Part shown: positions 1 to 64,000 of the stretch, one piece after another
How the letters are laid out: every line of letters begins with the position of its first letter
Position numbering within the stretch: position 1 is the stretch's first letter
Origin: Alphaproteobacteria bacterium
GTDB lineage: Bacteria; Pseudomonadota; Alphaproteobacteria; Rs-D84
Reading direction: 5' to 3'
NCBI GenBank assembly: GCA_017528045.1
Contig: JAFXPG010000005.1
Location: 77,834-141,833, forward strand
Length of the DNA: 64,000 nucleotides
Position numbers and translations under genes: made by a program
The notes under the pieces: model-generated
What the model was told of the DNA's origin: nothing
Databases searched by the model: none
What the model saw: the letters and a program-made list of their open reading frames with translations, nothing else

Positions 1-402
1 TTCTGCCTTTTCTTTTGAAACATTTTGTATGTCTTGTATAACATCAACCGAATTGGCTCTGATTTTAACCAGTTGTCTGACTGCTTCTCTATCTCTGGTA
101 TCAGAAATATTATCTTTTCTAATTATTCTATTTGATTCTTGTTCGATATAATGATCAAAAAGTTTTTGTTCAGGGTGTTTACTTATCTTTGATATTTGAT
201 ATGAAGGTGCTTTTTGTAAAATTCCACAAAAAATTCCTAAAATAAAAGCAAAAATAATAAAGATTATGCCAAACCACCCTATAATACTATCATATAATTT
301 ATATTCTGCTTGTATCCCTAATAATATAAACCCAACCAAGCCAAATATAAAAGCTGTTATTACACCTATATCCCAGATGTTTTCTGCATTGTTTTTAGAC
401 AT
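1..402 (-). CDS. Hypothetical membrane protein, partial (3' end lies outside the window)
   Basis: This ORF is absent from the ORF track because it runs off the window edge. A minus-strand ATG at 402..400 is preceded by an AAGGAAG RBS (plus 407-413). I checked every minus-frame codon from 402 down to 1 and found no stop. The translation MSKNNAENIWDIGVITAFIFGLVGFILLGIQ... contains two hydrophobic helices. I recognise no family. Confidence 0.5.
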   Translation of the reverse strand, partial: MSKNNAENIWDIGVITAFIFGLVGFILLGIQAEYKLYDSIIGWFGIIFIIFAFILGIFCGILQKAPSYQISKISKHPEQKLFDHYIEQESNRIIRKDNISDTRDREAVRQLVKIRANSVDVIQDIQNVSKEKAE

Positions 403-458
403 TTTTCTTCCTTCGTTATCAATGCTATCATAACAAAGGTTAACAAAACAAGAAAAAA

Positions 459-644
459 CTAACCCAAAATCAATTGATTAAATAAGAAACCACAGTCATT
501 ATTCTTTTGTTGCATAAATTTGAACCAAGCAAGATAATGATTCAAGTATCTTGTTGAGATACCATTAAAGCCATACAAGAATCTTTTTAATCTTGAATGA
601 TATTTATTTACAGTGCTCAAATGGATGATATAATTCTTATGAAA
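459..644 (-). pseudogene. C-terminal remnant of a DDE transposase (IS1595-like), no start codon
   Basis: The minus-strand frame reads FHKNYIIHLSTVNKYHSRLKRFLYGFNGISTRYLNHYLAWFKFMQQKNNDCGFLFNQLILG*. The pattern HS.LKR....F.G.S..YL..YL.WF.F resembles the C-terminal end of IS1595-type transposases as I remember them. A TGA lies immediately upstream, and there are no catalytic region and no inverted repeats. Confidence 0.35.
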
Positions 645-760
645 TCAAGTTTTTAGTGTCAAAAAGATACATTATTTGCACTTGAGCCTTTAAATATTGG
701 AACATAAGTTATTATAAAACAGTTGCAATTACGATTGTTTTAATATAAAATCCAAGACAT

Positions 761-837
761 GCGCCCATGGCTCAATTGGATAGAGCAACAGATTTCTAAT
801 CTGTGGGTTGCAGGTTCGAGTCCTGCTGGGCGCGCCA
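761..837 (+). tRNA. tRNA-Arg (anticodon UCU)
   Basis: Manual cloverleaf: acceptor gcgccca/tgggcgc, anticodon stem acaga/tctgt, loop ttTCTaa, T-arm gcagg-ttcgagt-cctgc, and an encoded CCA. Confidence 0.93.
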
Positions 838-843
838 GAAATT

Positions 844-872
844 AAATCGGGCTTGACCCGATTTTATTTTTT
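844..872 (+). terminator. Intrinsic terminator after tRNA-Arg
   Basis: Hairpin aaatcggg-cttga-cccgattt followed by a T-rich run. Confidence 0.75.
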
Positions 873-911
873 ATGCTGTATATTTACTATAAATGTATGT
901 TTGATTCCGTC

Positions 912-939
912 TTGACAGTATAAGTATTTGTATTAATAT
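912..939 (+). promoter_or_regulatory. Sigma70-like promoter (distal) upstream of the 1029 gene
   Basis: TTGACA at 912-917, a 16-nt spacer, then TAATAT at 934-939. Confidence 0.45.
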
Positions 940-967
940 GCAAGAAATGAAATAATATAATATTTGC

Positions 968-995
968 TTGACAAATATAATTTATTGTCTATAAT
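968..995 (+). promoter_or_regulatory. Consensus sigma70-like promoter (proximal) upstream of the 1029 gene
   Basis: TTGACA at 968-973, a 16-nt spacer, then TATAAT at 990-995. Both hexamers match the consensus perfectly. Confidence 0.55.
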
Positions 996-1028
996 TTTGT
1001 TTAAATTAACGATAAAAGGGTGGTAATT

Positions 1029-1997
1029 ATGAAAAAGAACACAAAAAATTTTATTTTAGCGGCAACATTATTTGGTATAGCAGCTGCCACAGGTACAACT
1101 TTGGCGATTCATGATTCATATGAAAGAGCTAAACAAAGAAAAGACAAAGCTGTTAAAAATTTGCAATTACAAAATAGTGAATTAAAAGATTTGCAATATA
1201 AATTTGGTAAACAAATTGTTTTTTATTCTGATTCTGCTGCAAATTATGCGGAAAAAAATCCGCAATACGATGATATGAATACTTTATATGATATGTGTGT
1301 TAAAGCATCAGAACAGGCAAATAAAAATTATGAAAATTTAGAAAGAAAATTTTTGAAAAAAATATCAAATATTGGTAAGAAATTTTGTTATCCAGATGGT
1401 GGTTATCATTTTGTTACATGGTCACACGAATCTTATTATCGTCCAAAAACTATATCAGATTGGATGTTTATTTTAGAAGAAAATGCAAATCAAATTCCAA
1501 ATTTTAAATCATTACAAACAGAAGAAGAAAATTTAGAACATTTAAAGGTGTTAACATCAGATTTTGTTAATTTTGTTTATTTTGATATGTATGGTTATGT
1601 TATTAATGATAAAATGACCAGACAAGAAGATCAAAAAGTTATATTAAACAATGATGTTAATAATAATGTGGATAATAAATATTTAGAAGACCATTCTTAT
1701 CATATAGTTGATAGTATTCATGCATTTAATAATTTAGATAATATCAAACAAGATGAGCTTATAAATAAATTAGTTAATGATTGTTTATATAAATTTGCTG
1801 TATTTGGTAAGCATGGCATGAATTTAATAGATAATGATTATATGAAAAAAATTCGTGTTTTTGCAATGAATATACAAAAACACAATGAATTGGAATCTGG
1901 AAAAATAAGTTATCAAAAAGCTTTTTCAGATATATATAATCAATTGCAGATTAATAAAGAAGGTATTGTTGCTTTACAATCTCAAAATTCAAAATAA
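1029..1997 (+). CDS. Hypothetical N-terminally membrane-anchored protein (orphan)
   Basis: The ORF track gives 1020..1997. I prefer the ATG at 1029 because of the AAAAGGGTGG RBS. The protein starts MKKNTKNFILAATLFGIAAATGTTLAI (a signal anchor), followed by a coiled-coil-like segment. I recognise no family. Confidence 0.65.
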   Translation: MKKNTKNFILAATLFGIAAATGTTLAIHDSYERAKQRKDKAVKNLQLQNSELKDLQYKFGKQIVFYSDSAANYAEKNPQYDDMNTLYDMCVKASEQANKNYENLERKFLKKISNIGKKFCYPDGGYHFVTWSHESYYRPKTISDWMFILEENANQIPNFKSLQTEEENLEHLKVLTSDFVNFVYFDMYGYVINDKMTRQEDQKVILNNDVNNNVDNKYLEDHSYHIVDSIHAFNNLDNIKQDELINKLVNDCLYKFAVFGKHGMNLIDNDYMKKIRVFAMNIQKHNELESGKISYQKAFSDIYNQLQINKEGIVALQSQNSK

Positions 1998-2009
1998 AAG
2001 GTTATTATC

Positions 2010-2768
2010 ATGGATAAATCTAAAAAAATTAAAAAAGCTACACGTTTAACACGTAATAAAAACATTAAACAAAATATTAAAAAAGTTTTGATGTTTCCAT
2101 GGACAGTATTGAAAGCAATGTGGCTTTTTATTTGTCGTGTATGCAATAAAGTTTGGAATTGGTTAAAATCTATTAATATCATAGGAATGATAAATTTAAC
2201 ATTATTAGTTGCTATAATGGTGTTATGTTCTTCATTGGTTAACGATTATATTCGTTCTGACAGATTTTATACTGCTGCTACAGCTGCACAAGTTCAAAGA
2301 GACAATATGAATATTGCAAAAAAAGCAGCTGTTAATAACACAAATCGTAAAGTTGTGAAACGTAAATTTAATACAACATTACCAATGAAAGCTGATCCTG
2401 AAACAAACATTAAACCACAAATTAAAGTGGTTGGTGTTAAAAAACCAATGATTGTTAAAGAATTATCTTTCCCAGCTAGTGAATTACCAAAACAAAATTT
2501 AGGTGGTGATGTTGTGATCGATTCTTTCCGTGATACAACAGTTTTGTCAAATGGTGTAAAAGTAAATGGAAATTTATTTATTCAAAATATGCGTAAATAT
2601 ACTTTGCCATGTGATGCCGAAATAAATGGAAATTTATTTATTCGTAATGTAGATCATTTAAGATTTTGTGGTGGATTCACAGTAAAAGGAAATATTTATG
2701 TTAATCGTCAATCTGCATTTGGGCCAATACCAGATAATGCAAAAATTACAGGTCAAGTAATTTTATAA
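2010..2768 (+). CDS. Membrane-anchored protein with a C-terminal bactofilin-like beta-helical repeat
   Basis: It has a basic N-terminus and one TM helix (IIGMINLTLLVAIMVLCSSLV). The C-terminus carries three 20-aa repeats: VNGNLFIQN, INGNLFIRN and VKGNIYVN. It lies 12 nt after the previous gene, so the two are probably co-transcribed. Confidence 0.7.
   Translation: MDKSKKIKKATRLTRNKNIKQNIKKVLMFPWTVLKAMWLFICRVCNKVWNWLKSINIIGMINLTLLVAIMVLCSSLVNDYIRSDRFYTAATAAQVQRDNMNIAKKAAVNNTNRKVVKRKFNTTLPMKADPETNIKPQIKVVGVKKPMIVKELSFPASELPKQNLGGDVVIDSFRDTTVLSNGVKVNGNLFIQNMRKYTLPCDAEINGNLFIRNVDHLRFCGGFTVKGNIYVNRQSAFGPIPDNAKITGQVIL
2563..2643 (+). repeat. Exact 21-nt direct repeat with 60-nt periodicity inside the 2010 CDS
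   Basis: taaatggaaatttatttattc occurs at 2563-2583 and again at 2623-2643. A degenerate third copy lies about 60 nt further on. Confidence 0.9.
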
Positions 2769-2793
2769 GATTTTTGAACAAAAGAAAAACAAA

Positions 2794-2819
2794 ACACCGT
2801 TTTTTAGCGGTGCTTTTTT
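2794..2819 (+). terminator. Intrinsic terminator
   Basis: Stem caccg/cggtg followed by a T6 run, downstream of the stop at 2768. Confidence 0.6.
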
Positions 2820-2879
2820 GTTTATTTAATTTTTTATTATGATATAATATATAAACATGGACAGAAAAGGGAGAATAAA

Positions 2880-3140
2880 ATGAATTTCTTAGATAAATTG
2901 GGTAAAGTATTAATGAAGAATATCGGATACACAATCACATTGATTGTTGCTTTGGTTTTTTTCTTGTATTTTACAGAAGGTGATTTAATTGCTGGTATTT
3001 TCACAGCTGTTTGTGCTTTGGTTATATATGCTTGTATCATGTTGTTGTATAAAGAATACAAAAATATGTCTGCACCAAAAACAATAGCCAAGAAAGTTAT
3101 TGTAAAAAAAGCATCAGCAAAAAAATCTAAAAAGAAATAA
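2880..3140 (+). CDS. Small membrane protein with a lysine-rich tail
   Basis: GGGAG RBS, two hydrophobic helices, and the C-terminal tail KKVIVKKASAKKSKKK. I recognise no family. Confidence 0.6.
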   Translation: MNFLDKLGKVLMKNIGYTITLIVALVFFLYFTEGDLIAGIFTAVCALVIYACIMLLYKEYKNMSAPKTIAKKVIVKKASAKKSKKK

Positions 3141-3172
3141 AAAAACCGCCCGTCTGGGCGGTGTTTTTTTTA
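3141..3172. terminator. Bidirectional intrinsic terminator between convergent genes
   Basis: Stem ccgccc/gggcgg with loop gtct, an A-run upstream and a T8 run downstream. Confidence 0.85.
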
Positions 3173-3523
3173 TTATTTTTTATCAACACTAACTGGTTCA
3201 GCAGGTGTTTCTGGTTGAACAGTTGATTGTGCCGGTTCTGAATTTGTTGTTAATTCTTGACGCAATTCAGATTGATGTTGAACAGAAGAAGTGCTTTTTG
3301 CAACAACCAAAGATAATAATGCACACAATATAAAGAATATTGTTGCTAAAATTGCTGTTGTTTTTGTTAAGAAATTTCCTGCGGCTGAGCCTGTCAATAC
3401 ACCACCAAACATTGATGCGGCTTGTGAACCAGACATGCCAGAACCTTCTGATTTTTGTAATAGAATCAAACAAATCATTAATACTGCAACGATTACTAAT
3501 AAAACTAATAAAATTGAAAACAT
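3173..3523 (-). CDS. secG: Preprotein translocase subunit SecG
   Basis: 116 aa with two TM helices flanking the LLQKSEGSGMSG..FGG motif that is typical of SecG. Confidence 0.8.
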   Translation of the reverse strand: MFSILLVLLVIVAVLMICLILLQKSEGSGMSGSQAASMFGGVLTGSAAGNFLTKTTAILATIFFILCALLSLVVAKSTSSVQHQSELRQELTTNSEPAQSTVQPETPAEPVSVDKK

Positions 3524-3567
3524 GTTTTGTCCTTTTTTCTTTATTGCAGATTGTAATAAGCCAGCAT

Positions 3568-4197
3568 TTAAATTGCAAGAATTTTTAATAATTTTTCTGC
3601 GGCATCTAAACTGGCTAATTTTTTTGAAGCCCCAACACCATGTGCAGATTTTCCCATGGCTGTTACTGTTGCTGTGAATATTGGATTATGAGAAGAACCA
3701 GTTGGTTCTTGATATGTGTAAACAGGTAAAGCCCCTGCATCAGATTTTTGAACGAATTCTTGCAAGGCAGTTTTAGAATCTTTTGGAGCAATTATTTCTG
3801 CAGCAGCCAATTCGGTCCAAATATTAACAATTATTTGTTTTACTGTTTCGAATCCTGAATCTAAAAATATAGCCCCTAAAACAGCTTCCATAGTGTTTGC
3901 AAGCATATGATTGATTTTTCCACCTGTCATATGACCATGTTTTACACGATTTTGTAAACCAATTTGCATGGCAACATGTGCCAGAGTTTCGGTAGAAACC
4001 AGGGTTGCATGACGACGTGCCAAGCCACCTTCGGCTTCGTTTGGATACATTTTATAAAGCAATTCGGCAACCGATAAACCTAAAACACGATCACCAATAA
4101 ATTCTAATCTTTCATTATTGTGGTCTGCGTTAACACCACTTTGTGTTAATGCCAGTTCCAGCAAAGATTTATCTTTGAATTCGTAATTTAATGTCAT
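3568..4197 (-). CDS. rnc: Ribonuclease III
   Basis: It carries the ERLEFIGDRVLGL signature and a C-terminal dsRBD. I prefer the ATG at 4197, which overlaps the lepB stop by 1 nt (TAATG). The track start at 4230 lies inside lepB. Confidence 0.95.
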   Translation of the reverse strand: MTLNYEFKDKSLLELALTQSGVNADHNNERLEFIGDRVLGLSVAELLYKMYPNEAEGGLARRHATLVSTETLAHVAMQIGLQNRVKHGHMTGGKINHMLANTMEAVLGAIFLDSGFETVKQIIVNIWTELAAAEIIAPKDSKTALQEFVQKSDAGALPVYTYQEPTGSSHNPIFTATVTAMGKSAHGVGASKKLASLDAAEKLLKILAI

Positions 4198-5081
4198 TAT
4201 TTTTTCCTTGCCATACCAATTCTTTCCCAACGGATTTTATTACCCCAATACCAAAAAGCTAATCCAGACGCATAATAATTATGAGAATACCATATAAACC
4301 ATACATTACCTAAAACATTATCTCGTGGAACATATGATACAGCAGGTGTTCTGCTGTCTGCACTGTTATCACGATTATCGCCCATAAAAAATAAATGTCC
4401 TTCTGGAACGGTAAATATTTCTGTATTATCTAGTGGACCATTATCACTTACTTCAATAATACTGTGCTCTATGCCATTTGGTAAAATTTCTGTATATTCA
4501 GTTGCATGATGAATTCCGCATTCATAAGGGTTTGTTTTACATATGTAATCTGACTTATATTCAATAGTATAATTGAACGGGGCTGGTTCATTATCTATCC
4601 AAATTTTGTTTCCTTTGATAGACATATTATCTTTGTAGTAGCCAACACTGCGCATAGATTTTGGTAAATTTGCTACAATATATGGATGAGGATTTTTACG
4701 TTCAACCATTTTCCCATTTATATACAAACGGCCATCTTTCATTTGAATTGTATCGCCAGCAACGCCAATTAATCTTTTTACATATTCAACATCTGCGTTT
4801 GGTTTACGAAAAACTATGATATCACCAACAGATGGTTCTTTTGCAGCAAAAAAACGTCCGTCCCACAAATTCCAAGAACCAAAAGGAAAAGAATATCTGG
4901 AATAACCATAAGACCATTTTTGAACGAATATATGATCACCAACTTGCAATGATGGTATCATAGAACCAGATGGTATATTAAAAGGTTCTAATAATAAGCT
5001 GCGAAAAATAATAGCAATCAAACCACCATAAAATATGGTGTCAAACCATTCGCGAACAACATTGCGGTTTTTGTTTGACAT
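4197..5081 (-). CDS. lepB: Signal peptidase I
   Basis: The catalytic motifs SGSMIPSL, VKRLIG and GDNRDNSADSR are all present. Confidence 0.95.
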   Translation of the reverse strand: MSNKNRNVVREWFDTIFYGGLIAIIFRSLLLEPFNIPSGSMIPSLQVGDHIFVQKWSYGYSRYSFPFGSWNLWDGRFFAAKEPSVGDIIVFRKPNADVEYVKRLIGVAGDTIQMKDGRLYINGKMVERKNPHPYIVANLPKSMRSVGYYKDNMSIKGNKIWIDNEPAPFNYTIEYKSDYICKTNPYECGIHHATEYTEILPNGIEHSIIEVSDNGPLDNTEIFTVPEGHLFFMGDNRDNSADSRTPAVSYVPRDNVLGNVWFIWYSHNYYASGLAFWYWGNKIRWERIGMARKK

Positions 5082-5153
5082 TATAAATCCTTTTTTTATA
5101 ACAAAGGCATTTTATACCTTGAAAACAATCTGTGCAAGTTTTAATATGTTCGT

Positions 5154-6677
5154 ATGATAAATTTAAATTCAATCATTTTTAATGGTATGGATGTCACGAA
5201 AATAGATATCCAAGTTCAATTGTCTGCGGGATTTGCAAAACCTGAATTTAATATTATTGGCTTAGCAGACAGAACAGTTAAAGAATCTGCAGAAAGAATT
5301 CGTAATGCTTTATCTGCTTTGAATTTATCTTTACCGGCAAAAAGGTTAACAGTTAATTTATCTCCGGCAGATATAGAAAAATCTGGTTCACATTTTGATT
5401 TGCCAATATTATGTGGAATTTTATGTGCTATTGGTGTATTACCAGAAGAAGAATTATCTAGATATTTAATAATTGGTGAAATTGGGTTAGATGGTGCAAT
5501 TGTCAGAACAAATGGTGTTTTACCTGCCAGTGTTTGGGCAAACAATAATGGTTTTGGTATTATATGTCCTGGTACTCAAGGTTCAGAAGCTCGTTGGGCT
5601 GGACACACAAATATACTAGCTCCAAATCATGTTTTAGATTTAATAAATCATTTTCGTGGTAATCAAATATTACCTTTACCACCAATGCCAAAATCTGTTG
5701 AATCAGAACAAAAGATTGGTGATATGTCTGAAGTACATGGTCAAGAAGCGGCTAAGCGTGCTTTAGAAATAGCAGCAGCTGGTGGTCATGCAATGTTGAT
5801 GGTTGGACCTCCAGGGTCAGGAAAAACAATGTTAGCATCACGTTTGCCAACTATTATGCCAGAAATGACAGCAGATGAAATTTTAGAAACATCTGTTATA
5901 TATTCGATTGCTGGAAAATTAGAAAATCAGTCTTTGATATCTAATCGTCCTTTTCGCAGCGTTCATCATACTGCCAGTGCGGTTGCTTTAGCAGGAGGTG
6001 GCAGTGATGCAAAACCTGGTGAAATATCTTTGGCGCATAATGGTGTTTTATTTTTAGATGAATTGCCAGAATTTAATCGTGCAACATTGGAAATTTTACG
6101 TCAACCGATGGAATCTGGAAAAATTGTTATATCGCGTGCAAAAAAGAATGCTGTATATCCTGCACATTTTCAATTGATTGCCGCTATGAACCCTTGTCCT
6201 TGTGGACATTTGGGAAATGCTGCATTATCTTGTTCCAGGGCACCTCGTTGTGCAGAAGCGTATCAAAATAAAATTTCCGGGCCATTATTGGATCGAATCG
6301 ATTTACATGTTGATGTTGATGCTGTAAATCCATGGGAAATGAAAAAAATTTCAGAAAGTTCTGCTGAAACCAGTGCACAAATACGTGAACGTGTTATCAA
6401 AGCTCGTGATAAGCAAATTGCACGTCAAGGTTATGTTAATGCACTTTTAGATGGTGCAGATATGGATAAATATGTTGTTTTGAATGAAGATTTAACAAAT
6501 TTTTTGAATACTGCTGCTGAAAAAATGGGAATGTCAGCACGTGGTTATAATCGTATAAAAAGAATAGCACGAACAATTGCTGATTTACGTGGTGATAATA
6601 ATATTATAATGTCTGATATTGCAGAAGCTTTATCTTACAGACCTGTAAATCGTGGAAAATATGGTGTAAAACATTAA
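5154..6677 (+). CDS. yifB: YifB/ComM-family Mg-chelatase-like ATPase
   Basis: It has a Lon-like N-terminal domain, the Walker A motif GPPGSGKT, the FLDELPEF motif, and a C-terminal helical domain. Confidence 0.9.
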   Translation: MINLNSIIFNGMDVTKIDIQVQLSAGFAKPEFNIIGLADRTVKESAERIRNALSALNLSLPAKRLTVNLSPADIEKSGSHFDLPILCGILCAIGVLPEEELSRYLIIGEIGLDGAIVRTNGVLPASVWANNNGFGIICPGTQGSEARWAGHTNILAPNHVLDLINHFRGNQILPLPPMPKSVESEQKIGDMSEVHGQEAAKRALEIAAAGGHAMLMVGPPGSGKTMLASRLPTIMPEMTADEILETSVIYSIAGKLENQSLISNRPFRSVHHTASAVALAGGGSDAKPGEISLAHNGVLFLDELPEFNRATLEILRQPMESGKIVISRAKKNAVYPAHFQLIAAMNPCPCGHLGNAALSCSRAPRCAEAYQNKISGPLLDRIDLHVDVDAVNPWEMKKISESSAETSAQIRERVIKARDKQIARQGYVNALLDGADMDKYVVLNEDLTNFLNTAAEKMGMSARGYNRIKRIARTIADLRGDNNIIMSDIAEALSYRPVNRGKYGVKH

Positions 6678-6702
6678 AAAAACCGCAAAAATTGCGGTTT
6701 TT
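6678..6702 (+). terminator. Intrinsic terminator
   Basis: Stem aaccgcaa/ttgcggtt plus a T-run. Confidence 0.8.
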
Positions 6703-6851
6703 AAAACAAATGAAATAACCGCATGCCAACGATTCTTTCATATGATACATTATATTATATCATATTTTTTACTATTTTCCTAAGAATTCTTTCCAATAGC
6801 TTGTTTTTCTGCTTTTGTTATAATTTTTTTGTAACATTAAGGAGATAAAAA

Positions 6852-7331
6852 ATGATGTTTTTAAAATTTATATTTGCAATGTTTTTAGGTTTTTTACCAG
6901 GAATAGTTGGTTTAATATTTGCACCAATAGAAACCGGGCAAAATGCTTGGTATAGCACATTGGTCAGTTCTTCTTTGACACCAGATGGTTGGATGTTTTC
7001 TATGATGTGGGCTGTTTTATATTTCTTTATGGGTATAGCATTGTTTATGATAATGCAAACTACAGATCATTCAAATCGTCATGATAAAACAAGTGCATAT
7101 ACTTTATTTACAATAAATATACTGTTGAATATGTTATGGACATACTCATTCTTTGGTTTGCATTTACCAGAAGCTGCTTTAATAGTTTTAACTGCATTGA
7201 TAATTGTTGTCTTGTTTATGGCTAAAGCATATTTAAGAATCAGCAAAGGTGCATTCTGGTTAACGGTTCCATATTTATTATGGTTAATGTTCGCATTCTA
7301 TTTGAACGGAATGATAATATATTTAAATTAA
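6852..7331 (+). CDS. tspO: TspO/MBR-family tryptophan-rich sensory protein
   Basis: It has five TM helices and is rich in W and Y, with the motifs WYSTL, PDGWMFSMMWAVLY and LNMLWTYSFFG. An AAGGAG RBS precedes it. Confidence 0.8.
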   Translation: MMFLKFIFAMFLGFLPGIVGLIFAPIETGQNAWYSTLVSSSLTPDGWMFSMMWAVLYFFMGIALFMIMQTTDHSNRHDKTSAYTLFTINILLNMLWTYSFFGLHLPEAALIVLTALIIVVLFMAKAYLRISKGAFWLTVPYLLWLMFAFYLNGMIIYLN

Positions 7332-7339
7332 TGTGATTT

Positions 7340-7699
7340 TTAATATTTTAATTCTTTGAAATTGGGGTCGCCGAGATTTAATGTCTTAAGCCCCAATTCT
7401 TCTATATAATCAGCAGAATTGTTTGGGTGTTGTAACAAATATATATGTTGTTGTAATTGTTTTAAATTATTTTGTGCAACAGTTAATTCTTGCTTTTCAT
7501 GGTTTAATTTCCACATGTTTAAAACGAAACTTTGCACATTTTGAGTTCCCATAAACAAACGGACAAAGAAAAATATAGATAATAACATCAGTATAAAACC
7601 GAATTTTCCACGTGCGCTGGTCACCCAAGCACTTTTTACAAATTCAAAGAAATTTTTGATTTTTTCTTTCATGTCGTCTATTATATCACAAATGTTCAA
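7340..7699 (-). CDS. ftsB: Septum formation initiator (FtsB/DivIC family)
   Basis: It has a single TM helix, a coiled coil, and a C-terminal DYIEELGLKTLNLG motif. The start is uncertain; an alternative ATG lies at 7672. Confidence 0.6.
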   Translation of the reverse strand: MNICDIIDDMKEKIKNFFEFVKSAWVTSARGKFGFILMLLSIFFFVRLFMGTQNVQSFVLNMWKLNHEKQELTVAQNNLKQLQQHIYLLQHPNNSADYIEELGLKTLNLGDPNFKELKY

Positions 7700-8609
7700 G
7701 AATCATAATCAAATTTTTGCAGCACCACTTGCAGGTATTACAGATAAGCCGTTCAGAAAACTTGTACGACAATTTGCACCTGATGTATCCATGGTTACAG
7801 AAATGATATCTTGTCATTCTTTGGTAGAAGGACATAAAAATTGTATTCGTAATTTTGATAATTATGAAGATGAAGGTAATATTGGAACACAAATATTTGG
7901 TGCTGATCCATTTCTTATGGGACAAGCTGCTAAGATATTACAAGATGCTGGGGCAAAGTGGATTGATATAAATATGGGATGTCCTGTTCCAAAAGTTGCA
8001 ACCAGAGCAGGGGCAGGAGCTTTCTTGATGAAAGATCATAAATTAGCCGGACAAATAATTTCAGAATGTATAAAATCTGTTCAAATACCTGTATCAATAA
8101 AAACAAGATTGGGTTGGGATGAATCTCATAAAGATTGGGAAGATTTGGTACGTGTTGCCGCTGATTGTGGTGCCAGTTTTGTATCGTTGCATGGGCGTAC
8201 TCGTGCCCAGGGATATTCTGGAAATTCCCGATTACCACAAAAACCAAATTTACCTTTGCCAATAATAGCAAATGGTGACATCAAAAATATTTCAGATATA
8301 GAGCATGTACAAAATCTTGGTTATGATGGTGCGATGATTGGTCGCGGAATGTTGGGAAAACCATGGCTTTTAGGTTTGTTTTGTGGTACTTGTACAGAAC
8401 CGGATAATATTGGAGAAATAGTTTTAAAACATCTGGATTATGTCATAGATTATTATGGTGCAAAAGTTGGTATTCCTATGTTCAGAAAACATGTTGCTTG
8501 GTATTCATCTGGGATGAAAAATTCTGCACAATTCAGAATACAAATAAATCAAATATTAGATGAACAAGAATTAAGAAAAATCATAAAAGATTTTTGGTCT
8601 GTTTGTTGA
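7692..8609 (+). CDS. dusB: tRNA-dihydrouridine synthase (DusB/NifR3-like)
   Basis: The motifs APLAGITDKPFR, DINMGCPVPKV and HGRTR are present. I moved the start to the internal ATG at 7692 (the track gives 7656). Confidence 0.9.
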   Translation: MFKNHNQIFAAPLAGITDKPFRKLVRQFAPDVSMVTEMISCHSLVEGHKNCIRNFDNYEDEGNIGTQIFGADPFLMGQAAKILQDAGAKWIDINMGCPVPKVATRAGAGAFLMKDHKLAGQIISECIKSVQIPVSIKTRLGWDESHKDWEDLVRVAADCGASFVSLHGRTRAQGYSGNSRLPQKPNLPLPIIANGDIKNISDIEHVQNLGYDGAMIGRGMLGKPWLLGLFCGTCTEPDNIGEIVLKHLDYVIDYYGAKVGIPMFRKHVAWYSSGMKNSAQFRIQINQILDEQELRKIIKDFWSVC

Positions 8610-8656
8610 CAAGAACAATAATCTATCATAACATATCGGTATCAAAGGATTTGCAA

Positions 8657-9529
8657 ATGGAAGAAAAACAAGAATTAATATCATCAAATATGGAAATGAC
8701 AGCTGGCGAAATGTTGCGTAATGCCAGAACAACGGGTCGCAGAAAACGTGAAATTGCAACAATTTCAAAATTATTATGTATTCGTGAAGATTTTCTTACT
8801 GCGTTAGAAGAAGGTAATTATCGTGTTATTCCAGAAGATGTTTATATCTTGGGTTTTGCACGCAGCTATGCTGTGGAATTAGGATTAGATCCAGACGAAG
8901 TTATTTTGAAATTAAAGCGTGAATTAGGACTGGTTTCTGAAAAGAAAGACGAAGAACAAGAAGTTAAAACAGAAGAAAAAAAAGAAAATGTAAAAATAAA
9001 TAAAGAAACAATACAAAAATATATCAAAACGTATGTTGAATACGTAAAAAAACATTGGATTTGGTTTGTTTCTGGTTTGTGTGCTGTTATTTTGTTGTTT
9101 GTTTTAATAGCTGTTTTTTCTGGAAAATCTGAACAAACACAAATCCCAGAAGTACAACAAATTTCAACAAATACAAATGTCACAACAACAGAAACAGTTA
9201 TAAAAGAACCTGATTTCAGATATCCTGTTCGTGAAAGATTTGAATCAAAAAATCGTAAAGAATCACAGGTTGTTTTACAGGCGGAAAAAGAATCTTGGGT
9301 AAAGATAGAAGATGCTCGTGGAAATACTGTCTTTTCACGTGTCTTGGTTCCAGGAGATGTTTATTACATGCCAAATTTAGATAATTTAAAGGGAACTTTT
9401 GGTAATGTTGGTGGTATAGATGTTTGGGTTGACGGCCAATTAATTAAAAAATTGGGACCAGCTAATACCAGAAAAACAGGTATATCTATGGCACCAAATG
9501 CTTTGAAAGCAGTTGGTGTTGCTGAATAA
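8657..9529 (+). CDS. rodZ: RodZ-like cytoskeleton protein (HTH, TM helix, DUF4115-like C-terminus)
   Basis: The N-terminal HTH reads GEMLRNARTTGRRKREIATISKLLCIREDFLTALEEG. This is followed by an acidic linker, a TM helix and a C-terminal beta domain. The start is the ATG at 8657, preceded by an AAAGGA RBS. Confidence 0.7.
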   Translation: MEEKQELISSNMEMTAGEMLRNARTTGRRKREIATISKLLCIREDFLTALEEGNYRVIPEDVYILGFARSYAVELGLDPDEVILKLKRELGLVSEKKDEEQEVKTEEKKENVKINKETIQKYIKTYVEYVKKHWIWFVSGLCAVILLFVLIAVFSGKSEQTQIPEVQQISTNTNVTTTETVIKEPDFRYPVRERFESKNRKESQVVLQAEKESWVKIEDARGNTVFSRVLVPGDVYYMPNLDNLKGTFGNVGGIDVWVDGQLIKKLGPANTRKTGISMAPNALKAVGVAE

Positions 9530-9579
9530 TTGTTTGTAACAATTGATTTTTTTCATGTTTGAACTATATAAAAAATACT

Positions 9580-12438
9580 ATGACTGGATTTATAAAGATT
9601 CGTGGTGCACGCGAAAATAATCTTAAAAATATCGATTTAGACCTGCCAAAAAATAAATTGGTGGTGTTGACAGGTGTATCAGGATCGGGAAAATCATCTT
9701 TGGCTTTTAATACAATATATGCTGAAGGACAAAGAAGATACGTAGAATCTTTATCTTCTTATGCACGTCAATTTTTGGATATGCAAAAAAAACCAGAAGT
9801 TGATTTAATAGAAGGTTTATCTCCGGCAATTTCTATTGAACAAAAAACAACTTCTAAAAATCCACGATCTACTGTTGGAACAGTTACAGAAATTTATGAT
9901 TATTTACGTTTGTTGTGGGCCAGAATAGGTGTTCCTTATTCTCCTGTAACTGGATTACCAATTAAATCTCAGACAATAGCAGAAATGGTAGAATGGACGC
10001 TAAAAATTCCACATGGTGTGAAATTTTATATAATGGCACCAATGGTACGAGATCGTAAAGGTGAATATAAAAAAGAAATAGCTTTCTTAATTAAACAAGG
10101 TTATCAGCGTGCTATAATTGACGGACAATTATATGATTTATCATCTGTGCCGGCTTTGGATAAAAATAAAAAACATAATATTTTTATTATCATAGATCGC
10201 GTTTCAATGCCAAATGAAGATTTGTCTGGTGATGAAGCAGAAGAATTTCGTTCACGTTTATATGCTTCTTTTGAAGCATCATTAAGATTGGTCCCTGGTG
10301 CCGTAATTGTAAGAAGATTAGACACAGGTGAAGATTCTTTATATTCACAAGAATATGCTTGTCCTGTCAGTGGGTTTACTGTTCCAAAAATAGAACCAAG
10401 ATTGTTTTCTTTTAATGCACCAATGGGTGCATGCAGTGCATGTGATGGTTTGGGTGTTCAATTGAATATTTCACCAGATTTAGTGGTTCCTGATCCAACA
10501 AAATCTATATTAGGTGGTGCGATTGCACCATGGTCACGTGGTGGTATGTTAAGTCAATATGAAAATGTTTTGGATGCTTTACATAAACAATATAAAATTC
10601 CATTATCAAAACCATGGCACACATTATCTGACAAAGATAAAAATATTATCTTGTATGGTACAGGGGATGAACCCATAAAAATAAATTGGAATGGATATAT
10701 TTATGAAAAACCATATGAAGGTGTAATTCCTAATTTGGAACGCAGATTACGTGAATCTGATTCTGATGCAACAAGAACAGAATTGGCAAAATATCAATCT
10801 GAAAAACCATGTCCAGTATGTCATGGAAAAAGATTAAATATCCAAGCATTATGTATAAAAATAAACAATTGTGATATTATGGATGTTTGTGAAATGTCCA
10901 TAGATGAATCTTTGAAATGGTTCCAAGATTTACCAAAGCATTTAACTAAAAAAGAAAACGATATTGCTGGTATTGTTTTACGTGAAATTACTTCAAGATT
11001 GTATTTTTTACAGAATGTTGGTTTGGGATATTTAACAATGTCTAGAATGGCTGGAACATTATCTGGTGGTGAAGCGCAACGTATAAGATTGGCTTCTCAG
11101 ATAGGAAGTGGATTATCAGGGGTTTTATATGTCCTGGATGAGCCTTCAATCGGTTTGCATCAAAGCGATAATGATAAATTAATAGATACTTTAAAGATGT
11201 TGCGCGATAAAGATAATACAGTTATTGTCGTTGAACATGATGAAGACATGATGCGTGAAGCTGATTATTTGGTTGATATTGGTCGTGGTGCTGGTATAAA
11301 TGGTGGAAATGTAATTGCATCAGGAACCCCAGCGCAAGTTATAAAAAATCCAAATTCATTAACAGGTCAATATTTATCTGGTAAACGTAAAATAGATGTA
11401 CCTAAAAAACGCAGAGAAGGAAACGGTAAAAGTATAAAAATAGAAGGTGCACGTGCCAATAATCTGAAAAATGTTACAGTTGAATTTCCTTTGGGTAAAT
11501 TTATTGCTTTAACAGGTGTGTCTGGTTCTGGAAAATCAACTTTATTATTGAATACGTTATATCCTGCTTTGATGCGTGCTTTGTATAATTCCAAGATGGA
11601 AGCTGGGGCACACGATATTATTCGTGGTATGGAAAATATAGATAAAGTTGTTGATATTGATCAATCTCCAATTGGACGCAGTCCACGCAGTAACCCAGCA
11701 ACATATGTAGGAGTGTTTAATAATATCCGTGATTTTTTCGCAAATCTACCAGAAGCAAAAACTCGTGGATATGATGCAGGTCGTTTTTCTTTCAATGTCA
11801 AAGGTGGACGTTGTGAAGCATGCCAGGGTGATGGACAAATTAAAATAGAAATGAATTTCTTGGCTGATATCTATGTTGAATGTGATAAATGTCATGGTCA
11901 AAGATATAACGATGAAACATTGGCTGTTAAATACAAAGGTAAATCTATTGCTGATGTTTTGAATATGACAGTTGAAGAAGCATACAGATTCTTTATAAAC
12001 GTGCCACAAATTGCACGTAAATTAGAATTATTAAAACGTGTTGGCTTAGATTATATTAAACTGGGACAAAGTTCTTTGGATTTATCAGGTGGTGAAGCAC
12101 AACGTATAAAGTTATCAAAAGAATTAGCTGCACGTAGTACTGGTCAAACAATTTATATCTTAGACGAACCAACAACAGGATTACATTTTGAAGATATAAA
12201 GTCTTTATTATCAGTGTTACATGAATTTGTAGATCAAGGAAATACAGTTATAGTTATAGAACATAATTTGGAAGTTATAAAAACAGCAGATTGGATTGTT
12301 GATTTAGGTCCAAATGGTGGTGCTGGCGGTGGACGAGTAGTTGGCGTAGGAACCCCAGAACAAATTGCTGAAAATCCAGAGTCTTTAACAGGTAAATATC
12401 TTAAAAAGTATCTGGACAAACCAAAGAAAAGCAAATAA
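9580..12438 (+). CDS. uvrA: Excinuclease ABC subunit A
   Basis: It has two ABC ATPase modules ([10 protein letters not shown] and [10 protein letters not shown]), zinc-finger cysteines, and LSGGEAQR twice. I prefer the ATG at 9580. Confidence 0.97.
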
Positions 12439-12472
12439 TATTAATTAAAAATAACAAATATAGGAGAAAACC

Positions 12473-12985
12473 ATGTTCGGATTTGGAAAAAAGAAAAAAG
12501 TAGAAGAAAAAAACGAAAATATCGATATAGAAAAAGAAGCTGCTAAAATGCCATCTGGTATGAAAGAAACAGCTGAACGTATGATGTCTGGTCAATTTGA
12601 TATGAATGATATGTTGGCTCAATTAAAACAAATTAAGAAAATGAGCAATTTCAGTGGTCTTTTAAAAATGGTTCCTGGGATGTCTGGCGCAGTTGCTGCT
12701 ATGAAAGAAAAAATTGCTGATGGCAGTGTTGATGCACAAATAAAAATATTAGAAGCTATGTCAGCAGAAGAACGCAGTGAACCAGAAAAAATATTTGCTA
12801 ATGCTAAAGCACGTATTGCTGAAACTGCGGGTTGTTCTGTTCGTGATGTAGAACATATTATAAAACAGTATACAAAAATGAAACAACAAATGGCAATGAT
12901 TCAACGTATGGGGGGAATGGAAGCTGTTATGCAACGTATGCAATCTCAAGGTGGTTTCCCAGGAGCAAAACCAGGAGCAAAATAA
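12473..12985 (+). CDS. Stand-alone SRP54/Ffh M-domain protein (the N and G domains are absent here)
   Basis: This 170-aa protein aligns by eye with the C-terminal third of Ffh: QFDMNDMLAQLKQIKKM, LLKMVPGM, a methionine-rich tail, and RIAETAGCSVRDVEHIIKQY. It has its own TAGGAG RBS and lies directly after the uvrA stop. Confidence 0.75.
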   Translation: MFGFGKKKKVEEKNENIDIEKEAAKMPSGMKETAERMMSGQFDMNDMLAQLKQIKKMSNFSGLLKMVPGMSGAVAAMKEKIADGSVDAQIKILEAMSAEERSEPEKIFANAKARIAETAGCSVRDVEHIIKQYTKMKQQMAMIQRMGGMEAVMQRMQSQGGFPGAKPGAK

Positions 12986-12996
12986 AGGGGACTCTT

Positions 12997-13287
12997 ATGC
13001 AAATAGCGGTAAAAATAGAAAATATACTTAACAGATTGTTTCGTGATGAAGCGATTGCTGTTAGTGAACCTCGTGAATGGATTATAAAATATAAAGATGT
13101 TGGTACCAGACTAGAAGGTTATATTGTAGATGTTACATATAAATATGCTGGTAAACAGTCTAAATATTTTAATATTGATAATGATCATTTTTTGTTGGTC
13201 AGCAAATCAGATGCTTTTAAAGCTGCTCATGGTTTTTATTCTATGATACGTGAAAAAATAAAACAACATAATGAAAATTCTAAATAA
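12997..13287 (+). CDS. Hypothetical protein (96 aa)
   Basis: AAGGGG RBS. I recognise no family. Its 3' end overlaps the rlmE start by 17 nt. Confidence 0.55.
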
Positions 13288-13930
13288 AAAGATAGCACAA
13301 CATAAATCATCTGTGGCTTGGCTTCAGCGTCAGGCACATGATCCATATGTAGCAAAAGCTCAAAAGGAAGGATATAGGGCTCGTGCTGCATATAAAATTA
13401 TAGAAATGAATGAATAATATCATTTCTTTAAAAATGGTCAGGTTGTTGTTGATTTAGGAGCTGCACCTGGGTCTTGGTCGCAATATGTTGCACGTGATTT
13501 TCCAAAATCTAAAATATTTGCTATGGATTTATTAGAAATCAAGCCTATTAATGGTGTGGAAACATATCAGGGTGATTTTACTAGTGATGAAGCTTTGCGC
13601 TGGCTTGAAGAAAAATTAAATTTGCCTCACGATGAATTTGGACAAGGAACCGCGGATATTGTTATGTCTGATATGGCTCCAAATACAGTTGGACATAAAA
13701 AAACAGATCATTTACGTCAAATGGTTTTGTTGGAATATGCTTTCGATTTTGCATTAAAAGCTTTGAAAGTAGGGGGAACATTTGTTGCAAAGTCTTTTAC
13801 TGGTGGTACAACGAATGATTTAATTAAACAAATAAATTCACATTTTGAACATGTACATCATATAAAACCACCATCTTCACGTAAAGATAGTGTTGAAATG
13901 TTTATTGTTGCAACAGGGTTCAAAGGTTAA
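13271..13930 (+). pseudogene. rlmE: 23S rRNA U2552 2'-O-methyltransferase RlmE/FtsJ, interrupted by an in-frame TAA at 13415-13417
   Basis: The ATG at 13271 and the track ORF 13523..13930 are in the same frame. The translation reads ...[56 protein letters not shown]..., a full-length RlmE with a single nonsense codon. Confidence 0.8.
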
Positions 13931-13965
13931 TATAAAAACTTTATTTTGTTTTTTTACATTAATTT

Positions 13966-13977
13966 TTGTGATAGTAT
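13966..13977 (+). promoter_or_regulatory. Extended -10-like promoter element (TGTGATAGTAT) upstream of the DUF805 gene
   Basis: A T-tract followed by TGnTAGTAT, about 34 nt before the ATG at 14011. Confidence 0.35.
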
Positions 13978-14010
13978 ACTAGTACATATTTAGAATGAAA
14001 GGATTATATA

Positions 14011-14505
14011 ATGAAACAAACAAAAACATCTAAGAAAACAACTACTAAAACAACAAAGTCTGTTGCGGTTGAAAAAAAATACAATTCTTTTGTTGATGCT
14101 ATTATAAAATATTGGACAGGATATATAGATTTTAAAGGAACTTCTTCACGTAAAGAATTTTGGTTTGCAGTATTATTTTTAGTATTGGTTGATATTTTAT
14201 TTTCTGTCATAGGTATTAAATTTTTATCTGCTTTATTAACAGCGATATTCTTTTTGCCTTCTCGTGCTTTAGCGTTCAGACGCTATCATGATGCTGGATT
14301 TTCTGGTTTATGGAATTTAATACCTTATTTGACATTGTTTGTTTGGGCGGGAATTCGTTCGGATAAATGGCTGTTCTTTTTAAATTTAGAATTTATACCT
14401 GGTGATTTAAAATTATTCTTGTTACTTGGTTTAGTATGGAGTGTGTTTAATTTAGTTATTTTGTTAAAAGAGCCTAAATTAAAAGATAATATTTACCGTA
14501 AATAA
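14011..14505 (+). CDS. DUF805-family inner membrane protein
   Basis: The motifs GTSSRKEFWF and RRYHDAGFSGLWNL plus multiple TM helices are typical of DUF805 (YhaH-like) proteins. Confidence 0.75.
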   Translation: MKQTKTSKKTTTKTTKSVAVEKKYNSFVDAIIKYWTGYIDFKGTSSRKEFWFAVLFLVLVDILFSVIGIKFLSALLTAIFFLPSRALAFRRYHDAGFSGLWNLIPYLTLFVWAGIRSDKWLFFLNLEFIPGDLKLFLLLGLVWSVFNLVILLKEPKLKDNIYRK

Positions 14506-14533
14506 AAAAAAACGTCCATTTGGACGTTTTTTA
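14504..14533. terminator. Bidirectional intrinsic terminator
   Basis: Stem cgtcc/ggacg with A8 upstream and T6 downstream, between convergent genes. Confidence 0.8.
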
Positions 14534-14959
14534 TTTGTAACTTTCTGCTGCTGTTCTTGCTAAATCATCAACACGTTCATTGAATTCTTCACCGGCATGA
14601 CCTTTAACCCAAACCCAGTGAATTTTTATTTTTTCAGCTAATTCATCCAATTGTTGCCACAATTCTTTATTTTTCACAGGTTTTTTATCAGCTGTTTTCC
14701 AATTGTTTTTCTTCCAATTTTTAATCCAAGATTGCATACCATTTTTAACATATTGACTGTCTGTATGTATTTCTATTTCATCATGTTTTTTTGCCGCTGT
14801 TAAGGCTTTTATGACTGCGGTCAATTCCATTTTGTTATTAGTTGTATCTTTTTCGCCACCACAACGTTCAGCAATATTTGTGCCATCAGTAGCAATAAAT
14901 CCCCATCCACCAGGACCAGGATTTCCTAAACAACTGCCATCTGTCCAAATTTTTAACAT
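14531..14959 (-). CDS. rnhA: Ribonuclease HI
   Basis: It reads MLKIWTDGSCLGNPGPGGWG and carries the TNNKMEL and HTDSQY motifs. I moved the start to the ATG at 14959. Confidence 0.95.
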   Translation of the reverse strand: MLKIWTDGSCLGNPGPGGWGFIATDGTNIAERCGGEKDTTNNKMELTAVIKALTAAKKHDEIEIHTDSQYVKNGMQSWIKNWKKNNWKTADKKPVKNKELWQQLDELAEKIKIHWVWVKGHAGEEFNERVDDLARTAAESYK

Positions 14960-14976
14960 TTTATTTATATCCTTTT

Positions 14977-14987
14977 TGTGATATAAT
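14977..14987 (+). promoter_or_regulatory. Extended -10 promoter (TGTGATATAAT) for tkt, possibly giving a leaderless mRNA
   Basis: TG at 14979-80 and TATAAT at 14982-87. The tkt ATG at 14996 is only 8 nt after the -10 element, and there is no SD sequence. Confidence 0.45.
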
Positions 14988-14995
14988 ATCATAAA

Positions 14996-16771
14996 ATGAA
15001 ATTTAATGCCAAACAATTACAACAAATGTCAAATGTTGCACGCAGCTGCGCGTTGGGTGCTGTTTTGACTGCACACAGTGGACATATTGGAATTATTTTA
15101 GATGCCTCTGAAATTTTAACGTGTGTTTTTGCAAATCATTTAAGACGTGGCATAGATAGATTTGTTCTGTCTGCTGGACATGGCAGTGCTTTGTTATATT
15201 CTGTTTTAAAATTATCAGGATATAATATTGGTGATTTACATTCTTTTCGTAAATTTGGTGGTTTGCCTGGTCATCCAGAATATGGTATTGATGGGATAGA
15301 TGCTACAACAGGACCTTTGGGGCAAGGTGTTGGTAATGCTGTTGGTTTGGCTTTGTCTCAAAAAATTCGTGGTATTCGTGCGCGAACATATTGTTTTGTT
15401 TCTGATGGCGATTTAATGGAAGGTGTTTCTTTCGAAAGTTTGGCTTTTGCTGGACGTATGAATTTGAATAATTTGATTGTTTTGTGGGATGATAATAAAT
15501 TGTCGATAGATGGAATTGCTCAAACAGATTTGGATATCGGTGCTCGTATGCGTTCAATGGGATTTAATGTTATGGCGATTCGTGGTAATGATATTAATGC
15601 CATAGAACATGCTTTGGATCGTGCAGAAAAATCAACAGCACCAGTATTTATTCAATGTAAAAATATTCTTGGACGTGGATCTTCTTTGGAAAATACATCG
15701 CGTGCACATGGATTGGCTTTATCAGATACAGAAATACTAGAATTGATATCTAAAAATGCCAACGAAGAAGGTTTGAATTTGTGGAATGTTGTTGGTAAAC
15801 GTCCAATTGCAAATACTGTCAAGGCAATAAATAGTTGTATATCGGTAAAAATTCCAAAAACCCCAGAACGTATTTCCACAAGAGAATTGTCCGGAATTTA
15901 TCTAGATTTATTAATGAAAGCGGGTGCGGATTTAATAACGGGGTCTGCAGATTTGGCGGACAATACACGTGTAAGGACATCTGTATCTAAAGATATTAGT
16001 CCAAAAAAATTTGATGGCAATTATATGAATTATGGTGTTCGTGAACATGGTATGGGGGCGATAATGAACGGTTTGTCAATTGGTGGTTTAAAACCAATTG
16101 GTTCAACATTTTTGGCTTTCAGTGATTATATGCGACCTGCAATCAGAATAGCTGCTTTATCTAATTTGCCAGTTATTTATGTTTTTTCTCATGACAGTAT
16201 TTGTGTTGGTGAAGATGGTCCAACACATCAACCTGTTGAACAATTACCTTCTTTAAGATTGATTCCAAATTTGATGGTTTATCGTCCATGTAATATTACA
16301 GAAACAGCATTTACATGGAATACAATGATTTGTGATAATGAACATCCATCTGCAATTATTTTATCTCGTCAAAAATTTAAACAAATACCAACACCAAATG
16401 GTTCAGATTTAAGCAAGGGTGCATATGTAATATATCCGTCAAAATCAGGACATGCAAAAACAACTATCTTAGCCACCGGTTCAGAAGTGCCTTTGGCGGT
16501 AGAAATAGCATCTCAATTTAAAAATGTCCAAGTTGTTTCTGTATTGAATTTATCTGTGTTCAAAGAACAAGATAATAAATATAAAAATGAAATTTTACGT
16601 GGTTGTGTTATTGCCATAGAAGCCGCTGCGCCTGGCTGTTGGTTTGAAATTGCTGATGCTGTAATTGGTATTGATAAATTTGGGGCTTCTGGGGATGCTG
16701 ATACCATTTATAAAGAATATGGTTTTGATATTGATAAAATAACACAAGAAATAAAAAAATATATCAAATAA
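14996..16771 (+). CDS. tkt: Transketolase (short form, 591 aa)
   Basis: The motifs HSGHIG, FVLSAGHGSALLY, GHPE and GPLGQGVGNAVG are present, with ThDP-binding, Pyr and C-terminal domains. Confidence 0.9.
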   Translation: MKFNAKQLQQMSNVARSCALGAVLTAHSGHIGIILDASEILTCVFANHLRRGIDRFVLSAGHGSALLYSVLKLSGYNIGDLHSFRKFGGLPGHPEYGIDGIDATTGPLGQGVGNAVGLALSQKIRGIRARTYCFVSDGDLMEGVSFESLAFAGRMNLNNLIVLWDDNKLSIDGIAQTDLDIGARMRSMGFNVMAIRGNDINAIEHALDRAEKSTAPVFIQCKNILGRGSSLENTSRAHGLALSDTEILELISKNANEEGLNLWNVVGKRPIANTVKAINSCISVKIPKTPERISTRELSGIYLDLLMKAGADLITGSADLADNTRVRTSVSKDISPKKFDGNYMNYGVREHGMGAIMNGLSIGGLKPIGSTFLAFSDYMRPAIRIAALSNLPVIYVFSHDSICVGEDGPTHQPVEQLPSLRLIPNLMVYRPCNITETAFTWNTMICDNEHPSAIILSRQKFKQIPTPNGSDLSKGAYVIYPSKSGHAKTTILATGSEVPLAVEIASQFKNVQVVSVLNLSVFKEQDNKYKNEILRGCVIAIEAAAPGCWFEIADAVIGIDKFGASGDADTIYKEYGFDIDKITQEIKKYIK

Positions 16772-16772
16772 A

Positions 16773-17477
16773 ATGAATTCAGATTTCTTTTTTACTTTAC
16801 AATCAGGTGAACAAATACCAATTATCATAGAAACAAGGCATGGTGTTCGTAATGTTACTTTGCGACCTAAAACAATGCCAAAGAAAGAAATTCATGTTAC
16901 AAAACCTTGGTCTACATCGACGAAATTTGTATTAAATTTTGTTGAATCTAAACAAAAATGGATTGAAAAAATTTTTAATTCTGTACCGTCCAAAGAACAT
17001 GTAAAACCTGGGGATACTGTTGAATTTTTTGGGCGAAATGTTTTGTTAAAACACGATGAAAATATACGTTCAAACAAATATTTAAATACAGACAAAACAA
17101 CATTGTGTATTGGGGGCGGGGCGGATATGTTTGAAAGACGTGTCCGCGATTTTATAAAAAGCGAATTGTTGGAAGAAATAAAGATTATAATAAAAACAAC
17201 CCCACGGGAATATTGGCCAAAACATATATCGTTAAGGGATACAACTTCACGATGGGGATCTTGTTCCAGTACGGGGAATATGTCTTTTTCTTGGCGGCTG
17301 GCTTTTGCGCCATACGAAGTAATGCGATATGTGGTTATGCATGAATTATCACACACAAAACATATGGATCATTCGCCGGAATTTTGGGCAACGGTTTCAC
17401 AATTATATGGTTTTGGTGTTGAACGCGCAAAAAGATGGTTGGCTAAAAACGGACAAAGTTTACATAAATATTTCTGA
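16773..17477 (+). CDS. DUF45/YgjP-like M48-type metal-dependent hydrolase
   Basis: It carries the HELSHTKHMDHSPEFW zinc motif and the SRWGSCS motif. Confidence 0.8.
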   Translation: MNSDFFFTLQSGEQIPIIIETRHGVRNVTLRPKTMPKKEIHVTKPWSTSTKFVLNFVESKQKWIEKIFNSVPSKEHVKPGDTVEFFGRNVLLKHDENIRSNKYLNTDKTTLCIGGGADMFERRVRDFIKSELLEEIKIIIKTTPREYWPKHISLRDTTSRWGSCSSTGNMSFSWRLAFAPYEVMRYVVMHELSHTKHMDHSPEFWATVSQLYGFGVERAKRWLAKNGQSLHKYF

Positions 17478-17547
17478 TAAAAAGGCTTTCTTTAATTTTC
17501 TATTTATGATAAAATACAAACAAAATATATTCAAAGGAAGGTTTTTC

Positions 17548-18783
17548 ATGAAAAAAATTTTTGCATGTGCTTTTTTAATTGGAATGTGTTCATTTTCTGT
17601 ATTTGCTGATGAGTATGGTGAAGTAGATGCATGGGAGGTTGAAGGAAATGAGTGTAAAAAAATAAAGCGTGCTCCAGTGATAAATGGAAAATGCAGCGGC
17701 CCAAATGATTCTTGTACTGTTAGTGGCGCAACCGAAACAAAATGTGTACAAGTAAGAAGCACGCCTGGTGCAGCCCCAGAATGGTCTTGTGCGGCAACAA
17801 AATGTGAAAATGGTAAATTTTTATGGTTGGGTTGGAATGTAAACCAATGGGTTTCTATGGGTGTTTGTCATGATGCAGGTTATTGTAGATGTGGAACGTG
17901 TAAAATAAATGGTACGTCTGGTACATGTGTGCCTGCTTTAGAAATGGAAAAAGAAAATCATGATAAAGCTGCGGATAGATATCCAGGAACAGCTGTTTAT
18001 AACAGATGTATGTGTTCATATGATTATGGTGAAGTAACTTTGACTATTCCTGGTACTATTCCTAATACTACTATTGGTGGAGCTTGTGATAATCTTGATA
18101 CTCCGGCAGAACAACAATGTTGCAGAGAAGCCGGTAATACAACTGCAACAGAACAATATAAATGTTGTGTTGCTAATAGAAAAAACGGTCAAAATGTTAA
18201 ATGGGAATATGGTCAATGTAATTGTGCTGTTGGTGAATGGAATCCAGATAGCGGGATTTGCGAATGTGAAGTAGACCTTAGTTCTGATGTAAAATATACC
18301 TGTAAGGTTGGAAATACACGATTTTTGATAAATTTGACAGGGGGCGAAACACTAAAAATACCTGTTCCTGTGGGAATTGACCAAAAATGTACTGAATTAG
18401 AAAATAAATTAAATGAACACGCAGGAAAAATGGCAGAAGATATAGAATGGTTAAATAAAATTTGTCAAATGGTAACTGGTTCAGATAGTGGTTTAAATGG
18501 TGGGGGTGTATCTGGTGGAATTTCTCAGTTGGATAAATGGATTTCAGGACTAGAAAGCAGTAAAAGTAAATGGAAAGATGCTGCTGGTAATTTTAATGGT
18601 GCACGTTTGGCATCTGATTTGACAGCCGGTGTTGTATTGGGAACAGTTGGTGGTGTCGTTTCTGGGGTTGTTATAAAAAAGAAACAAGTTGAAAAAGGTT
18701 TTGATGCTCTTAATTGTTCTGTTGGTGGTCAAAAAATGGCAAATTGGGGCGATGAATTCAGGGTAGAATTCCGCAGATATTAA
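17548..18783 (+). CDS. Cysteine-rich secreted protein with a C-terminal TM anchor cassette (paralog A)
   Basis: The start is the ATG at 17548 with an AAGGAAGG RBS (the track start at 17329 lies inside the previous gene). The signal peptide is MKKIFACAFLIGMCSFSVFA. The mature region has many cysteines. The C-terminus has the TM helix LTAGVVLGTVGGVVSGVVI followed by KKK. Confidence 0.75.
   Translation: MKKIFACAFLIGMCSFSVFADEYGEVDAWEVEGNECKKIKRAPVINGKCSGPNDSCTVSGATETKCVQVRSTPGAAPEWSCAATKCENGKFLWLGWNVNQWVSMGVCHDAGYCRCGTCKINGTSGTCVPALEMEKENHDKAADRYPGTAVYNRCMCSYDYGEVTLTIPGTIPNTTIGGACDNLDTPAEQQCCREAGNTTATEQYKCCVANRKNGQNVKWEYGQCNCAVGEWNPDSGICECEVDLSSDVKYTCKVGNTRFLINLTGGETLKIPVPVGIDQKCTELENKLNEHAGKMAEDIEWLNKICQMVTGSDSGLNGGGVSGGISQLDKWISGLESSKSKWKDAAGNFNGARLASDLTAGVVLGTVGGVVSGVVIKKKQVEKGFDALNCSVGGQKMANWGDEFRVEFRRY
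18565..18705 (+). repeat. Near-identical 3' cassette, copy 1
   Basis: By manual alignment, 18565-18650 matches 19501-19586 perfectly over 86 nt. Across the full 141 nt there are only 3 mismatches. Confidence 0.9.
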
Positions 18784-18789
18784 TAATAA

Positions 18790-19719
18790 ATGAAAAAACT
18801 TTTTTTAGTCTTATTAGGTATATTTTGTTTGTGTTTTTATGCAAATGCAGATGATTGTGTTTTGCTTGTTGTTGATGCAGAAGATAATAAACCCATAGGA
18901 GGTGCAGAAGTTGGTAATTTAGAAAGAAATCCTGATGATAATCTGGAAATTGCTGATGGTTCTAATCTTAGTTTTGTTGATAATTCAGGTAACGGAAGTA
19001 AGGGGTGTACTACATCATATTCAGATGGCAAAGTGTGTATAGGAAGAGATATTACTAAACAAACTATGGATGAAATGAATTGGACTGTTAATATTTATTA
19101 TATGGGGTACGAACCTCAAACAGGCATTGTTTTAGAACCTGGAGTTTTAAAAACTGTTGAAATGAAAAGAGCTGATAATGAGCTAGATGATGTTATAATT
19201 AAATCTGTTACGTGTGAGAATTTAATAGAAAAATTGCCTGATTCTGCAAAAAATAAATACCCACACGCAACAAAATTATCTGGTTCTATGGCAAAAGGTT
19301 GCAAAATAGAAGAATGTGAACCTGGATGGCGTGTCTTTGGAAATAAATGTGAAAAAGAAGATACAATAGATATTACAATATCGCTTGGGTCGATACCAAT
19401 TAAAGATGATGACAAAACAGTTAAAAAAGACAATAAAGATGATTTTTTAAACGCCATTAATAAAATTGACGGTTGGATTTCAGAACAAGAAAGCGGCAGA
19501 AGTAAATGGAAAGATGCTGCTGGTAATTTTAATGGTGCACGTTTGGCATCTGATTTGACAGCCGGTGTTGTATTGGGAACAGTTGGCGGTGTCGTTTCCG
19601 GGGTTGTTATAAAAAAGAAACAAGTAGAAAAAGGTTTTGATTCTTTGGGTTGTTATGTTGGTGGTCAAAAAATGGCAGATTGGAAAGATGAATTCAAAGT
19701 TGTTTTTCAAAGATATTAA
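18790..19719 (+). CDS. Secreted protein with the same C-terminal TM anchor cassette (paralog B)
   Basis: The signal peptide is MKKLFLVLLGIFCLCFYANA. The N-terminal domain differs from paralog A, but the C-terminal roughly 80 aa are nearly identical to it. Confidence 0.75.
   Translation: MKKLFLVLLGIFCLCFYANADDCVLLVVDAEDNKPIGGAEVGNLERNPDDNLEIADGSNLSFVDNSGNGSKGCTTSYSDGKVCIGRDITKQTMDEMNWTVNIYYMGYEPQTGIVLEPGVLKTVEMKRADNELDDVIIKSVTCENLIEKLPDSAKNKYPHATKLSGSMAKGCKIEECEPGWRVFGNKCEKEDTIDITISLGSIPIKDDDKTVKKDNKDDFLNAINKIDGWISEQESGRSKWKDAAGNFNGARLASDLTAGVVLGTVGGVVSGVVIKKKQVEKGFDSLGCYVGGQKMADWKDEFKVVFQRY
19501..19641 (+). repeat. Near-identical 3' cassette, copy 2
   Basis: See copy 1. The offset between the two copies is 936 nt. 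Confidence 0.9.
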
Positions 19720-19721
19720 AT

Positions 19722-19747
19722 GCCGCTGAAAACAGCGGTTTTTTTAT
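19722..19747 (+). terminator. Intrinsic terminator
   Basis: Stem gccgctg/cagcggt with loop aaaa and a T-run. Confidence 0.8.
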
Positions 19748-19864
19748 TGCAAATATCAAAAAATATGTTAGAATAAAAGCATGATGATTATTAAAAAAGT
19801 ATTTTTATCATTCAATTTACATCACGCCCGTGTGGGTGTGTGTTTCTAGCGTTTACAAGTTTTT

Positions 19865-19875
19865 TGTGATATAAT
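19865..19875 (+). promoter_or_regulatory. Extended -10 promoter (TGTGATATAAT) upstream of hisS
   Basis: The same 15-nt tttttgtgatataat string is found upstream of tkt. TATAAT is at 19870-75. Confidence 0.4.
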
Positions 19876-19931
19876 TGCTGTTGAAAAAACAGTTTCTTTT
19901 CGGTTTGGTTTTTATAAAAAAGGAATAAAAA

Positions 19932-21233
19932 ATGGATTTAAAACCAACAAAACCTTTAAGCGGATTTATAGAATTGTTGCCAGCACAACAACGTTGTTTT
20001 GATTATTGTGCGGCAAAGATGCAAAATGTTTTACGTCTTGCAGGTTTTTCTTTGTTAGATTTGCCTGCTATAGAACGTGCAGAAGTTTTAACAGATAAAG
20101 ATAATTGGGATGAAATTGAAACTCAAATGTTTTTGTTTCAAAAAGGCGATACTAAAATGGGATTGCGTTATGATGGAACCGTTGGGTTATCTCGTTATGT
20201 TGCTGGCCATCTGAATAATTTAGTATTTCCATTTCGTGCATCACAATTTTCAAAACGTTATCGTGGCGAACGCGCACAACGTGGCCGTTATCGTGAATTT
20301 TATCAAATGGATTTAGATATAATGGGTATAAATTCTTTATCAACAAATTATGATGCAGAAATTATATCTGTTATAAGCAAGGCTCTTGATTCTGTTAATG
20401 AATTTATCGGTCCAAATATTGTATATATTGGATCTCGTCCATTTTGGGATGCTGTGTTTGATTTCTTGGGATTAACGCAAAATCAGAAAAAAGATGTTTT
20501 TGTCTTGATAGATAAAAAAGACAAAATGGGTGACGATGATTTTGCGGAAGCTTTGAAAGATACGTTAAATAATACAGAACAAGAAAACACTATAAAATCT
20601 GTGTTTGATGACGGTTATAAAAAATTTGTAGGTAAATCTGAAAAATTGGATGCCGCAATATCAGAATTGAATGAATTTATAAAGACATTGGATGGTATGG
20701 GAATCCAAAATGCAAAAATAGATTTATCTATTGCTCGTGGTTTAGCTTACTATACGGGGTTGGTTTTTGAATTTAAATTACCTGAACATCCTGAATTTGG
20801 TACAGCAGCCGGCGGTGGTCGTTATGAAAATTTGGCTTCTAAATTTTCCAAAACAAAGATAGTAGGTGTTGGTGCTGCAATTGGTTTTTCAAGAATATTT
20901 GCGTCTATGTTAGAAAATAACCAAATAGATTTAACAAGATTTGTTAATCCTGTGGATGTTGCAGTTTTAGTAATGGGTAATAATAATGTTGCATATGCTT
21001 CACAAATTGTAAATGTTTTACGTGAAAACGGAATTGTTGCAGTTTCTTATCTGGATACAGATAAAAAATTTAAGAACCAAATTGAATATGCCGATAAAAT
21101 AGGGGCTAAATTTGCTGCAATTATTGGTGATGATGAAGTAGCAAATAATGTTGTTGCCTTAAAAAATATGGAATCAGGTATTCAAGAATCAATGTCTTTG
21201 GATGCTGCAATAAATAATATAAAGGTAAAATAA
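19932..21233 (+). CDS. hisS: Histidine--tRNA ligase
   Basis: It has the class II motifs RYRGERAQRGRYREFYQMD and AAGGGRYENL, plus a C-terminal anticodon-binding domain. Confidence 0.92.
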   Translation: MDLKPTKPLSGFIELLPAQQRCFDYCAAKMQNVLRLAGFSLLDLPAIERAEVLTDKDNWDEIETQMFLFQKGDTKMGLRYDGTVGLSRYVAGHLNNLVFPFRASQFSKRYRGERAQRGRYREFYQMDLDIMGINSLSTNYDAEIISVISKALDSVNEFIGPNIVYIGSRPFWDAVFDFLGLTQNQKKDVFVLIDKKDKMGDDDFAEALKDTLNNTEQENTIKSVFDDGYKKFVGKSEKLDAAISELNEFIKTLDGMGIQNAKIDLSIARGLAYYTGLVFEFKLPEHPEFGTAAGGGRYENLASKFSKTKIVGVGAAIGFSRIFASMLENNQIDLTRFVNPVDVAVLVMGNNNVAYASQIVNVLRENGIVAVSYLDTDKKFKNQIEYADKIGAKFAAIIGDDEVANNVVALKNMESGIQESMSLDAAINNIKVK

Positions 21234-21234
21234 T

Positions 21235-22299
21235 ATGATTATTGAACAAAAATTACGTGATATTCAAAACAGAGCGAAAGATATAGAATCCAAAATGAAT
21301 TCTGGTGATGTGTCTGGTGATGAATTGACCAAATTGTCAAAAGAATATTCACAATTATCTGAAATTTTACCTTTGATAGATAAATATTTACAAACACAAG
21401 CTGGTATCAAAGATGCAAATGAAATGTTAAATGATCCAGAATTAAAATCCATAGCAGCAGAACAACTGGATGAATTAAATCATGCTTTGCCAGAATTAGA
21501 ACGTGATTTACAAATTGCTTTGTTGCCACGTGATGCTGCGGATGATAACAGTGTTATTATGGAAATTCGTGCCGGTGTAGGTGGAGAAGAATCAGCTTTG
21601 TTTGCTGGTGATTTGTTTAATCAATATCAGTCTTATGCTTTGCGCCATGGATGGAAAATAGAAATTATCGAAGAAAATGCAACATCTTTGCATGGATATA
21701 AGGAAATAATTTTTAAAATTGATGGTGTTGGGGCATATGCCAGAATGAAATTTGAATCTGGAATTCATCGTGTGCAACGTGTTCCAGAAACAGAAGCAGG
21801 TGGTCGTATTCATACTTCTGCTGCATCTGTTGCTGTTATGCCAGAAGCAAAAGACATAGATGTTGTAATAGATGAAAAAGATATTCGTATTGATATTTTC
21901 CGTGCTTCTGGGGCAGGTGGACAACATGTTAATAAAACAGATTCTGCAATTCGTATAACACACTTCCCAACGGGCATAGTTGTTACATGTCAAAACGAAC
22001 GTTCCCAATTACAAAACAAAGCAACTGCTATGGCTGTATTACGTTCTCGTTTGTATGAAAAACAAAGAAACGAACAAATGAACGCTTCAAATGCCTCTCG
22101 TCGCAGTATGGTTGGTTCTGGTGACAGAAGTGAAAAAATCAGAACTTATAATTTTCCAGAACAACGTGTCACAGATCATCGTATCAAATTAACTTTATAT
22201 AAATTAGATGATATTTTGGCCGGCGGAGAAGGGCTGGACGAAATGATAGATGCTTTGATTTCTGCAGATCAATTGGAAAGATTGGCAGCTTTGGATTAA
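21235..22299 (+). CDS. prfA: Peptide chain release factor 1
   Basis: RVQRVPETE is a PxT-type tripeptide motif. The GGQHVNKTDSA motif is also present. Confidence 0.96.
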   Translation: MIIEQKLRDIQNRAKDIESKMNSGDVSGDELTKLSKEYSQLSEILPLIDKYLQTQAGIKDANEMLNDPELKSIAAEQLDELNHALPELERDLQIALLPRDAADDNSVIMEIRAGVGGEESALFAGDLFNQYQSYALRHGWKIEIIEENATSLHGYKEIIFKIDGVGAYARMKFESGIHRVQRVPETEAGGRIHTSAASVAVMPEAKDIDVVIDEKDIRIDIFRASGAGGQHVNKTDSAIRITHFPTGIVVTCQNERSQLQNKATAMAVLRSRLYEKQRNEQMNASNASRRSMVGSGDRSEKIRTYNFPEQRVTDHRIKLTLYKLDDILAGGEGLDEMIDALISADQLERLAALD

Positions 22300-22309
22300 G
22301 TATACTTAT

Positions 22310-23323
22310 TTAAAATAAATATTTAATATTTAAATTTCCACCAAAGCCATCTATATTACCAAATGTCTTTTTTAAGACAACATCAAACATTAATTTGTTG
22401 TAATTATATCTGGCACTTAAACCAATTTCATCATATTGATCTATGTTAACTGTTGGATATTTTATATTTTGAAAAACAATATCATTGTTTTTGCTGTTAA
22501 TATCTACATATTTAAAGAATAAAGCACCAGATAAGTTATCTGTTATTCTGGATACTATTTTTACAGATGGTGCAATATTCCAAAAGCGTGAATTCTTTGC
22601 AGAGATATAATCTTCATTAATATGAATTTTATCATCAGGTTTTACATATGTATATCCAAAATATATTTCAGGTTGTAAATATAAAGTGCTTTGGAATCTT
22701 AATTTTAAAGATGCATCAATCGCTGCATTAAACCATGCGTTATTGAAATCGTCTTTGTTATTATCAAAATCATTGGTTGTTGTTCCATTATTTATCATTC
22801 CGGTAACAGTAAAATCTTTATATTTATATTTTGTAAACAATCCGACAGATTGACCATTATTATCAAAAATTTTTGTATCACTGTTTATATAACTGAAATA
22901 AGCACCAAAAGAAATATCACCGTATATAACATTAAAATCTAAAGAATCAAATCCAACAGATACAATATTATTTTGTATGCGTTGTGATAAATGATGATTA
23001 AATTTATATTTATTATTTAAATATTTTTCATCAATCCAAATATCTTTGACCAATGTATCATTATAATTTTGGCTGTGTTTTGTTTTTATAGTTCTGCCAT
23101 CATCGCCATATTCGTCAAAACGCGTCATTTTTCCATAAATATTTGAATTTTTTGAAGAATCTAAAATATTATCGCCATGATGAGCGTTTTCCATAAATTC
23201 AACAGTTAATATATTTATATTTTCTGCACTTATATTATTTGCATAAATTTCACTTGCTGGTGCATTATACGACCAAATAAAAAAAGGTGTTAATAATAAT
23301 AAATATTTTTTTTCTCTCATCAT
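22310..23323 (-). CDS. Outer-membrane beta-barrel protein (autotransporter-like translocator)
   Basis: It has a signal peptide, alternating aromatic/polar beta-strand patterning, and a C-terminal NIKYLF ending in F. Confidence 0.5.
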   Translation of the reverse strand: MMREKKYLLLLTPFFIWSYNAPASEIYANNISAENINILTVEFMENAHHGDNILDSSKNSNIYGKMTRFDEYGDDGRTIKTKHSQNYNDTLVKDIWIDEKYLNNKYKFNHHLSQRIQNNIVSVGFDSLDFNVIYGDISFGAYFSYINSDTKIFDNNGQSVGLFTKYKYKDFTVTGMINNGTTTNDFDNNKDDFNNAWFNAAIDASLKLRFQSTLYLQPEIYFGYTYVKPDDKIHINEDYISAKNSRFWNIAPSVKIVSRITDNLSGALFFKYVDINSKNNDIVFQNIKYPTVNIDQYDEIGLSARYNYNKLMFDVVLKKTFGNIDGFGGNLNIKYLF

Positions 23324-23416
23324 TTAATCCCTTGTTTATGTTTTTATTATATCATATTTTTTGGTAATAATAAATTTTTATTGTCAGTTTTATTCTTTTT
23401 ATATAAAATATCAAAC

Positions 23417-23983
23417 ATGAGAAACAAAAAATCGATAAGTTTAGAACAACCAATAGTAATGGTTGGTTTGATGGGGGCGGGTAAGACAAGCATTGGTCGT
23501 GCTTTGGCTAAAAATCTGGGAATACCATTCGTAGATTCTGATAAAGAAATTGAAAAAGCAGCAGGGTGCAGTGTTGTTGATATTTTTTCTTTGTATGGCG
23601 AAAAAGAATTCAGACGCGTAGAAGAAAAGGTTATAGAACGATTGTTGGATACGCCACCTTTGATAAAAGTAATTTCTACTGGCGAAGGTGCTTTTATAAC
23701 ACCGGCAGTACGTGAAATGGTTTTAAAGCGTGCCACATCTATTTGGCTGAAAGCAGATTTGGAATTATTGGTAAAAAGGACAAATTTTCGTCATACAAGA
23801 CCTCAATTATTAAATACAGATTCTCGTCAGATTTTGGCACAATTAATAAAAGAACGTTATGATACATATGCTTTGGCAAATATAATGGTTGAAACCAAAG
23901 ATGAAAATATTCATAAAACGTTAAATAAAGTTTTAAACGCAATAGAAGAACATAACAAAAAAGGTGAAAAAAATGAAAATTAA
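23417..23983 (+). CDS. aroK: Shikimate kinase
   Basis: It carries the Walker A motif GLMGAGKTSIGR and the motifs DSD and GEKEFR. I moved the start to the ATG at 23417. Confidence 0.9.
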   Translation: MRNKKSISLEQPIVMVGLMGAGKTSIGRALAKNLGIPFVDSDKEIEKAAGCSVVDIFSLYGEKEFRRVEEKVIERLLDTPPLIKVISTGEGAFITPAVREMVLKRATSIWLKADLELLVKRTNFRHTRPQLLNTDSRQILAQLIKERYDTYALANIMVETKDENIHKTLNKVLNAIEEHNKKGEKNEN

Positions 23984-24530
23984 ATTTATTAACGAATTTA
24001 AATCTTTTATTAACAAAGGCAGCGCAATCGATATGGCTGTTGGTATTATCGTTGGGTCTGTCATGACCAGTGTCGTTAATTCTTTGGTTAAAGATATTAT
24101 TATGCCACCGGTTGGAATGTTGGTTGGTGGAATTGATTTTTCTCAATGGTTTTTTGTCTTGGGTGGCGGTGAACCTGGTGCACATTATGCAACAATGGAA
24201 GCTGCAACTGCAGCTGGGGCAACAACATTAAATTTAGGAACATTTTTAAATACGGTTATCAGTTTCTTGATAACAATGTTTGCTGTATTTATTATTGTAA
24301 AAATCGCAAATTCAGCACGAGCCAAAGGACCAGCTACAACACATACATGTCCTTATTGTCAACAATCTATCAGTAAATTAGCAACAAAATGTCCATATTG
24401 TTGTTCTGCTGTAAAACCAGAAAAAATTGGTCCTGCAGAAGAAGCAGAATTAACAAAAGGTTTAAAATCTTTGAAAGAAAAAGTTGGTAAAGTTGCCAAA
24501 GTTGCTAAAAAAGTAGCTAAAATCAAATAA
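23973..24530 (+). CDS. mscL: Large-conductance mechanosensitive channel MscL with a C-terminal zinc-ribbon extension
   Basis: The core reads EFKSFINKGSAIDMAVGIIVG...DIIMPPVG. The extra C-terminus contains CPYC-x11-CPYC and a K-rich tail. The start is the ATG at 23973. Confidence 0.9.
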   Translation: MKIKFINEFKSFINKGSAIDMAVGIIVGSVMTSVVNSLVKDIIMPPVGMLVGGIDFSQWFFVLGGGEPGAHYATMEAATAAGATTLNLGTFLNTVISFLITMFAVFIIVKIANSARAKGPATTHTCPYCQQSISKLATKCPYCCSAVKPEKIGPAEEAELTKGLKSLKEKVGKVAKVAKKVAKIK

Positions 24531-24564
24531 ATAATTTGATATAAACGTTGCTTGATATAAAGAT

Positions 24565-24589
24565 AAACCGCCAGAAATGGCGGTTTTTT
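24565..24589 (+). terminator. Intrinsic terminator
   Basis: Stem aaccgcc/ggcggtt plus a T-run. Confidence 0.85.
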
Positions 24590-25252
24590 GCGTATTAGGG
24601 CATATTAGATAAAAATAAAAACTTATATAAATGAAAATGTGAAATTATTAAATAAAAATTTATATTTTATAAGTTTTTTAGCATTTTAGGGTGTAAATTA
24701 TATTTATAATGGAATAAATTATTAATAATTATTATAAAAATTATCATTATAAAATCCTTTTATTTTAAAAAGCGCAGAAAACCGCGGGGCAGCATCAAAA
24801 ATAAGAATATATAAAAGGCGCATAATGTATATTATGTATAGTTTAGTATATATAAACCCATGATATATCAATAATGTGTAAATTTATACGATTTTAACAA
24901 TTTTTGATGTTTTTTGTATATTTAATCAGTTTTTATTTTTTTATATTTATTAAAAATATTTCAAATGTATTTTTTTTCTTAAATTATTTTATTATGAAAA
25001 ATTTTTATCTATTTGTTTTTACTGAATAATTAATTGAATTAGAAATTTGTATAAAATATATGTTTTTTTATAATATTTTACTCTTTTATTATATGGTTTT
25101 TATTGTTTTTTATTTATGTGTTTCAGTATTTTATATCGTTTTTGTTATAAAAAAGTGCCAAAAAACGCAGAAATCTGCATTTTTCAGCACTTTGATGTTC
25201 TTAAAATTAAATTTTATGTTTTTTTACTTAAAAAACATAAAAATGGCGGATT

Positions 25253-25813
25253 TTAGCATTTTTCATGCTTTGAAAAAGTTTCTTTTACCATAAAAATATA
25301 ATTGTATTTTATAGCATCTTTCACATGTTTTATTGTTTGAACAATATCTCCTGGAGTTTGAACAATTGTTTTTGGTGTTTGAACAATATTTTCAGGTGTT
25401 TGTATATCGTTATTTATTTCAGGATGATATCTTTCTGAATTATGAGATCTTAACCCTTTTAATCTTGCTGATTTTGATAATTCAGGATTGTTTGCATATA
25501 ATAAAGCTAGATTATTTTGCCAATATAATTGTTTTAGTCTTGGATTATTTGGTAATGTTATTCTGTATAACATATAAAAACCTGTGAATTCTTTTGTGTT
25601 ATATTTATTTTTAAACTTATTTAATTTATTTAATAAATCTTTTTTTACAGATAAATCCGTTAAACTTTGTAAAATTAAATATGCTTCGATTGGATTGCTT
25701 TTATGTACGCGGAATAATATTGCGGCCAATTGTCTTTCTATACGACCACGACGTGCGCTTCTGTAATATTTAGTTTTGTAATCTTCTGTTTGTGAACCTT
25801 GTATCTTAGTCAT
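25253..25813 (-). CDS. Hypothetical protein with a heptad IVQTPxx repeat (orphan)
   Basis: 186 aa and basic, containing PENIVQTPKTIVQTPGDIVQT. I recognise no family. The upstream RBS is weak. Confidence 0.5.
   Translation of the reverse strand: MTKIQGSQTEDYKTKYYRSARRGRIERQLAAILFRVHKSNPIEAYLILQSLTDLSVKKDLLNKLNKFKNKYNTKEFTGFYMLYRITLPNNPRLKQLYWQNNLALLYANNPELSKSARLKGLRSHNSERYHPEINNDIQTPENIVQTPKTIVQTPGDIVQTIKHVKDAIKYNYIFMVKETFSKHEKC
25335..25418. repeat. Tandem repeat of 21 bp, four copies, in frame within the 25253 CDS
   Basis: gtttgaacaat recurs at 25335, 25356 and 25377, with a degenerate copy at 25398. Confidence 0.85.
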
Positions 25814-25945
25814 TGTTTTTAACCTTTTTATAATTTGTTGACAAATAATACTATAATTTTAAATTTTGTCAATAAAAAAATATAAAAAACACCCTATTTT
25901 TATGTATTTTTTATAAAGATAATTTGGCAATATGTTCTGGTATAT

Positions 25946-26704
25946 TTATTGTGGACAAGAAGTATCATCACAAATATAATATACCATACCGTTGTAAACA
26001 GTTTTGAAATAATGTTGTGAACCGGCGGTCATAACTGTTTGTGTAGTTGTCATATTTGCATAAAAAACATTATTACCATATGCAACATTTAAAGATGGTG
26101 TTGTGTGTTTTGTGGAAGATAAATAAACAACATCGTTTCCGATATGTAAAATATGTTGATAACAATTAGTTGAACCGATAGGAGCAAAATAATCATTACA
26201 AGATACAATACCTTGGTTATCTGTTTCATTAAAAGAATAAGTACCCCCAACACATTTATTTCCTGCCGGACAAATGGTGCAAGAATCAACATTAGCCGGT
26301 AAATAATAACCCGGCGCACAAGTATGTTCGTTTGGGGTCCATTCGGATATTAATATTGATTTATTATTTAATGAATTCAGTATATTATTAGAACATATAT
26401 TTGTTATATTTGTGTTTATCAATGGTTTTCCACTTATTCCCTGGGCAACCGTTTCATTAAAAGTATATGTTCCGCCATCACAAGTAAAACCAATCGGACA
26501 CGGACGACACCCCGGCACATTGGCGGGCAGAAAAAAACCATATTCACATGTATATTTATTTGGTTCAAATACAGCCTGCATTTCCGCCATACCATTTTTA
26601 ATATATATTGTTGGGATACTGCATCCATTAACAACATTATCATTAATCCATGCCAATGCGGGTTGAGTGAATAGTAAAGATAATATAATAATATTTTTTT
26701 TCAT
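25946..26704 (-). CDS. Secreted cysteine-rich protein with a duplicated CxxCPxG (ephrin-receptor/GCC2_GCC3-like) module
   Basis: The signal peptide is MKKNIIILSLLFTQPALA. Two internal repeats are present: YTCEYGFFLPANVPGCRPCPIGFTCDGGTYTFNET and HTCAPGYYLPANVDSCTICPAGNKCVGGTYSFNET. Confidence 0.7.
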   Translation of the reverse strand: MKKNIIILSLLFTQPALAWINDNVVNGCSIPTIYIKNGMAEMQAVFEPNKYTCEYGFFLPANVPGCRPCPIGFTCDGGTYTFNETVAQGISGKPLINTNITNICSNNILNSLNNKSILISEWTPNEHTCAPGYYLPANVDSCTICPAGNKCVGGTYSFNETDNQGIVSCNDYFAPIGSTNCYQHILHIGNDVVYLSSTKHTTPSLNVAYGNNVFYANMTTTQTVMTAGSQHYFKTVYNGMVYYICDDTSCPQ

Positions 26705-26707
26705 TTA

Positions 26708-27484
26708 TTATTCGTTGATTATTGGGCCGTCGATAAATTGACCGGTTCCTTGGTTGTAATAAAACTTTCCTTCCACTTTGTCATACATACATGGAACACC
26801 GTCATGATCAAGAACAGGGATAAAATCACGAACAAGAACGTCGTCTTGCCAGATTTGGAAGTAGTAGATTTTTATATTTGATGGCCAAAGTGGTACAGCG
26901 TTTTCATTGCATCTTGCACCCAGATAAATAGGATACGTGTTTTGATTTGTGTTATACGTTCCAATATTTATTTGTTTGCTGGTATTATTATCTGAGAGTG
27001 TAAAAACACCGTTATACAATTGTGCCGTATACAGAACACCTATTGATGCGCTTTTATCCCAATATACAGTTTCGTTTACGCCAGACCCAAATCCTGTCCA
27101 ACCAGGGTTATAAAAAAGTCCAAATCTTGGTATTGTACTCGTGTTCATATAGCCCCAAATACCGTTAATCTCGTTGCTAATTATATTTGAAAAAATAAAA
27201 GATATATTTATGCGTAAGTTTTTGGTTGTTAAAGGGATGAAATTTGTATTTATAAAAGCTCCCCCGGTACTTTCCAAATATTCAATTGGAATATACTGTG
27301 CAATTCGCCATCCACGAAAAGTGTAACCTGTTTTTGTTGGTGTGGTTGGTAAAATTAAATCGTTTCCCATTTCGCACTGGGTTGTTGCGTATGTGCTATC
27401 ACCAACTTTCCAATATATATTCACATTGTCAGCATACGTAACAGTGCATAACAATATTAACAACAATACTATAAATTTTTTCAT
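26708..27484 (-). CDS. Secreted protein with one Listeria-Bacteroides (Flg_new) repeat and an unknown C-terminal beta-rich domain
   Basis: It has a signal peptide, the Flg_new hallmark PTKTGYTFRGW, and the C-terminal motif RDFIPVLDHDGVPCMYDKVEGKFYYNQGTGQF. An AGGGGG RBS precedes it. Confidence 0.7.
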   Translation of the reverse strand: MKKFIVLLLILLCTVTYADNVNIYWKVGDSTYATTQCEMGNDLILPTTPTKTGYTFRGWRIAQYIPIEYLESTGGAFINTNFIPLTTKNLRINISFIFSNIISNEINGIWGYMNTSTIPRFGLFYNPGWTGFGSGVNETVYWDKSASIGVLYTAQLYNGVFTLSDNNTSKQINIGTYNTNQNTYPIYLGARCNENAVPLWPSNIKIYYFQIWQDDVLVRDFIPVLDHDGVPCMYDKVEGKFYYNQGTGQFIDGPIINE

Positions 27485-27695
27485 GTTTTGCCCCCTGCTT
27501 TGCTAATAATAAAATTTAACCGCCACAAAACACTGGGCGGTTGGAGGTTCAGAACAATTTAGCTTAAATTGTGCGTTTATTTATATATATCACGACCCTC
27601 CAACCATTTTGTTCAGTTGGAGATTTTTAACGTCTTTACAGACGAAGCTAAACGGGTTCTGACACCCCATCAACAAAACTCTTGCTGACAATATG
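27485..27695 (-). promoter_or_regulatory. Structured 5' leader (candidate attenuator or riboswitch) of the 27484 operon
   Basis: All segments below are given in plus coordinates. A long-range helix pairs 27645-27662 with 27549-27565. A GNRA hairpin lies at 27631-27644. Segment 27597-27605 can pair either with 27616-27622 or with 27539-47, and the latter overlaps the terminator hairpin at 27518-27542. Confidence 0.45.
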
Positions 27696-27725
27696 ATTCT
27701 AATAAATTTTTAATTGTCTGTGCAA
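27696..27725 (-). promoter_or_regulatory. Candidate promoter for the leader
   Basis: On the minus strand: TTGCAC (27725..27720), an 18-nt spacer, then TAGAAT (27701..27696). Confidence 0.3.
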
Positions 27726-27768
27726 GTATAATTTGATAAAATATTGATATGAAAATAAAGGGGAAGAT

Positions 27769-28467
27769 ATGCCTAAGAAAACTGTGAAAAAAACTGTGAA
27801 ATCAAATAATGAAATTTATTTTGATAACGAAAATTTAAAATTGATATTAATTTGTTTCTTGTTTGGTGTTTTTGGCGTTCATAAATTTATGCAAGGCAAA
27901 AAAGGTCAAGGTATTTGCTTTATTTTACTAGATTTAACCGTATTTGGTATATTGGTATCTTTTATTTGGGCTTTTTGTAATTTAATTTCTTTTACTTTCC
28001 AAAAAAACAACAAAATCGGAAATATGATTGTCGGAACTGTTTGTTTGTGTGGTGGTTTGTTCGGTTGGCCAACATATTTTGATAATGCAAAAACTGTAAT
28101 TATCAAAGAATCTGTTACAACAATGAATGAAAACGTTTCTTTTGAAGAAAATTTGTTATGTGAATTAAGAAGATATGATATTCCTAATTTGTCTTATTTT
28201 GTGTATGTAAAAGCTAATTCTGATGCTGCGGATATAATTATCGGAGATTCTGACAGAAAGATAAAATTACCTGTTAAAATTTATGGTGAAAAATTAAAAG
28301 TATATGAAGGTTTTATGGATTGGTCAGTGCCTGATATAAAAATAACAGACTCTTCTAATCCAATGGATAAAATCACTTTAAGAATCCAAGGATCAGATAT
28401 AAAAATATCCGGAAAATTAGAAAGTGATACAGATTTTAATACTTATTATTGTACAATAATAAAATAA
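27769..28467 (+). CDS. TM2-domain membrane protein with an unknown C-terminal domain
   Basis: FGVFGVHKFMQGKKGQGICFILL is a TM2-domain motif. A GGGGAAG RBS precedes the gene. Confidence 0.7.
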   Translation: MPKKTVKKTVKSNNEIYFDNENLKLILICFLFGVFGVHKFMQGKKGQGICFILLDLTVFGILVSFIWAFCNLISFTFQKNNKIGNMIVGTVCLCGGLFGWPTYFDNAKTVIIKESVTTMNENVSFEENLLCELRRYDIPNLSYFVYVKANSDAADIIIGDSDRKIKLPVKIYGEKLKVYEGFMDWSVPDIKITDSSNPMDKITLRIQGSDIKISGKLESDTDFNTYYCTIIK

Positions 28468-28468
28468 T

Positions 28469-28496
28469 AAAAAACCGCCCAAAGGCGGTTTTTTTA
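28469..28496. terminator. Bidirectional intrinsic terminator
   Basis: Stem aaccgcc/ggcggtt with an A-run upstream and a T-run downstream, between convergent genes. Confidence 0.85.
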
Positions 28497-28949
28497 TTAA
28501 GATATTTTTTCAATTCTGCGTATGCGTTTTTCACATTTATCGAACGGACTTTCCAGAAATGTTTGTGCGCACAAAAACGCAATTTCAATGTCAATATCAT
28601 CTGCAGCCAAAGCCAGAACGTTAATATCGTCATGGAATCTGTCATCGCGAGCCTGCTCTGGTCTTTCAACGCGGGATGCGCGCAAATGTCTGTATCTGTT
28701 TGCTGCTATTTCCATACCTGCCCCGGTGCCGCAAATTAAAATACCACGTGAATCTGGATTGTCTTGCATTTTTTCTGCCAATATTGCAGCAATATCTGGA
28801 AAATCTACCGGTGTTGTCAAATCATCTGTCCCCAGATTTACAACAGTATATCCATCAGCCATTAGCATTTCATAAAGGTATAATTTTAAACCTACACCGC
28901 GGTGGTCAGATGCAATATATACGGTTGCTTTAGATGTGTTTGTTGTCAT
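28497..28949 (-). CDS. rpiB: Ribose-5-phosphate isomerase B
   Basis: It is RpiB/LacAB family, with the motifs ASDHRG and ILICGTGAGMEIAANR. Confidence 0.9.
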   Translation of the reverse strand: MTTNTSKATVYIASDHRGVGLKLYLYEMLMADGYTVVNLGTDDLTTPVDFPDIAAILAEKMQDNPDSRGILICGTGAGMEIAANRYRHLRASRVERPEQARDDRFHDDINVLALAADDIDIEIAFLCAQTFLESPFDKCEKRIRRIEKIS

Positions 28950-29001
28950 TTTTCAATATCCTTTCTTTTTGCTAATTTGCAATCAAGTCCAGTGTTACCT
29001 G

Positions 29002-29295
29002 TTATGTTAAAGTGTTATAATACAATGTTCCGTTCATTTGTGCATTTGAAAATACATTAGCAATATTTACAGTAGCATTACCAATCAAATTACCATGTAA
29101 AAACAATGTGTTAGATTCTATATCACCAGTAACACTGCCCCCGCGACCAATAATAATTATATCTGCGGAAATGTTGCCTTTGACTTCACCATGAATTTGA
29201 ACAGTATGATCTGTTTGAATGTTGCCTTTTAAATGACAACCTGCGCCAATAATGGTTGGTGATTGTTTTTCATCTGCATTTGTGAACGCTAACAT
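29002..29295 (-). CDS. Bactofilin (polymer-forming cytoskeletal protein)
   Basis: 97 aa of beta-helical windings: LKGNIQTD, IHGEVKGNISAD, VTGDIESN and LHGNLIGN. Confidence 0.75.
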   Translation of the reverse strand: MLAFTNADEKQSPTIIGAGCHLKGNIQTDHTVQIHGEVKGNISADIIIIGRGGSVTGDIESNTLFLHGNLIGNATVNIANVFSNAQMNGTLYYNTLT

Positions 29296-29298
29296 CTT

Positions 29299-30582
29299 TT
29301 ATTCCTTTACAAAATTTACAGGGTTAAATGGATTGCCTTTATATCTTATTTCATAATGTAAATGTGGTCCCGTAGAACGACCAGAAGAACCACCAAGTCC
29401 AATTATGCTTCCAGGTCTTACCCAATCTCCACGTGAAACCATAATTTTTGATAAATGTGCGTATAAAGTTGTAAAACCTAAACCATGGTCTATTTCAACC
29501 GTTGTTCCATAACCACTGCGTTCGCCAGCTGAAATCACTCGTCCTGGTGCTACGGCGTATAATTCTGTGCCAATTTTGCCAGCAAAATCAATACCACGAT
29601 GTTGTTTGTTCTTTTTGGTAAAAGGATCTTTTCTGACACCATAACTTGATGTTATAACCTTTTTTGCTACTGGTGCCCCCAAAGGTAATATTTCAACCAA
29701 TCTTTTTAAACCGTGCCATTGTTCAATTTCACTGGCTACTTTTTTATATTTAGGGTCTGCATTTTTATTTAAAGGAATAGGATTATATGCACCACCAATC
29801 ATCTTATTAGAATAATTATTGGCTTGTTCTATTAATTTCTTTTCGTTTAATCCCAGTTTTGTAATGCTGTTGTTAATACGCTTTAAATTCGATTTTAATT
29901 CAGAAATGTTTTCTGATGTCATTTGAGATATTGCTTCTATGATTTTTTGGTCTGCATCAGCAATTTCTTGAGCCGCATCAGTTGTTTGAATTTGTTTTTG
30001 TTTTAAGATATCATTTTCATTACGAACTAATTCAAATTCAACAGATATTTCAGATATTTTATCGAATTCTGGTGTATAATTTTCGTCAGACATCATTTCT
30101 GATATACGATTTTGCAAGAAATCTAATTCCCCAGTAATTTTAGATTTTGTATTTAATAAATTTTCTTTATCAGAATCAGATAATTTAGATTTATCTGCAT
30201 TTAAAATTTTATCGTCTGTTATATTTAATGTTTTTGTTAAATCATTATATTTTTTCAAGTACACTTTTAAATCTGTCATTTGACGATTGTGTTGATTGCG
30301 AATTTGTTCTAATTGTTGGGTTCTTTTTTGTAATAATGGACGATGATATAAATATATATAAGTTGACCATGTTGCCCATATTGACATTGTGAATATAACA
30401 AAAAATTTAGTTAATCTTAAAAAAGTTGTTTGTTGGTATGTTGTAACATTACCATCGGCGGTGTTCATTATGGAACAATCTCGTGGTGGAAATATTCTTT
30501 CTATAACACGCCAAATCGCTTTAAATGGCGCAACTAATAATTCCCAAAGGGACGAAAAATATCTTGCTATAAAACTTATCAT
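29299..30582 (-). CDS. Membrane-anchored coiled-coil M23 (LytM-type) metallopeptidase
   Basis: It has an N-terminal TM helix, a long coiled coil, and the C-terminal motifs HRGIDFAG and GPHLHYEI. Confidence 0.9.
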   Translation of the reverse strand: MISFIARYFSSLWELLVAPFKAIWRVIERIFPPRDCSIMNTADGNVTTYQQTTFLRLTKFFVIFTMSIWATWSTYIYLYHRPLLQKRTQQLEQIRNQHNRQMTDLKVYLKKYNDLTKTLNITDDKILNADKSKLSDSDKENLLNTKSKITGELDFLQNRISEMMSDENYTPEFDKISEISVEFELVRNENDILKQKQIQTTDAAQEIADADQKIIEAISQMTSENISELKSNLKRINNSITKLGLNEKKLIEQANNYSNKMIGGAYNPIPLNKNADPKYKKVASEIEQWHGLKRLVEILPLGAPVAKKVITSSYGVRKDPFTKKNKQHRGIDFAGKIGTELYAVAPGRVISAGERSGYGTTVEIDHGLGFTTLYAHLSKIMVSRGDWVRPGSIIGLGGSSGRSTGPHLHYEIRYKGNPFNPVNFVKE

Positions 30583-31265
30583 AGTGAAGTAAGTGTAGTA
30601 AATAACTTATCAATAGTCAAGCCGGTCCTTAATATGCGATCGTCATTCATAGACAGACTTTGAAAAATAATAGTTCCTGTTTTTACACCTTGTTTTGCGC
30701 GTATTAAAACGCGTTCTGCAATATTTTTTGAACCAAATAATGGTAATATTTGGATGTCTCCAAAATGTTTTTGTTCTAATTTAGATATTATTTTATGTGC
30801 AAGCAGAACATCTGATATAATGCAAAAATAACCACCAGGTTTAACGCGTGCTATACAATTTTTTACCCAATCTTCAATATTTGCGTTGTGGTGTGCATTA
30901 TGTTTTGCAGGTGTTCCTTGGAAATATGGTGGATTTGTTATAACTAAATCAAAAGTTTTTGTCGTGTGCCAATTATTGATGTCTTGTTGTTTTAGTTGAA
31001 TATTTGTATTGTTTAATTCTATGTTTTTTTGACATTCTTGTAACATTTGTTCAGATGTATCAATTCCAATTATATCTAATTTTGGATTATGTGATAATAA
31101 ACACAAAGACACCCCACCCGTCCCAATTCCAACATCTAAAACATTTTTTATGTTTTGGGGTATATAGGCAGCCAGCCAAACCGCATCAGATGTAGGGTTA
31201 TAATTTCCGCGTTTAAAAATAACTTTACCATTTAAAAGAGTAAAATTTTCTTGTTTTTCTGTCAT
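30579..31265 (-). CDS. SAM-dependent N6-adenine methyltransferase (TrmN6/YfiC-like)
   Basis: It has the VLDVGIGTGGVSL SAM-binding motif and ITNPPYF. Its stop overlaps the M23 peptidase start (ATGA). The start is the ATG at 31265. Confidence 0.75.
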   Translation of the reverse strand: MTEKQENFTLLNGKVIFKRGNYNPTSDAVWLAAYIPQNIKNVLDVGIGTGGVSLCLLSHNPKLDIIGIDTSEQMLQECQKNIELNNTNIQLKQQDINNWHTTKTFDLVITNPPYFQGTPAKHNAHHNANIEDWVKNCIARVKPGGYFCIISDVLLAHKIISKLEQKHFGDIQILPLFGSKNIAERVLIRAKQGVKTGTIIFQSLSMNDDRILRTGLTIDKLFTTLTSL

Positions 31266-31303
31266 ACCTATATAATAATACAGCAAAACAAAAAGGCAAG
31301 TTT

Positions 31304-32296
31304 ATGTTTCAAAATATGGCTATAGCATCTACAGCAATCAGTTCTTTTAATAACGCAGCACTGTTTTCCCCATTGTTTTTGGTGGTGGCTGTATTGATGG
31401 CTCCTTTATTTTTGATGGTTTATAAATATGGTAAAAGTTTTGTTTCAGAATATGGATGGAACAAGAATAATTTTGAAAATAAAATTATATTATGGACATC
31501 TGTTATAACTGGTTTATGGTTGATATTATTTGGTGGAAATTATGCGGTAATGCGTGACAGTATATCTTTGCTTCCAACGTTTATATCTTTTGTTTTGTTT
31601 TGCTTAACAACAATCGTTTTTCAGCAATTATCAAATCTTGGTTATTTACAAAAAATACAATGTATTAAACATAAAAATTTGTATGCTTTATTATGTTTGT
31701 TGATTGTTGCTCTGTCCGGTGTTATGACATGGTGGGGTGTTTTGTTACAAATCAGTGCGGTGTTATGTGGAATGATAGTTGGTTGTCGTTTGAAAAGAAG
31801 AGTATCTTTATTTGGTTTAATGTCGGTTTTATCAGTATTGGTTGTTTTAATTTTAATGCAACCTGAATATTTCAGATTTGGTCAATTGGGAAATTTAACA
31901 TTTATTCATTTGATAAGTGTCTTTATAACATTATTTTTTGTTGTAACGGCTTTGGTTGTAAAATATGTTAAAACTGCAGGAAAAATTCACGACAGTGCTT
32001 ATATAAAATTAAAATGGATGTTCAGAATATTTTCTATATTAGCACTGGTTTTATTTATATTAACTGAATCTGTGCCGATCTTTATCGGTTTATTGGTTTG
32101 TATTGGAATATCAGAGTGTTTAACAGTTTATCATTCAAAAAATATAAATAATGATATTATAAAAATGTCTATCTCGTTGTTTTTACTGTGTTTTGGTGTG
32201 ATTACAATATGTCCTTTGATAAGTTCTTTAGGAATAATTTATATGTTATATAATCCAAATAACATAAAAGCAAAAGATTATATTGATTTGTTATAA
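31304..32296 (+). CDS. Polytopic membrane protein, unknown family
   Basis: 330 aa with about 9 hydrophobic helices. I see no recognisable motif. Confidence 0.6.
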   Translation: MFQNMAIASTAISSFNNAALFSPLFLVVAVLMAPLFLMVYKYGKSFVSEYGWNKNNFENKIILWTSVITGLWLILFGGNYAVMRDSISLLPTFISFVLFCLTTIVFQQLSNLGYLQKIQCIKHKNLYALLCLLIVALSGVMTWWGVLLQISAVLCGMIVGCRLKRRVSLFGLMSVLSVLVVLILMQPEYFRFGQLGNLTFIHLISVFITLFFVVTALVVKYVKTAGKIHDSAYIKLKWMFRIFSILALVLFILTESVPIFIGLLVCIGISECLTVYHSKNINNDIIKMSISLFLLCFGVITICPLISSLGIIYMLYNPNNIKAKDYIDLL

Positions 32297-32375
32297 TTTG
32301 TTATATTTATTGAATAACAATTTGTTTGATTTTTATATAAAATAAGCCATATAAATTAAGAAAAAAGAGAAAAAT

Positions 32376-33185
32376 ATGGCTACTGTTATTGATCCAAGTG
32401 CGGTTATTCAACCTGGTGCAGTTATTGGAAACGATTGTAAAATTGGACCTTTTTGTGTTATTGGTCCAGATGTAGTATTGGGTGATCGCGTAGAGTTAAT
32501 TTCTAATGTTGTTTTGGGTGGTAAAACATATATTGGTGATGATTCAATTGTTTACCCTTTTGCTGTATTGGGTGTTATGAGTCAAGATTTAAAATGGCAA
32601 GATGAATCAACCATGACAGGTTTACGTATTGGTAAAAGATGTAAAATTCGTGAATATGTTACAATTCATTCTGGGACCCCTGCTTCTGATGGAACAGAAA
32701 TTGGTGACGATTGTCAAATTATGGTTAATGCACACGTTGGACATGATTGTAAAATTGGTAACAGTGTTGTTATGTCTAATTTAGTTCAAGTTGCTGGACA
32801 CGTGGAAGTTGAAGATTTCGCAATTTTGTCTGGTGGTGTTATGGTATTGCAATTTGCACGTATTGGACGTAATGCGTTCATTGGCGGAATGAGCGGTGTT
32901 GGTAATGACGTTTTACCTTATGCTATTTATGATGGAACACGTGCTGTATATCGTACAATTAATCGAGTTGGTTTGATGAGACATGGTTTTACCAATGAAG
33001 ATATACATGCTATACATTCAGTGTATTCTGCGGTATTTGATAATGAAGAAGGTACAACTCTTGCGGACAGATTAAAGAAAGTTCGCAAAGAAGTTAAAAA
33101 TAATAAATATGCAATGGATGCCATAGATTTTATTGAAAATCGTTCTAAACGTGGTATTGGAAGTGCAAAAAATGAAAGCCACTAA
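32376..33185 (+). CDS. lpxA: Acyl-ACP--UDP-N-acetylglucosamine O-acyltransferase
   Basis: It has left-handed beta-helix hexapeptide repeats, a typical LpxA C-terminal helical domain, and the HVGHDC motif. Confidence 0.92.
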   Translation: MATVIDPSAVIQPGAVIGNDCKIGPFCVIGPDVVLGDRVELISNVVLGGKTYIGDDSIVYPFAVLGVMSQDLKWQDESTMTGLRIGKRCKIREYVTIHSGTPASDGTEIGDDCQIMVNAHVGHDCKIGNSVVMSNLVQVAGHVEVEDFAILSGGVMVLQFARIGRNAFIGGMSGVGNDVLPYAIYDGTRAVYRTINRVGLMRHGFTNEDIHAIHSVYSAVFDNEEGTTLADRLKKVRKEVKNNKYAMDAIDFIENRSKRGIGSAKNESH

Positions 33186-34290
33186 AAAGAATTTAAAAAT
33201 ATTTATCATAGCGGGTGAAGTATCTGGTGACGTGTTGGGTGCAAAGATAATGCACAATATGACAGGTATAGAATTTGTTGGAATCGGTGGTCAAAATATG
33301 ATTACCAATGGATTAAAATCTTTGTTTCCTATGTCTGATTTGTCTGTTATGGGTATATTTGAAGTAATTGGGCATCTTGGAACATTAAGCAAAAGAATAA
33401 AACAAACTGTATCTGAAATATTAAAAGAAAAACCAGATATTGTTTTAACTATAGATTCTCCTGGTTTTGTGCGTGCTGTGATAAACGGTGTAAAAAAGCA
33501 AGGCATATCAAAAAAAACAAAATTTTATCATGTTGTTGCACCACAGGTATGGGCTTGGCGTGAAGGTCGTGCAAAAAAATATGCTAAAACATTTGATAAA
33601 TTGTACGCATTTTTTGACTTTGAAATACCCTATTTTACAAAATATGGTTTAAAAACTGTTGCTGTTGGTCATCCAATAGCAGATGGTTTGAATACATATA
33701 AAGCATCAAACAATGAACAAAAAATAATAACTTTTGTTCCTGGCAGTCGTATTAGCGAAGTAAAAAAATTGCTTCCTTTATTTCATAGTGTTCAAGATAT
33801 GTTAATAAATTGTGGTTATAAAGATTATAGATTTATGATGCCAACAGTTGAAACAACAGATTCTTACATTCGTAAAGAAATTGTTAATTGGAAAAATAAA
33901 CCAGAAATCATATCTTCTGATAAAAGATATGATTTGTATGCAAATACATATATTGCTGTTGTGGCCAGTGGAACTGTATCTGCTGAATTAGCAATTATGC
34001 ATATTCCAACAATTGTTGTTTATAAAATGAACTTTTTAACATCTGTTTTAGCTAAGATATTGGTAAAAGTAAAATGGGCATCTTTGGTTAATATATTAAT
34101 GAACAAAACGATATTCCCAGAATTATTGGGACAAAAAGCAAATCCAAAAGCTGTTTTTGATTGTTTGCAAGAATTAACTTTACCATCAATTAGAAAAAAA
34201 ATGATTCAAGAGTTAAAAAATGCAGATAAAAAATGGACAAAAAATTCTAAAAATTCTGCACAAATGATAGCTGATGATATTTTAAAATAA
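33172..34290 (+). CDS. lpxB: Lipid-A-disaccharide synthase
   Basis: The N-terminus is IFIIAGEVSGDVLGAKIM. The start is the ATG at 33172, which overlaps lpxA by 14 nt. Confidence 0.9.
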   Translation: MKATKKNLKIFIIAGEVSGDVLGAKIMHNMTGIEFVGIGGQNMITNGLKSLFPMSDLSVMGIFEVIGHLGTLSKRIKQTVSEILKEKPDIVLTIDSPGFVRAVINGVKKQGISKKTKFYHVVAPQVWAWREGRAKKYAKTFDKLYAFFDFEIPYFTKYGLKTVAVGHPIADGLNTYKASNNEQKIITFVPGSRISEVKKLLPLFHSVQDMLINCGYKDYRFMMPTVETTDSYIRKEIVNWKNKPEIISSDKRYDLYANTYIAVVASGTVSAELAIMHIPTIVVYKMNFLTSVLAKILVKVKWASLVNILMNKTIFPELLGQKANPKAVFDCLQELTLPSIRKKMIQELKNADKKWTKNSKNSAQMIADDILK

Positions 34291-34307
34291 TTTAATTTAT
34301 TATTTTT

Positions 34308-36842
34308 CTAATTTGTATCACTGTTTGAATTATTAATTGATACTTTATGATGTGGCACTTTTTCTGTTAGTGTTTTGGAATAATCATTTTTATCTGTTGT
34401 TTTAAAATTGCAAGTTATAGTCAAAGTGTTTTCATCAGTTGTGCTATCAACAGTTGGACAAACTTGACCATAAGATGAAAATACTATTTGTTTACACCAT
34501 GAATTAGGCTCTCTTCTGACTGTTAAATATTTTGTTTTAAAGAAATCTGAAAAACGATTATTGCAAGTTGGGTCGTCTCCTGAAGTATTTTCTGTTGATG
34601 AATATACACGTAATAAAGGTGCACATATTTGTTCAGAACCATTTTTACTGCGATATCCACCATTTTCCCAACAAGAACAAATGCCCCAAGATTGAATATC
34701 TACTTTTAAATTATAATTTGCAGGACACATATATTCATTATCTATAAATTGATACCAATAATTTAATGATGTTGGTTGGCTGTAATCTATATAAAATAAA
34801 CTGGCAGGAGATTTTGTGTTTATTGTACATAAATTATCAGAATTATATCCATATTGTTTTGCGTTTGTATATTCAACAAAAAAACCTTTTAATGTATCGC
34901 ACTGTGCAGATAATATGTTTATAATATTATAATAAATTTCTGTTGCGACACCAGATGGTCTTATTATTCTGTCTTCGTTTTCTTCTGTTGAATATTTGTT
35001 ATCAGCTGTTTTATCAAAACCACCAAACACTTTTTCTAACATATCTGATGTGTTGCATCCTTCTGTTGCAAAAACTTCTTTTGCACAAGGGGATACGATA
35101 TTTTGATTATCGTCATATAATGTAAACCAATCTAAAGCATAACCAGATTTAAATAAGCCACTGGATGGATTGTAAAGATTTTCATAACTTGTTCCGCCAA
35201 ATTTATCAAAACACTGTTTTGCAATTGCTCGACAAGCTGTTTCAGAATCTGTATAATCTTTATTAGCCAAATATTTTTGTATAACATTATCACCAAATAA
35301 ATTATTACATGATTCTATATAATCAGAACACATAGTTGTTGTTAAAGATATAGATGCAGGTTGTAATAGTATGCTGGAATCACCAGTTAAATTAGCTATT
35401 GCATTGTTAACAGATGTTTTTTGGTTTTCATAACACGCAGCAACTAAAGAAAAACAGCTGTCTTGAATTTCTTTTACTTTCTCTTGTTGAGCAATATATA
35501 TATCCAATAATGCCCTGTCCAAATATTGTTGCCATACAGTATCTGATTGTTCGCTGCATTTATCCAATGCATCTTTTGCAAATTTTTTTGTTTTGTTTTC
35601 AAAGAAATTGATGAAATCTCGATTATTAGATATTTTTGACAGTTTTAAATCTTTGATATTATCGGTATTTTTAAATGTTAACAGAGTTCCCAATTTATAA
35701 AAATCTGAAATACCTGTCAAAGGTGCACCGGTTGTTACGTCTATAAATTGACCATAATCAAGGCATTTGTGATATCTGGCTCCACATACTTCTTCACTTT
35801 GAATTGCTTGTTCTACGTTTACTAAACAAGTTGCTATATCATCAGAATTGCGATTTTGTCTGTTTTCTACTCTGGCTAAATCTAACATTGCACTACTTTG
35901 ATGTGTTGCGCCTTTTAATGTTTTTTGTTGTGTTTTTAAAGCGGTTTCGACAGTATTGCAATCTTGTTCAATTGCCATTAAATACGCATTGACAGCACGT
36001 TGTAAAGATGCATTATTACAATCTTCTGAAACAGCATTACGACATTTTGGATAAATTGCTTTGTATAAAGTAGATCCGTTGTAAGATGCGATAATTTGAC
36101 CAGAATCATCCATTCCAAATGAATTAGATAAATCCGTACCAATTGACACACTGTTTAAACTTTCGTATTTACCACCAACAGATGATTTTTCGCCATTTAT
36201 AGCATTCATAATTGCTTGTAACAATTGTTTAGAAGCCGATTTGTCTTCTGTTAAGGCATTTTCGCCTTCTGATGCTGTTTTCATGGCGTTTGCTTGTTCT
36301 TTTGTCATTCCAACGACATCTAAATCTTCGGAAAATTCTGTTAAACGTTCACTGACTTTTTGATATTTATCAGAAATTTCTTGATAGTTATAAATTTTGT
36401 CACTGCAAGAACAACGTCTGAATTTATCATTTTTTAATGTGCAAAATTGATCCATACATGTAAAAAATGCGGTTTTACATTGTTCATATATTTCGCCTGT
36501 TTTTGTTTCAACAGAAGATTCTTTTTGTTCTGTTGCACGCGCTATAACATTGTTTTTGTTTACAGTACGATTATTTACAGCGGTTCTTGTTGCAATATTT
36601 CTGGTGTTTATAGTTCTTGATACAGGAGAATCTTTTTTTGTTAATATTGTTGTTGGTTTTGCACTGCGTGCAGACACCGTTGTTTTTACAGCGTTTCTTG
36701 ATACAGTAGAACGAGATGTTTTGTTTGTGGTTTTTATTGGCGTGTTTTTATTGCGAATCACAGTGTTTTCGCCACGTACAGCAGCCCCTGCTTCAGAAAA
36801 GCAAAGTATAAATGACAAAACAAAAATCAGAATTTTCTTCAT
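34308..36842 (-). CDS. Large cysteine-rich secreted protein (844 aa, orphan)
   Basis: The signal peptide is MKKILIFVLSFILCFSEAGA. A basic T/R/N/K-rich low-complexity N-terminal region follows, and then a long region with many paired cysteines (for example CKTAFFTCMDQFCTLKNDKFRRCSCS). I recognise no family. Confidence 0.75.
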   Translation of the reverse strand: MKKILIFVLSFILCFSEAGAAVRGENTVIRNKNTPIKTTNKTSRSTVSRNAVKTTVSARSAKPTTILTKKDSPVSRTINTRNIATRTAVNNRTVNKNNVIARATEQKESSVETKTGEIYEQCKTAFFTCMDQFCTLKNDKFRRCSCSDKIYNYQEISDKYQKVSERLTEFSEDLDVVGMTKEQANAMKTASEGENALTEDKSASKQLLQAIMNAINGEKSSVGGKYESLNSVSIGTDLSNSFGMDDSGQIIASYNGSTLYKAIYPKCRNAVSEDCNNASLQRAVNAYLMAIEQDCNTVETALKTQQKTLKGATHQSSAMLDLARVENRQNRNSDDIATCLVNVEQAIQSEEVCGARYHKCLDYGQFIDVTTGAPLTGISDFYKLGTLLTFKNTDNIKDLKLSKISNNRDFINFFENKTKKFAKDALDKCSEQSDTVWQQYLDRALLDIYIAQQEKVKEIQDSCFSLVAACYENQKTSVNNAIANLTGDSSILLQPASISLTTTMCSDYIESCNNLFGDNVIQKYLANKDYTDSETACRAIAKQCFDKFGGTSYENLYNPSSGLFKSGYALDWFTLYDDNQNIVSPCAKEVFATEGCNTSDMLEKVFGGFDKTADNKYSTEENEDRIIRPSGVATEIYYNIINILSAQCDTLKGFFVEYTNAKQYGYNSDNLCTINTKSPASLFYIDYSQPTSLNYWYQFIDNEYMCPANYNLKVDIQSWGICSCWENGGYRSKNGSEQICAPLLRVYSSTENTSGDDPTCNNRFSDFFKTKYLTVRREPNSWCKQIVFSSYGQVCPTVDSTTDENTLTITCNFKTTDKNDYSKTLTEKVPHHKVSINNSNSDTN

Positions 36843-36979
36843 CTCTTGATGAATTTTAGCAAATTTCTGAAATACAGAGCAAGCAAAAACATGAATTTTG
36901 TATATAAAAAAATTATATTTTTACTATTTTTCTTGTTGCAAAATAATAACAGATAGTTTATTATCTGTCGTGCTTTAAC

Positions 36980-37067
36980 GGGCATATGGCGGAATTGGTA
37001 GACGCGCTAGTTTCAGGTACTAGTGGTAGTTAATACCTTGGAAGTTCGAGTCTTCTTGTGCCCACCA
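36980..37067 (+). tRNA. tRNA-Leu (anticodon CAG)
   Basis: Acceptor gggcata/tgtgccc, anticodon arm ctagt-ttCAGgt-actag, a long variable arm, T-loop ttcgagt, and CCA. Confidence 0.9.
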
Positions 37068-37087
37068 TATGTTTTGAAGAGTGAAAT

Positions 37088-37163
37088 GGGGTTGTAGCTC
37101 AGTTGGTAGAGCGCTGCGTTCGCAATGCAGAGGTCGTGAGTTCGAATCTCATCAGCTCCACCA
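37088..37163 (+). tRNA. tRNA-Ala (anticodon CGC)
   Basis: The acceptor stem contains the G3:U70 pair, the anticodon loop is ttCGCaa, the T-loop is ttcgaat, and CCA is encoded. Confidence 0.9.
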
Positions 37164-37218
37164 AAATTATTTTGTGGAATTGTTACAAAATAAGTGTTAT
37201 AGTTAAAGCGAAGTCCTT

Positions 37219-37305
37219 GGGGATATGGCGGAATGGTAGACGCTGAGGACTTAAAATCCTTTGATCATTGCGATCGTGTGGGTTCAAGTCCCACTATCCC
37301 CACCA
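37219..37305 (+). tRNA. tRNA-Leu (anticodon UAA)
   Basis: Acceptor ggggata/tatcccc, anticodon arm gagga-ctTAAaa-tcctt, a long variable arm, and CCA. Confidence 0.9.
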
Positions 37306-37312
37306 AACTTGA

Positions 37313-37340
37313 TGTCCGCGGTTTATGCGGATTTTTTATT
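37313..37340 (+). terminator. Intrinsic terminator after the tRNA cluster
   Basis: Stem tccgc/gcgga followed by T6. It overlaps the 3' end of the convergent 37336 gene. Confidence 0.75.
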
Positions 37341-38694
37341 TTTCGCGAATATTATTACAAATTTTTTGTAGAATTTTTGGTTGTAGAAAATCACGTGTTA
37401 CATCGTCCCAGTTTATACCTTCTTTGATTTCTTGTATACAACGTTGAACTTCTTCCCAAGTATAATATTTATTCCAATGGACACGTTCTAAACCATTTGA
37501 AATAATCAAAGGAGATTTATATATATAATCATATGCTAACTGTTTTAGTGGTGGAACATTGTTTACATCTAGTATTTTACAAACTAATTCAGGATAATAT
37601 TGAGATTTATGCCCTTTTTCATAATAGTGCATGTCTTTATTTACGTGTGTAAAATCAAAAATTCTTATAAAATCTCTGTTTAATAATTGGCGGATTTTTT
37701 CGTATTCTGGGCCCATGCTGTCGCGTTTTAATTTTAGACGGCGTAATAAACGTAATATTTTTTTTGTTTTTCTTTCTAAATCATACGGCAAACCATCTGT
37801 TATCTGTGGCCATAAAGTTGTATCAAAAAATTTGTCACCCATTTTATCGTATTCTTCCAACAGATATGTATCTATGTTGCACGCATCAAATGAATTAAAA
37901 TCTATAGAATCTAAAATCATAGCAAAACTTTGCCATTGTAAATAAATTATTTTGTTGGCAATATGTTCAGGGTTCTTTTCATAACTTCCTGCATCTATTA
38001 ATATTCCTTGTATTTTATTTTGTGTGTTATTATCTTTTGGATACATGAATTGACGGCCTGTAATAAAAGGACCAATAGGTGTTTTTGCTTTGTGTTTTTC
38101 GTCTATATATTTGGTTAAAATGTAAGCACTTGTTGAATTATTTACATCTACAGGTTTAGACATAAAAGGACGTGCAACACGACCATGTGAGTATGTTTTA
38201 TGAAGCGTAAAATAAATTTGTGGTTCAAATAAAGCACCATGTGTAAACGAATAGTTATCGTTTTTATTTCCATGAAAATCTTTAAATGTTTGTAATACAT
38301 ACAAATTTTCTGTCAGATTAAAGTCTATAAGAAAACAAAATTTGAAAGCTCCATCATCAATATATTGTACAGAAACGTTAGGAATTTTTAAAATTTTGCC
38401 CAGTTGTTTTTCAATTTGTTTATATTCACTAATGAAATTTATGCGATAGGGAGTTTTTGTATCATCAATTCTAGCTTTAGTGGTTATATTGTTTGCAAAT
38501 TCAGAAAGTATTTTACTTATTTTAATTGTTATTGTCTTTCGTTTGTTTTCAGGAATACGTGTAATTATTTCAGCAGGCAAAGTCCCAATATATTCTGGTA
38601 ATGTATCATTTTTTACCATATTAGTTATTTCATAAGGACCAATGAATTTCCTTTTTACCCTGTGTAAAAGATGTTTTGTTATTTTGTTGTTCAT
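37336..38694 (-). CDS. Hypothetical protein (452 aa, orphan, no signal peptide)
   Basis: It is a long intact ORF, but I recognise no family or motif and there is no clear SD sequence. Confidence 0.6.
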   Translation of the reverse strand: MNNKITKHLLHRVKRKFIGPYEITNMVKNDTLPEYIGTLPAEIITRIPENKRKTITIKISKILSEFANNITTKARIDDTKTPYRINFISEYKQIEKQLGKILKIPNVSVQYIDDGAFKFCFLIDFNLTENLYVLQTFKDFHGNKNDNYSFTHGALFEPQIYFTLHKTYSHGRVARPFMSKPVDVNNSTSAYILTKYIDEKHKAKTPIGPFITGRQFMYPKDNNTQNKIQGILIDAGSYEKNPEHIANKIIYLQWQSFAMILDSIDFNSFDACNIDTYLLEEYDKMGDKFFDTTLWPQITDGLPYDLERKTKKILRLLRRLKLKRDSMGPEYEKIRQLLNRDFIRIFDFTHVNKDMHYYEKGHKSQYYPELVCKILDVNNVPPLKQLAYDYIYKSPLIISNGLERVHWNKYYTWEEVQRCIQEIKEGINWDDVTRDFLQPKILQKICNNIREK

Positions 38695-38747
38695 TTTGTT
38701 TTTGACAATTATTTTTTATTCGGATAACATTAACGCCAGCTCTATTT

Positions 38748-38824
38748 GGATGTGTGGCTCAGTTGGTTAGAGCACTACGTTCACATCGTAGGGGTCGGCG
38801 GTTCGAGTCCGCCCACATCCACCA
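38748..38824 (+). tRNA. tRNA-Val (anticodon CAC)
   Basis: Acceptor ggatgtg/cacatcc, anticodon arm ctacg-ttCACat-cgtag, T-loop ttcgagt, and CCA. Confidence 0.9.
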
Positions 38825-38831
38825 AATATAT

Positions 38832-40778
38832 TTATCTTTGATATATTGTTTGCATTCTTGTTAAAATTTCTTCTGTCTTTGAAAAACTTGGTAATATTTG
38901 TTGCATCTTTTCTTTTTCAATCAAAGCTTCTTGAACTAATTTTAATAAATCTAATTGTCTAGATGCGTCTTTTTCCTTTGTAACAGCAATTAATTTTTCG
39001 TTAACACTGTTATTAATTATGTTTATAATTGATTGAATTTTTATTTCTGCAGCACGAATATCGGACATGTCGTTAATTTTTCCTATGTTTATCATTTGAG
39101 TTTCTTGTAAGTTTTCTTTATTTGCATCTGTTGAATTAACAGTTTTGTTTGTTGGTGCAATATTCATAGTATATTTAGTTTGTATTGTTTGCGAATTTGT
39201 TTTTTTATAAATTTTTTTTACAGTTTTTTCGGTTTCTGGTCGTTGTGTTTCTTGGGTATCTGTTGTTATATTTTCAGGTGTATTACCAGAACTGGTTGCC
39301 GTTTGATTTGAAACCTCTTTACTTGTTTTTGTTGTATAATATGCTAATAAAACATCTACATTGAAATATTCTTCTGTTTTAATTTTTTCAATTGTTATTT
39401 CTTCTGAATCATCGTTTAAGCTTTTTGCAGCACAATCAATACTTTTTGAATATTTTAAACTTTCTTTGGTTTTACCTGTAAAACAAAAATGCTCTTTATA
39501 AACACTTGTGCATACAAGAATTTTTTCTTTTGGCAAAAATGTCCAAACAATTCTTTTTCTGTCTTTAGAAACACTGTTTGATACGCTTTGAACTATGCAG
39601 TTGCCACCCTCTTTTTGTAAGTAGGCACAAGATGTTCTTGTGTTTTCTTCGGTATTTATTATTTGTAAAGGTGTAAATATAGGTGTTTCATTTATATCTG
39701 TGTTTACAGAAGATATAATTTCCAATACAGATTTTATTAAAAAATCATTTTTGTTACATAGGCTTTTAATTTTCTGCCACAATTTTTTTGGAATATACTT
39801 TTGTATGTTTATTGGAATTAAAGAAACGTCTTCTGTAGCAACCGGTTTTGTGTCTGCAGTTTTGTCTTCTTTTTGGTTTAAAAAAGTTTGTTTTTTTCTT
39901 TTGTTTTCAGCTTTTTTATCTTCTTTTGCTTGTAATTCAAATATTAATGTATCTAATAAATCTGCTACTTTATCTTTTCCTATACACACTACAGCACTGC
40001 CAGTATTAGTATTTTTTAATAATTGTTTATTATATTTAGACATTAATTTACGAATTTCGCGTTCTAATGTTGCATCAAGTATTTTGAAAGAAGTTATAAT
40101 AATATTTTGTTTTGCTTCTTTCATAATATCTTTTATATCATAAAAATTTTCTGTTTTTATTCTTAATAAATATTCAGGTTTTTCAACAGGCTGTTTTATA
40201 ATTTCTTGTTTTATTATGATTGATTTTGTTTTAACAGATTCTGATAAGTTTATACCTTTTTTATCCCCAATAATAATAACACCAGGGTATTGTTGTAATA
40301 AAAAGTTAGCTTCTGCCAATTTTTCTATATCGCTACTGATATTTGATAAAAGAGAATCTGCAACAATTATTTTTTTTACAGTATTAGGAATTCTGCCTTT
40401 AAGGAAAGATAAACTTGGAATAGAATGAGAACAGTCTATTTCTGTTAAACCTTTTGGGAAAATAAAACTTTCATGAAATATATCTGTTTTTTTATTTTGA
40501 AAATCACGCATTTGGGTATGAGATCGGCATATAAATTTACCTTCTATAATTTTTGGTAAAATAACATAATATCTTTGTTTTGAAATATCTAAACCGCCAA
40601 TAATGTGTACATTTGATAAATCGGTAGTTTTTGTTTGATCCGATAATATTACCATATCTGTTATGATAAGTGGGTTTTCTTCGTTAAATTCATCATAAGG
40701 CAGATTATAAATATCTACCTGTAATTCTTTATCCACAATTCTGGCATTATAAATATTTTTTCGTGGAATATATCCCAT
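38832..40778 (-). CDS. Hypothetical protein (648 aa, orphan, no signal peptide)
   Basis: It is a long intact ORF with an AAAGG RBS. The central region is K/E-rich and the C-terminus is coiled-coil-like. I recognise no family. Confidence 0.6.
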   Translation of the reverse strand: MGYIPRKNIYNARIVDKELQVDIYNLPYDEFNEENPLIITDMVILSDQTKTTDLSNVHIIGGLDISKQRYYVILPKIIEGKFICRSHTQMRDFQNKKTDIFHESFIFPKGLTEIDCSHSIPSLSFLKGRIPNTVKKIIVADSLLSNISSDIEKLAEANFLLQQYPGVIIIGDKKGINLSESVKTKSIIIKQEIIKQPVEKPEYLLRIKTENFYDIKDIMKEAKQNIIITSFKILDATLEREIRKLMSKYNKQLLKNTNTGSAVVCIGKDKVADLLDTLIFELQAKEDKKAENKRKKQTFLNQKEDKTADTKPVATEDVSLIPINIQKYIPKKLWQKIKSLCNKNDFLIKSVLEIISSVNTDINETPIFTPLQIINTEENTRTSCAYLQKEGGNCIVQSVSNSVSKDRKRIVWTFLPKEKILVCTSVYKEHFCFTGKTKESLKYSKSIDCAAKSLNDDSEEITIEKIKTEEYFNVDVLLAYYTTKTSKEVSNQTATSSGNTPENITTDTQETQRPETEKTVKKIYKKTNSQTIQTKYTMNIAPTNKTVNSTDANKENLQETQMINIGKINDMSDIRAAEIKIQSIINIINNSVNEKLIAVTKEKDASRQLDLLKLVQEALIEKEKMQQILPSFSKTEEILTRMQTIYQR

Positions 40779-40866
40779 ATTTCAACCTTTTGCGATTAAT
40801 TAATATAATTAATTAACACAAAATATATTTTTTGTCAATATGAAAATAATATTTACTATAAGGGAT

Positions 40867-41181
40867 TTATCTTAATCCTTTCTTTTTGCAACAAGCGCTG
40901 GCTGCAGATTTCCAATCTGAATAAGTATTTGCGGGATCCCTTAAATCACGCCATGGTTGCCAAGAATTACAATTGTTTTTATCTTTATTAGAACATTTTA
41001 CATATCTGCGCAAAGAACATGTTTCAGATGAGTTTTTACCAGTATCGGTTGTACATTTTACAATAACATTTTGATTTTTTGCATCATCCTTGCCAAATTC
41101 TTTGGTTGAAAGAACTTGATAAGCATCAGCGTTTAATACAACAGAAAAAACAGCCATTAAAATAAAAAATATTTTTTTCAT
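40867..41181 (-). CDS. Small cysteine-rich secreted protein (104 aa)
   Basis: It has the signal peptide MKKIFFILMAVFSVVLNADA and 8 cysteines in the mature part. It is the last gene of the minus-strand cluster. Confidence 0.65.
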   Translation of the reverse strand: MKKIFFILMAVFSVVLNADAYQVLSTKEFGKDDAKNQNVIVKCTTDTGKNSSETCSLRRYVKCSNKDKNNCNSWQPWRDLRDPANTYSDWKSAASACCKKKGLR

Positions 41182-41242
41182 CTTATTCCCCTGCTTTTAT
41201 ATACATATTATAAACAATTTTTCGTATCAATACAACAAGGTT

Positions 41243-43444
41243 TTATTCAGCTGCTGTTTGTTTCTGAGATGTGGAATTTGTATTTTGTTTCGCACCAGGT
41301 TCAGGACGTTTTTGAAATAATGTTTTTGGGTTTTGTTCTTTCAAACTTTCTTGTTGTTGTTCCCATTCTGTGATATTTGTATGTACTTGATTAAATTGTT
41401 CTGATGTTGACCAAGGAATATCGTTCATTATCAAATAAAATAAATCACCTTTTGTTTTATTTGGATCTGATTCATCCAAACGAATAATAGGACGAACAAT
41501 ATATATATCAACATTGCATTCTGCACCGTTTTTTGATTGAAATTCGTTTAAAGAATCTGAAAATTTTTCTGTAAAGTCTATAACTTGCAAATAAGCTGCA
41601 TCGTCATCTTGTGGTAAAGTTGAATTCCCTGTCCATCTTAAAAAAGTACCATAGCCTACTTCGTTATCTTCACCTTCTATATCATCGGCAGATAATAAAC
41701 AGAAAGGTTTAAATGCTATACCATTTGAATATTTTTCAGATGTTGTTGATGTTTGATCATAAAAATCCCCCAAAACATATAAAAATCCGGTCAAAGCGCC
41801 CATGTTTTGTTCAAATTTTACTAATTTTTCTCCAAACTTTAAAGATGTATGGAATAACCAATCTTTTGCTTTTGCAGAAAAAGTTCCCATACCTGCCCTT
41901 GCTACTTTGCTGGCTTTTGCAATTTTTGCAGCATTTTTTGCAGAATTAATAGCTTTATATGTTTTGTATGCTGCACCAATTTTTTTGAAAGGACGTGTTA
42001 TAACGTTTCCTGTTTGTGGACGCCCAAAAGCTTTCAGATCATCAAGATATTTAAGCATACTTTTAAGTTCACCTGCATTTTCAGTATATTGTTGAAGACC
42101 TTTCAATTCTTCTAATTCTTTTTCATATTTTTGGACATATGCTGCTTTATCAGCTTTTTTAGCTTCTTTTAACAACTTTTCTTTTTCTTTTATTTGTTTT
42201 GCAACATCATCCAACATACCAGAAGTTTGTTTTTCTAAAGTTGCAGCTTCTTTGCGTAGATTATTTATGGTCTTTTCCATATGGGATGGATCTGACATAT
42301 ATCTTCTGTCCAATTTAGGATCTATTTTTTTCGCTTCTGCAAATATATCATCTAATTTTTTCTGAAGTTCTTGTGATTTTACTAAATCTTTATTCTTTTT
42401 CGCTGTTTTATATTCTTTTGCGACTTTTTCATAATCTTTTGCACGGTCAAGATTTTTTGCAAGACGGTCTGCTTTTGAAGTTGTTTTTGCTAATTTATCA
42501 GCAATCTTTGCGTACTTTTTTACATTAGCAAACTTTTCCAAAGCCTTCATATTTTTTATCAGGTTTTTCATTGTTTTGACGGCTCGAATACTGCGAATAC
42601 TGCTTGTAACAGCCTGACTGCCACCCAAAGTTGCGACAGTTAAAACAGCATCCAAAGTTATCTCTGCCCACATAACCCATCTAAGATCAATATCTCCTGC
42701 AACGTAATAATCGTTTGAATCCTCTTCCAGGTCAACAACTTCACGAACAACTTGGTTTATTGTATCTTTATCATTAGCCCAAGCGCTTCTGCTGGTACAC
42801 CAATAACCTTTTGGATAAACTTTGTCGATATTGTCATTTATCCATTTCACTGAAACAATATTATTTTTATCTTTACCAACAAAATCGTTCAAAGAACCAT
42901 GTTGAACAACCATAACCGCATACCAAGCAGGATCTGTATTAATATATTTAGCGGGATCATTTGGATCCATTAATTTTGGACTGGCATCATCTGTAGGTAA
43001 ACTTGGTTTTTCAGCTAATTGTATTTTTTGTTTTATAACTTTTGGTTGTGTTGTATAATTTACTGTTACGGATTGCCCCCATGGAAAAGTATATTTTACC
43101 GGACTGAATATAACAGTATCAGTGTCAGATATGTTTGCAACTTCTGGGCATTTTTGTATTTGCTTTAACACATCTGCATCTAGTATTACTCTTCTGGCCC
43201 ATATTTGCAAAGAATCTTCTTCTATAGTGTCTTCATATTCGTTTTCTTGTATTATTTTTTCTGCACCTTTTTCCAAGGCTTCAATGAATATTTTGCTGGA
43301 ACAATCTGTGGGATGAATATTCTGATGTTTTGTCATCATTTCATCAACAGTTTGATAAGAAGAGTTTTTCACCGGTGCATCAAAATCATCCGCAAAAGCA
43401 GGAAAGATAAATAAAAAAGATATAATAAATAATTTTATAAACAT
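41243..43444 (-). CDS. Secreted/membrane protein (733 aa) with a central K-rich helical region between two hydrophobic segments
   Basis: The signal peptide is MFIKLFIISFLFIFPAFA. The two hydrophobic segments are ITLDAVLTVATLGGSQAV and MGALTGFLYVLGDF. A K/A/E-rich helical stretch of roughly 270 aa lies between them. Confidence 0.7.
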   Translation of the reverse strand: MFIKLFIISFLFIFPAFADDFDAPVKNSSYQTVDEMMTKHQNIHPTDCSSKIFIEALEKGAEKIIQENEYEDTIEEDSLQIWARRVILDADVLKQIQKCPEVANISDTDTVIFSPVKYTFPWGQSVTVNYTTQPKVIKQKIQLAEKPSLPTDDASPKLMDPNDPAKYINTDPAWYAVMVVQHGSLNDFVGKDKNNIVSVKWINDNIDKVYPKGYWCTSRSAWANDKDTINQVVREVVDLEEDSNDYYVAGDIDLRWVMWAEITLDAVLTVATLGGSQAVTSSIRSIRAVKTMKNLIKNMKALEKFANVKKYAKIADKLAKTTSKADRLAKNLDRAKDYEKVAKEYKTAKKNKDLVKSQELQKKLDDIFAEAKKIDPKLDRRYMSDPSHMEKTINNLRKEAATLEKQTSGMLDDVAKQIKEKEKLLKEAKKADKAAYVQKYEKELEELKGLQQYTENAGELKSMLKYLDDLKAFGRPQTGNVITRPFKKIGAAYKTYKAINSAKNAAKIAKASKVARAGMGTFSAKAKDWLFHTSLKFGEKLVKFEQNMGALTGFLYVLGDFYDQTSTTSEKYSNGIAFKPFCLLSADDIEGEDNEVGYGTFLRWTGNSTLPQDDDAAYLQVIDFTEKFSDSLNEFQSKNGAECNVDIYIVRPIIRLDESDPNKTKGDLFYLIMNDIPWSTSEQFNQVHTNITEWEQQQESLKEQNPKTLFQKRPEPGAKQNTNSTSQKQTAAE

Positions 43445-43456
43445 CGTAATACGTAT

Positions 43457-44566
43457 CTATTTTTTATAGTTTATATTTTTTATTGTTTTACCTTCTGATA
43501 TAATAACTAATCCATTTGGTTTATTTGTTTCTGATATTTTTTGAGGTAATGGTGTATATTTTGGCCAGACTCCCCTAAAAATGTCATACCAAAAACCGTG
43601 GTCATTATAATTCCAGAAATATCTTTCTCCTTGTTTTTTGTATGGTATTGCAACTGCGTAAAATACCAAATCTTCACACCAATCATCTTTGTCTAGTTTT
43701 GAAACTGCTTTTACAAATTCCTCAAATTTTTCCAAACCACTAAATTGACTGAATACAACAATAGATTCATCATTATCGGTATCTCTCATTAATAGTAATC
43801 CCGGGAAAAGTCTTGAATCTGAATCTCCAAAATCAAGAAATGTTTTATAAACATTAGCATAAGCTGCTCTTATGTGGTCGAATGCAGCACCTGCAGCATA
43901 ATGAATAACATTTGGATTTTGTATTCCGTTAGTAATTTTATGATCAGAACAATTTGGGTGAAAAAAATTACCAGATTGATGATTATGAGGCAAAAAATCC
44001 CCAGGATTTAAGTCTGGATTTTTTGTTGCTACTATAGCTATATTGTGTGGCATTCTGGAAACAACATCACTGGGTTTAAAATATAGGCTTACTAATTCTT
44101 CATCTATGGCGACCTCCAGTTTTACGCATCTTGGACCACTTGAGTTATTTTTATCACATGGCACACCTTTTTCTTTATTTTGGTCTTCTTCCCATTGTAA
44201 TCCTTCTTGCATTAGTGCATTAAATTCGGTTTCAGAACCACAAAGATCTGTCATAAGTATACCTAATAAATAATAAATCGGAAGTCTGGGGTTTCCATTG
44301 TCATCTGAAATAGTTTCATTGTTCATAACTTTTTGACCTTTAGCATTTGTTTTATACAAAGGTGTTTTTAAATCTCTTAGTTCAGCTAGATATTTTGCTA
44401 AATAACCATCATATTCTGAATTTTCGAATAAGTCTTCTCTTACTTTTGCTCTAGTAGAATTTGAATTCATAGCTTTATCTAAACAGGTCTGCCATGCAGA
44501 ATTTGATGCCTCTGCGTTGATACAAAAACATAATATTGAAATAATAAATATTAATTTTTTCATCAA
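43457..44566 (-). CDS. Secreted protein (369 aa), paralog of the 44603 gene
   Basis: It has a signal peptide. It shares blocks with its neighbour, for example NFFHPNCSDH vs HFFSDGCSDW and RLFPGLLLMRDTDNDESIVVFSQF vs RAFPGLVLMDKTWSTTESIVAFQNF. Confidence 0.7.
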   Translation of the reverse strand: MMKKLIFIISILCFCINAEASNSAWQTCLDKAMNSNSTRAKVREDLFENSEYDGYLAKYLAELRDLKTPLYKTNAKGQKVMNNETISDDNGNPRLPIYYLLGILMTDLCGSETEFNALMQEGLQWEEDQNKEKGVPCDKNNSSGPRCVKLEVAIDEELVSLYFKPSDVVSRMPHNIAIVATKNPDLNPGDFLPHNHQSGNFFHPNCSDHKITNGIQNPNVIHYAAGAAFDHIRAAYANVYKTFLDFGDSDSRLFPGLLLMRDTDNDESIVVFSQFSGLEKFEEFVKAVSKLDKDDWCEDLVFYAVAIPYKKQGERYFWNYNDHGFWYDIFRGVWPKYTPLPQKISETNKPNGLVIISEGKTIKNINYKK

Positions 44567-44602
44567 AGCCCCTTATGTTTCGTTTGCTGTCTTGAAAATC
44601 TC

Positions 44603-45673
44603 TTAGTCTATTTTGTATGGATTAGATACAATCATAACTTGATCTATTTTTTCTATATCTCGTGGTATCAAAGCAGCAATACCTGCTCCTGTTAATAATA
44701 CACCAGAAGCAATCCATCCCCAAACCGGAACAACTGCAGTCCCTGCTGCTAAACCAGCTAATGTTCCAGAAATTGTGCCTGCTGCAACAAGAGACACGTA
44801 TGTAGTATAAACTAAACCTGCACCTGCTGTACTTAATAATCCAACTGCCCATCCACTGGTTCCATTGTCAAATCTGGTTTTTTTTACGTCCAAAGCCACT
44901 AAATAGGCAGCTAATTCATCATCAGAACAGGCAGAATTTTGTAAATTTTTTGCAAAAGTGTCTATACTGCTTTCTGCTAATTCAAAATTTTGAAAAGCAA
45001 CAATAGATTCTGTTGTGGACCATGTTTTATCCATTAACACCAAACCAGGAAAAGCACGCATGTTATCTTTTACTGCAAAATCAAGAAAAAATTCATTTGA
45101 AGATCCACTATGTCTAGCATCTATAAAGGCTGCCTGTCCAGCTCTATTTACAGCAGCACTATCTTTTAAATTATCCCATATAGACCAATCAGAACATCCA
45201 TCGCTGAAAAAATGTCCGTCCTGTGGGACACTTGTTTTTTCCAGTATTCTGCCTGGTTGAAGATTTCTATTGTTTATAACCAATATACCTGTTCTTATAT
45301 GGGACATATATTTCAACACTTTATGTAAAGGAAAATTAACATGAAATTCTTCATCACCAAGAGATAATTCTATTCTGGATGAATTCGGCATTTCCAGAAT
45401 TTCTGCAATTTGACCAGGACATAAAGCTTCTATATTTAAAGCTATTAATGAAAACAACTCTTCTTTATGTTTGATTACGTGCTCTGGTAACAATACAGTG
45501 TTTTTAGCATCTAATTCTTTAAAAATACGATCGTCATTGTTTATATTAAATAATTTGTTGTGCCAATTTTCTTTGTCTGCTTGAATTATATTTAAACAGT
45601 CCTGTAACGAACCCAACGCAAATGCATTGTAACCTGAAAAAATAACAACAAACAAAAATAATAGTTGTTTCAT
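44603..45673 (-). CDS. Secreted protein (356 aa), paralog of the 43457 gene, with a C-terminal glycine-zipper membrane region
   Basis: It has a signal peptide. The C-terminus GWAVGLLSTAGAGLVYTTYVSLVAAGTISGTLAGLAAGTAVVPVWGWIASGVLLTGAGIAALI is absent from the paralog. Confidence 0.7.
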   Translation of the reverse strand: MKQLLFLFVVIFSGYNAFALGSLQDCLNIIQADKENWHNKLFNINNDDRIFKELDAKNTVLLPEHVIKHKEELFSLIALNIEALCPGQIAEILEMPNSSRIELSLGDEEFHVNFPLHKVLKYMSHIRTGILVINNRNLQPGRILEKTSVPQDGHFFSDGCSDWSIWDNLKDSAAVNRAGQAAFIDARHSGSSNEFFLDFAVKDNMRAFPGLVLMDKTWSTTESIVAFQNFELAESSIDTFAKNLQNSACSDDELAAYLVALDVKKTRFDNGTSGWAVGLLSTAGAGLVYTTYVSLVAAGTISGTLAGLAAGTAVVPVWGWIASGVLLTGAGIAALIPRDIEKIDQVMIVSNPYKID

Positions 45674-45685
45674 GTTTTTTCCTTT

Positions 45686-47488
45686 TTATATTGACATATT
45701 TACCGAACAACTTAATGTTAATGTTATATTTCCGTTATAAACAGAAACGTTCAAAGGCGATGATACAGGATTTCCTGATTCTTGCCATGAACATTTATAA
45801 CTATCACAAGCTGCAGTACTAGTAGAGGGGTTTTTTGTCTTCGTTATATCATCATTTGTTGGCAAATTTACAGATCGTGTACTTGAATCAAAACTTGTTA
45901 TTTTGTTAAAACTAGATTTTATCTCACATTTACAGCCTTGTGGACAACCATTGGCATTATCTGTCTTATATGTAATAGTATAATTAGTTCCGCCGCTGCC
46001 ACCGCCACCTTGTTGTGTGTTTTTCCATTTTGCTTTTAATGTTTTATCACCGGTTGTGCCCGCAGGAATTTTTGTTATACAATTGTTGCCTTCCTGCCAG
46101 CAATCAAAATCTTTGTTTGGACAATTACTTGCATCTTTTAATTGTGTGTCAGCATCTGTCGTATAAGATGTAGGACTGTCATGTGTAGCACCAGAACAAT
46201 TTACATCATATGTTATTTTATATCCGTTTTTACGCCATTTTGCATAAAACTTTTTATCCCCTGTGTCTGTTTTGGTTATTTCTTTGACTAAATCACCGCC
46301 ACCATTTGCCGCTGTGTACCAGCCTTCAAATGCATGTAATGGTCGGGTAATTTTTCCATTTGTTGTTTCTGTTGGTAATTTAACATTTGTTGCAGTATTG
46401 ATTTTATAACTGTAAGGCACTTGTGTTGGGTCTTGAAACCTTGCATCAGATCCAATATCATATTCTATCTTGAAATCTTTGCAATTCCATTTTGCAAACA
46501 GTTTTAAATTTTTATTCATACCTTTTTCAATGGTTTCTATTTTGTTTGTATATTCTTTTTCTGTAAACCAACCCATGAATACATCTGAATTTGCATCTTT
46601 CTTTTCACAATTTTCAAATGTTGGATCTTCTAATTTTATAGGTGTTTGTCTTGGTTTATATATCAAAGGGTTGTTTGGATTGTTAACACCACCGTCTAAA
46701 TGATACGTTATAGTATATTTTTTGCAAATATCTGATCCAGAATGATCTTCACACCATTCGTCTTCGTCTTTAAATTGCGGTAAATCGTATGCGTGTTTAT
46801 CTTTGAATGGTTTATAGCCTTCTGTTTCATTGGCAACACGTTCTTGGAAACTGATGTCTTTATAAGTCTTAGGAAATGCTGTGCTTGATAAATGTTCAGT
46901 ACCAACGCTATTTTGTTCTTGTAATTCTTTTAATTCTTGTGCGCGTTCTGCGATTTCTTGTTTCCATTTAGGTGTATCTGCTTTAAAAGGATTTTTTTCA
47001 AAAACCATGTTTGTATTATCGTTGTATTGTGCAGGTTCTGTAGCCTGAGGAAATGCAACGACTCTGTTTTGTGGAATTGTGTTTCTATATTTTGTAACAT
47101 AAGAATCATATAAATAATCTATATATCCCGAACACGCATACAAATAATTATGTCCGGGCAAATTAGATAACTGAATTAAAATCACAGGCTTAATATCTTT
47201 TAAAGATGTACTTTTACAATTGTTTCTGGCCGAACATTGAACGTTAATTAAAGAATTAACAATGTTTTCACATTCACCCGCGTTTAAATCTGCACCTTGG
47301 ACATAAACAGGTTGTGGTAACCGTTGATTATAAGGAGAATTTGGTGTCCAAAAAGGGTTAGAAGAATATTTTTGAACATTTTGTATTTGACCATAATCAG
47401 AAAAAATAGCAGATGCAGCCATCGCGCTGACCATATAAATACAGCTGAAAACAGCGGTTGATAAAGATATTAGGTGTTTTTTTCTCAT
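45686..47488 (-). CDS. Secreted protein (600 aa) with four Listeria-Bacteroides (Flg_new) repeats
   Basis: It has a signal peptide. Repeats start with YTITYHLDGG, FKIEYD, YKITYD and YTITYKTD. Repeats end with FMGWF...LFAKW, FEGWY...FYAKW and FDCWQ...LKAKW. A GGGGSGG linker is also present. Confidence 0.75.
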   Translation of the reverse strand: MRKKHLISLSTAVFSCIYMVSAMAASAIFSDYGQIQNVQKYSSNPFWTPNSPYNQRLPQPVYVQGADLNAGECENIVNSLINVQCSARNNCKSTSLKDIKPVILIQLSNLPGHNYLYACSGYIDYLYDSYVTKYRNTIPQNRVVAFPQATEPAQYNDNTNMVFEKNPFKADTPKWKQEIAERAQELKELQEQNSVGTEHLSSTAFPKTYKDISFQERVANETEGYKPFKDKHAYDLPQFKDEDEWCEDHSGSDICKKYTITYHLDGGVNNPNNPLIYKPRQTPIKLEDPTFENCEKKDANSDVFMGWFTEKEYTNKIETIEKGMNKNLKLFAKWNCKDFKIEYDIGSDARFQDPTQVPYSYKINTATNVKLPTETTNGKITRPLHAFEGWYTAANGGGDLVKEITKTDTGDKKFYAKWRKNGYKITYDVNCSGATHDSPTSYTTDADTQLKDASNCPNKDFDCWQEGNNCITKIPAGTTGDKTLKAKWKNTQQGGGGSGGTNYTITYKTDNANGCPQGCKCEIKSSFNKITSFDSSTRSVNLPTNDDITKTKNPSTSTAACDSYKCSWQESGNPVSSPLNVSVYNGNITLTLSCSVNMSI

Positions 47489-47502
47489 TTCCTTGTTTCT
47501 GA

Positions 47503-47964
47503 TTATAACAAAAATTGAATTATAATTAAAGACAAAAATCCACCTGTTAAAAAGAATGGTGCAAAAGGTACATATTTTTGACTGTTCTTTTTAGCCCATA
47601 TATAAGACAATATGCAGGCAATAATCATGGCTATTGATAAACCTATGGTGCCAAGCCATATTCCGCCTGCCCCTAATAATTTTATATCCCCCATTCCAAT
47701 TGGTGGATATTTTTGTTTTTTTGTAAATCTTTCAAATATAAAACCAACAATTAAACCTAAACAATATCCCATGGAACCACCTATGACGGCATCTGCTGTT
47801 GTAATTGGCCATGGAAAAAAAGTGGTTATTAATAATCCTGCAAATAAAAATGGAAACAGATATACGTCTGGGATAATTCTGTGTTCAAAATCGTTTGTCG
47901 ACATTCTTACTGCACAAAAAATGGCACCAATCAGTATAAAAGAAAAAAATATATAAGAAATCAT
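47503..47964 (-). CDS. A24-family prepilin peptidase, TadV/CpaA type (no methyltransferase domain)
   Basis: It is polytopic and has both aspartyl motif contexts, RIIPDVYLFP and GMGDIKLLGAGG. I prefer the ATG at 47964. Confidence 0.75.
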   Translation of the reverse strand: MISYIFFSFILIGAIFCAVRMSTNDFEHRIIPDVYLFPFLFAGLLITTFFPWPITTADAVIGGSMGYCLGLIVGFIFERFTKKQKYPPIGMGDIKLLGAGGIWLGTIGLSIAMIIACILSYIWAKKNSQKYVPFAPFFLTGGFLSLIIIQFLL

Positions 47965-48036
47965 GTTTTCTCTCTTGCCTTTCGATTCGTTTTTATGATA
48001 CAATTATATCAGATATAAACACAAGGACTTTTTATT

Positions 48037-48699
48037 ATGAGTAAAGGTTGGGACAGCGGAATGCTGAAAAAATTAAAATCTCTGGTTGGCAAAGGTTTGT
48101 CTACCGCGGAAATGGGTAAAAAATTAGGTATGTCTAAAAATGCAGTTGTTGGTAAATTAAACCGTTTGGGTTGGAATGCAAAAGCAACAGAAACGGCTGA
48201 TAAAAAATCAACGAAACCTGTGAAAAAGGCAACTAAGACAGAAACAACTGTAAAAAAAGCGTCTGTTAAAAAGACAGTTGCAAAAAAGCCAGTAGAAAAA
48301 GTTGCTAAAAAAGAAAGTAAAACTGTCAAGAAAACAGTTGAAAAATCTGTAAAAAAAACATCTGATAAAAAAGAAATAAAGACAGTAAAAAAACCGGTTG
48401 TAGATAAAAAAGCAGAAACTAAAACAACTAAAAAAGTTGAAAAAGTTGTTGAAAAAGAACAACCTGTTATCAAGACTGCTTCCAAAAAAACAAAAAAAGA
48501 TTTGGCTTTGCATGAATTATTAATACAACATGCTTTGCAAATGGCAAATTTAAAACCAAATCAATGTCGTTGGCCTATTGGGGATCCTGATTCTGATAAT
48601 TTTCATTTCTGTGGTGAAACAGTATTTACAGGAAAACCTTATTGTTATGAACATTGTCGCCAAGCTTATCAATTTACACCAGCTAAAAAGAATAAATAA
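48037..48699 (+). CDS. gcrA: GcrA cell-cycle regulator with a lysine-rich linker expansion
   Basis: The N-terminal HTH-like region reads LKKLKSLVGKGLSTAEMGKKLGMSKNAVVGKLNRLGW. The C-terminal region reads QCRWPIGDPDSDNFHFCGE...PYCYEHCRQAY. The central region consists of KKxxKK repeats. Confidence 0.85.
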   Translation: MSKGWDSGMLKKLKSLVGKGLSTAEMGKKLGMSKNAVVGKLNRLGWNAKATETADKKSTKPVKKATKTETTVKKASVKKTVAKKPVEKVAKKESKTVKKTVEKSVKKTSDKKEIKTVKKPVVDKKAETKTTKKVEKVVEKEQPVIKTASKKTKKDLALHELLIQHALQMANLKPNQCRWPIGDPDSDNFHFCGETVFTGKPYCYEHCRQAYQFTPAKKNK

Positions 48700-48710
48700 C
48701 GGAGTGTTCA

Positions 48711-50747
48711 ATGTCAGGAGAGAGATTTAATAATAAAAATAATGAATATGGAACATTGAATATGCGTCCGTATGTTATTTTTGGTAATGATATTGCTGCC
48801 TTTTATGATAAAAACGATGATTTGATATTCATTTTGGATAATACTGTAAATTCTCGTAAACCAAATGTTTTATTGGTTATTAATCCAGATGGTGACAAAA
48901 AATGGGATGAAATTTTATCAAATATATACAAAGTAGATTTGGAAAATATTCGCCCAAAGCAAGATAATAAATATCAAAAATTGGATATAGAATATTCTGG
49001 ATTGAACGTATATGACAATTTGATAAAAGCTTATGATAACGGAGAAGATTTGTCTGAGTATTTAACTCAGTTGGATGTTTTACGCGATTCTGCTGTTCGT
49101 CACAGTGCTATGTCCAGATTAAATATGGCAAATGAGATTATTGCAAAAACAAATAACACTATTGTAAAAACCAAAGAAACAATAGATGAATTACAAACAC
49201 GTTTAAAAACATTGCGTTCTAAACTGGCCAGTCAGAAGAAAGAAATTGGTAAAATTTCTACAAAACAATCTGCTGCAAAAATTTTGCGTACAGAATCTCA
49301 AATAGAAGCAACAAATGAAAAATTAAAACGCGCTAAAAAACGTTTGGAATCTGCACAACGTCGTTTGGAAGCAGCTACTAATGATGCAGAATTAGCCAGC
49401 GCTTTGTTAAATTTACCTGAACCCAAATATACAGTATCAACTTCAAAAGCTGTTATGAACAGTCCAAAATACGAAATTCAAGCAACAGAACCAGATGATG
49501 ATTTTGAAGAAGAAATACCTGAATATAAAGATGATTTTCAAGAAGATATTGCAGAAGAAACAGATAGTTCTGTAAAGCCTTTATTTGATACAGACCCAAA
49601 TATTTTAAATGAAGATATTGCTTTTAAACCAATATCTTTTGATGTTTCTGAACCTGATATTCAACAATCTACACCAGTCGTTGAATTTGAAGAAGAAAAA
49701 CAATCACAACCAGAAGATATAGAAGAATTTATAGCACCTGTTCCTTTTGAACAAGAACAATCTGGGTCTGAAGAAAAAACAGAAGATATGCCTCCTGTCA
49801 TTGATACCCAGGCATTATTTAATTTAAAAACAGAAGATGTGTCTGATAGCAATACTGATTCTTTGACAGAAGAAAAAGCAAAATCTGTATTAGAATCTAT
49901 GAAACCTGTTTCAGAATATGAAGAAAATGTAATTACACCTGTTAGTGAACCAATAGATGTAAGACCTGTTGAACAATTTTCTTATGAACCAGAAACATCA
50001 CATGTTCAAGAAAATGTTATAGTACCAGAGGTACCAGTTGTACATCCTGTTGAAAATAATTATAATATTCCAGAAACAAATATTACCGAAACACCAGAAA
50101 ATAGTACTAAATCTAAATTTGCATATTATTTCTTGTTGATACTATTAATAGTATTATCTGTGTTTACTTTGTGGTTATATCAAAAAAGTATATCTGACAG
50201 AAGCCCAATGTTAACCAAGAAAACATCGGAAACAATGGTTACATCAGAAAAAACAGTTGTTGAATCAGATACTGCTTTGCCAGATGTTGTTGAGGAAGTT
50301 GTCTTTTTAGATGAAGAACCTGAAACTATTGTCGAAGATACACCAACAACACAACCGACTGTTGAAAAAGTTGAAACAGAACAGACAACAGATGTCGTTG
50401 AAAAAGAAGAAGAACCGGTAGAAGATGCTCAAGATGCAGATGTTGTAACCGAAGAAGAAACCATTGTTGAAACAGAGAAAGCTCCAGAAGAAGTTTTTAT
50501 TGAAGAAGACATTGTATCGGAAAATTCTGAACTTATAGATAGTGAACCCATAGAAGATACGGTTGAAGAAGAAGTTGTTGTTGATAAACCTGAATATGAT
50601 GCTGGGTCTAAACATGAAGAAATGTTCGTAATAGAAGATGAAAATGTTGAAGAAATGACTTCCGAAGATGAAGATTATTTTGAAGAAGATCCTTTCTATG
50701 ATGCAGAGGAAGCAGAATATCAAGCAGAACAAGAAAGTTTAGAATAA
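48711..50747 (+). CDS. Highly acidic single-pass membrane protein (678 aa, orphan)
   Basis: It lies 11 nt after gcrA. It has an N-terminal globular region, a coiled coil, D/E-rich disordered regions, and one TM helix (FAYYFLLILLIVLSVFTLWLY). The C-terminal tail is very acidic. Confidence 0.7.
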   Translation: MSGERFNNKNNEYGTLNMRPYVIFGNDIAAFYDKNDDLIFILDNTVNSRKPNVLLVINPDGDKKWDEILSNIYKVDLENIRPKQDNKYQKLDIEYSGLNVYDNLIKAYDNGEDLSEYLTQLDVLRDSAVRHSAMSRLNMANEIIAKTNNTIVKTKETIDELQTRLKTLRSKLASQKKEIGKISTKQSAAKILRTESQIEATNEKLKRAKKRLESAQRRLEAATNDAELASALLNLPEPKYTVSTSKAVMNSPKYEIQATEPDDDFEEEIPEYKDDFQEDIAEETDSSVKPLFDTDPNILNEDIAFKPISFDVSEPDIQQSTPVVEFEEEKQSQPEDIEEFIAPVPFEQEQSGSEEKTEDMPPVIDTQALFNLKTEDVSDSNTDSLTEEKAKSVLESMKPVSEYEENVITPVSEPIDVRPVEQFSYEPETSHVQENVIVPEVPVVHPVENNYNIPETNITETPENSTKSKFAYYFLLILLIVLSVFTLWLYQKSISDRSPMLTKKTSETMVTSEKTVVESDTALPDVVEEVVFLDEEPETIVEDTPTTQPTVEKVETEQTTDVVEKEEEPVEDAQDADVVTEEETIVETEKAPEEVFIEEDIVSENSELIDSEPIEDTVEEEVVVDKPEYDAGSKHEEMFVIEDENVEEMTSEDEDYFEEDPFYDAEEAEYQAEQESLE

Positions 50748-50775
50748 AAAAACCGCCAATTTGGCGGTTTTTTTA
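50746..50775. terminator. Bidirectional intrinsic terminator
   Basis: Stem ccgcc/ggcgg with A-run and T-run flanks, between convergent genes. Confidence 0.85.
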
Positions 50776-50781
50776 TAAGAT

Positions 50782-51156
50782 TTATTTTTCAATGATTACA
50801 ACTGCCGCTGAATAATCATCTTGATCTGTTATTGACAATAAAACATTGGCGTTTGGCCCCGCTAATTCTTTTAATACTGTTTTTGCACCACCAGAAATCA
50901 ATAATTCAGGACGACCATTATCATCGTGTACAACGGATATATCAGAAAAAGAAATATCTTCACTGAAACCTGTGCCTAAAGCTTTTAGCGCAGCTTCTCT
51001 TGCTGCCCAGAAATTTGCCAAGTGTTTTTCTGCACGGGCATTGTCTGTATCTGCATATTCAAGTTCTTTTTTTGTGAAAATACGTTGTTTTTTGAAAGCA
51101 GACCAATCTAAGAATCGATCACTTTCTACCAAATCAATACCTATTCCAAGTATCAT
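50782..51156 (-). CDS. acpS: Holo-[acyl-carrier-protein] synthase
   Basis: It starts MILGIGIDLVE, has the AAREAALKALG motif, and is 124 aa long. Confidence 0.9.
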   Translation of the reverse strand: MILGIGIDLVESDRFLDWSAFKKQRIFTKKELEYADTDNARAEKHLANFWAAREAALKALGTGFSEDISFSDISVVHDDNGRPELLISGGAKTVLKELAGPNANVLLSITDQDDYSAAVVIIEK

Positions 51157-51312
51157 TGATTCCTTCCTTTTTTAATATGTATTCTTTATGCGCATACTAG
51201 TAACTTTTAACCGATTCGTGCAAGTAAAAAATATTGTGTGTATATATATGCTGTTTTTATGCACAGTTTCTTTGCTTTTTTTAATTTAAAAAAAATTGAT
51301 TTTTTTACTTTT

Positions 51313-51323
51313 TATGATAAAAT
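51313..51323 (+). promoter_or_regulatory. Extended -10-like element (TGATAAAAT) upstream of corA
   Basis: A T-tract followed by TGnTAAAAT, 44 nt before the ATG. Confidence 0.35.
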
Positions 51324-51366
51324 TCTTGGCGAAAAAATAATAATCCTGTAAAACAAGGAGAATGTC

Positions 51367-52251
51367 ATGTTTGATACAAAAAAATTAAAAACATTCTCTT
51401 GGGTTAATGTTGGTAACCCAGATCATGAAGATTTTGAACGTTTATTAACGGAATATAAAATAGATGAAGACACAATTTCTGATATTTTAGACCCTGATGA
51501 ACAGCCAAGATTAGAATTAGAAGATGATTATAAAGTTATAATTTTACGTTTCCCTATTACAAATCGTGAAATGGATACGACTTGGCATACAGAACCATTG
51601 TCTATTATTTATTCAAATAAACATGTTATAACCGTATGTCGTAAAAGATGTGATTTGTTAGATAAAATTAAAGACGATGAAATGAATACACGTGAAACAT
51701 TTATTTTGAATATTGTGTATTATATTGCTGAATCTTATCTGCGTGCTTTGAAAGAATTGAATAAAAAAGTTGTTAATTCAAAGAAAGCTTTACAAGAAAA
51801 TATACGTAAACAAGAATTAATGCAATTATTGGAAGTTGAAAACGCATATACTTTATATATGGCATCACTGAAAGGCAATATTGCTGTGATGGATAAAATT
51901 GATAAATTACGTGGGTTTGTAAAAGATGAAGATAACCAAGAATTATCAGAAGATGCGCGTATTGAATTTAATCAGGCTATTGAAGTTGTGACAAGCTACA
52001 GTAAAATGTTGAAATCAATCAAAGAAACTTTTGAAAGTGTTATTAATATTGATTCTAACACTTATATTAATCGTTTAACAATTTGGAATATTGTTTTGAT
52101 GGTACCAAGTGTTATTGTTGGTTATTATGGAATGAATATGGATTTACCTTATGCAAACCATACTCATACCGCATTGGTAATATTTATCTGTATTATGGTG
52201 TTGTTGACCGGATATGGTTTATATACAATCGCACGTCGTCGTGTGTTTTAA
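51367..52251 (+). CDS. corA: CorA-family magnesium/cobalt transporter
   Basis: It has the YGMNM signature in the penultimate TM helix, two C-terminal TM helices, and an AAGGAG RBS. Confidence 0.85.
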   Translation: MFDTKKLKTFSWVNVGNPDHEDFERLLTEYKIDEDTISDILDPDEQPRLELEDDYKVIILRFPITNREMDTTWHTEPLSIIYSNKHVITVCRKRCDLLDKIKDDEMNTRETFILNIVYYIAESYLRALKELNKKVVNSKKALQENIRKQELMQLLEVENAYTLYMASLKGNIAVMDKIDKLRGFVKDEDNQELSEDARIEFNQAIEVVTSYSKMLKSIKETFESVINIDSNTYINRLTIWNIVLMVPSVIVGYYGMNMDLPYANHTHTALVIFICIMVLLTGYGLYTIARRRVF

Positions 52252-52312
52252 TAAATGTTAAGTATATATTTCCGGGTTTAAAAAATATCCTATGATACAT
52301 AAGAGAATTAAA

Positions 52313-52340
52313 TAAAAACCGCAGAAATTGCGGTTTTTTA
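52313..52340. terminator. Bidirectional intrinsic terminator
   Basis: Stem aaccgca/tgcggtt plus a T-run. It overlaps the adk stop. Confidence 0.8.
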
Positions 52341-52892
52341 TTTAATTTTTTCCAATATATAATTGAAGTTTTCTTCAATGTCATCACTGGGTAATTGCAC
52401 GTCGATAAATTGTACACGTTTTTCATTTTTTAATAATTCAACTGCAGGCATAGTTGTTGTTTTAAATGCGGCAATGCGTTTATGAACAGTGTTTTCATCC
52501 TTGTCGTCAGCACGGTTACCACCCTGTTTTATTCTGTTTTTTATATGTGCAATCATTTTTTCTTCGCTTATATTTAAAAATATTACTTGTATATCAAATT
52601 TATCTGCATAATTTTCAATTAACCATTTTGCTTGACCGATTGTACGTGGGTATCCATCAACGATTATATCTTTGTCTGTTGTAATATATTCAGATATTAT
52701 TGGGAACAATTCTTCATCTTTAGCTAATTCACCACTCATAATTTTTTTATGTAATTCACTGTTTTCTGGTAATTGACGCAAAATAGCGCCCATTTCTATA
52801 TAATTATAATCGTGTTTTTCTAATAATTTATGTGCAAAAGTACCCTTACCTGAACCTTGACCACCCATAAAAACAATCATTGTTGGTTTCAT
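52338..52892 (-). CDS. adk: Adenylate kinase (short lid form)
   Basis: It carries the P-loop GGQGSGKGT and the GYPRTIGQA motif. Confidence 0.92.
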   Translation of the reverse strand: MKPTMIVFMGGQGSGKGTFAHKLLEKHDYNYIEMGAILRQLPENSELHKKIMSGELAKDEELFPIISEYITTDKDIIVDGYPRTIGQAKWLIENYADKFDIQVIFLNISEEKMIAHIKNRIKQGGNRADDKDENTVHKRIAAFKTTTMPAVELLKNEKRVQFIDVQLPSDDIEENFNYILEKIK

Positions 52893-53000
52893 TTATAATC
52901 CTTGTTTTTTTATATAGGTATTATATTGCTTTTTCACATATAAAATCAAATAAAAAGTCCCACAATTGTGGGACTTTATTAAAAATAATTTTTAACAAAA

Positions 53001-54713
53001 TTATTTTTTGCTGTTTTCTATGGCTGCACCCAAGATGTCACCCAAAACAGAACCAGAATCAGCTTCGTTAGCAAATTCTTTAACAGCTTGTTTTTCTAAT
53101 GTGACTTGTAATGCACGGATAGATAATTTTACGTTGTTGCCATCTACAGAAACAACAGATGCTTCTACAGAATCACCAACATTGTATTTAGATGTGTCTT
53201 GTTCTGCTTTTTCACGAGATAAATCTGTTCTGCGGATTGTACCACGAACATCACCTGGCAAAGCCAAGATTAATTCATCAGGTGTAATTTCAGAAACTGT
53301 TCCACATACTACGGCACCTTTTTTGATAGTTGTGCTGTTATTTTCTGCACCTTCTGTCAATTGTTTGATACCCAATGTAATACGTTCTTTTTCTGGATTG
53401 ATATCCAAAATTTTTGCTGTGACTTCTTGACCACGAACGAATTTCTTCAATTCTTCTTCGTCTAATTTGTTCCAAGACAAATCAGAGATGTGAATCATAC
53501 CGTCTAAGTCTGGTGTCAAAGCAACGAACAAACCGAATTCAGTTGTGTTTTTGATTGGTCCTGTGACAACATCGCCTACTTTATGAGATTCAGCAAATTC
53601 TTTCCAAGGATTTGGTTGTAATTGTTTATATCCCAAAGAAATACGGCGTTTGTCTTGGTCTATACCTAAAACAACAACGTTAATTTCTTGACCATTTTGC
53701 AAAACTTTGCTTGGGTGAATATTTTTGTTTGTCCAAGACAATTCAGACATGTGGACTAAACCTTCAATATTATTGCCCAAATCAATGAATGCACCGTAAT
53801 CTGTCAAAGATGCAACTTTACCAGTTACTGTATCACCAACATTGAATGCTTTAGAAGCTGTTTCCCAAGGATCTTCTTCCAATTGTTTTGCACCCAAAGA
53901 AATACGATGAGATTCTGGATCAAATTGAATAACTTTAACTTTGATTTTTTCACCAACATGAACCAATTCACGTGGATGGTTAATGCGTTTCCAAGATAAA
54001 TCTGTAACGTGTAATAAACCATCAATACCACCCAAATCTACGAATACACCGTAATCTGTGATATTTTTAACTGTACCTTCAACAACCGCACCCAAAGAAA
54101 TGTTTTTCATAGCTTCTTTTTGAGCAGCAGCAATTGTGTCAGCTTGGATTGCACGACGAGATACAATAGCGTTTGTACGTAAAGCATCCATTTTTAATAC
54201 ACGGAATTTGTCTTTTAAACCAATTAAAGATTTTGCATCACGTATTGGTTTGTGATCAACTTGAGAAGATGGCATAAATGCAAATACACCGTTGATATCA
54301 ACTGTGTAACCACCACGAACAACATCAATAATTGTTCCTTCTGGATCAATACCTTCTGCGACTGTCTTTTCTAAATCTTTCCATGCTTTTTCAGCACGTG
54401 CTTTTGTATAAGACAATACTGCTGTTCCTTCACGTGATTCATAACGTTCAACAAAAACGTCAATAATATCACCAACAGATGGAACGGAAGCACCGAATTC
54501 TTTTAATGGAATACGACCTTCTGATTTCAAACCAACGTCAACCATAGCAAAATCGCCACGGATATCTTTAACAGTTCCTTTTGTAGCGTAACCTTGCAAA
54601 GTTTCTTGTGTTCCATAGTTTTTATCAAACATTTGGACGAAATCTTCGCCGGATACAGGATTAAATAAATCTTTGGATAAATCTTTCATAAGAATTATAA
54701 CAAAGTTTGCCAT
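53001..54713 (-). CDS. rpsA: 30S ribosomal protein S1
   Basis: It contains six S1-domain repeats (GxVxxVxxxGxFVDLG patterns). The start is ambiguous (ATG at 54713 or 54689), and neither has an SD sequence. Confidence 0.93.
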   Translation of the reverse strand: MANFVIILMKDLSKDLFNPVSGEDFVQMFDKNYGTQETLQGYATKGTVKDIRGDFAMVDVGLKSEGRIPLKEFGASVPSVGDIIDVFVERYESREGTAVLSYTKARAEKAWKDLEKTVAEGIDPEGTIIDVVRGGYTVDINGVFAFMPSSQVDHKPIRDAKSLIGLKDKFRVLKMDALRTNAIVSRRAIQADTIAAAQKEAMKNISLGAVVEGTVKNITDYGVFVDLGGIDGLLHVTDLSWKRINHPRELVHVGEKIKVKVIQFDPESHRISLGAKQLEEDPWETASKAFNVGDTVTGKVASLTDYGAFIDLGNNIEGLVHMSELSWTNKNIHPSKVLQNGQEINVVVLGIDQDKRRISLGYKQLQPNPWKEFAESHKVGDVVTGPIKNTTEFGLFVALTPDLDGMIHISDLSWNKLDEEELKKFVRGQEVTAKILDINPEKERITLGIKQLTEGAENNSTTIKKGAVVCGTVSEITPDELILALPGDVRGTIRRTDLSREKAEQDTSKYNVGDSVEASVVSVDGNNVKLSIRALQVTLEKQAVKEFANEADSGSVLGDILGAAIENSKK

Positions 54714-54795
54714 CGTCACATTTTATTCTTGCAAAGACGAGGTCTTGTGGGGTTAATCGGATTGATTTTCACGCCCACCCGCGAAAATCAGACAC

Positions 54796-54824
54796 ATTAT
54801 ATGGAGTTTTTTTAAGAAAATCAA
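54796..54824 (-). promoter_or_regulatory. Candidate rpsA promoter
   Basis: On the minus strand: TTGATT (54824..54819), a 17-nt spacer, then TATAAT (54801..54796). Confidence 0.45.
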
Positions 54825-54829
54825 GCAAA

Positions 54830-54863
54830 ATCAAACAAAAAACACCCTTTTTATCGGGTGTTT
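54830..54863 (-). terminator. Intrinsic terminator after thyA
   Basis: Minus-strand hairpin aacaccc/gggtgtt followed by TTTTGTTTG. Confidence 0.7.
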
Positions 54864-54869
54864 AATTTG

Positions 54870-55826
54870 TTATCTGGCAACGTCACCTTGCAGTTGTTCA
54901 TGGCGCAGATACTTTGTTAAATATTTATAGCCACCATCGGCGTGCCAATTAAATATACCGTTCCAGTTTTCGTTATTTATGGCAACCTGTGGTAATTCAT
55001 AAGGTGTGCGTGATAATTGTTCTTTTACTTGATCTATATGATTTTCGTATATATGAACGTCACCCCAATTACCACGTAAAACACCAGGTTCATAGCCCAA
55101 TTCTTTTGCCAAAAGCAATAACAACATAGCATATGATGCGATATTAAAAGGTATTCCAAGGAACATATCGCAAGAGCGCTGATTCCAAATCAAGTTTAAT
55201 TTATTATTAAGAATCAATATTTGCCAACAATAATGGCATGGTGGCAAAGCCATACGTGGTTGGTCTACTGGATTCCAAGCACTAACGATTAAACGTCTGT
55301 CGTTTGGATTCTTGCGTGCAGTATTGATAACATTTTTTAATTGATCAAAACCAGGTCTATCAAGATTATAATTTAACTCTGGTTTTTCAGGATTCCATAC
55401 ATATTTTCCGTTCCAATGACGCCATTGCCAACCATATACAGGTCCCAAATCTCGTGTATCAGACATAGCGGATTCTTTGATTTCTTTATCTTTTGCTTCT
55501 GTCACTATAATACCAGATTTGCGTGCTTCGTTTAATCTTTTTTCATATAAAGGTTGCCAAGATGGTTCACTGGCCCATTCGTTCCAAATTTTGCAATTAC
55601 GGTCTTGTAACCATTTTTTATCTGTAAAACCGTTTATGAAAAATTCTAATTCTGTAGAAATCGTCTTTAATGGTGTGAACTTTGTAGTAATCAAAGGAAA
55701 ACCTTTGGACATATCATGTTCAAAAGTTGCACCCCATGGGATACGAATTGTTGGAATTCCAGTACGATTGTCGGATTTTGTCCCGTTTTCAAGACAGTTT
55801 TTAAGGATGTCTAAATACGCTTTCAT
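54870..55826 (-). CDS. thyA: Thymidylate synthase (ThyA)
   Basis: The motifs RTGIPT, LPPCHYCWQ, QRSCDMFLGIPFNIASYA and DVHIYENH are present. The start is the ATG at 55826 with an AAAGGAAG RBS. Confidence 0.95.
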   Translation of the reverse strand: MKAYLDILKNCLENGTKSDNRTGIPTIRIPWGATFEHDMSKGFPLITTKFTPLKTISTELEFFINGFTDKKWLQDRNCKIWNEWASEPSWQPLYEKRLNEARKSGIIVTEAKDKEIKESAMSDTRDLGPVYGWQWRHWNGKYVWNPEKPELNYNLDRPGFDQLKNVINTARKNPNDRRLIVSAWNPVDQPRMALPPCHYCWQILILNNKLNLIWNQRSCDMFLGIPFNIASYAMLLLLLAKELGYEPGVLRGNWGDVHIYENHIDQVKEQLSRTPYELPQVAINNENWNGIFNWHADGGYKYLTKYLRHEQLQGDVAR

Positions 55827-55911
55827 GTTTTTTCTTCCTTTCAATAATCTACATCCCCTGTCCTATGCTTGATACTAGAAAAAACTGCGAATTTAATCAA
55901 GAAAAAAAGAA

Positions 55912-56589
55912 TTAATGTATTTTACCGTGTTGATTTTGATTTGTAATATAAGTTTTAATATCAAAAGTATTATTTTTACAATCAATAAACCAAAAAAATG
56001 AAGTAATAGAACGAAATATACCATGTAATTTTTTTATAGCACATATTTGTTCATCACTGACGTAATTTTCAGAAATATAGTTTGTTTTTGGCTTTGGTTT
56101 ATATTCTTTTGGATATCGTACTAATAATATACCACCAAAATTTTCATCATAATCTTCAGGATAAATTACAGAAATTAACTTTGTGGCTTCTTCCATAAGA
56201 CTTGAAAAAAGTTGTTTTGATTTTTCGTCTTTGAAAACAAGCAAATATTTTGATTGTTGTTGTTCTGTTCTATAGGCATTTCTTTGAAAAAAGTTTAATA
56301 AACTGTCAAACAAAGACCCCCAACACAAAACTTTATCAACCGGTGAAAAATTTGTATAGTTCTTTAATACTTGTTCTTTTGTTTTTGTATGAGCATATAT
56401 ATCATTAGATATATTTGTTGTTAACACTGAATTATTTATTTTGGGCATATCTTTTATTTTTTGTTCAGATATTATGTTGCATATATCACACAAATAATAC
56501 ATCGGATTATGGTGAACTTTTTCAGAAAACTTTTTACCATTGTCATACCAATGTTTTTTTGTTGTGATTTTTTGAATAATATCAAACAT
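55912..56589 (-). CDS. Hypothetical protein (225 aa, orphan)
   Basis: I trimmed the start to the ATG at 56589 because the track start at 56634 would place the tig terminator hairpin inside the CDS. I recognise no family. Confidence 0.55.
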   Translation of the reverse strand: MFDIIQKITTKKHWYDNGKKFSEKVHHNPMYYLCDICNIISEQKIKDMPKINNSVLTTNISNDIYAHTKTKEQVLKNYTNFSPVDKVLCWGSLFDSLLNFFQRNAYRTEQQQSKYLLVFKDEKSKQLFSSLMEEATKLISVIYPEDYDENFGGILLVRYPKEYKPKPKTNYISENYVSDEQICAIKKLHGIFRSITSFFWFIDCKNNTFDIKTYITNQNQHGKIH

Positions 56590-56621
56590 AAGAATAAAAA
56601 CCTTTTTATATATTACAAAAA

Positions 56622-56648
56622 ACCGCCCAAACATTTAAAATGGGCGGT
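56622..56648 (-). terminator. Intrinsic terminator after tig
   Basis: Minus-strand hairpin accgccca/tgggcggt followed by T6. Confidence 0.85.
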
Positions 56649-56672
56649 TTTTACATATTAACGAACAGATGC

Positions 56673-57956
56673 TTATTTGAATAATTCATCTGCTGGAACA
56701 GATTTTTCTTTCTGTTTAACATGAGTCAGCATTGTATCCAAAGCTTTTCTTTCAAATAACATACCTCGTAACATAGCTACAGCATTTTGGTTTTTGTTAT
56801 AGAATTCAAAGATTTGTTTTGGGTCTGGATAACGAGAAGCTTCTGCCCAGATTGCTTGTTGCAAATCATCACGTGTAACTTCTACTTTATTTTGAGAACC
56901 CCATTCAGCTAAAATTAAGCCTAATTTTACACGACGTTCAGCATCTTTCTTTTCTTTCTTTTCGTCCCATTTATGATCGTGACCATGTTCAGCGTTATGT
57001 TGTTCATGTTCAGATTTCGCCATATCATATTCTTGGGTTACCAAAATTTCAGGTAAATCTAATTTTACTTTATCCGCTAATACGTCTAACAATTCTTCAC
57101 GCATATCACGTTGAGCAGCTTCTGTATATTGATCAGAAATAATTGTACGTATATGTTCTTTTAATTTTTCAACAGTTTCTTGACCAACTTGTTTTGCTAA
57201 TTCATCATTTAATTCAGGCAAGATATGTTTACGAACTTCATGAACTTTTACTTCAAAACGCGCTTTCTTGCCAGCTAAATTTTCTGCATGATATTCTTTT
57301 GGAAATGTTACATTTACATCGAATTCATCGCCTGCTTTGTGACCGATAACTTGATCTTCAAATCCTGGAATAAAAGAACCAGAACCCAAAATCAAATGAT
57401 GTTTAGAAGCTTCACCTCCTTCAAAAGCTTCTTTCCCGATAAATCCTTTGAAATCAATGACAGCAACGTCACCGTTTTGTGCAATATATTTTTCGTCCTG
57501 TTTTTCAGCGATACTGCGAGATTTACGGATGTTTTCCAAAGCTGTTTCTACTTCTTTTTCGTCTAATTTAGCAACTTTTTTAGTAACTGTTATTTTTTCT
57601 AAATCAATTTCTGGCAAAGTTGGTAAAATATCAAATTCCATAGAATATTCTACATCTTTACCAATTTCCCAACCTTCTAAATCAACTTTTGGTTGACCGG
57701 CTAAACGAATTTTCTTTTCATCTAAATATGTATTTAAATCATTATTCAAAGCTTTGTCAACTGCTTCACCGTAAGCAGAAGCATTATATTTTTGACGTAA
57801 AACAGTTAAAGGAATATGTCCTGTACGAAAACCAGGCATTTTTGCTGTTTTCCCAAATTCAGTCAAAACTTCGTCAGCAACTTTTTGTAAATCTTCGGCT
57901 GCGATTTTACCAGTTACAGAATAATGTAAATCTTTAATTTTTTCTTTTGTAAACAT
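56673..57956 (-). CDS. tig: Trigger factor
   Basis: It has the N-terminal ribosome-binding motif GFRTGHIP, a central FKBP-type PPIase domain, and a C-terminal helical arm. Confidence 0.93.
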   Translation of the reverse strand: MFTKEKIKDLHYSVTGKIAAEDLQKVADEVLTEFGKTAKMPGFRTGHIPLTVLRQKYNASAYGEAVDKALNNDLNTYLDEKKIRLAGQPKVDLEGWEIGKDVEYSMEFDILPTLPEIDLEKITVTKKVAKLDEKEVETALENIRKSRSIAEKQDEKYIAQNGDVAVIDFKGFIGKEAFEGGEASKHHLILGSGSFIPGFEDQVIGHKAGDEFDVNVTFPKEYHAENLAGKKARFEVKVHEVRKHILPELNDELAKQVGQETVEKLKEHIRTIISDQYTEAAQRDMREELLDVLADKVKLDLPEILVTQEYDMAKSEHEQHNAEHGHDHKWDEKKEKKDAERRVKLGLILAEWGSQNKVEVTRDDLQQAIWAEASRYPDPKQIFEFYNKNQNAVAMLRGMLFERKALDTMLTHVKQKEKSVPADELFK

Positions 57957-58038
57957 AATTTTTCCTTTGAGTATTTAACTGGGGTTGATTATACAAGTAT
58001 TTTTTTGTTTTTTCAACATAAACATTAATAAAAATATA

Positions 58039-58066
58039 TTGACAAAATCCTAGTGTTGCATAAGAT
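58039..58066 (+). promoter_or_regulatory. Sigma70-like promoter upstream of the 58094 ORF
   Basis: TTGACA at 58039-44, a 16-nt spacer, then TAAGAT at 58061-66. Confidence 0.4.
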
Positions 58067-58093
58067 TATATTCTGAAAATATAAGGTGTAAAT

Positions 58094-58291
58094 ATGGAAA
58101 AGAAAAAATCAGATTTTCAAAGATTTTGTGAAACTAATTGGATTATGGTTAAACCTTGGGTAATAACTACTTTACTTGTTGCTATATTTGGTGTTGGGAT
58201 TAATAAATTTATTTCTTCTGAAAGTTATAAAAAATTAACACAAAAAATTGAAAATATTAACAAATCAAATTCTTTACAGAATGTAAAATAA
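58094..58291 (+). CDS. Small membrane protein (65 aa)
   Basis: It has an AAGGTG RBS, one TM helix, and both a promoter and a terminator flanking it. Confidence 0.55.
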   Translation: MEKKKSDFQRFCETNWIMVKPWVITTLLVAIFGVGINKFISSESYKKLTQKIENINKSNSLQNVK

Positions 58292-58292
58292 T

Positions 58293-58318
58293 AAAAACCG
58301 CCAATTTGGCGGTTTTTA
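58293..58318. terminator. Bidirectional intrinsic terminator
   Basis: Stem aaccgcc/ggcggtt with an A-run and a T-run. Confidence 0.85.
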
Positions 58319-58344
58319 AATTGTTGTACACAATTTGTACACGA

Positions 58345-58878
58345 TTAACGTTTACTAAATTGAGTAGAACGACGAGCTTTGTGATAACCGTAATGTTTAC
58401 GTTCAACAACACGGCTGTCGCGTGTCAAGAATCCAGCTACTTTCAAAGCTTTACGTAAATCTGGTTCTGCTTTTTCCAAAGCTTTAGAAATACCATGTTT
58501 TACAGCACCAGCTTGGCCGGATAAACCACCACCTTGAACCATTGCAACTACATCATAAGAACCATCGCGTTTTGTTACGTCAAATGGTTGTACCAAGATC
58601 ATTTGCAATACAGAACGTTTGAAATAATCTTTCATTGCAATGCCGTTAATTGTGATGTTTCCTTTACCTGGTGTTAAATAAACACGGGCAATAGAATCTT
58701 TACGTTTGCCTGTTGCATAAATTGCACCTGATAATTTTGTGCTGGAAACAGTTGTTTTTGCTGCGGCTGCTTTTGGTGCCGCTTTTACTGTTGTTGCTTT
58801 AGCAGCGGTTGCTTTTTTTGCAGGGGCTGCTTTCTTTGCAGTTGTTTTTGTTGCTGCTGTTTTTTTTGTTTCTGTCAT
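58345..58878 (-). CDS. rpsI: 30S ribosomal protein S9 with an A/K/T-rich N-terminal extension
   Basis: The C-terminal core reads [19 protein letters not shown]...[18 protein letters not shown]. About 45 extra residues at the N-terminus are [19 protein letters not shown]-type. Confidence 0.95.
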
Positions 58879-59351
58879 TATTCGCCCCTTTTGTTTTTAC
58901 GATTCAAAGAACCGAAATCAATAACGATTGGGTTTTGTGCTGCGTGTTTGTGTTCTGTACCAGCATAAACATGTAATTTTGTTAAACGTTTGTTAGCCAA
59001 TGCAACAGCTGTGCGGCGACCCATCATACGTTTTACAGCATTTGTTATTAATTTTTCTGGTTTTTCAGAACGCATTTGACCCAAAGTTCTTTCTTTGGTG
59101 CTGCCTGTCCACAAAGAATGCCAAAAGAATTTTGTTTTTTCGTCTTTGTGACCTGTTAAAGCAACCTTATCAGCGTTAATAATGATAACATGATCACCAC
59201 AATCCATGTTTGGTGTCCATGTTGGTTTGTTTTTGCCACGTAAGATGTTTGCTGTATATGCAGCCAAACGTCCCAATGTGCAATTTGTAGCATCAATTAG
59301 ATACCATTTGGCTTCTAATTCGCTTTTCTTTAATGATTTTGTTTGTGCCAT
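58878..59351 (-). CDS. rplM: 50S ribosomal protein L13
   Basis: It reads [16 protein letters not shown]...[11 protein letters not shown]. Its stop overlaps the rpsI start. Confidence 0.95.
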
Positions 59352-59479
59352 TGTTTTACCTTTTAATGTTTGTTAAAAATAGCGTGCCTATTATGTTTCA
59401 AACATGCACAAAAGTCAAGAAAAATCTGTGTGGTATTATAATACCATAGAAAAAGTTTTTTTTGTTTTCGGTGTTTTTT

Positions 59480-59490
59480 TATGATATAAT
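59480..59490 (+). promoter_or_regulatory. Extended -10 promoter (TGATATAAT) upstream of the 59515 orphan
   Basis: T7, then ATGATATAAT with TATAAT at 59485-90. The RBS AAAGGAAA follows, then the ATG at 59515. Confidence 0.45.
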
Positions 59491-59514
59491 AATCAGATAA
59501 AAAAAGGAAATACT

Positions 59515-60552
59515 ATGACTCGTGTAAAATATTACGAAAAATATGTCGAACCTGTTATTGGTCATATAATCCCGTATTTGAAAAAAAATAAAAAAATATG
59601 GCGTCTAGAATCAATTGCTAAAATTGCAGAAACAATAAAAAATGATTCTTTTTATGAAAAATCAGACAAGGAAAAAGAAAAAATTATATTGGATTTTTAC
59701 GAACTTTTATATTTTTTGTATCTTCATAATTGTTATGAACCAGTGTATGCAGATCATAGATATCTTTGTAATAACATATGGTTTGTTTCTTCGGTTGCTA
59801 AAAGCGGAAGAAAAGATGTTTCGGCCTACGATTCTATGTTAGATGCAAAAAATAAAATAAGTGTTGCAAAAAAGTACAAAGGTATAATTGGATTAGTATC
59901 AAGACCTGGTTTTTCTGAAACTTATAATAATGTAAATTTCAGCCTTCAAGATGAATTTTTTGATAATGAAATTAAAGGCGAAGTTTTGTTTATGGTTCCT
60001 AAAAAGGGTAAATTCAGAGATTTTTACAAAGCTTTTGATTATAAAAAATATGGCGAATATAAATCAAATAAAGATATTAACAAATTGCGTAAATTTTTTA
60101 TGAAATTGGCGGATTTAACAAAATATCACGACAGTTCAAAAGACAAGGAAAATATTTATCATGGTGCTATGTTCTTAAACAATGAACTTGGCAAGGAAAT
60201 TGTTGGTAAAGGTGTAATCTTTCGTGTATCTGATAGGTTAAGAGAAAAGGAATTAAAATTAAAAGAAGCTGAAAGACCTTTGTGTGAACAAATTGATCGC
60301 CAAGCAACGTTGGTAGAACAATTAAAAACATCGGCGATGAATAAAGCTATGGAAATCGTATCTGGTGGTTTTATGGCTGCAAAATTCAAAACTGCACAAT
60401 TAAGGGCTGAAAAGGTTTTAGAGGCACAACGTGTGTTAAATGAATTAGAAAAAAAATTAGCAAAATTATCGGCTCAACATAAAAAAGAATATGCAGAATA
60501 TCGTAAAGAAATAGTCGGAGCCTTGCGACGGATTAATGGTTTGGAAAAATAA
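59515..60552 (+). CDS. Hypothetical protein (345 aa, orphan) with a C-terminal coiled coil
   Basis: It is an intact ORF flanked by a promoter, an RBS and a terminator. I recognise no family. Confidence 0.6.
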   Translation: MTRVKYYEKYVEPVIGHIIPYLKKNKKIWRLESIAKIAETIKNDSFYEKSDKEKEKIILDFYELLYFLYLHNCYEPVYADHRYLCNNIWFVSSVAKSGRKDVSAYDSMLDAKNKISVAKKYKGIIGLVSRPGFSETYNNVNFSLQDEFFDNEIKGEVLFMVPKKGKFRDFYKAFDYKKYGEYKSNKDINKLRKFFMKLADLTKYHDSSKDKENIYHGAMFLNNELGKEIVGKGVIFRVSDRLREKELKLKEAERPLCEQIDRQATLVEQLKTSAMNKAMEIVSGGFMAAKFKTAQLRAEKVLEAQRVLNELEKKLAKLSAQHKKEYAEYRKEIVGALRRINGLEK

Positions 60553-60578
60553 AAACGCCCTTTTGGGCGTATTTTTTT
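60553..60578 (+). terminator. Intrinsic terminator
   Basis: Stem acgccc/gggcgt with loop tttt, then a T7 run. Confidence 0.85.
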
Positions 60579-60666
60579 AATGATTTTGTTTGTGACATTG
60601 TTCTTACTTTTTAGTGTTTGTTTAAAACAGCGTATTATGTGTTAAACCCGTACAAAAAATAATAAC

Positions 60667-61404
60667 TTAATGTTTTATTCTTTGATATTGGTGTGTTATT
60701 TCGCCAAACATATATTGCTTGTGTTCTTTTAATTGTTTAATCATATCAGCACGACTATGACACCCGGTTTTTATTTCTATCAAGAAACTTAAGACAATAT
60801 GTTCATTACACAAAACATTAACTATTTCTTTGGTTAATATATCATATGCACGTTGTCTGTAGAAAACGTCCGCCTTTTCAACAATTTCTTGCAGGATTAC
60901 ATACAAATGTTCCAGCCATTCTTCTGGAATTTCGTATTTGTTTTTCTTATAAAATTCTAAATGATCGTTATACATATATGCATATCTTAAGAATTGGTTT
61001 CTTAAAATTGCGATTTCTTTCTTTTTATCTTTTTGTCTTATGTTTATTATTAAGCCTGTTTCTTTATGATGGTGACAATTGGTTCCGTCTTTATTCAATA
61101 CAGATTTGATCATTTTTGTTTGTTTAAATTTATTTTTACCAGATTTGATATCGCGTTGTTTGTTTGATATAAAATCATAAACGTAAAAAGTTGAATTGCG
61201 TTCATTATAGCGCAATAAAAAATTTGGGGTGTTATAATCCCAAATTTCTTCAGATATATAAAAATAGCATTTTAATATGTTTTCAAAAGAACCAAATTTA
61301 TTTGGGTTTGTTACAACTGAATTTATAAAATCTGCGTGTGCTGAAAACTTTTCAAAAGGAATTTTTTTGAATAATTCCGCATGTTTGTTTGCGTATTTAT
61401 ACAA
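60667..61404 (-). CDS. Hypothetical protein (245 aa, orphan)
   Basis: It is an intact ORF lying 13 nt downstream of the argS stop on the same strand. I recognise no family. Confidence 0.55.
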   Translation of the reverse strand: MYKYANKHAELFKKIPFEKFSAHADFINSVVTNPNKFGSFENILKCYFYISEEIWDYNTPNFLLRYNERNSTFYVYDFISNKQRDIKSGKNKFKQTKMIKSVLNKDGTNCHHHKETGLIINIRQKDKKKEIAILRNQFLRYAYMYNDHLEFYKKNKYEIPEEWLEHLYVILQEIVEKADVFYRQRAYDILTKEIVNVLCNEHIVLSFLIEIKTGCHSRADMIKQLKEHKQYMFGEITHQYQRIKH

Positions 61405-61417
61405 TTTGACCTCTTTT

Positions 61418-63127
61418 TTACATTTCTGATGGTATTTTTAATCCCATTAAATCAATTGCTGTTGATAATGTATCAAATGCTAATTTTGCAATATATAAAC
61501 GCCCTGCTTTGATATCTTCTGGAATATCATCACGTAAAATTGGACAATTATGATAAAAATTATTGATTAATTGACATAAATCATAAGCATAATTTGCAAT
61601 CATATCGGTTGCACGATTTTCATATGCTGACAATATAGTCTTTTCAAAATCCATAATTTCGATCAATAAATTACGTTCTTCAATTGATAAATCAAAATGT
61701 TCTGGTTTTGAAATATTAGTATTTGAACGTTTTAGGACAGAATTTAAACGAACAGCAGTGTATAATATATAAGGTCCAGTTTTCCCTTCAAAACTGGTAA
61801 TAGATGCAGGATCAAATATATAATCAGATTTAACATCGTGTAATAAGTCATTAAATTTTACAGCCGCCAATGCGATTATTTTTATTGTTTCTTCATCTAA
61901 TTTTTTACCAGATTCCGTAACACGTGCAGCAACAGCGTCGTTTGCAATATCTATGATATCGTCTAAACCAGCAGCATTACCATCACGTGTTTTAAAAGGT
62001 TTTCCATCTTTGCCGTTTATTGTACCGTATCCAATATGTTCAAATTTTTCATAAGGATATATGCCAGACATATCTGCTGCACGGAATAATTGTTCAAAAT
62101 GTAAAGATTGACGTAAATCTGTAAAATATATAATTTTATCCGGGTTGTCTTTTATTTTACGACAATAAACAGCGGCTAAATCTGTAGAATCATACGTATC
62201 TGCCCCACGGGAATCACGCCACATATATGGTGGCATTGGCGCATTATCTGTGTCTTTTTTCACATTTATTATCTGGGCACCTTCATTTTCAAAAATCATA
62301 TGTTTTTCATTAAGAATCTGTTCTACATCTTTTAAATATTTTGCAGCGTTTCTTTCGCCAAGATCATAATCAAAAGGCAAAATATTCAATCTTTGAACAG
62401 TGTTATTCATTGTACGCAAAGATATAGATAAAAATTTTTCATATAAAGCAAAGTATCCTGGATGTCCTGCTTGAAATTTAGCTTTGATTTCTTGTGCGCG
62501 TGCTTGAAATTCAGGATTTTCTTTGGCAAAAGAAGAAGCCAAAGGATAATAAGTGTTTAATTCTTTTTCATTTATTTCATAATCAACAGTTTTTTCTGGA
62601 TCAAAATCGTCTTGAAAATATGGTAATTCTGGATGTAAGCGTTCAATCCAGGCAATAATCAACCCCATAGGTTTTCCCCAATCTCCAATATGATTCCAAG
62701 AAAATGTTTTATGACCTAAAAATTTTGTAATACGATTAAACGTATCTCCGACTATAGATGTTCTTAAATGTCCAATATGTAAAGATTTTGCAACATTATA
62801 TGCGCCATAATCCATATCTATAACCAAAGGTTTTTCTGATGACATTTGTTTTGGTGCAGATGCGTTTTGTAGAATAAAATCATCTTTGATTTTTATATTT
62901 ATGAAACCTGGTCCAGCAATGGAAACATCAGACACAAAATCTAATTCTTTTAACAAAGGTAAATATTCGTTGGCTAATTCACGTGGATTTTTGCCGGCTA
63001 TTTTTGCACCAACCATCGCGGCATTTGTAGAAAAATCACCAAAATCACGGTTTTTTGGCACTTCCAATTTTGCTTCAAAACCTAATTTTTTATTTATTTT
63101 ATCTGATACATATTTATATAAATTCAT
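61418..63127 (-). CDS. argS: Arginine--tRNA ligase
   Basis: It carries the class I HIGH motif (SLHIGHLRT) and a C-terminal DALR anticodon-binding domain. An alternative start lies at 63139. Confidence 0.95.
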   Translation of the reverse strand: MNLYKYVSDKINKKLGFEAKLEVPKNRDFGDFSTNAAMVGAKIAGKNPRELANEYLPLLKELDFVSDVSIAGPGFINIKIKDDFILQNASAPKQMSSEKPLVIDMDYGAYNVAKSLHIGHLRTSIVGDTFNRITKFLGHKTFSWNHIGDWGKPMGLIIAWIERLHPELPYFQDDFDPEKTVDYEINEKELNTYYPLASSFAKENPEFQARAQEIKAKFQAGHPGYFALYEKFLSISLRTMNNTVQRLNILPFDYDLGERNAAKYLKDVEQILNEKHMIFENEGAQIINVKKDTDNAPMPPYMWRDSRGADTYDSTDLAAVYCRKIKDNPDKIIYFTDLRQSLHFEQLFRAADMSGIYPYEKFEHIGYGTINGKDGKPFKTRDGNAAGLDDIIDIANDAVAARVTESGKKLDEETIKIIALAAVKFNDLLHDVKSDYIFDPASITSFEGKTGPYILYTAVRLNSVLKRSNTNISKPEHFDLSIEERNLLIEIMDFEKTILSAYENRATDMIANYAYDLCQLINNFYHNCPILRDDIPEDIKAGRLYIAKLAFDTLSTAIDLMGLKIPSEM

Positions 63128-63142
63128 AATAAAATCCATTTT

Positions 63143-64000
63143 TTATAAAGGTAAAACTACGCGAACTTTTAAACCACCTAAATCACTATCTTCCAAGAAT
63201 ATTTCACCACCATGATTTTCAATAGCAGTTTGTGCAATAGACAAACCTAGACCTGTACCACCTGTTTTTTCACTTCTAGATTCATCTAATCTTACAAACG
63301 GCTGTAAAGCTTGTGCTTTTTTATCATCAGGAATACCAATACCATCATCTTCTATGGTAACAGTTACAGATTCTTCAGAATCAATCTCTGTGATTTTCAA
63401 AGTTTTCTTTGCGTATCTTGCTGCGTTTTCAATAATGTTTGTAAATGCACTGGTCAAAGCGGCAGGTCTGGCATAAAACAATGCAGGTTCTTCCGGAAAG
63501 TTTAATATAATTTCTTTGTTAGGGGCTGCGTCTCTTGCGATTCTTGTCAGCATGGCAGGTAATTCAACAGATTGTTCTATTTCAGGTATTTCACCACGAG
63601 CAAAGGCTAAATATCCATTAACCATTTCTGTCATACGATCGATGTTTGCTAATAAATCTTCTTTTTTTGCAGAATCTGTTTCAACGGCTAATCTCATACG
63701 TGTTAAAGGTGTTTTTAAATCGTGACCAACAGCATTTAACATATCTGTTCTTGTTTTATTATATCTATTTAAACGTTCTTTCATTGTAATCATAGCTGTA
63801 GCAGCTTCACGGATTTCGGCAGATCCACTTGGCTTAAATCCAGGAACATCCATACCGCGACCAAATTTATTAGCTGCTTTTGCAATACGCCTTATACTGC
63901 GAGTATGTAATATAATGAAAGGTGTTACCAATATTGAAACAATTAATATGGACCCTAAAATCCAAATCAAAAATACTTCCGTACTGGTTGAATAAATACG
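63143..64000 (-). CDS. EnvZ-like sensor histidine kinase, partial (5' end lies outside the window)
   Basis: The frame stays open to position 64000. It has a TM helix, a HAMP domain, the H-box HDLKTPLTRM, the N-box and the G-boxes DDGIGIP and GGTGLGLSI. Confidence 0.9.
   Translation of the reverse strand, partial: RIYSTSTEVFLIWILGSILIVSILVTPFIILHTRSIRRIAKAANKFGRGMDVPGFKPSGSAEIREAATAMITMKERLNRYNKTRTDMLNAVGHDLKTPLTRMRLAVETDSAKKEDLLANIDRMTEMVNGYLAFARGEIPEIEQSVELPAMLTRIARDAAPNKEIILNFPEEPALFYARPAALTSAFTNIIENAARYAKKTLKITEIDSEESVTVTIEDDGIGIPDDKKAQALQPFVRLDESRSEKTGGTGLGLSIAQTAIENHGGEIFLEDSDLGGLKVRVVLPL

Follow-up and report, generated by a model that had tools for sequence, protein, structure and literature searches.

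The SAM-I riboswitch (S-box, RF00162) is built around a four-way junction closed by a P1 helix that acts as an anti-antiterminator, with an antiterminator and an intrinsic terminator directly after it; several copies occur per genome, and the terminated fold is usually the most stable one. T-box leaders are long, multi-stem RNAs with an antiterminator and a terminator, are present in many copies per genome, and terminate by default until a trans-acting molecule relieves them. The c-di-GMP-I (GEMM-I) riboswitch has a regulon-like distribution and, in some species, reaches dozens of copies per genome, often 5' of genes for secreted proteins, adhesins and surface structures. In the BglG/SacY-LicT RAT, ANTAR, PyrR and TRAP systems, the terminator is the default structure, and read-through requires stabilisation of a competing structure that overlaps the 5' arm of the terminator. 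RfaH-ops/JUMPstart, UpxY, the LoaP leader hairpin and EAR are lineage-specific and common to surface-structure genes and accessory or horizontally acquired genes.

The leader RNA analysed here shares these traits, termination by default and relief by a trans-acting molecule being part of its proposed mechanism. It lies on the minus strand at 27485-27725 of a 64,000-nucleotide stretch of DNA (the window), in a divergent intergenic region of 284 bp, for which the initial annotation of this locus had given 285 bp. Coordinates are plus-strand numbers throughout, and the RNA is read on the minus strand. Literature searches on Enterousia, Rs-D84 riboswitches, structured RNAs and the conserved sequence strings of the leader found nothing on this RNA. 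We assign a probability of about 80% to the reading that it belongs to an undescribed family of 5' leader RNAs that would act as conditional transcription attenuators with termination as the default. On the best reading, the genes gated by the family, in gut Alphaproteobacteria with reduced genomes (order Rs-D84, Candidatus Enterousia), would mostly encode secreted or surface proteins, with a small number of accessory genes besides.

Structure of the leader RNA

We folded the minus strand of 27485-27725 and compared it with 200 dinucleotide shuffles. The minimum free energy was -70.5 kcal/mol, compared with -49.1 ± 4.6 kcal/mol for the shuffles (z = -4.65), and none of the 200 shuffles folded as well. 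The initial annotation had named shuffled controls as a comparison that could overturn it, and the minus strand proved far more stable than they were. The plus strand of the same interval gave z = -4.06; the minus (gene) strand was assigned as the RNA strand because of the G-U pairs in the window and in the family.

All helices of the initial annotation were recovered on the minus strand. Absent from it were P0, P4, the pairing of a 5' G-run to CCUC of segment 3, and two alternative local hairpins. Read from the 5' end, the minimum-free-energy fold begins with the terminal hairpin P0 (27689-27682 with 27676-27669, loop GAGUU), in which RNAalifold found compensatory changes at 6 of 9 pairs, and whose stem co-varies in the metagenome set, for example as GUCGGUAAGAGUUUUACCGA and GUCGCCGGGCGUUCCGGCGG. 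The G-run GGGG (27668-27665) has two partners, CCUC of segment 3 or CCC at 27656-27654; in the minimum-free-energy fold it pairs with the CCUC (27547-27544) and extends P1. The closing helix of the four-way junction, P1 (27549-27662), corresponds to the long-range helix proposed earlier. P1a joins UCAGAAC (27662-27656) to GUUCUGA (27555-27549), P1b joins UUUAGCUU (27652-27645) to AAGCUAAA (27565-27558), and an internal loop, CCG / UU, separates the two. With 15 bp and the 4-bp extension, P1 is unusually long and stable.

Within the junction, P2 (27631-27644) is seen in the fold and in covariation as a hairpin of CGUCU and AGACG around a GUAA loop. The hairpin is present as first described, but its GUAA loop is not kept in relatives, where the loop varies in sequence and length; because P2 is wholly absent from some members (L101, L129), we regard it as peripheral. 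P3 (27597-27623) pairs segment 1, UCUCCAACU (27623-27615), with segment 2, GGUUGGAGG (27605-27597), and includes the previously noted pairing of CUCCAAC (27622-27616) with the GUUGGAG inside segment 2, for which it competes with the antiterminator. P4 (27571-27596) is a short stem of 27596-27592 with 27576-27571, likewise seen in the fold and in covariation; its AU-rich loop is conserved, has the near-symmetric family consensus GAAUA...(G/A)AAUAA, and carries an inserted hairpin in some members. Of the joining strands, J1/2 and J3/4 measure almost 0 nt; J2/3, which is A-rich, and J4/1 (CACAAUUU) are conserved together with the P4 loop, and the P2 and P3 loops are variable and dispensable. The junction is a conserved, co-varying, aptamer-like structure with conserved junction nucleotides, and the expression platform begins 1 nt past P1a.

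Covariation of the helices

Covariation had been proposed at the outset as a check on the structure, and the helices do co-vary. Across 103 distinct sequences, 92.1% of cells pair in the terminated (OFF) fold, compared with 74.6% after shuffling, the pairing percentages being somewhat inflated because the alignment (A5) was fitted to the OFF model. Double changes were found at 33 of 43 pairs, and the covariation score was 0.46, compared with at most 0.086 in slid controls. RNAalifold independently recovered the same helices, P1 included, with 29 of 34 pairs compensated. Among the 103 distinct relatives, both sides of P1 had changed at 7 of the 8 P1a pairs and at all 9 P1b pairs, with all four Watson-Crick pair types at several positions; P2 and P4 each showed double changes at 5 of 5 pairs. 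On these comparative grounds, covariation strongly supports a predicted four-way junction (P1a/P1b, P2, P3 and P4) followed by an intrinsic terminator.

Mutually exclusive pairings and a second conformer

As first proposed, segment 2 (27605-27597) is perfectly complementary over 9 bp to segment 3, CCUCCAACC (27547-27539), and the two segments make up an antiterminator (27539-27605, minus strand) of nine Watson-Crick pairs. Segment 3 overlaps the 5' arm of the terminator hairpin by 4 nt, also as described before, and the antiterminator takes up two C of that arm. Anti-antiterminators are present in the form of P3 (segment 1 with segment 2) and of P1 with its G-run clamp.

In 53 genome-derived leaders, 93.4% of the antiterminator cells pair, and double changes occur at 5 of the 9 pairs. 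Segments 1/2/3 switch jointly between CUCCAAC/GGUUGGAGG/CCUCCAACC and CUCCUGC/GGCAGGAGG/CCUCCUGCC; in type II leaders, a diverged second subtype, they read CCCUGAC/GGUCGGGG/CCCCGACC. The P3 variants include CUCCUGC/GCAGGAG, CUCCUAC/GUAGGAG and, in type II, CCCUGAC/GUCGGGG. Since the three segments change together, P3 and the antiterminator both stay pairable. The antiterminator also follows the changes of the terminator arm, type II leaders included. In one leader (L005), a compensating change restores the antiterminator and not P3. The search pattern applied to metagenomes fixed segments 2 and 3, which for this reason hardly vary in that set; the evidence for antiterminator covariation comes from the genome set, which is smaller, and from the type II leaders.

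The alternative hairpin H_alt1 (27654-27667, minus strand) pairs G27667-C27654, G27666-C27655 and G27665-C27656 (plus U27664-A27657) and holds the 5' strand of P1a in its loop. It was seen both in the antiterminator-forced fold and in a transcript truncated at 27556. The corresponding G-run columns of alignment A5 (4-19) are reciprocal best mutual-information partners, with GC 68, GU 19, AU 15 and no A-C. All 18 of 18 type II leaders keep an equivalent hairpin, the duplex between its loop and the sequence before segment 3, and hence the alternative between G-run hairpin and P1a, with different sequences. The second hairpin, H_alt2 (27555-27571, minus strand), pairs C27571-G27555, A27570-U27556, A27569-U27557, U27568-A27558 and U27567-A27559, also occurs in the antiterminator-forced fold, and is incompatible with P1a and the bottom of P1b. 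Its A5 columns (238-259) are reciprocal top partners with a mutual information of 0.99 bit (A-U 65, U-A 34, C-G 1). A tertiary pairing compatible with the closed junction was considered for H_alt2 and rejected: it shares G27555 with P1a and A27558-27559 with P1b, and it was therefore counted as belonging to the alternative conformer. A pseudoknot between H_alt2 and upper P1b is possible.

From their covariation, the two pairings incompatible with P1a appear to mark a second conformer. In the read-through (ON) fold the share of paired cells is 97.7%, double changes occur at 8 of 17 pairs, and the score is 0.143, compared with at most 0.069 in slid controls, in an alignment fitted to the OFF model. 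The OFF fold has -61.9 kcal/mol versus -50.7 kcal/mol for the antiterminator-forced fold; for the pre-terminator transcript the values are -48.5 and -43.8 kcal/mol, and the OFF fold was more stable at every transcript length tested.

Promoter, terminator and downstream genes

A promoter scan placed a sigma-70-type promoter at 27696-27725 on the minus strand, with a -35 element TTGCAC/TGCACA near 27725-27719, a -10 element TAGAAT at 27701-27696, and a predicted transcription start at about 27690. The spacing between an extended -10 (TGnTAnAAT) and the leader is constant across 103 metagenome copies and the genome copies.

The predicted intrinsic terminator (27503-27542, minus strand) consists of the stem AACCGCC (27542-27536)/GGCGGUU (27524-27518) and the tail AAAUUUUAUUAUU; in agreement with the initial annotation, its hairpin (27542-27518) ends 33 nt from the ATG at 27484. 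The G+C-rich stem switches between CCGCC/GGCGG and CCACC/GGUGG in relatives (A5 columns 279-316: AU 41, GC 36, GU 24). The caveat of an interrupted U-tract was justified for this copy, where U fills 4 of the 8 nt that follow GGCGGUU and a strict terminator scan made no call. Among metagenome relatives, 87 of 106 have 5-7 U in the 8 nt after the stem. Judged from these alignments, the weak U-tract appears to be peculiar to the window copy, and the predicted terminator is good in most relatives.

A Shine-Dalgarno-like GGGGG (27495-27491) precedes the ATG at 27484. The first gene behind the leader (26708-27495 with the Shine-Dalgarno-like motif, minus strand) encodes a protein of 258 aa with a signal peptide and a Listeria-Bacteroides (InlB B) repeat (Pfam Flg_new, E = 4.5e-6); searches of Pfam, NCBIfam and PDB profiles found no fold beyond the InlB B-repeat. 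Two further genes on the same strand stand in the list of open reading frames, at 26704-25946 and 25813-25253.

Distribution of the leader family

The initial annotation had suggested a search of other genomes, and the leader recurs at no fewer than about 160 loci in Candidatus Enterousia / Rs-D84 genomes and metagenome contigs. With the intergenic region of the window as query, nhmmer found 30 copies directly 5' of paralogous genes; these share 69-82% nucleotide identity (BLASTN matches), compared with 33-43% identity between the proteins. A structure-aware pattern scan yielded at least 120 metagenome stretches, and covariance model R1 found 53 copies in genome loci and 107 among the metagenome loci listed, most of the metagenome ones at 80-150 bits. 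In one genome, whose contigs sum to about 0.9 Mb, the leader stands at 21 of 24 paralog loci.

A same-strand ORF begins at most 250 nt downstream of 132 of the 151 elements, and for about half of the other 19 the contig ends no more than a few hundred bases away. The gap between terminator and start codon is about 10-60 nt in most copies. The downstream genes mostly encode orphan secreted proteins, and also HTH_3 regulators, a GT92/GT2 glycosyltransferase, an EcoRI-type methylase, a UvrD-type helicase and an APH/choline-kinase-like protein; no metabolic theme or hint of a ligand emerged among them. One locus (L129) is a complete promoter-leader-terminator unit with no ORF behind it, only a second unit, and two others (L022, L006) look like chimeric or partial copies.

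In the window, BLASTN-short, a repeat search and the covariance model with filters off gave a single copy and no second one, and no flanking repeats were found around it. A viral origin was rejected, as the leader pattern had no match in a viral contig collection. A repetitive extragenic or MITE-like element was likewise rejected, since the copies lie on the gene strand 5' of ORFs, the window holds one copy, and viral matches are absent.

Comparison with Rfam and with known attenuators

Rfam 15 at gathering thresholds found only tRNAs in the whole window, nothing real was found at E <= 10 over 27400-27850, and 15 other members had no match on the leader at E <= 0.5. The families covered include SAM-I, T-box, c-di-GMP-I/II, EAR and twister-sister. 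The earlier remark that the aptamer-like part could be matched to no riboswitch class thus holds for the window copy and for those 15 members. The only other Rfam matches were due to chance (NsiR4 terminator stem, SNORD42 and SAR11_0636), and assignment to a known family was rejected. A resemblance to ZTP/pfl was dismissed, as GGGUCGUGA of the window is not kept in the family (consensus GGGCUGUGAAU) and Rfam gave no match. A leader-peptide attenuator of the trp/his/leu type was also dismissed: the 24-codon ORF at 27670 is not conserved, its AUG being present in 55 of 103 relatives with scattered stops and lengths of 6-40 codons. Inspection of the alignment likewise spoke against ANTAR or RAT sites, since the loops of P2, P3 and the H_alt hairpins vary in length and sequence.

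Proposed mechanism and alternative explanations

The initial annotation had proposed an attenuator-type leader with mutually exclusive pairings, and this is supported by conserved loci, co-varying helices, joint changes of the segments and a good terminator in most relatives. The description as a terminator/antiterminator leader is well supported; to call it a riboswitch would be hypothetical. We infer that the leaders of this family, found before well over a hundred genes, most likely decide transcription of the genes downstream, through termination, read-through and a signal that would shift the balance between them.

In the proposed mechanism, transcription would start at about 27690 from the conserved promoter, and the nascent RNA would fold P0 and then the four-way junction (P2, P3, P4) closed by P1a and P1b. 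With P1a closed, the 5' G-run would clamp the first half of segment 3 (CCUCC), and segment 2 would be locked in P3. The rest of segment 3 would then form the intrinsic terminator, so that RNA polymerase would stop at about 27505-27515, ahead of the gene; this would be the OFF state and the thermodynamic default. If P1a were kept open, with its 5' strand in the loop of H_alt1 (GGG/CCC) and its 3' end caught in H_alt2 (CAAUU/AAUUG), the free segment 3 could take the place of segment 1 as the partner of segment 2, forming 9 bp. The antiterminator so formed would remove the base of the terminator and allow read-through into the gene, the ON state. Because P1 is long and stable and the OFF fold wins at all transcript lengths tested, a factor-free route to the ON fold is hard to see.

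Tentatively, such a factor may be a protein or other macromolecule: a lineage-specific RNA-binding factor would stabilise the open form (H_alt1, H_alt2 or the antiterminator) and turn on the entire set of surface and accessory genes, a system that by analogy would resemble the BglG/SacY-RAT, ANTAR or specialised NusG paralogue regulons. The energetic default of the OFF fold, the two co-varying hairpins with conserved stems and variable loops that exclude P1a, the near-symmetric conserved motif in the P4 loop and the heterogeneous accessory regulon argue for this. However, the hairpin loops vary and hold no RAT-like or ANTAR-like consensus, Rfam gives no match, and a multi-stem junction with conserved joining strands exceeds typical protein antiterminator sites. 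A new OFF-type small-molecule or ion riboswitch is possible but on the unlikely side; here a putative ligand would bind the junction and lock P1a and P3, causing termination, and without ligand the local hairpins would delay closure of P1a long enough for the antiterminator to form. This would suit an aptamer-like junction closed by P1 with J1/2 and J3/4 of nearly 0 nt, the conservation of joining strands and P4 loop beside variable, dispensable P2 and P3 loops, the start of the platform 1 nt after P1a, a copy number per genome as high as that of c-di-GMP-I or T-box elements, and co-varying alternative pairings, which are typical of riboswitches. By contrast, P1 (at least 15 bp) is far more stable than the usual switching helices, so that P1 would seem able to close without a ligand; no metabolite is suggested by the downstream genes, and the host genomes are smaller than 1 Mb and encode little metabolism (PMC12306168). 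Between these two triggers, we lean slightly towards a trans-acting factor holding P1a open over a small molecule locking the junction.

It is improbable that the leader senses nothing, either as a constitutive module in which promoter, 5' hairpin and leaky terminator set low, stable expression, or as the source of a terminated RNA of about 180 nt that serves as a multi-copy small RNA. P0 is the kind of 5'-terminal hairpin that stabilises mRNAs, the OFF fold dominates energetically, and the L129 unit without an ORF would also fit. Yet selection keeps the antiterminator and two other pairings incompatible with the OFF fold, which a fixed attenuator would not need, and in most copies the gap of about 10-60 nt between terminator and start codon is too short to hold a second promoter. 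A DNA-level role, as a recombination, phase-variation or mobile cassette sequence before variable surface-protein paralogues with an incidental RNA fold, is hardly credible. The element does sit 5' of a large, fast-evolving paralogue family, and L022 and L006 look chimeric or partial; but the compensatory changes obey RNA rules, including strand-specific G-U pairs, orientation and gene distance are constant, many unrelated gene families follow the element, and the window shows neither a second copy nor flanking repeats, with no matches in viral contigs.

Implications

Returning to the attenuator reading, we give slightly better than even odds to a wider proposal: that the family is a new class of signal-sensing leader, either an orphan riboswitch or the RNA component of an antitermination system not described before. 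With 21 or more copies in a genome of about 0.9 Mb it would rank among the densest known RNA regulons, and on a single cue a gut symbiont with a reduced genome would switch most of its secreted and surface proteome, and with it genes for restriction-modification, glycosyltransferases and small regulators. If so, one RNA design would control dozens of surface-protein genes in a genome of less than 1 Mb and would give a testable handle on gene regulation in Rs-D84, an uncultured, host-associated order of which almost nothing is known. Knowing the trigger would tell us which cue from the gut or from a partner cell these bacteria detect. To RNA biology the leaders contribute a large family that co-varies well, with more than 150 examples in two subtypes; it is rare for the covariation record to show both conformers of a switch, as it does here. 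The family would serve well as a model of co-transcriptional folding and as a starting point for finding a ligand or a protein partner, it is a candidate for entry into Rfam, and it could mark the 'surfaceome' regulon when metagenomes are annotated.

Differences from described systems

The likeness to SAM-I does not extend to sequence, since the SAM-I covariance model had no match on the leader even at E = 10 and the conserved nucleotides differ. The SAM-I antiterminator uses the 3' strand of P1, whereas that of the leader uses the 3' strand of P3, and the P1 of the leader is about twice as long; SAM-I genes belong to sulfur metabolism, and those of the leader are surface and accessory genes. 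The c-di-GMP-I riboswitch consists of two stems with a tetraloop-receptor contact, in contrast to a four-way junction without an Rfam match. Unlike a T-box, the leader has no Stem I/specifier, no T-box sequence and no Rfam T-box match, and its genes are not the aminoacyl-tRNA synthetase and amino-acid genes that T-boxes control. RAT, ANTAR, PyrR and TRAP sites consist of repeats or of one or two small hairpins, and their loops are sequence-specific; in the leader a junction about 115 nt long forms the presumed sensor region, and the alternative hairpins have variable loops. The leader has neither an ops-like element nor an EAR match. NusG-paralogue and other processive antitermination systems act processively on RNA polymerase, and we know of none that relies on a mutually exclusive antiterminator/terminator pair. 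Set beside these systems, the leader family is a new RNA family built on a known principle.

A stable structured leader on the minus strand

We examined the minus strand of 27485-27725, where the initial annotation had described the mutually exclusive pairings of an attenuator or riboswitch expression platform. The proposed helices were found: P1a joins UCAGAAC (27662-27656) to GUUCUGA (27555-27549), P1b joins UUUAGCUU (27652-27645) to AAGCUAAA (27565-27558), and a CGUCU-GUAA-AGACG hairpin lies at 27644-27631. CUCCAAC (27622-27616, in segment 1) pairs with GUUGGAG inside segment 2 to give P3, while the whole of segment 2, GGUUGGAGG (27605-27597), can instead pair perfectly over 9 bp with segment 3, CCUCCAACC (27547-27539), as an antiterminator. 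The AACCGCC/GGCGGUU hairpin occupies 27542-27518 and ends 33 nt short of the ATG (27484). The suggested comparison with shuffled controls also favored structure: the 241-nt minus strand folded at -70.5 kcal/mol versus -49.1 +/- 4.6 in dinucleotide shuffles (z = -4.65), a stability that 0 of 200 shuffles matched, and the complementary plus strand was slightly less stable (z = -4.06). A promoter scan placed a sigma-70-like promoter, TGCACA-17-TAGAAT, just 5' of the leader (27724-27696, minus).

The hairpin at 27542-27518 escaped a strict terminator scan because the U-tract is interrupted in the window copy, where 4 of the 8 nt following GGCGGUU are U. Among 106 family members, 87 have 5-7 U at this place; the earlier caveat about the U-tract therefore holds for the window copy and not for the element, whose predicted terminator is good across the family.

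Gene context and distribution

The leader is followed on the minus strand by a three-gene unit encoding a 258-aa signal-peptide protein with a Listeria-Bacteroides (InlB B) repeat (27484-26708), a 252-aa Cys-rich secreted protein and a 186-aa protein. A TM2-domain gene is divergent from it, and RpiB, bactofilin, M23 peptidase and MscL genes lie in the neighbourhood. The MscL homologue (23964-24530, plus) is long (188 aa), with a C-terminal Cys-rich zinc-ribbon-like extension (Pfam Zn_ribbon_3, E = 0.003) and a Lys-rich tail. A 24-codon ORF, MGCQNPFSFVCKDVKNLQLNKMVGGS (27670-27593, minus), begins at an AUG before the G-run, spans P1-P3 and showed no conservation among relatives; a leader-peptide mechanism was rejected, as 55/103 members have the AUG and the stop codons fall at scattered places.

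The 258-aa protein is one of a large set of paralogues (348 database matches; 24 loci in one genome, RUG12675). By record names, relatives are Candidatus Enterousia and 'RUG' rumen MAGs, and the locus recurs identically on gut-type metagenome contigs; NCBI lists the identical protein under a MAG called 'Alphaproteobacteria bacterium'. Enterousia is placed in the order Rs-D84; Enterousia genomes derive from animal guts, are mostly <1 Mb and are missing most pathways for biosynthesis (PMC12306168). Proteins of the family (window 26708-27484, L003-L080) combine one InlB B-repeat with a ~190-aa C-terminal domain (motif PCMYDKV...FYYN.GTGQF) that had no Pfam or PDB match; the same domain occurs, without the leader, in Bacilli and Lachnospiraceae MAGs (L058-L080).

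We searched with the intergenic region using nhmmer, which returned 30 further copies, all directly 5' of paralogues on the gene strand. BLASTN matches of the leader shared 69-82% nucleotide identity versus 33-43% identity of the downstream proteins, indicating that the non-coding leader is conserved better than its genes. Scanning with a pattern that combined the three complementary segments gave at least 120 stretches in the metagenome collection and no match in viral contigs. The covariance model R1 (160 positions, 43 pairs; E-values rough after short calibration) gave 53 matches in genome loci and, with scores mostly of 80-150 bits, at least 107 in 100 metagenome loci. The conservation at homologous loci that the initial annotation had proposed as a check is present. 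RUG12675, whose returned contigs total about 0.89 Mb, carries the leader at 21/24 paralogue loci; since leaders also precede genes of other families, this count is a lower bound, and copy numbers from metagenome matches are likewise lower bounds. With filters off, the model found a single copy in the whole window and no type I (window-like) leader before further signal-peptide genes (104-844 aa) at 34308-36842 and 40867-47488 (minus), and thus the leader would govern only part of the secreted proteins in this genome.

Among the matches listed, 132 of 151 pattern elements were followed on their own strand by an ORF starting no more than 250 nt away, 56 of these ORFs being of the InlB-B-repeat family and 76 of other families, and 109 of 125 distinct downstream proteins (about 87%) had an N-terminal hydrophobic segment. 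Exceptions include small HTH_3 regulators, a UvrD-type helicase, a GT92/GT2 glycosyltransferase, an EcoRI-type adenine methylase and an APH/choline-kinase-like protein. The putatively controlled genes look like a surface and accessory ('contingency-type') set, not a metabolic pathway.

Co-variation of the proposed OFF fold

From 5' to 3', the leader consists of the terminal hairpin P0, a G-run, a four-way junction, and segment 3 with the terminator, which begin one nucleotide past P1a. An extended -10 promoter (TGnTAnAAT) and P0 are both conserved, with constant spacing. Since J1/2 and J3/4 measure about 0 nt, P1b stacks directly on P2 and P3 directly on P4; J2/3 is A-rich, and J4/1 (CACAAUUU) and the P4 loop (GAAUA...(G/A)AAUAA) are conserved. 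P2 and the P3 loop are variable.

We measured co-variation, also proposed earlier, on 103 distinct metagenome sequences in an alignment (A5) fitted to the OFF model. The results showed 92.1% of cells paired versus 74.6% in shuffles, both-side changes at 33/43 pairs, 789 doubly changed cells versus 212 in shuffles, and a score of 0.46 versus at most 0.086 with partners slid 1-3 columns. At several positions of P1a and P1b, each of the four Watson-Crick pair types occurs. A free RNAalifold run on A5 gave identical helices with 29/34 pairs compensated, and RNAalifold on a plain MAFFT alignment supported P0, P1a, P2, P3 and the terminator. We regard the helices, with their co-variation, as shown.

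P2 is missing from some members. Three-way-junction leaders occur at L101 4242-4372 (+) and 8639-8770 (-) and at L129 2306-2432 (-), indicating that P2 is dispensable. The L101 copies precede small HTH_3 (XRE-type) genes, one of them confirmed by Pfam, and the L129 copy precedes a gene for a similar small protein. An extra hairpin separates GAAUA from AAAUAA of the P4 loop in L174, L158, L125, L099, L141, L155, L105, L122, L108, L086 and L180; the two strands, both conserved, are probably an internal-loop motif and not a simple hairpin loop.

The proposed ON conformer and segment switching

The antiterminator can pair in essentially all members. Segments 2 and 3 of the metagenome set are fixed by the search pattern; in the genome-derived set, outside this constraint, 93.4% of cells paired and 5/9 pairs were doubly changed. 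A per-sequence table showed that segments 1, 2 and 3 change in concert: CUCCAAC, GGUUGGAGG and CCUCCAACC in type I including the window; CUCCUGC, GGCAGGAGG and CCUCCUGCC in L021; CUUUUAGUC, GGCUGGAAG and CUUCCAGUC in L070; and CCCUGAC, GGUCGGGG and CCCCGACC in the diverged type II. In L005 the antiterminator is compensated and P3 is not.

Two co-varying pairings, both incompatible with P1a, accompany the antiterminator on the minus strand. H_alt1 (27667-27665 x 27656-27654) is GC in 68, GU in 19 and AU in 15 sequences, never A-C; in H_alt2 (27571-27567 x 27559-27555), the equivalent of A27570-U27556 is A-U in 65, U-A in 34 and C-G in 1. In both cases the two columns are reciprocal best mutual-information partners (0.27 and 0.99 bit, respectively). 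The combined ON structure was 97.7% paired with 8/17 pairs doubly changed, in an alignment fitted to the OFF conformer. When the antiterminator was forced in the window, RNAfold produced H_alt1 and H_alt2 unprompted.

Type II leaders (L008, L009, L012, L013, L019, L023, L027, L031, L035, L039, L045, L048, L050, L071) lie some 200 nt 5' of position 3001 or of the gene, before other paralogues in the same genomes, and score only 19-38 bits with R1. Their segments read CCCUGAC, GGUCGGGG(A/G)G and CUCCCCGACC; they also differ in having a separate P0 (CCAAU...AUUGG), a G-run hairpin that is stronger, and additional hairpins that may offer further alternative pairings (CGGUGCGAAAGCAUCG / GAUG...CGGUG...CACCG). 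A G-run/C-run hairpin of varying sequence was present in 18/18 type II leaders, its loop complementary over 6-9 bp to the stretch directly before segment 3, indicating that the hairpin/P1a toggle is conserved in both subtypes.

At L129 2306-2740 (minus), two complete units of promoter, P0, leader and terminator stand in tandem with ~75 nt between them. Downstream of the first there is no ORF but just the second unit, and a small HTH gene comes after the latter. Such an arrangement may reflect tandem control or a stand-alone small RNA. In RUG12675, L022 2800-3040 and L006 2768-3003 share an identical central leader part; L022 is without segment 3 and terminator, and the 5' part of L006 is unrelated and follows a further terminator-like hairpin, which points to recombination between copies or assembly chimeras.

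Proposed mechanism and alternatives

We consider the leader to be a conditional transcription attenuator (probability about 0.8). In the OFF state, P1a would be closed and the G-run would clamp segment 3, allowing the terminator to form. In the ON state, P1a would be open, its strands would be sequestered by H_alt1 and H_alt2, and segment 3 would invade P3 to form the antiterminator, giving read-through. For transcript 27692-27505 (closed junction plus terminator), OFF reached -61.9 versus -50.7 kcal/mol for antiterminator-forced ON; for a transcript ending before the terminator 3' arm, the values were -48.5 versus -43.8 kcal/mol. The best fold of a transcript truncated at 27556 was H_alt1 + P1b, indicating that H_alt1 is at least a folding intermediate. 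In this model the thermodynamic default is termination, and read-through would require that P1a closure be kinetically delayed or that a factor intervene.

From these structures we infer termination, read-through and a signal. A trans-acting protein or other factor is a tentative candidate for the trigger, in keeping with the default-OFF energetics and the regulon-like gene set. We rate a small molecule acting on an OFF riboswitch slightly lower: it would suit the aptamer-like junction, whose joining strands are conserved, but the stability of P1 is unusual and a ligand clue is absent. Were the leader instead a constitutive leaky attenuator or the source of a small-RNA product, selection on the ON conformer would be left unexplained, and we regard this as improbable. 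The co-variation is RNA-type and strand-specific, which makes a DNA recombination element highly improbable.

Comparison with known systems

The conditional attenuator would share its working principle, with anti-antiterminator, antiterminator and terminator, with S-box/SAM-I and T-box leaders, and its distribution resembles that of c-di-GMP-I elements and specialised-antiterminator regulons. No Rfam 15 model matched the window copy at E <= 10 or the leader in 15 other members, in agreement with the initial annotation, which could match the aptamer-like part to no riboswitch class; Rfam matches passing threshold in the window were tRNAs only. Our literature search found no description of the leader. 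It belongs to none of these four systems, and we rate it as a new RNA family that uses an already known principle.

Follow-up and report, generated by a model that had tools for sequence, protein, structure and literature searches.

The prevailing view of A24 prepilin peptidases is that they are dedicated components of type IV filament machines. A wider use is known from archaea, where PibD matures non-pilin class III signal proteins, namely the sugar-binding proteins of the Sulfolobus bindosome, and this is a precedent for large envelope substrates that form no filament. Rhombosortase with GlyGly-CTERM, and exosortase with PEP-CTERM, are sorting systems in which a dedicated membrane protease is matched to its substrates.

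Candidatus Enterousia are gut bacteria with tiny genomes. The group is abundant and uncultured, lives in the animal gut, and is thought to depend on partner organisms. The DNA described here, called the window (the whole stretch analysed, 64 kb), comes from Candidatus Enterousia, Alphaproteobacteria, order Rs-D84. According to a comparative study of Rs-D84 (PMC12306168), these bacteria have genomes of 0.75-1.0 Mb and lack flagella, and a different lineage is the only one for which type IV pili are reported. We address an A24 peptidase gene that heads a run of genes for exported proteins. We tentatively propose, at somewhat short of an even balance and from comparison of sequences, that the run represents a chromosomally fixed cell-envelope module, restricted to Candidatus Enterousia (Rs-D84) and relatives, to which the peptidase is functionally tied.

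A six-gene run divergent from gcrA

The six genes run from 47964 to 40867 on the minus strand, and the ORF map gives intergenic gaps of exactly 14, 12, 36, 12 and 61 nt, in full agreement with the initial annotation. The features of the region are listed below, each with the evidence used to define it.

47503-47964, minus strand: A24 aspartyl (prepilin-type) peptidase, 153 aa from ATG (Pfam PF01478)
45686-47488, minus strand: gene of the 600-aa protein (ORF)
46754..47488, minus strand: '600N' part of the 600-aa protein, signal peptide and conserved N-terminal ~245 aa (conservation pattern)
45686..46753, minus strand: variable C-terminal extension of the 600-aa protein, here Flg_new repeats (Pfam PF09479)
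44603-45673, minus strand: 356-aa exported protein of the accessory '356 family' (hydropathy scan; no family match)
43457-44566, minus strand: 369-aa exported protein, TTG start, 356 paralogue (BLASTP)
41243-43444, minus strand: 733-aa exported protein (alignment and AlphaFold2 model)
40867-41181, minus strand: 104-aa small exported protein (cross-species conservation)
47965..48036, no strand: divergent intergenic region between gcrA and A24 (DNA-level conservation)
48037..48699, plus strand: gcrA, cell-cycle regulator, divergent from the A24 gene (Pfam GcrA, E 4e-30)
48711..50747, plus strand: 678-aa membrane protein, downstream of gcrA (conserved neighbour of gcrA)
34308..36842, minus strand: 844-aa Cys-rich exported protein, outside the operon (conserved neighbour in Rs-D84 only)

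The spacing is tight across loci as well. The gap from A24 to 600N has a median of ~22 nt (70 loci), that from 600N to 733 is either ~0-40 nt or the length of one 356-like gene, and that from 733 to 104 is ~60-80 nt. Plus-strand tRNA genes at 38748-38824 and 36980-37305 lie between the cluster and later minus-strand genes (648, 452 and 844 aa), and the 104-aa gene has a small hairpin overlapping its stop codon; therefore the transcript probably ends after this gene. The 844-aa protein has 31 Cys and no Pfam match. It is found in 46 loci, is 58-59% identical in L001 and L003, and its gene is absent from the outgroup loci L087 and L089.

The intergenic region between gcrA and A24, 72-73 nt long, contains TATAAT, an inverted repeat (TGATA-N6-TATCA), the block CGAATCGAAAGGCAAG and then the A24 ribosome-binding site. 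A GANTC site falls within the block, at 47984-47988. This intergenic DNA is conserved, with the GANTC at an identical position, in all of the ~66 species loci examined, and over the entire window GANTC is neither enriched nor depleted (145 observed vs 144.5 expected). The genes from A24 to the 104-aa gene would be co-transcribed from this conserved promoter region, common to gcrA. The divergent pairing of gcrA and A24 occurs in 66/66 Enterousia-type loci and also in the outgroups L085-L091, and the 678-aa gene adjoins gcrA in 63 of the 66 loci and in all GcrA-linked outgroups. As judged from gene order, gcrA with the 678-aa membrane protein, a pair that does not figure in the initial annotation, is the deepest conserved neighbour of the peptidase.

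Conservation of gene order in related genomes, which the initial annotation had named as a check, is strong. The 678-aa gene and gcrA reading one way, with A24, 600N, an optional 356-like gene, 733 and 104 reading the other way, are kept in this order in all 66 species loci with enough flank, and the linkage persists where strands are flipped or the flanks have changed. In distant lineages, whose A24 is 38% identical and whose GC is 33–52%, both flanks differ, and the gcrA-A24 pair is still near a 733 homologue (E 4e-139) or a 600N-domain protein (E 5e-27 and 1e-41), these partners being on the opposite strand. In L089 and L091 one flank holds Dus-RodZ-HisRS-RF1 and the opposite one a U32 or M23 peptidase. 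L087 is flanked by glycosyltransferases; its A24 gene stands alone, with a full-length 733 homologue 3 kb off on the other strand. No member of the 104 family lies in the flanks of L087 and L089-L091. The wider neighbourhood (AcpS, CorA, LpxB) is likewise collinear within Rs-D84, so part of the synteny of the module may be inertia.

The peptidase and the search for filament genes

The peptidase matches Peptidase_A24 (PF01478) with E 3.1e-14 and 53.7 bits, vs a cut-off of 26.5, over profile positions 4-102 of 104. Its catalytic motifs are RIIPD (Asp33) and PIGMGDIKL (Asp93), and the original description of a small A24 aspartyl peptidase with both Asp contexts stands. Both Asp motifs and the segment PFAPFF are at least 90% conserved in 72 species, and the Asp motifs are also retained in the outgroup peptidases P0378, P0384 and P0390. 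The protein is polytopic, with five hydrophobic segments in a hydropathy scan. By its sequence, the enzyme is short and its catalytic residues are intact. An alternative TTG start at 48003 would give 166 aa; homologues begin at ATG.

The top 120 homologues form a tight clade, all at least 72% identical, and an exhaustive search places the enzyme in a small, separate A24 subfamily (15 cluster representatives at E<=1e-30, 69 at E<=1e-10 and 2215 at E<=1e-3). Across loci, A24 identity has a median of 54% and reaches 84%, which is comparable to GcrA and LpxB and indicates strong purifying selection in a reduced genome. The name 'TadV/CpaA-type' given at first has size as its one basis: NCBIfam gives no hit at E<=0.1, and the best annotated plasmid relatives (~27-35% identity) are generic 'A24 family', GspO-context or PppA enzymes, with the GspO/PppA type at ~30% and E ~1e-7. 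A bifunctional peptidase/N-methyltransferase of the PilD type was considered and rejected, as the 153 aa begin directly at the first membrane segment, without a DiS_P_DiS/methyltransferase domain. No second Pfam domain was found in the peptidase or in its longer relatives. One distant relative, P0408 (E 1.6e-13), belongs to a locus of canonical T2SSE/T2SSF type that also contains five small genes.

The statement that no Tad/Cpa genes accompany the peptidase holds for the window and beyond it. The rest of the window contains housekeeping genes, with no T2SSE ATPase, T2SSF platform, secretin or pilin among the ORFs scanned, and pilin, ATPase, platform and secretin genes are equally absent within ±10 kb of A24 in about 90 loci. 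Among the called genes of L001, L003, L085-L091 and L095 there is no TadA/CpaF (T2SSE), TadB/C (T2SSF) or RcpA/CpaC secretin. The window has no Flp-type pilin ORF (G/XXXXEY), and a regex search of 93 sequences from related loci (1.56 Mb) returned three scattered chance matches, none of them conserved. A similar scan for a candidate substrate with a class III signal gave none in the window or in the 1.56 Mb of related loci.

The peptidase might instead work for a type IV filament system at an unlinked locus (Tad/Flp, type IV pilus, type II secretion or competence pseudopilus); its place in the cluster would then reflect inherited gene order and no functional link. As a rule, prepilin peptidase genes are found within or next to pilus loci, which counts against such a role; the window covers only ~7% of a ~0.9-Mb genome, which counts for it. 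The one other role described for A24 enzymes is, to our knowledge, that of class III signal peptidases, and this also favours a distant filament, together with the ordinary signal peptides of the cluster proteins, the collinearity of the region around the cluster, and the T2SSE/T2SSF setting of P0408, the next-most-distant peptidase relative. The absence of pilin, ATPase and platform genes from the window and from the ~90 flanking regions weighs the other way. Additionally, A24 stays linked to 600N and 733 where both flanks are rearranged and the strand is inverted, at A24 identities as low as 38%, and type IV pili are reported for another lineage of the Rs-D84 study only (PMC12306168). We consider the unlinked filament somewhat unlikely.

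The exported protein families

In each of the five downstream products a single hydrophobic segment at the N-terminus leads into an A-x-A-like site (hydropathy scan and sequence), with the basic N-region, hydrophobic core and small-x-small site of Sec/signal peptidase I substrates; the Sec-type signal peptides predicted earlier are supported in all five. In the 104, 600N and 733 families the hydrophobic core is variable, with the Ala at -1 and the mature start conserved, and in one lineage a lipobox replaces the signal-peptidase-I-type site. No prepilin signal (Gly at -1, then a hydrophobic helix) was found among the exported proteins of the cluster. Their sequences give no sign that the peptidase processes these downstream proteins: they carry conserved A-x-A sites or a lipobox, and none has a Gly at -1 with a helix after it.

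For the 356-, 369-, 733- and 104-aa proteins, Pfam and NCBIfam give nothing but noise at E<=0.1. AlphaFold2 models were made for two families, 600N and 733, both of moderate confidence, and Foldseek was run on these two. Pfam, NCBIfam, PDB sequence profiles and Foldseek on the two models assign none of the downstream products apart from Flg_new, as the initial annotation had stated. Its count of five novel proteins was too high for the conserved set: the universal core consists of 600N, 733 and 104 only. As for the remaining parts, roughly one species in two has the 356/369 family, and the Flg_new repeats are confined to this genome.

600N has four invariant Cys and is present and co-oriented in 66/66 loci. 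In its AlphaFold2 model (pLDDT 75) residues 70-135 are confidently predicted as a three-helix bundle, and neither model nor sequence has a Foldseek or PDB match. It is fused to a 356-like domain in 8 loci (L028, L031, L042, L051, L060, L065, L070 and L080), and to a 733-family segment in L091, a distant lineage. The Flg_new (Listeria-Bacteroides) repeats of the 600-aa protein (PF09479 E 2.9e-17; TIGR02543 E 6.9e-13) occur in only 1 of 72 members of the 600 family, whose lengths range from 168 to 744 aa, so the repeats do not define the family.

The 356- and 369-aa proteins are paralogues (32% identity, E 2e-15, BLASTP). A hydropathy scan gives the former two C-terminal hydrophobic segments, which are absent from the latter. 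The family is found in ~34 of ~71 loci, as its own gene or fused to 600N, and the 356-aa protein has no Pfam, NCBIfam or PDB match. For the 733 family the protein database has at least 220 homologues, and 217 species genomes contain relatives. Its architecture is that of N- and C-terminal alpha/beta parts (four invariant Cys) on either side of a ~270-aa helical bundle, with a conserved RPQTGN motif in the alignment. In the AlphaFold2 model (pLDDT 75, pTM 0.61) the most conserved segments, 239-275 and 545-602, are of low confidence, and Foldseek against the PDB and a viral library gave coiled-coil noise only. The 104-aa protein has six invariant Cys, an invariant C-terminal Gly-Leu-Arg and no PDB hit. 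Its family is 56-81% identical across species and is present in 63/63 loci with downstream flank; its signal peptide is variable in the hydrophobic core and has a conserved predicted cleavage site, between A and YQ.

The envelope module and known systems

Another explanation is that the peptidase was recruited to cleave an adjacent non-pilin membrane protein, either the 678-aa protein or an internal site of the 733 family. The 678-aa protein is composed of an N-terminal domain with a coiled coil, one near-invariant transmembrane helix (~470-490) and an acidic tail. In 60 sequences this region follows the motif [KR]-P-[TSG]-[FL]-x-YY-x-[LM]-L-xx-LI-x-LS-x-FTLW-x-YQK, the helix being near-invariant while its flanks vary freely; it is preceded by [KR]-P-[T/S/G], a prepilin-like topology with a 470-aa 'leader', and the adjacency of 678-like gene, gcrA and A24 is the deepest conserved. 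However, prepilin peptidases need Gly or another small residue at -1, and the residue before the helix is mostly Thr, with Gly in 9 of the 60 sequences; there is also no Glu at +5. The candidate site in the 733 family is Gly549, followed by a short hydrophobic stretch. Here Gly549, F557, G559, D560 and Y562 are at least 90% conserved and D563 is invariant, and the region is of low confidence in the model, as would be expected if the segment needs a complex or a membrane to fold, but the stretch is ~10-13 residues long and under the transmembrane hydropathy threshold. We hold recruitment to either substrate to be quite improbable.

A Tad-like pilus system so divergent that its pilin, ATPase and secretin are unrecognisable is unlikely given the sequence data and deserves hardly any weight: the cluster does begin with an A24 gene and continue with several exported proteins that are small or membrane-anchored, but there is no P-loop ATPase, the downstream products are all predicted to be exported and are without nucleotide-binding motifs or T2SSE/T2SSF matches, no pilin-type hydrophobic N-terminal helix follows a Gly, and the 733 and 600N models have no secretin-like fold or beta-rich C-terminal domain.

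We therefore return to the envelope module with a tied peptidase. The module is real, conserved and without a known family; the role of the peptidase in it is what we infer. Because of the invariant Cys residues and signal-peptide features, the non-peptidase products would be exported by Sec, cleaved by signal peptidase I (with lipidation in one lineage) and joined by disulfide bonds. 600N, 356 and 733 may form one periplasmic or surface complex, in which 356 would be the membrane anchor, 733 would form an extended helical stalk, and the 600 family would expose its variable C-terminus as the diversifying part. The peptidase would be tied to the module by a route other than N-terminal signal removal from module proteins, and most likely it would mature some other membrane protein on which the module depends. 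In biological terms the module is probably an envelope or cell-contact structure. A bolder version, which we offer as speculative and judge unlikely, is that an A24 peptidase was kept in a pilus-less lineage with genomes <1 Mb and repurposed as the maturation or assembly enzyme of a new envelope apparatus (600N, 733, 104 ± 356), with a promoter region shared with gcrA and a non-canonical substrate such as the 678-aa transmembrane helix.

If these genomes of <1 Mb truly lack type IV filament machines, an A24 enzyme under such strong purifying selection, always tied to gcrA and to exported proteins without a known family, would point to a new use of the protease family. The repurposing, if true, would make it the first A24 peptidase from bacteria with a demonstrated function outside type IV filament systems. 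The linked proteins are conserved in >200 species, and the envelope module is a concrete candidate for partner attachment or exchange. Even if the peptidase is unrelated to the module, four new protein families and their fusions are defined, as well as a gcrA-linked gene block.

Among known systems, TadV/CpaA/FppA enzymes resemble the Enterousia peptidase in consisting of a PF01478 peptidase core of about 150 aa only, with two Asp including GxGD and without an N-terminal methyltransferase domain. Unlike theirs, the Enterousia loci (window and related loci) are without flp, tadA/cpaF, tadB/C, rcpA/cpaC and tadE/F, and the peptidase is always divergent to gcrA, is linked to exported proteins of unknown family, and receives no NCBIfam assignment. 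PilD/GspO/PppA enzymes have the same catalytic core, and a plasmid relative lies at the end of a Yersinia gspE-M operon; the window enzyme differs in lacking the N-terminal domain and any pseudopilin, ATPase or platform neighbours, and in belonging to a separate small subfamily. PibD substrates carry [KR]-[GAS] and then a hydrophobic helix, whereas the Enterousia proteins have no such signal. The rhombosortase and exosortase systems use other protease families, and the Enterousia cluster proteins have no common C-terminal sorting motif, but as an analogy only there is a likeness: a polytopic protease gene stands beside genes for exported proteins, of which the 104 family ends in a C-terminal GLR and the 356-aa protein in a C-terminal hydrophobic hairpin.

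Gene layout and the A24 peptidase

The initial annotation had described six minus-strand genes separated by 14, 12, 36, 12 and 61 nt, and our ORF list reproduces them exactly. The cluster and its surroundings contain the following features.

Features of the cluster and its surroundings
22310-23323, minus strand: 337-aa ORF
34308-36842, minus strand: 844-aa exported protein
36980-37305, plus strand: tRNA-Leu, tRNA-Ala and tRNA-Leu
37336-38694, minus strand: 452-aa gene, no signal peptide
38748-38824, plus strand: tRNA-Val
38832-40778, minus strand: 648-aa gene, no signal peptide
40867-47964, minus strand: the cluster, in the order A24, 600, 356, 369, 733 and 104 aa
40867-41181, minus strand: 104-aa gene
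46754-47488, minus strand: 600N, the signal peptide and conserved N-terminal part of the 600-aa protein
47503-47964, minus strand: A24 peptidase gene, 153 aa, Pfam Peptidase_A24
47965-48036: spacer between gcrA and the A24 gene
47984-47988: GANTC site in the spacer
48009-48485, minus strand: spurious ORF antisense to gcrA
48037-48699, plus strand: gcrA
48711-50747, plus strand: 678-aa protein

A small hairpin overlapping the stop codon of the 104-aa gene marks the probable end of the cluster transcript, and tRNA genes on the opposite strand stand between the cluster and the next minus-strand genes. The tRNA genes bracket the 452- and 648-aa genes, and because both of these are poorly conserved between species, the stretch that holds them is variable within an otherwise collinear region. 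The remaining large ORFs have housekeeping functions (UvrA, transketolase, HisRS, RF1, LpxB, S1, ThyA, trigger factor and ArgRS). Elsewhere in the window, a weak autotransporter beta-domain match (E 3.8e-6, 27.3 bits, cut-off 26) suggests that the 337-aa ORF may encode a small type V secretion protein.

By its sequence, the first gene encodes a member of family A24, as had been proposed. It matches Pfam Peptidase_A24 at E 3e-14, well over the curated cut-off, and carries RIIPD and PIGMGDIKL, the two Asp motifs, each at least 90% conserved across the species orthologues. As to the narrower label, TadV/CpaA-type, the short architecture resembles that type. The sequence data do not place the enzyme there: an NCBIfam search gave no match for it, and its best annotated plasmid matches are GspO- or PppA-type at ~30% identity. 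An exhaustive profile search returned 15 cluster representatives at E<=1e-30, 69 at E<=1e-10 and 2215 at E<=1e-3, splitting a small A24 subfamily from the generic A24 enzymes. Three ~300-aa database 'A24' proteins (P0361, P0363 and P0365) are over-extended ORFs, whose N-terminal half is an antisense translation of gcrA; the same spurious ORF is present in the window.

Conserved gene order and linkage in distant lineages

The window was compared with 80 species loci by BLAST and HMM. Conservation of the gene order in relatives had been put forward as a check. Every locus that extends 4.5 kb or more upstream of 733 (66/66) has A24 and 600N upstream of it on the same strand and gcrA divergent to A24. 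The 104-aa gene follows wherever the locus extends far enough downstream (63/63). Spacing is regular, with a median of ~22 nt between A24 and 600N and ~60-80 nt between 733 and 104, while the gap between 600N and 733 is either ~0-40 nt or the length of one 356-like gene. The 356- and 369-aa proteins are paralogues, and their family occurs in about half of the species. Conservation of the 600-aa protein is limited to its N-terminal ~245 aa, with four invariant Cys, and the C-terminal extension ranges from nothing to ~500 aa. The Flg_new repeats noticed in one product belong to this 600-aa protein (E 2.9e-17), and among 600-family members they are restricted to the window genome. Measured against the window proteins, the species orthologues have median identities of 54% (A24), 57% (GcrA), 59% (LpxB) and 38% (733-aa protein).

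Synteny inside Rs-D84 alone is weak evidence, because the whole neighbourhood (S1, Adk, CorA, AcpS ... LpxB, LpxA) is collinear throughout the order. A gene for the 844-aa protein is kept between cluster and lpxB in 46 loci; the protein is 58-59% identical in two of them (L001 and L003). It has 31 Cys and the motif CK..F.CMDQFC.LKND..RCSC, and matches nothing in Pfam or NCBIfam. The loci of more distant lineages are listed below.

Distant loci (L, species loci; P, A24 relatives from the protein database; A24 identity is to the window enzyme)
L085, L088: GC 44-47%; A24 identity 48-53%; full cluster kept
L087 ('Rickettsiales' MAG): GC 52%; A24 identity 38%; 678-like gene and gcrA, divergent from A24, kept
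L089/L090: GC 33%; A24 identity 38%; same arrangement kept
L091: GC 40%; same arrangement kept
P0394/P0400: A24 more distant; adjoin RNase J, without pilus genes
P0408: A24 still more distant; canonical T2SSE/T2SSF locus

L087 holds a full-length 733 homologue (E 4e-139) 3 kb off on the opposite strand, amid glycosyltransferase genes. A convergent 669-aa lipoprotein with an LVGC lipobox contains the 600N domain (E 5e-27) in L089/L090, and L091 has a convergent 648-aa protein in which 600N (E 1e-41) is joined with a segment of the 733 family (E 6e-31). The left flank of L089-L091 is Dus-RodZ-HisRS-RF1, which in the window lies 26-40 kb from gcrA, and the right flank differs too. Therefore, the block of 678-like gene, gcrA and divergent A24, together with a 600N/733 gene, outlasted a two-sided rearrangement and a strand inversion. 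Additionally, eight Enterousia loci encode 600N joined to a 356-like domain. Both types of fusion lend support to a joint action of 600N, 356 and 733, in a module apparently tied to the gcrA/A24 locus. At the loci of P0400 and P0394 (L092 and L095), another type of short A24, also apparently orphan, sits immediately downstream of RNase J and is followed by a Gly-zipper outer-membrane-type protein.

The spacer between gcrA and A24 is 72-73 nt long, and its DNA sequence is conserved in all the species examined (~66). It contains TATAAT, the inverted repeat TGATA-N6-TATCA, the block CGA(A/T)TCGAAA(G/C)GCAAGG, and a GANTC whose position, ~20 nt ahead of the A24 start, is fixed. CcrM/GcrA epigenetic control through this GANTC has no genome-wide support, because GANTC occurs over the whole window at the expected frequency; the site may simply be part of the conserved leader.

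The 678-aa protein has a single transmembrane helix (residues ~465-495), almost invariant in 60 species, with the motif [KR]-P-[TSG]-[FL]-x-YY-x-[LM]-L-xx-LI-x-LS-x-FTLW-x-YQK, and the flanking sequence is of low complexity and variable. This pattern hints at a specific partner within the membrane, perhaps the A24 peptidase, whose gene runs divergently. As a candidate substrate the protein is only a lead, because the residue at -1 of the helix, which is preceded by [KR]-P-[T/S/G], is usually Thr, not Gly.

The exported proteins and the substrate of the peptidase

The downstream products had been called unrecognisable, and for 356, 369, 733 and 104 neither Pfam nor NCBIfam gave a match. Pfam scans over 72 members of the 600 family, and over 86 members of the 733, 844, 356, 104 and 678 families, matched no domain in more than two members. 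In an exact-sequence look-up no record matched the 733-aa protein, and PDB sequence searches with A24, 733, 600N, 104 and 356, as single sequences or family profiles, gave coiled-coil or chance matches only. The 733 model, built from 98 sequences (pLDDT 75, pTM 0.61), has alpha/beta parts at the N- and C-termini and a helical bundle of ~270 residues; confidence is low in its most conserved stretches, 239-275 and 545-602. The 600N model (pLDDT 75) has a confident three-helix bundle at residues 70-135. Foldseek found nothing credible for 733 in the PDB and viral libraries or for 600N in the PDB: no PDB match was better than E 0.09, TM-scores were ~0.1, and the 733 search used the whole model, dominated by its helical bundle.

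A weak HMM hint of a domain common to 356 and 600N/733 was dropped because profile-profile comparison aligned signal peptides only. The 733-aa protein may pass the membrane twice, a reading not adopted because both of its internal hydrophobic stretches are below the hydropathy threshold. An EexN match of the 104-aa protein was discarded; it scored 18.7 bits against an NCBIfam cut-off of 33 and lay mostly in the signal peptide. The 104-aa family is as conserved as housekeeping proteins (56-81% identity), with six invariant Cys and a C-terminal Gly-Leu-Arg in every member. The invariant Cys found in every family would fit an oxidising, extracytoplasmic location.

All five downstream products do begin with signal peptides, each having one N-terminal hydrophobic segment that ends in an A-x-A-like site. 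Across the 104, 600N and 733 families the hydrophobic core varies freely, with a conserved Ala before the mature N-terminus and a conserved mature start, the pattern typical of signal peptidase I sites; in one outgroup protein a lipobox takes its place. A Gly at -1 with a hydrophobic helix after it is absent from all the exported cluster proteins. Prepilin leaders were rejected on the grounds of the variable cores, the conserved A-x-A and the lack of Gly before the hydrophobic stretch. The suggestion that the peptidase processes its exported neighbours is thus unsupported, because they are ordinary Sec substrates.

The main rival reading, which we consider less probable than the favoured one, is that the peptidase serves an unlinked filament system. 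As first noted, the window has no Tad components, the ORF scan giving no pilus ATPase, platform, secretin or pilin gene, and a motif scan of related loci (1.56 Mb) gave no conserved Flp or type IV pilin ORF. Type IV pili are reported only for a different lineage among those analysed (PMC12306168).

Distribution and interpretation

At least 220 proteins are related to the 733-aa protein at 40-50% identity, every one from uncultured gut or rumen Alphaproteobacteria. When one genome was scanned per species, 217 species proved to have relatives; these carry the label Candidatus Enterousia or are unnamed Alphaproteobacteria MAGs, and they come from ruminants, horses, birds and humans. Enterousia (order Rs-D84) have genomes of 0.75-1.0 Mb without flagella, TCA cycle or respiratory chain, and a partner-dependent lifestyle has been suggested for them (PMC12306168). 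One MAG (CAMORN01) carries two diverged copies of the whole region (L006 and L014), probably two strains in one bin. The Enterousia 733-104-844-LpxB block also appears on a contig labelled Muribaculaceae (L047, CAYIZJ01), probably a mis-binned one.

The initial observation holds, and is more robust than the sequence alone could show. Its interpretation has to be narrowed: what is conserved is gcrA and the 678-aa gene, divergent from A24, 600N, 733 and 104. As the best reading we tentatively favour an envelope module that is restricted to this lineage and has a functional tie to an orphan A24 peptidase. What is new is an A24 peptidase in a conserved context, genomic and probably functional, along with four undescribed protein families. 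In comparison with the Tad system, every other locally tested defining feature is absent from the cluster, and the likeness lies in the short A24 architecture, as in TadV/CpaA.
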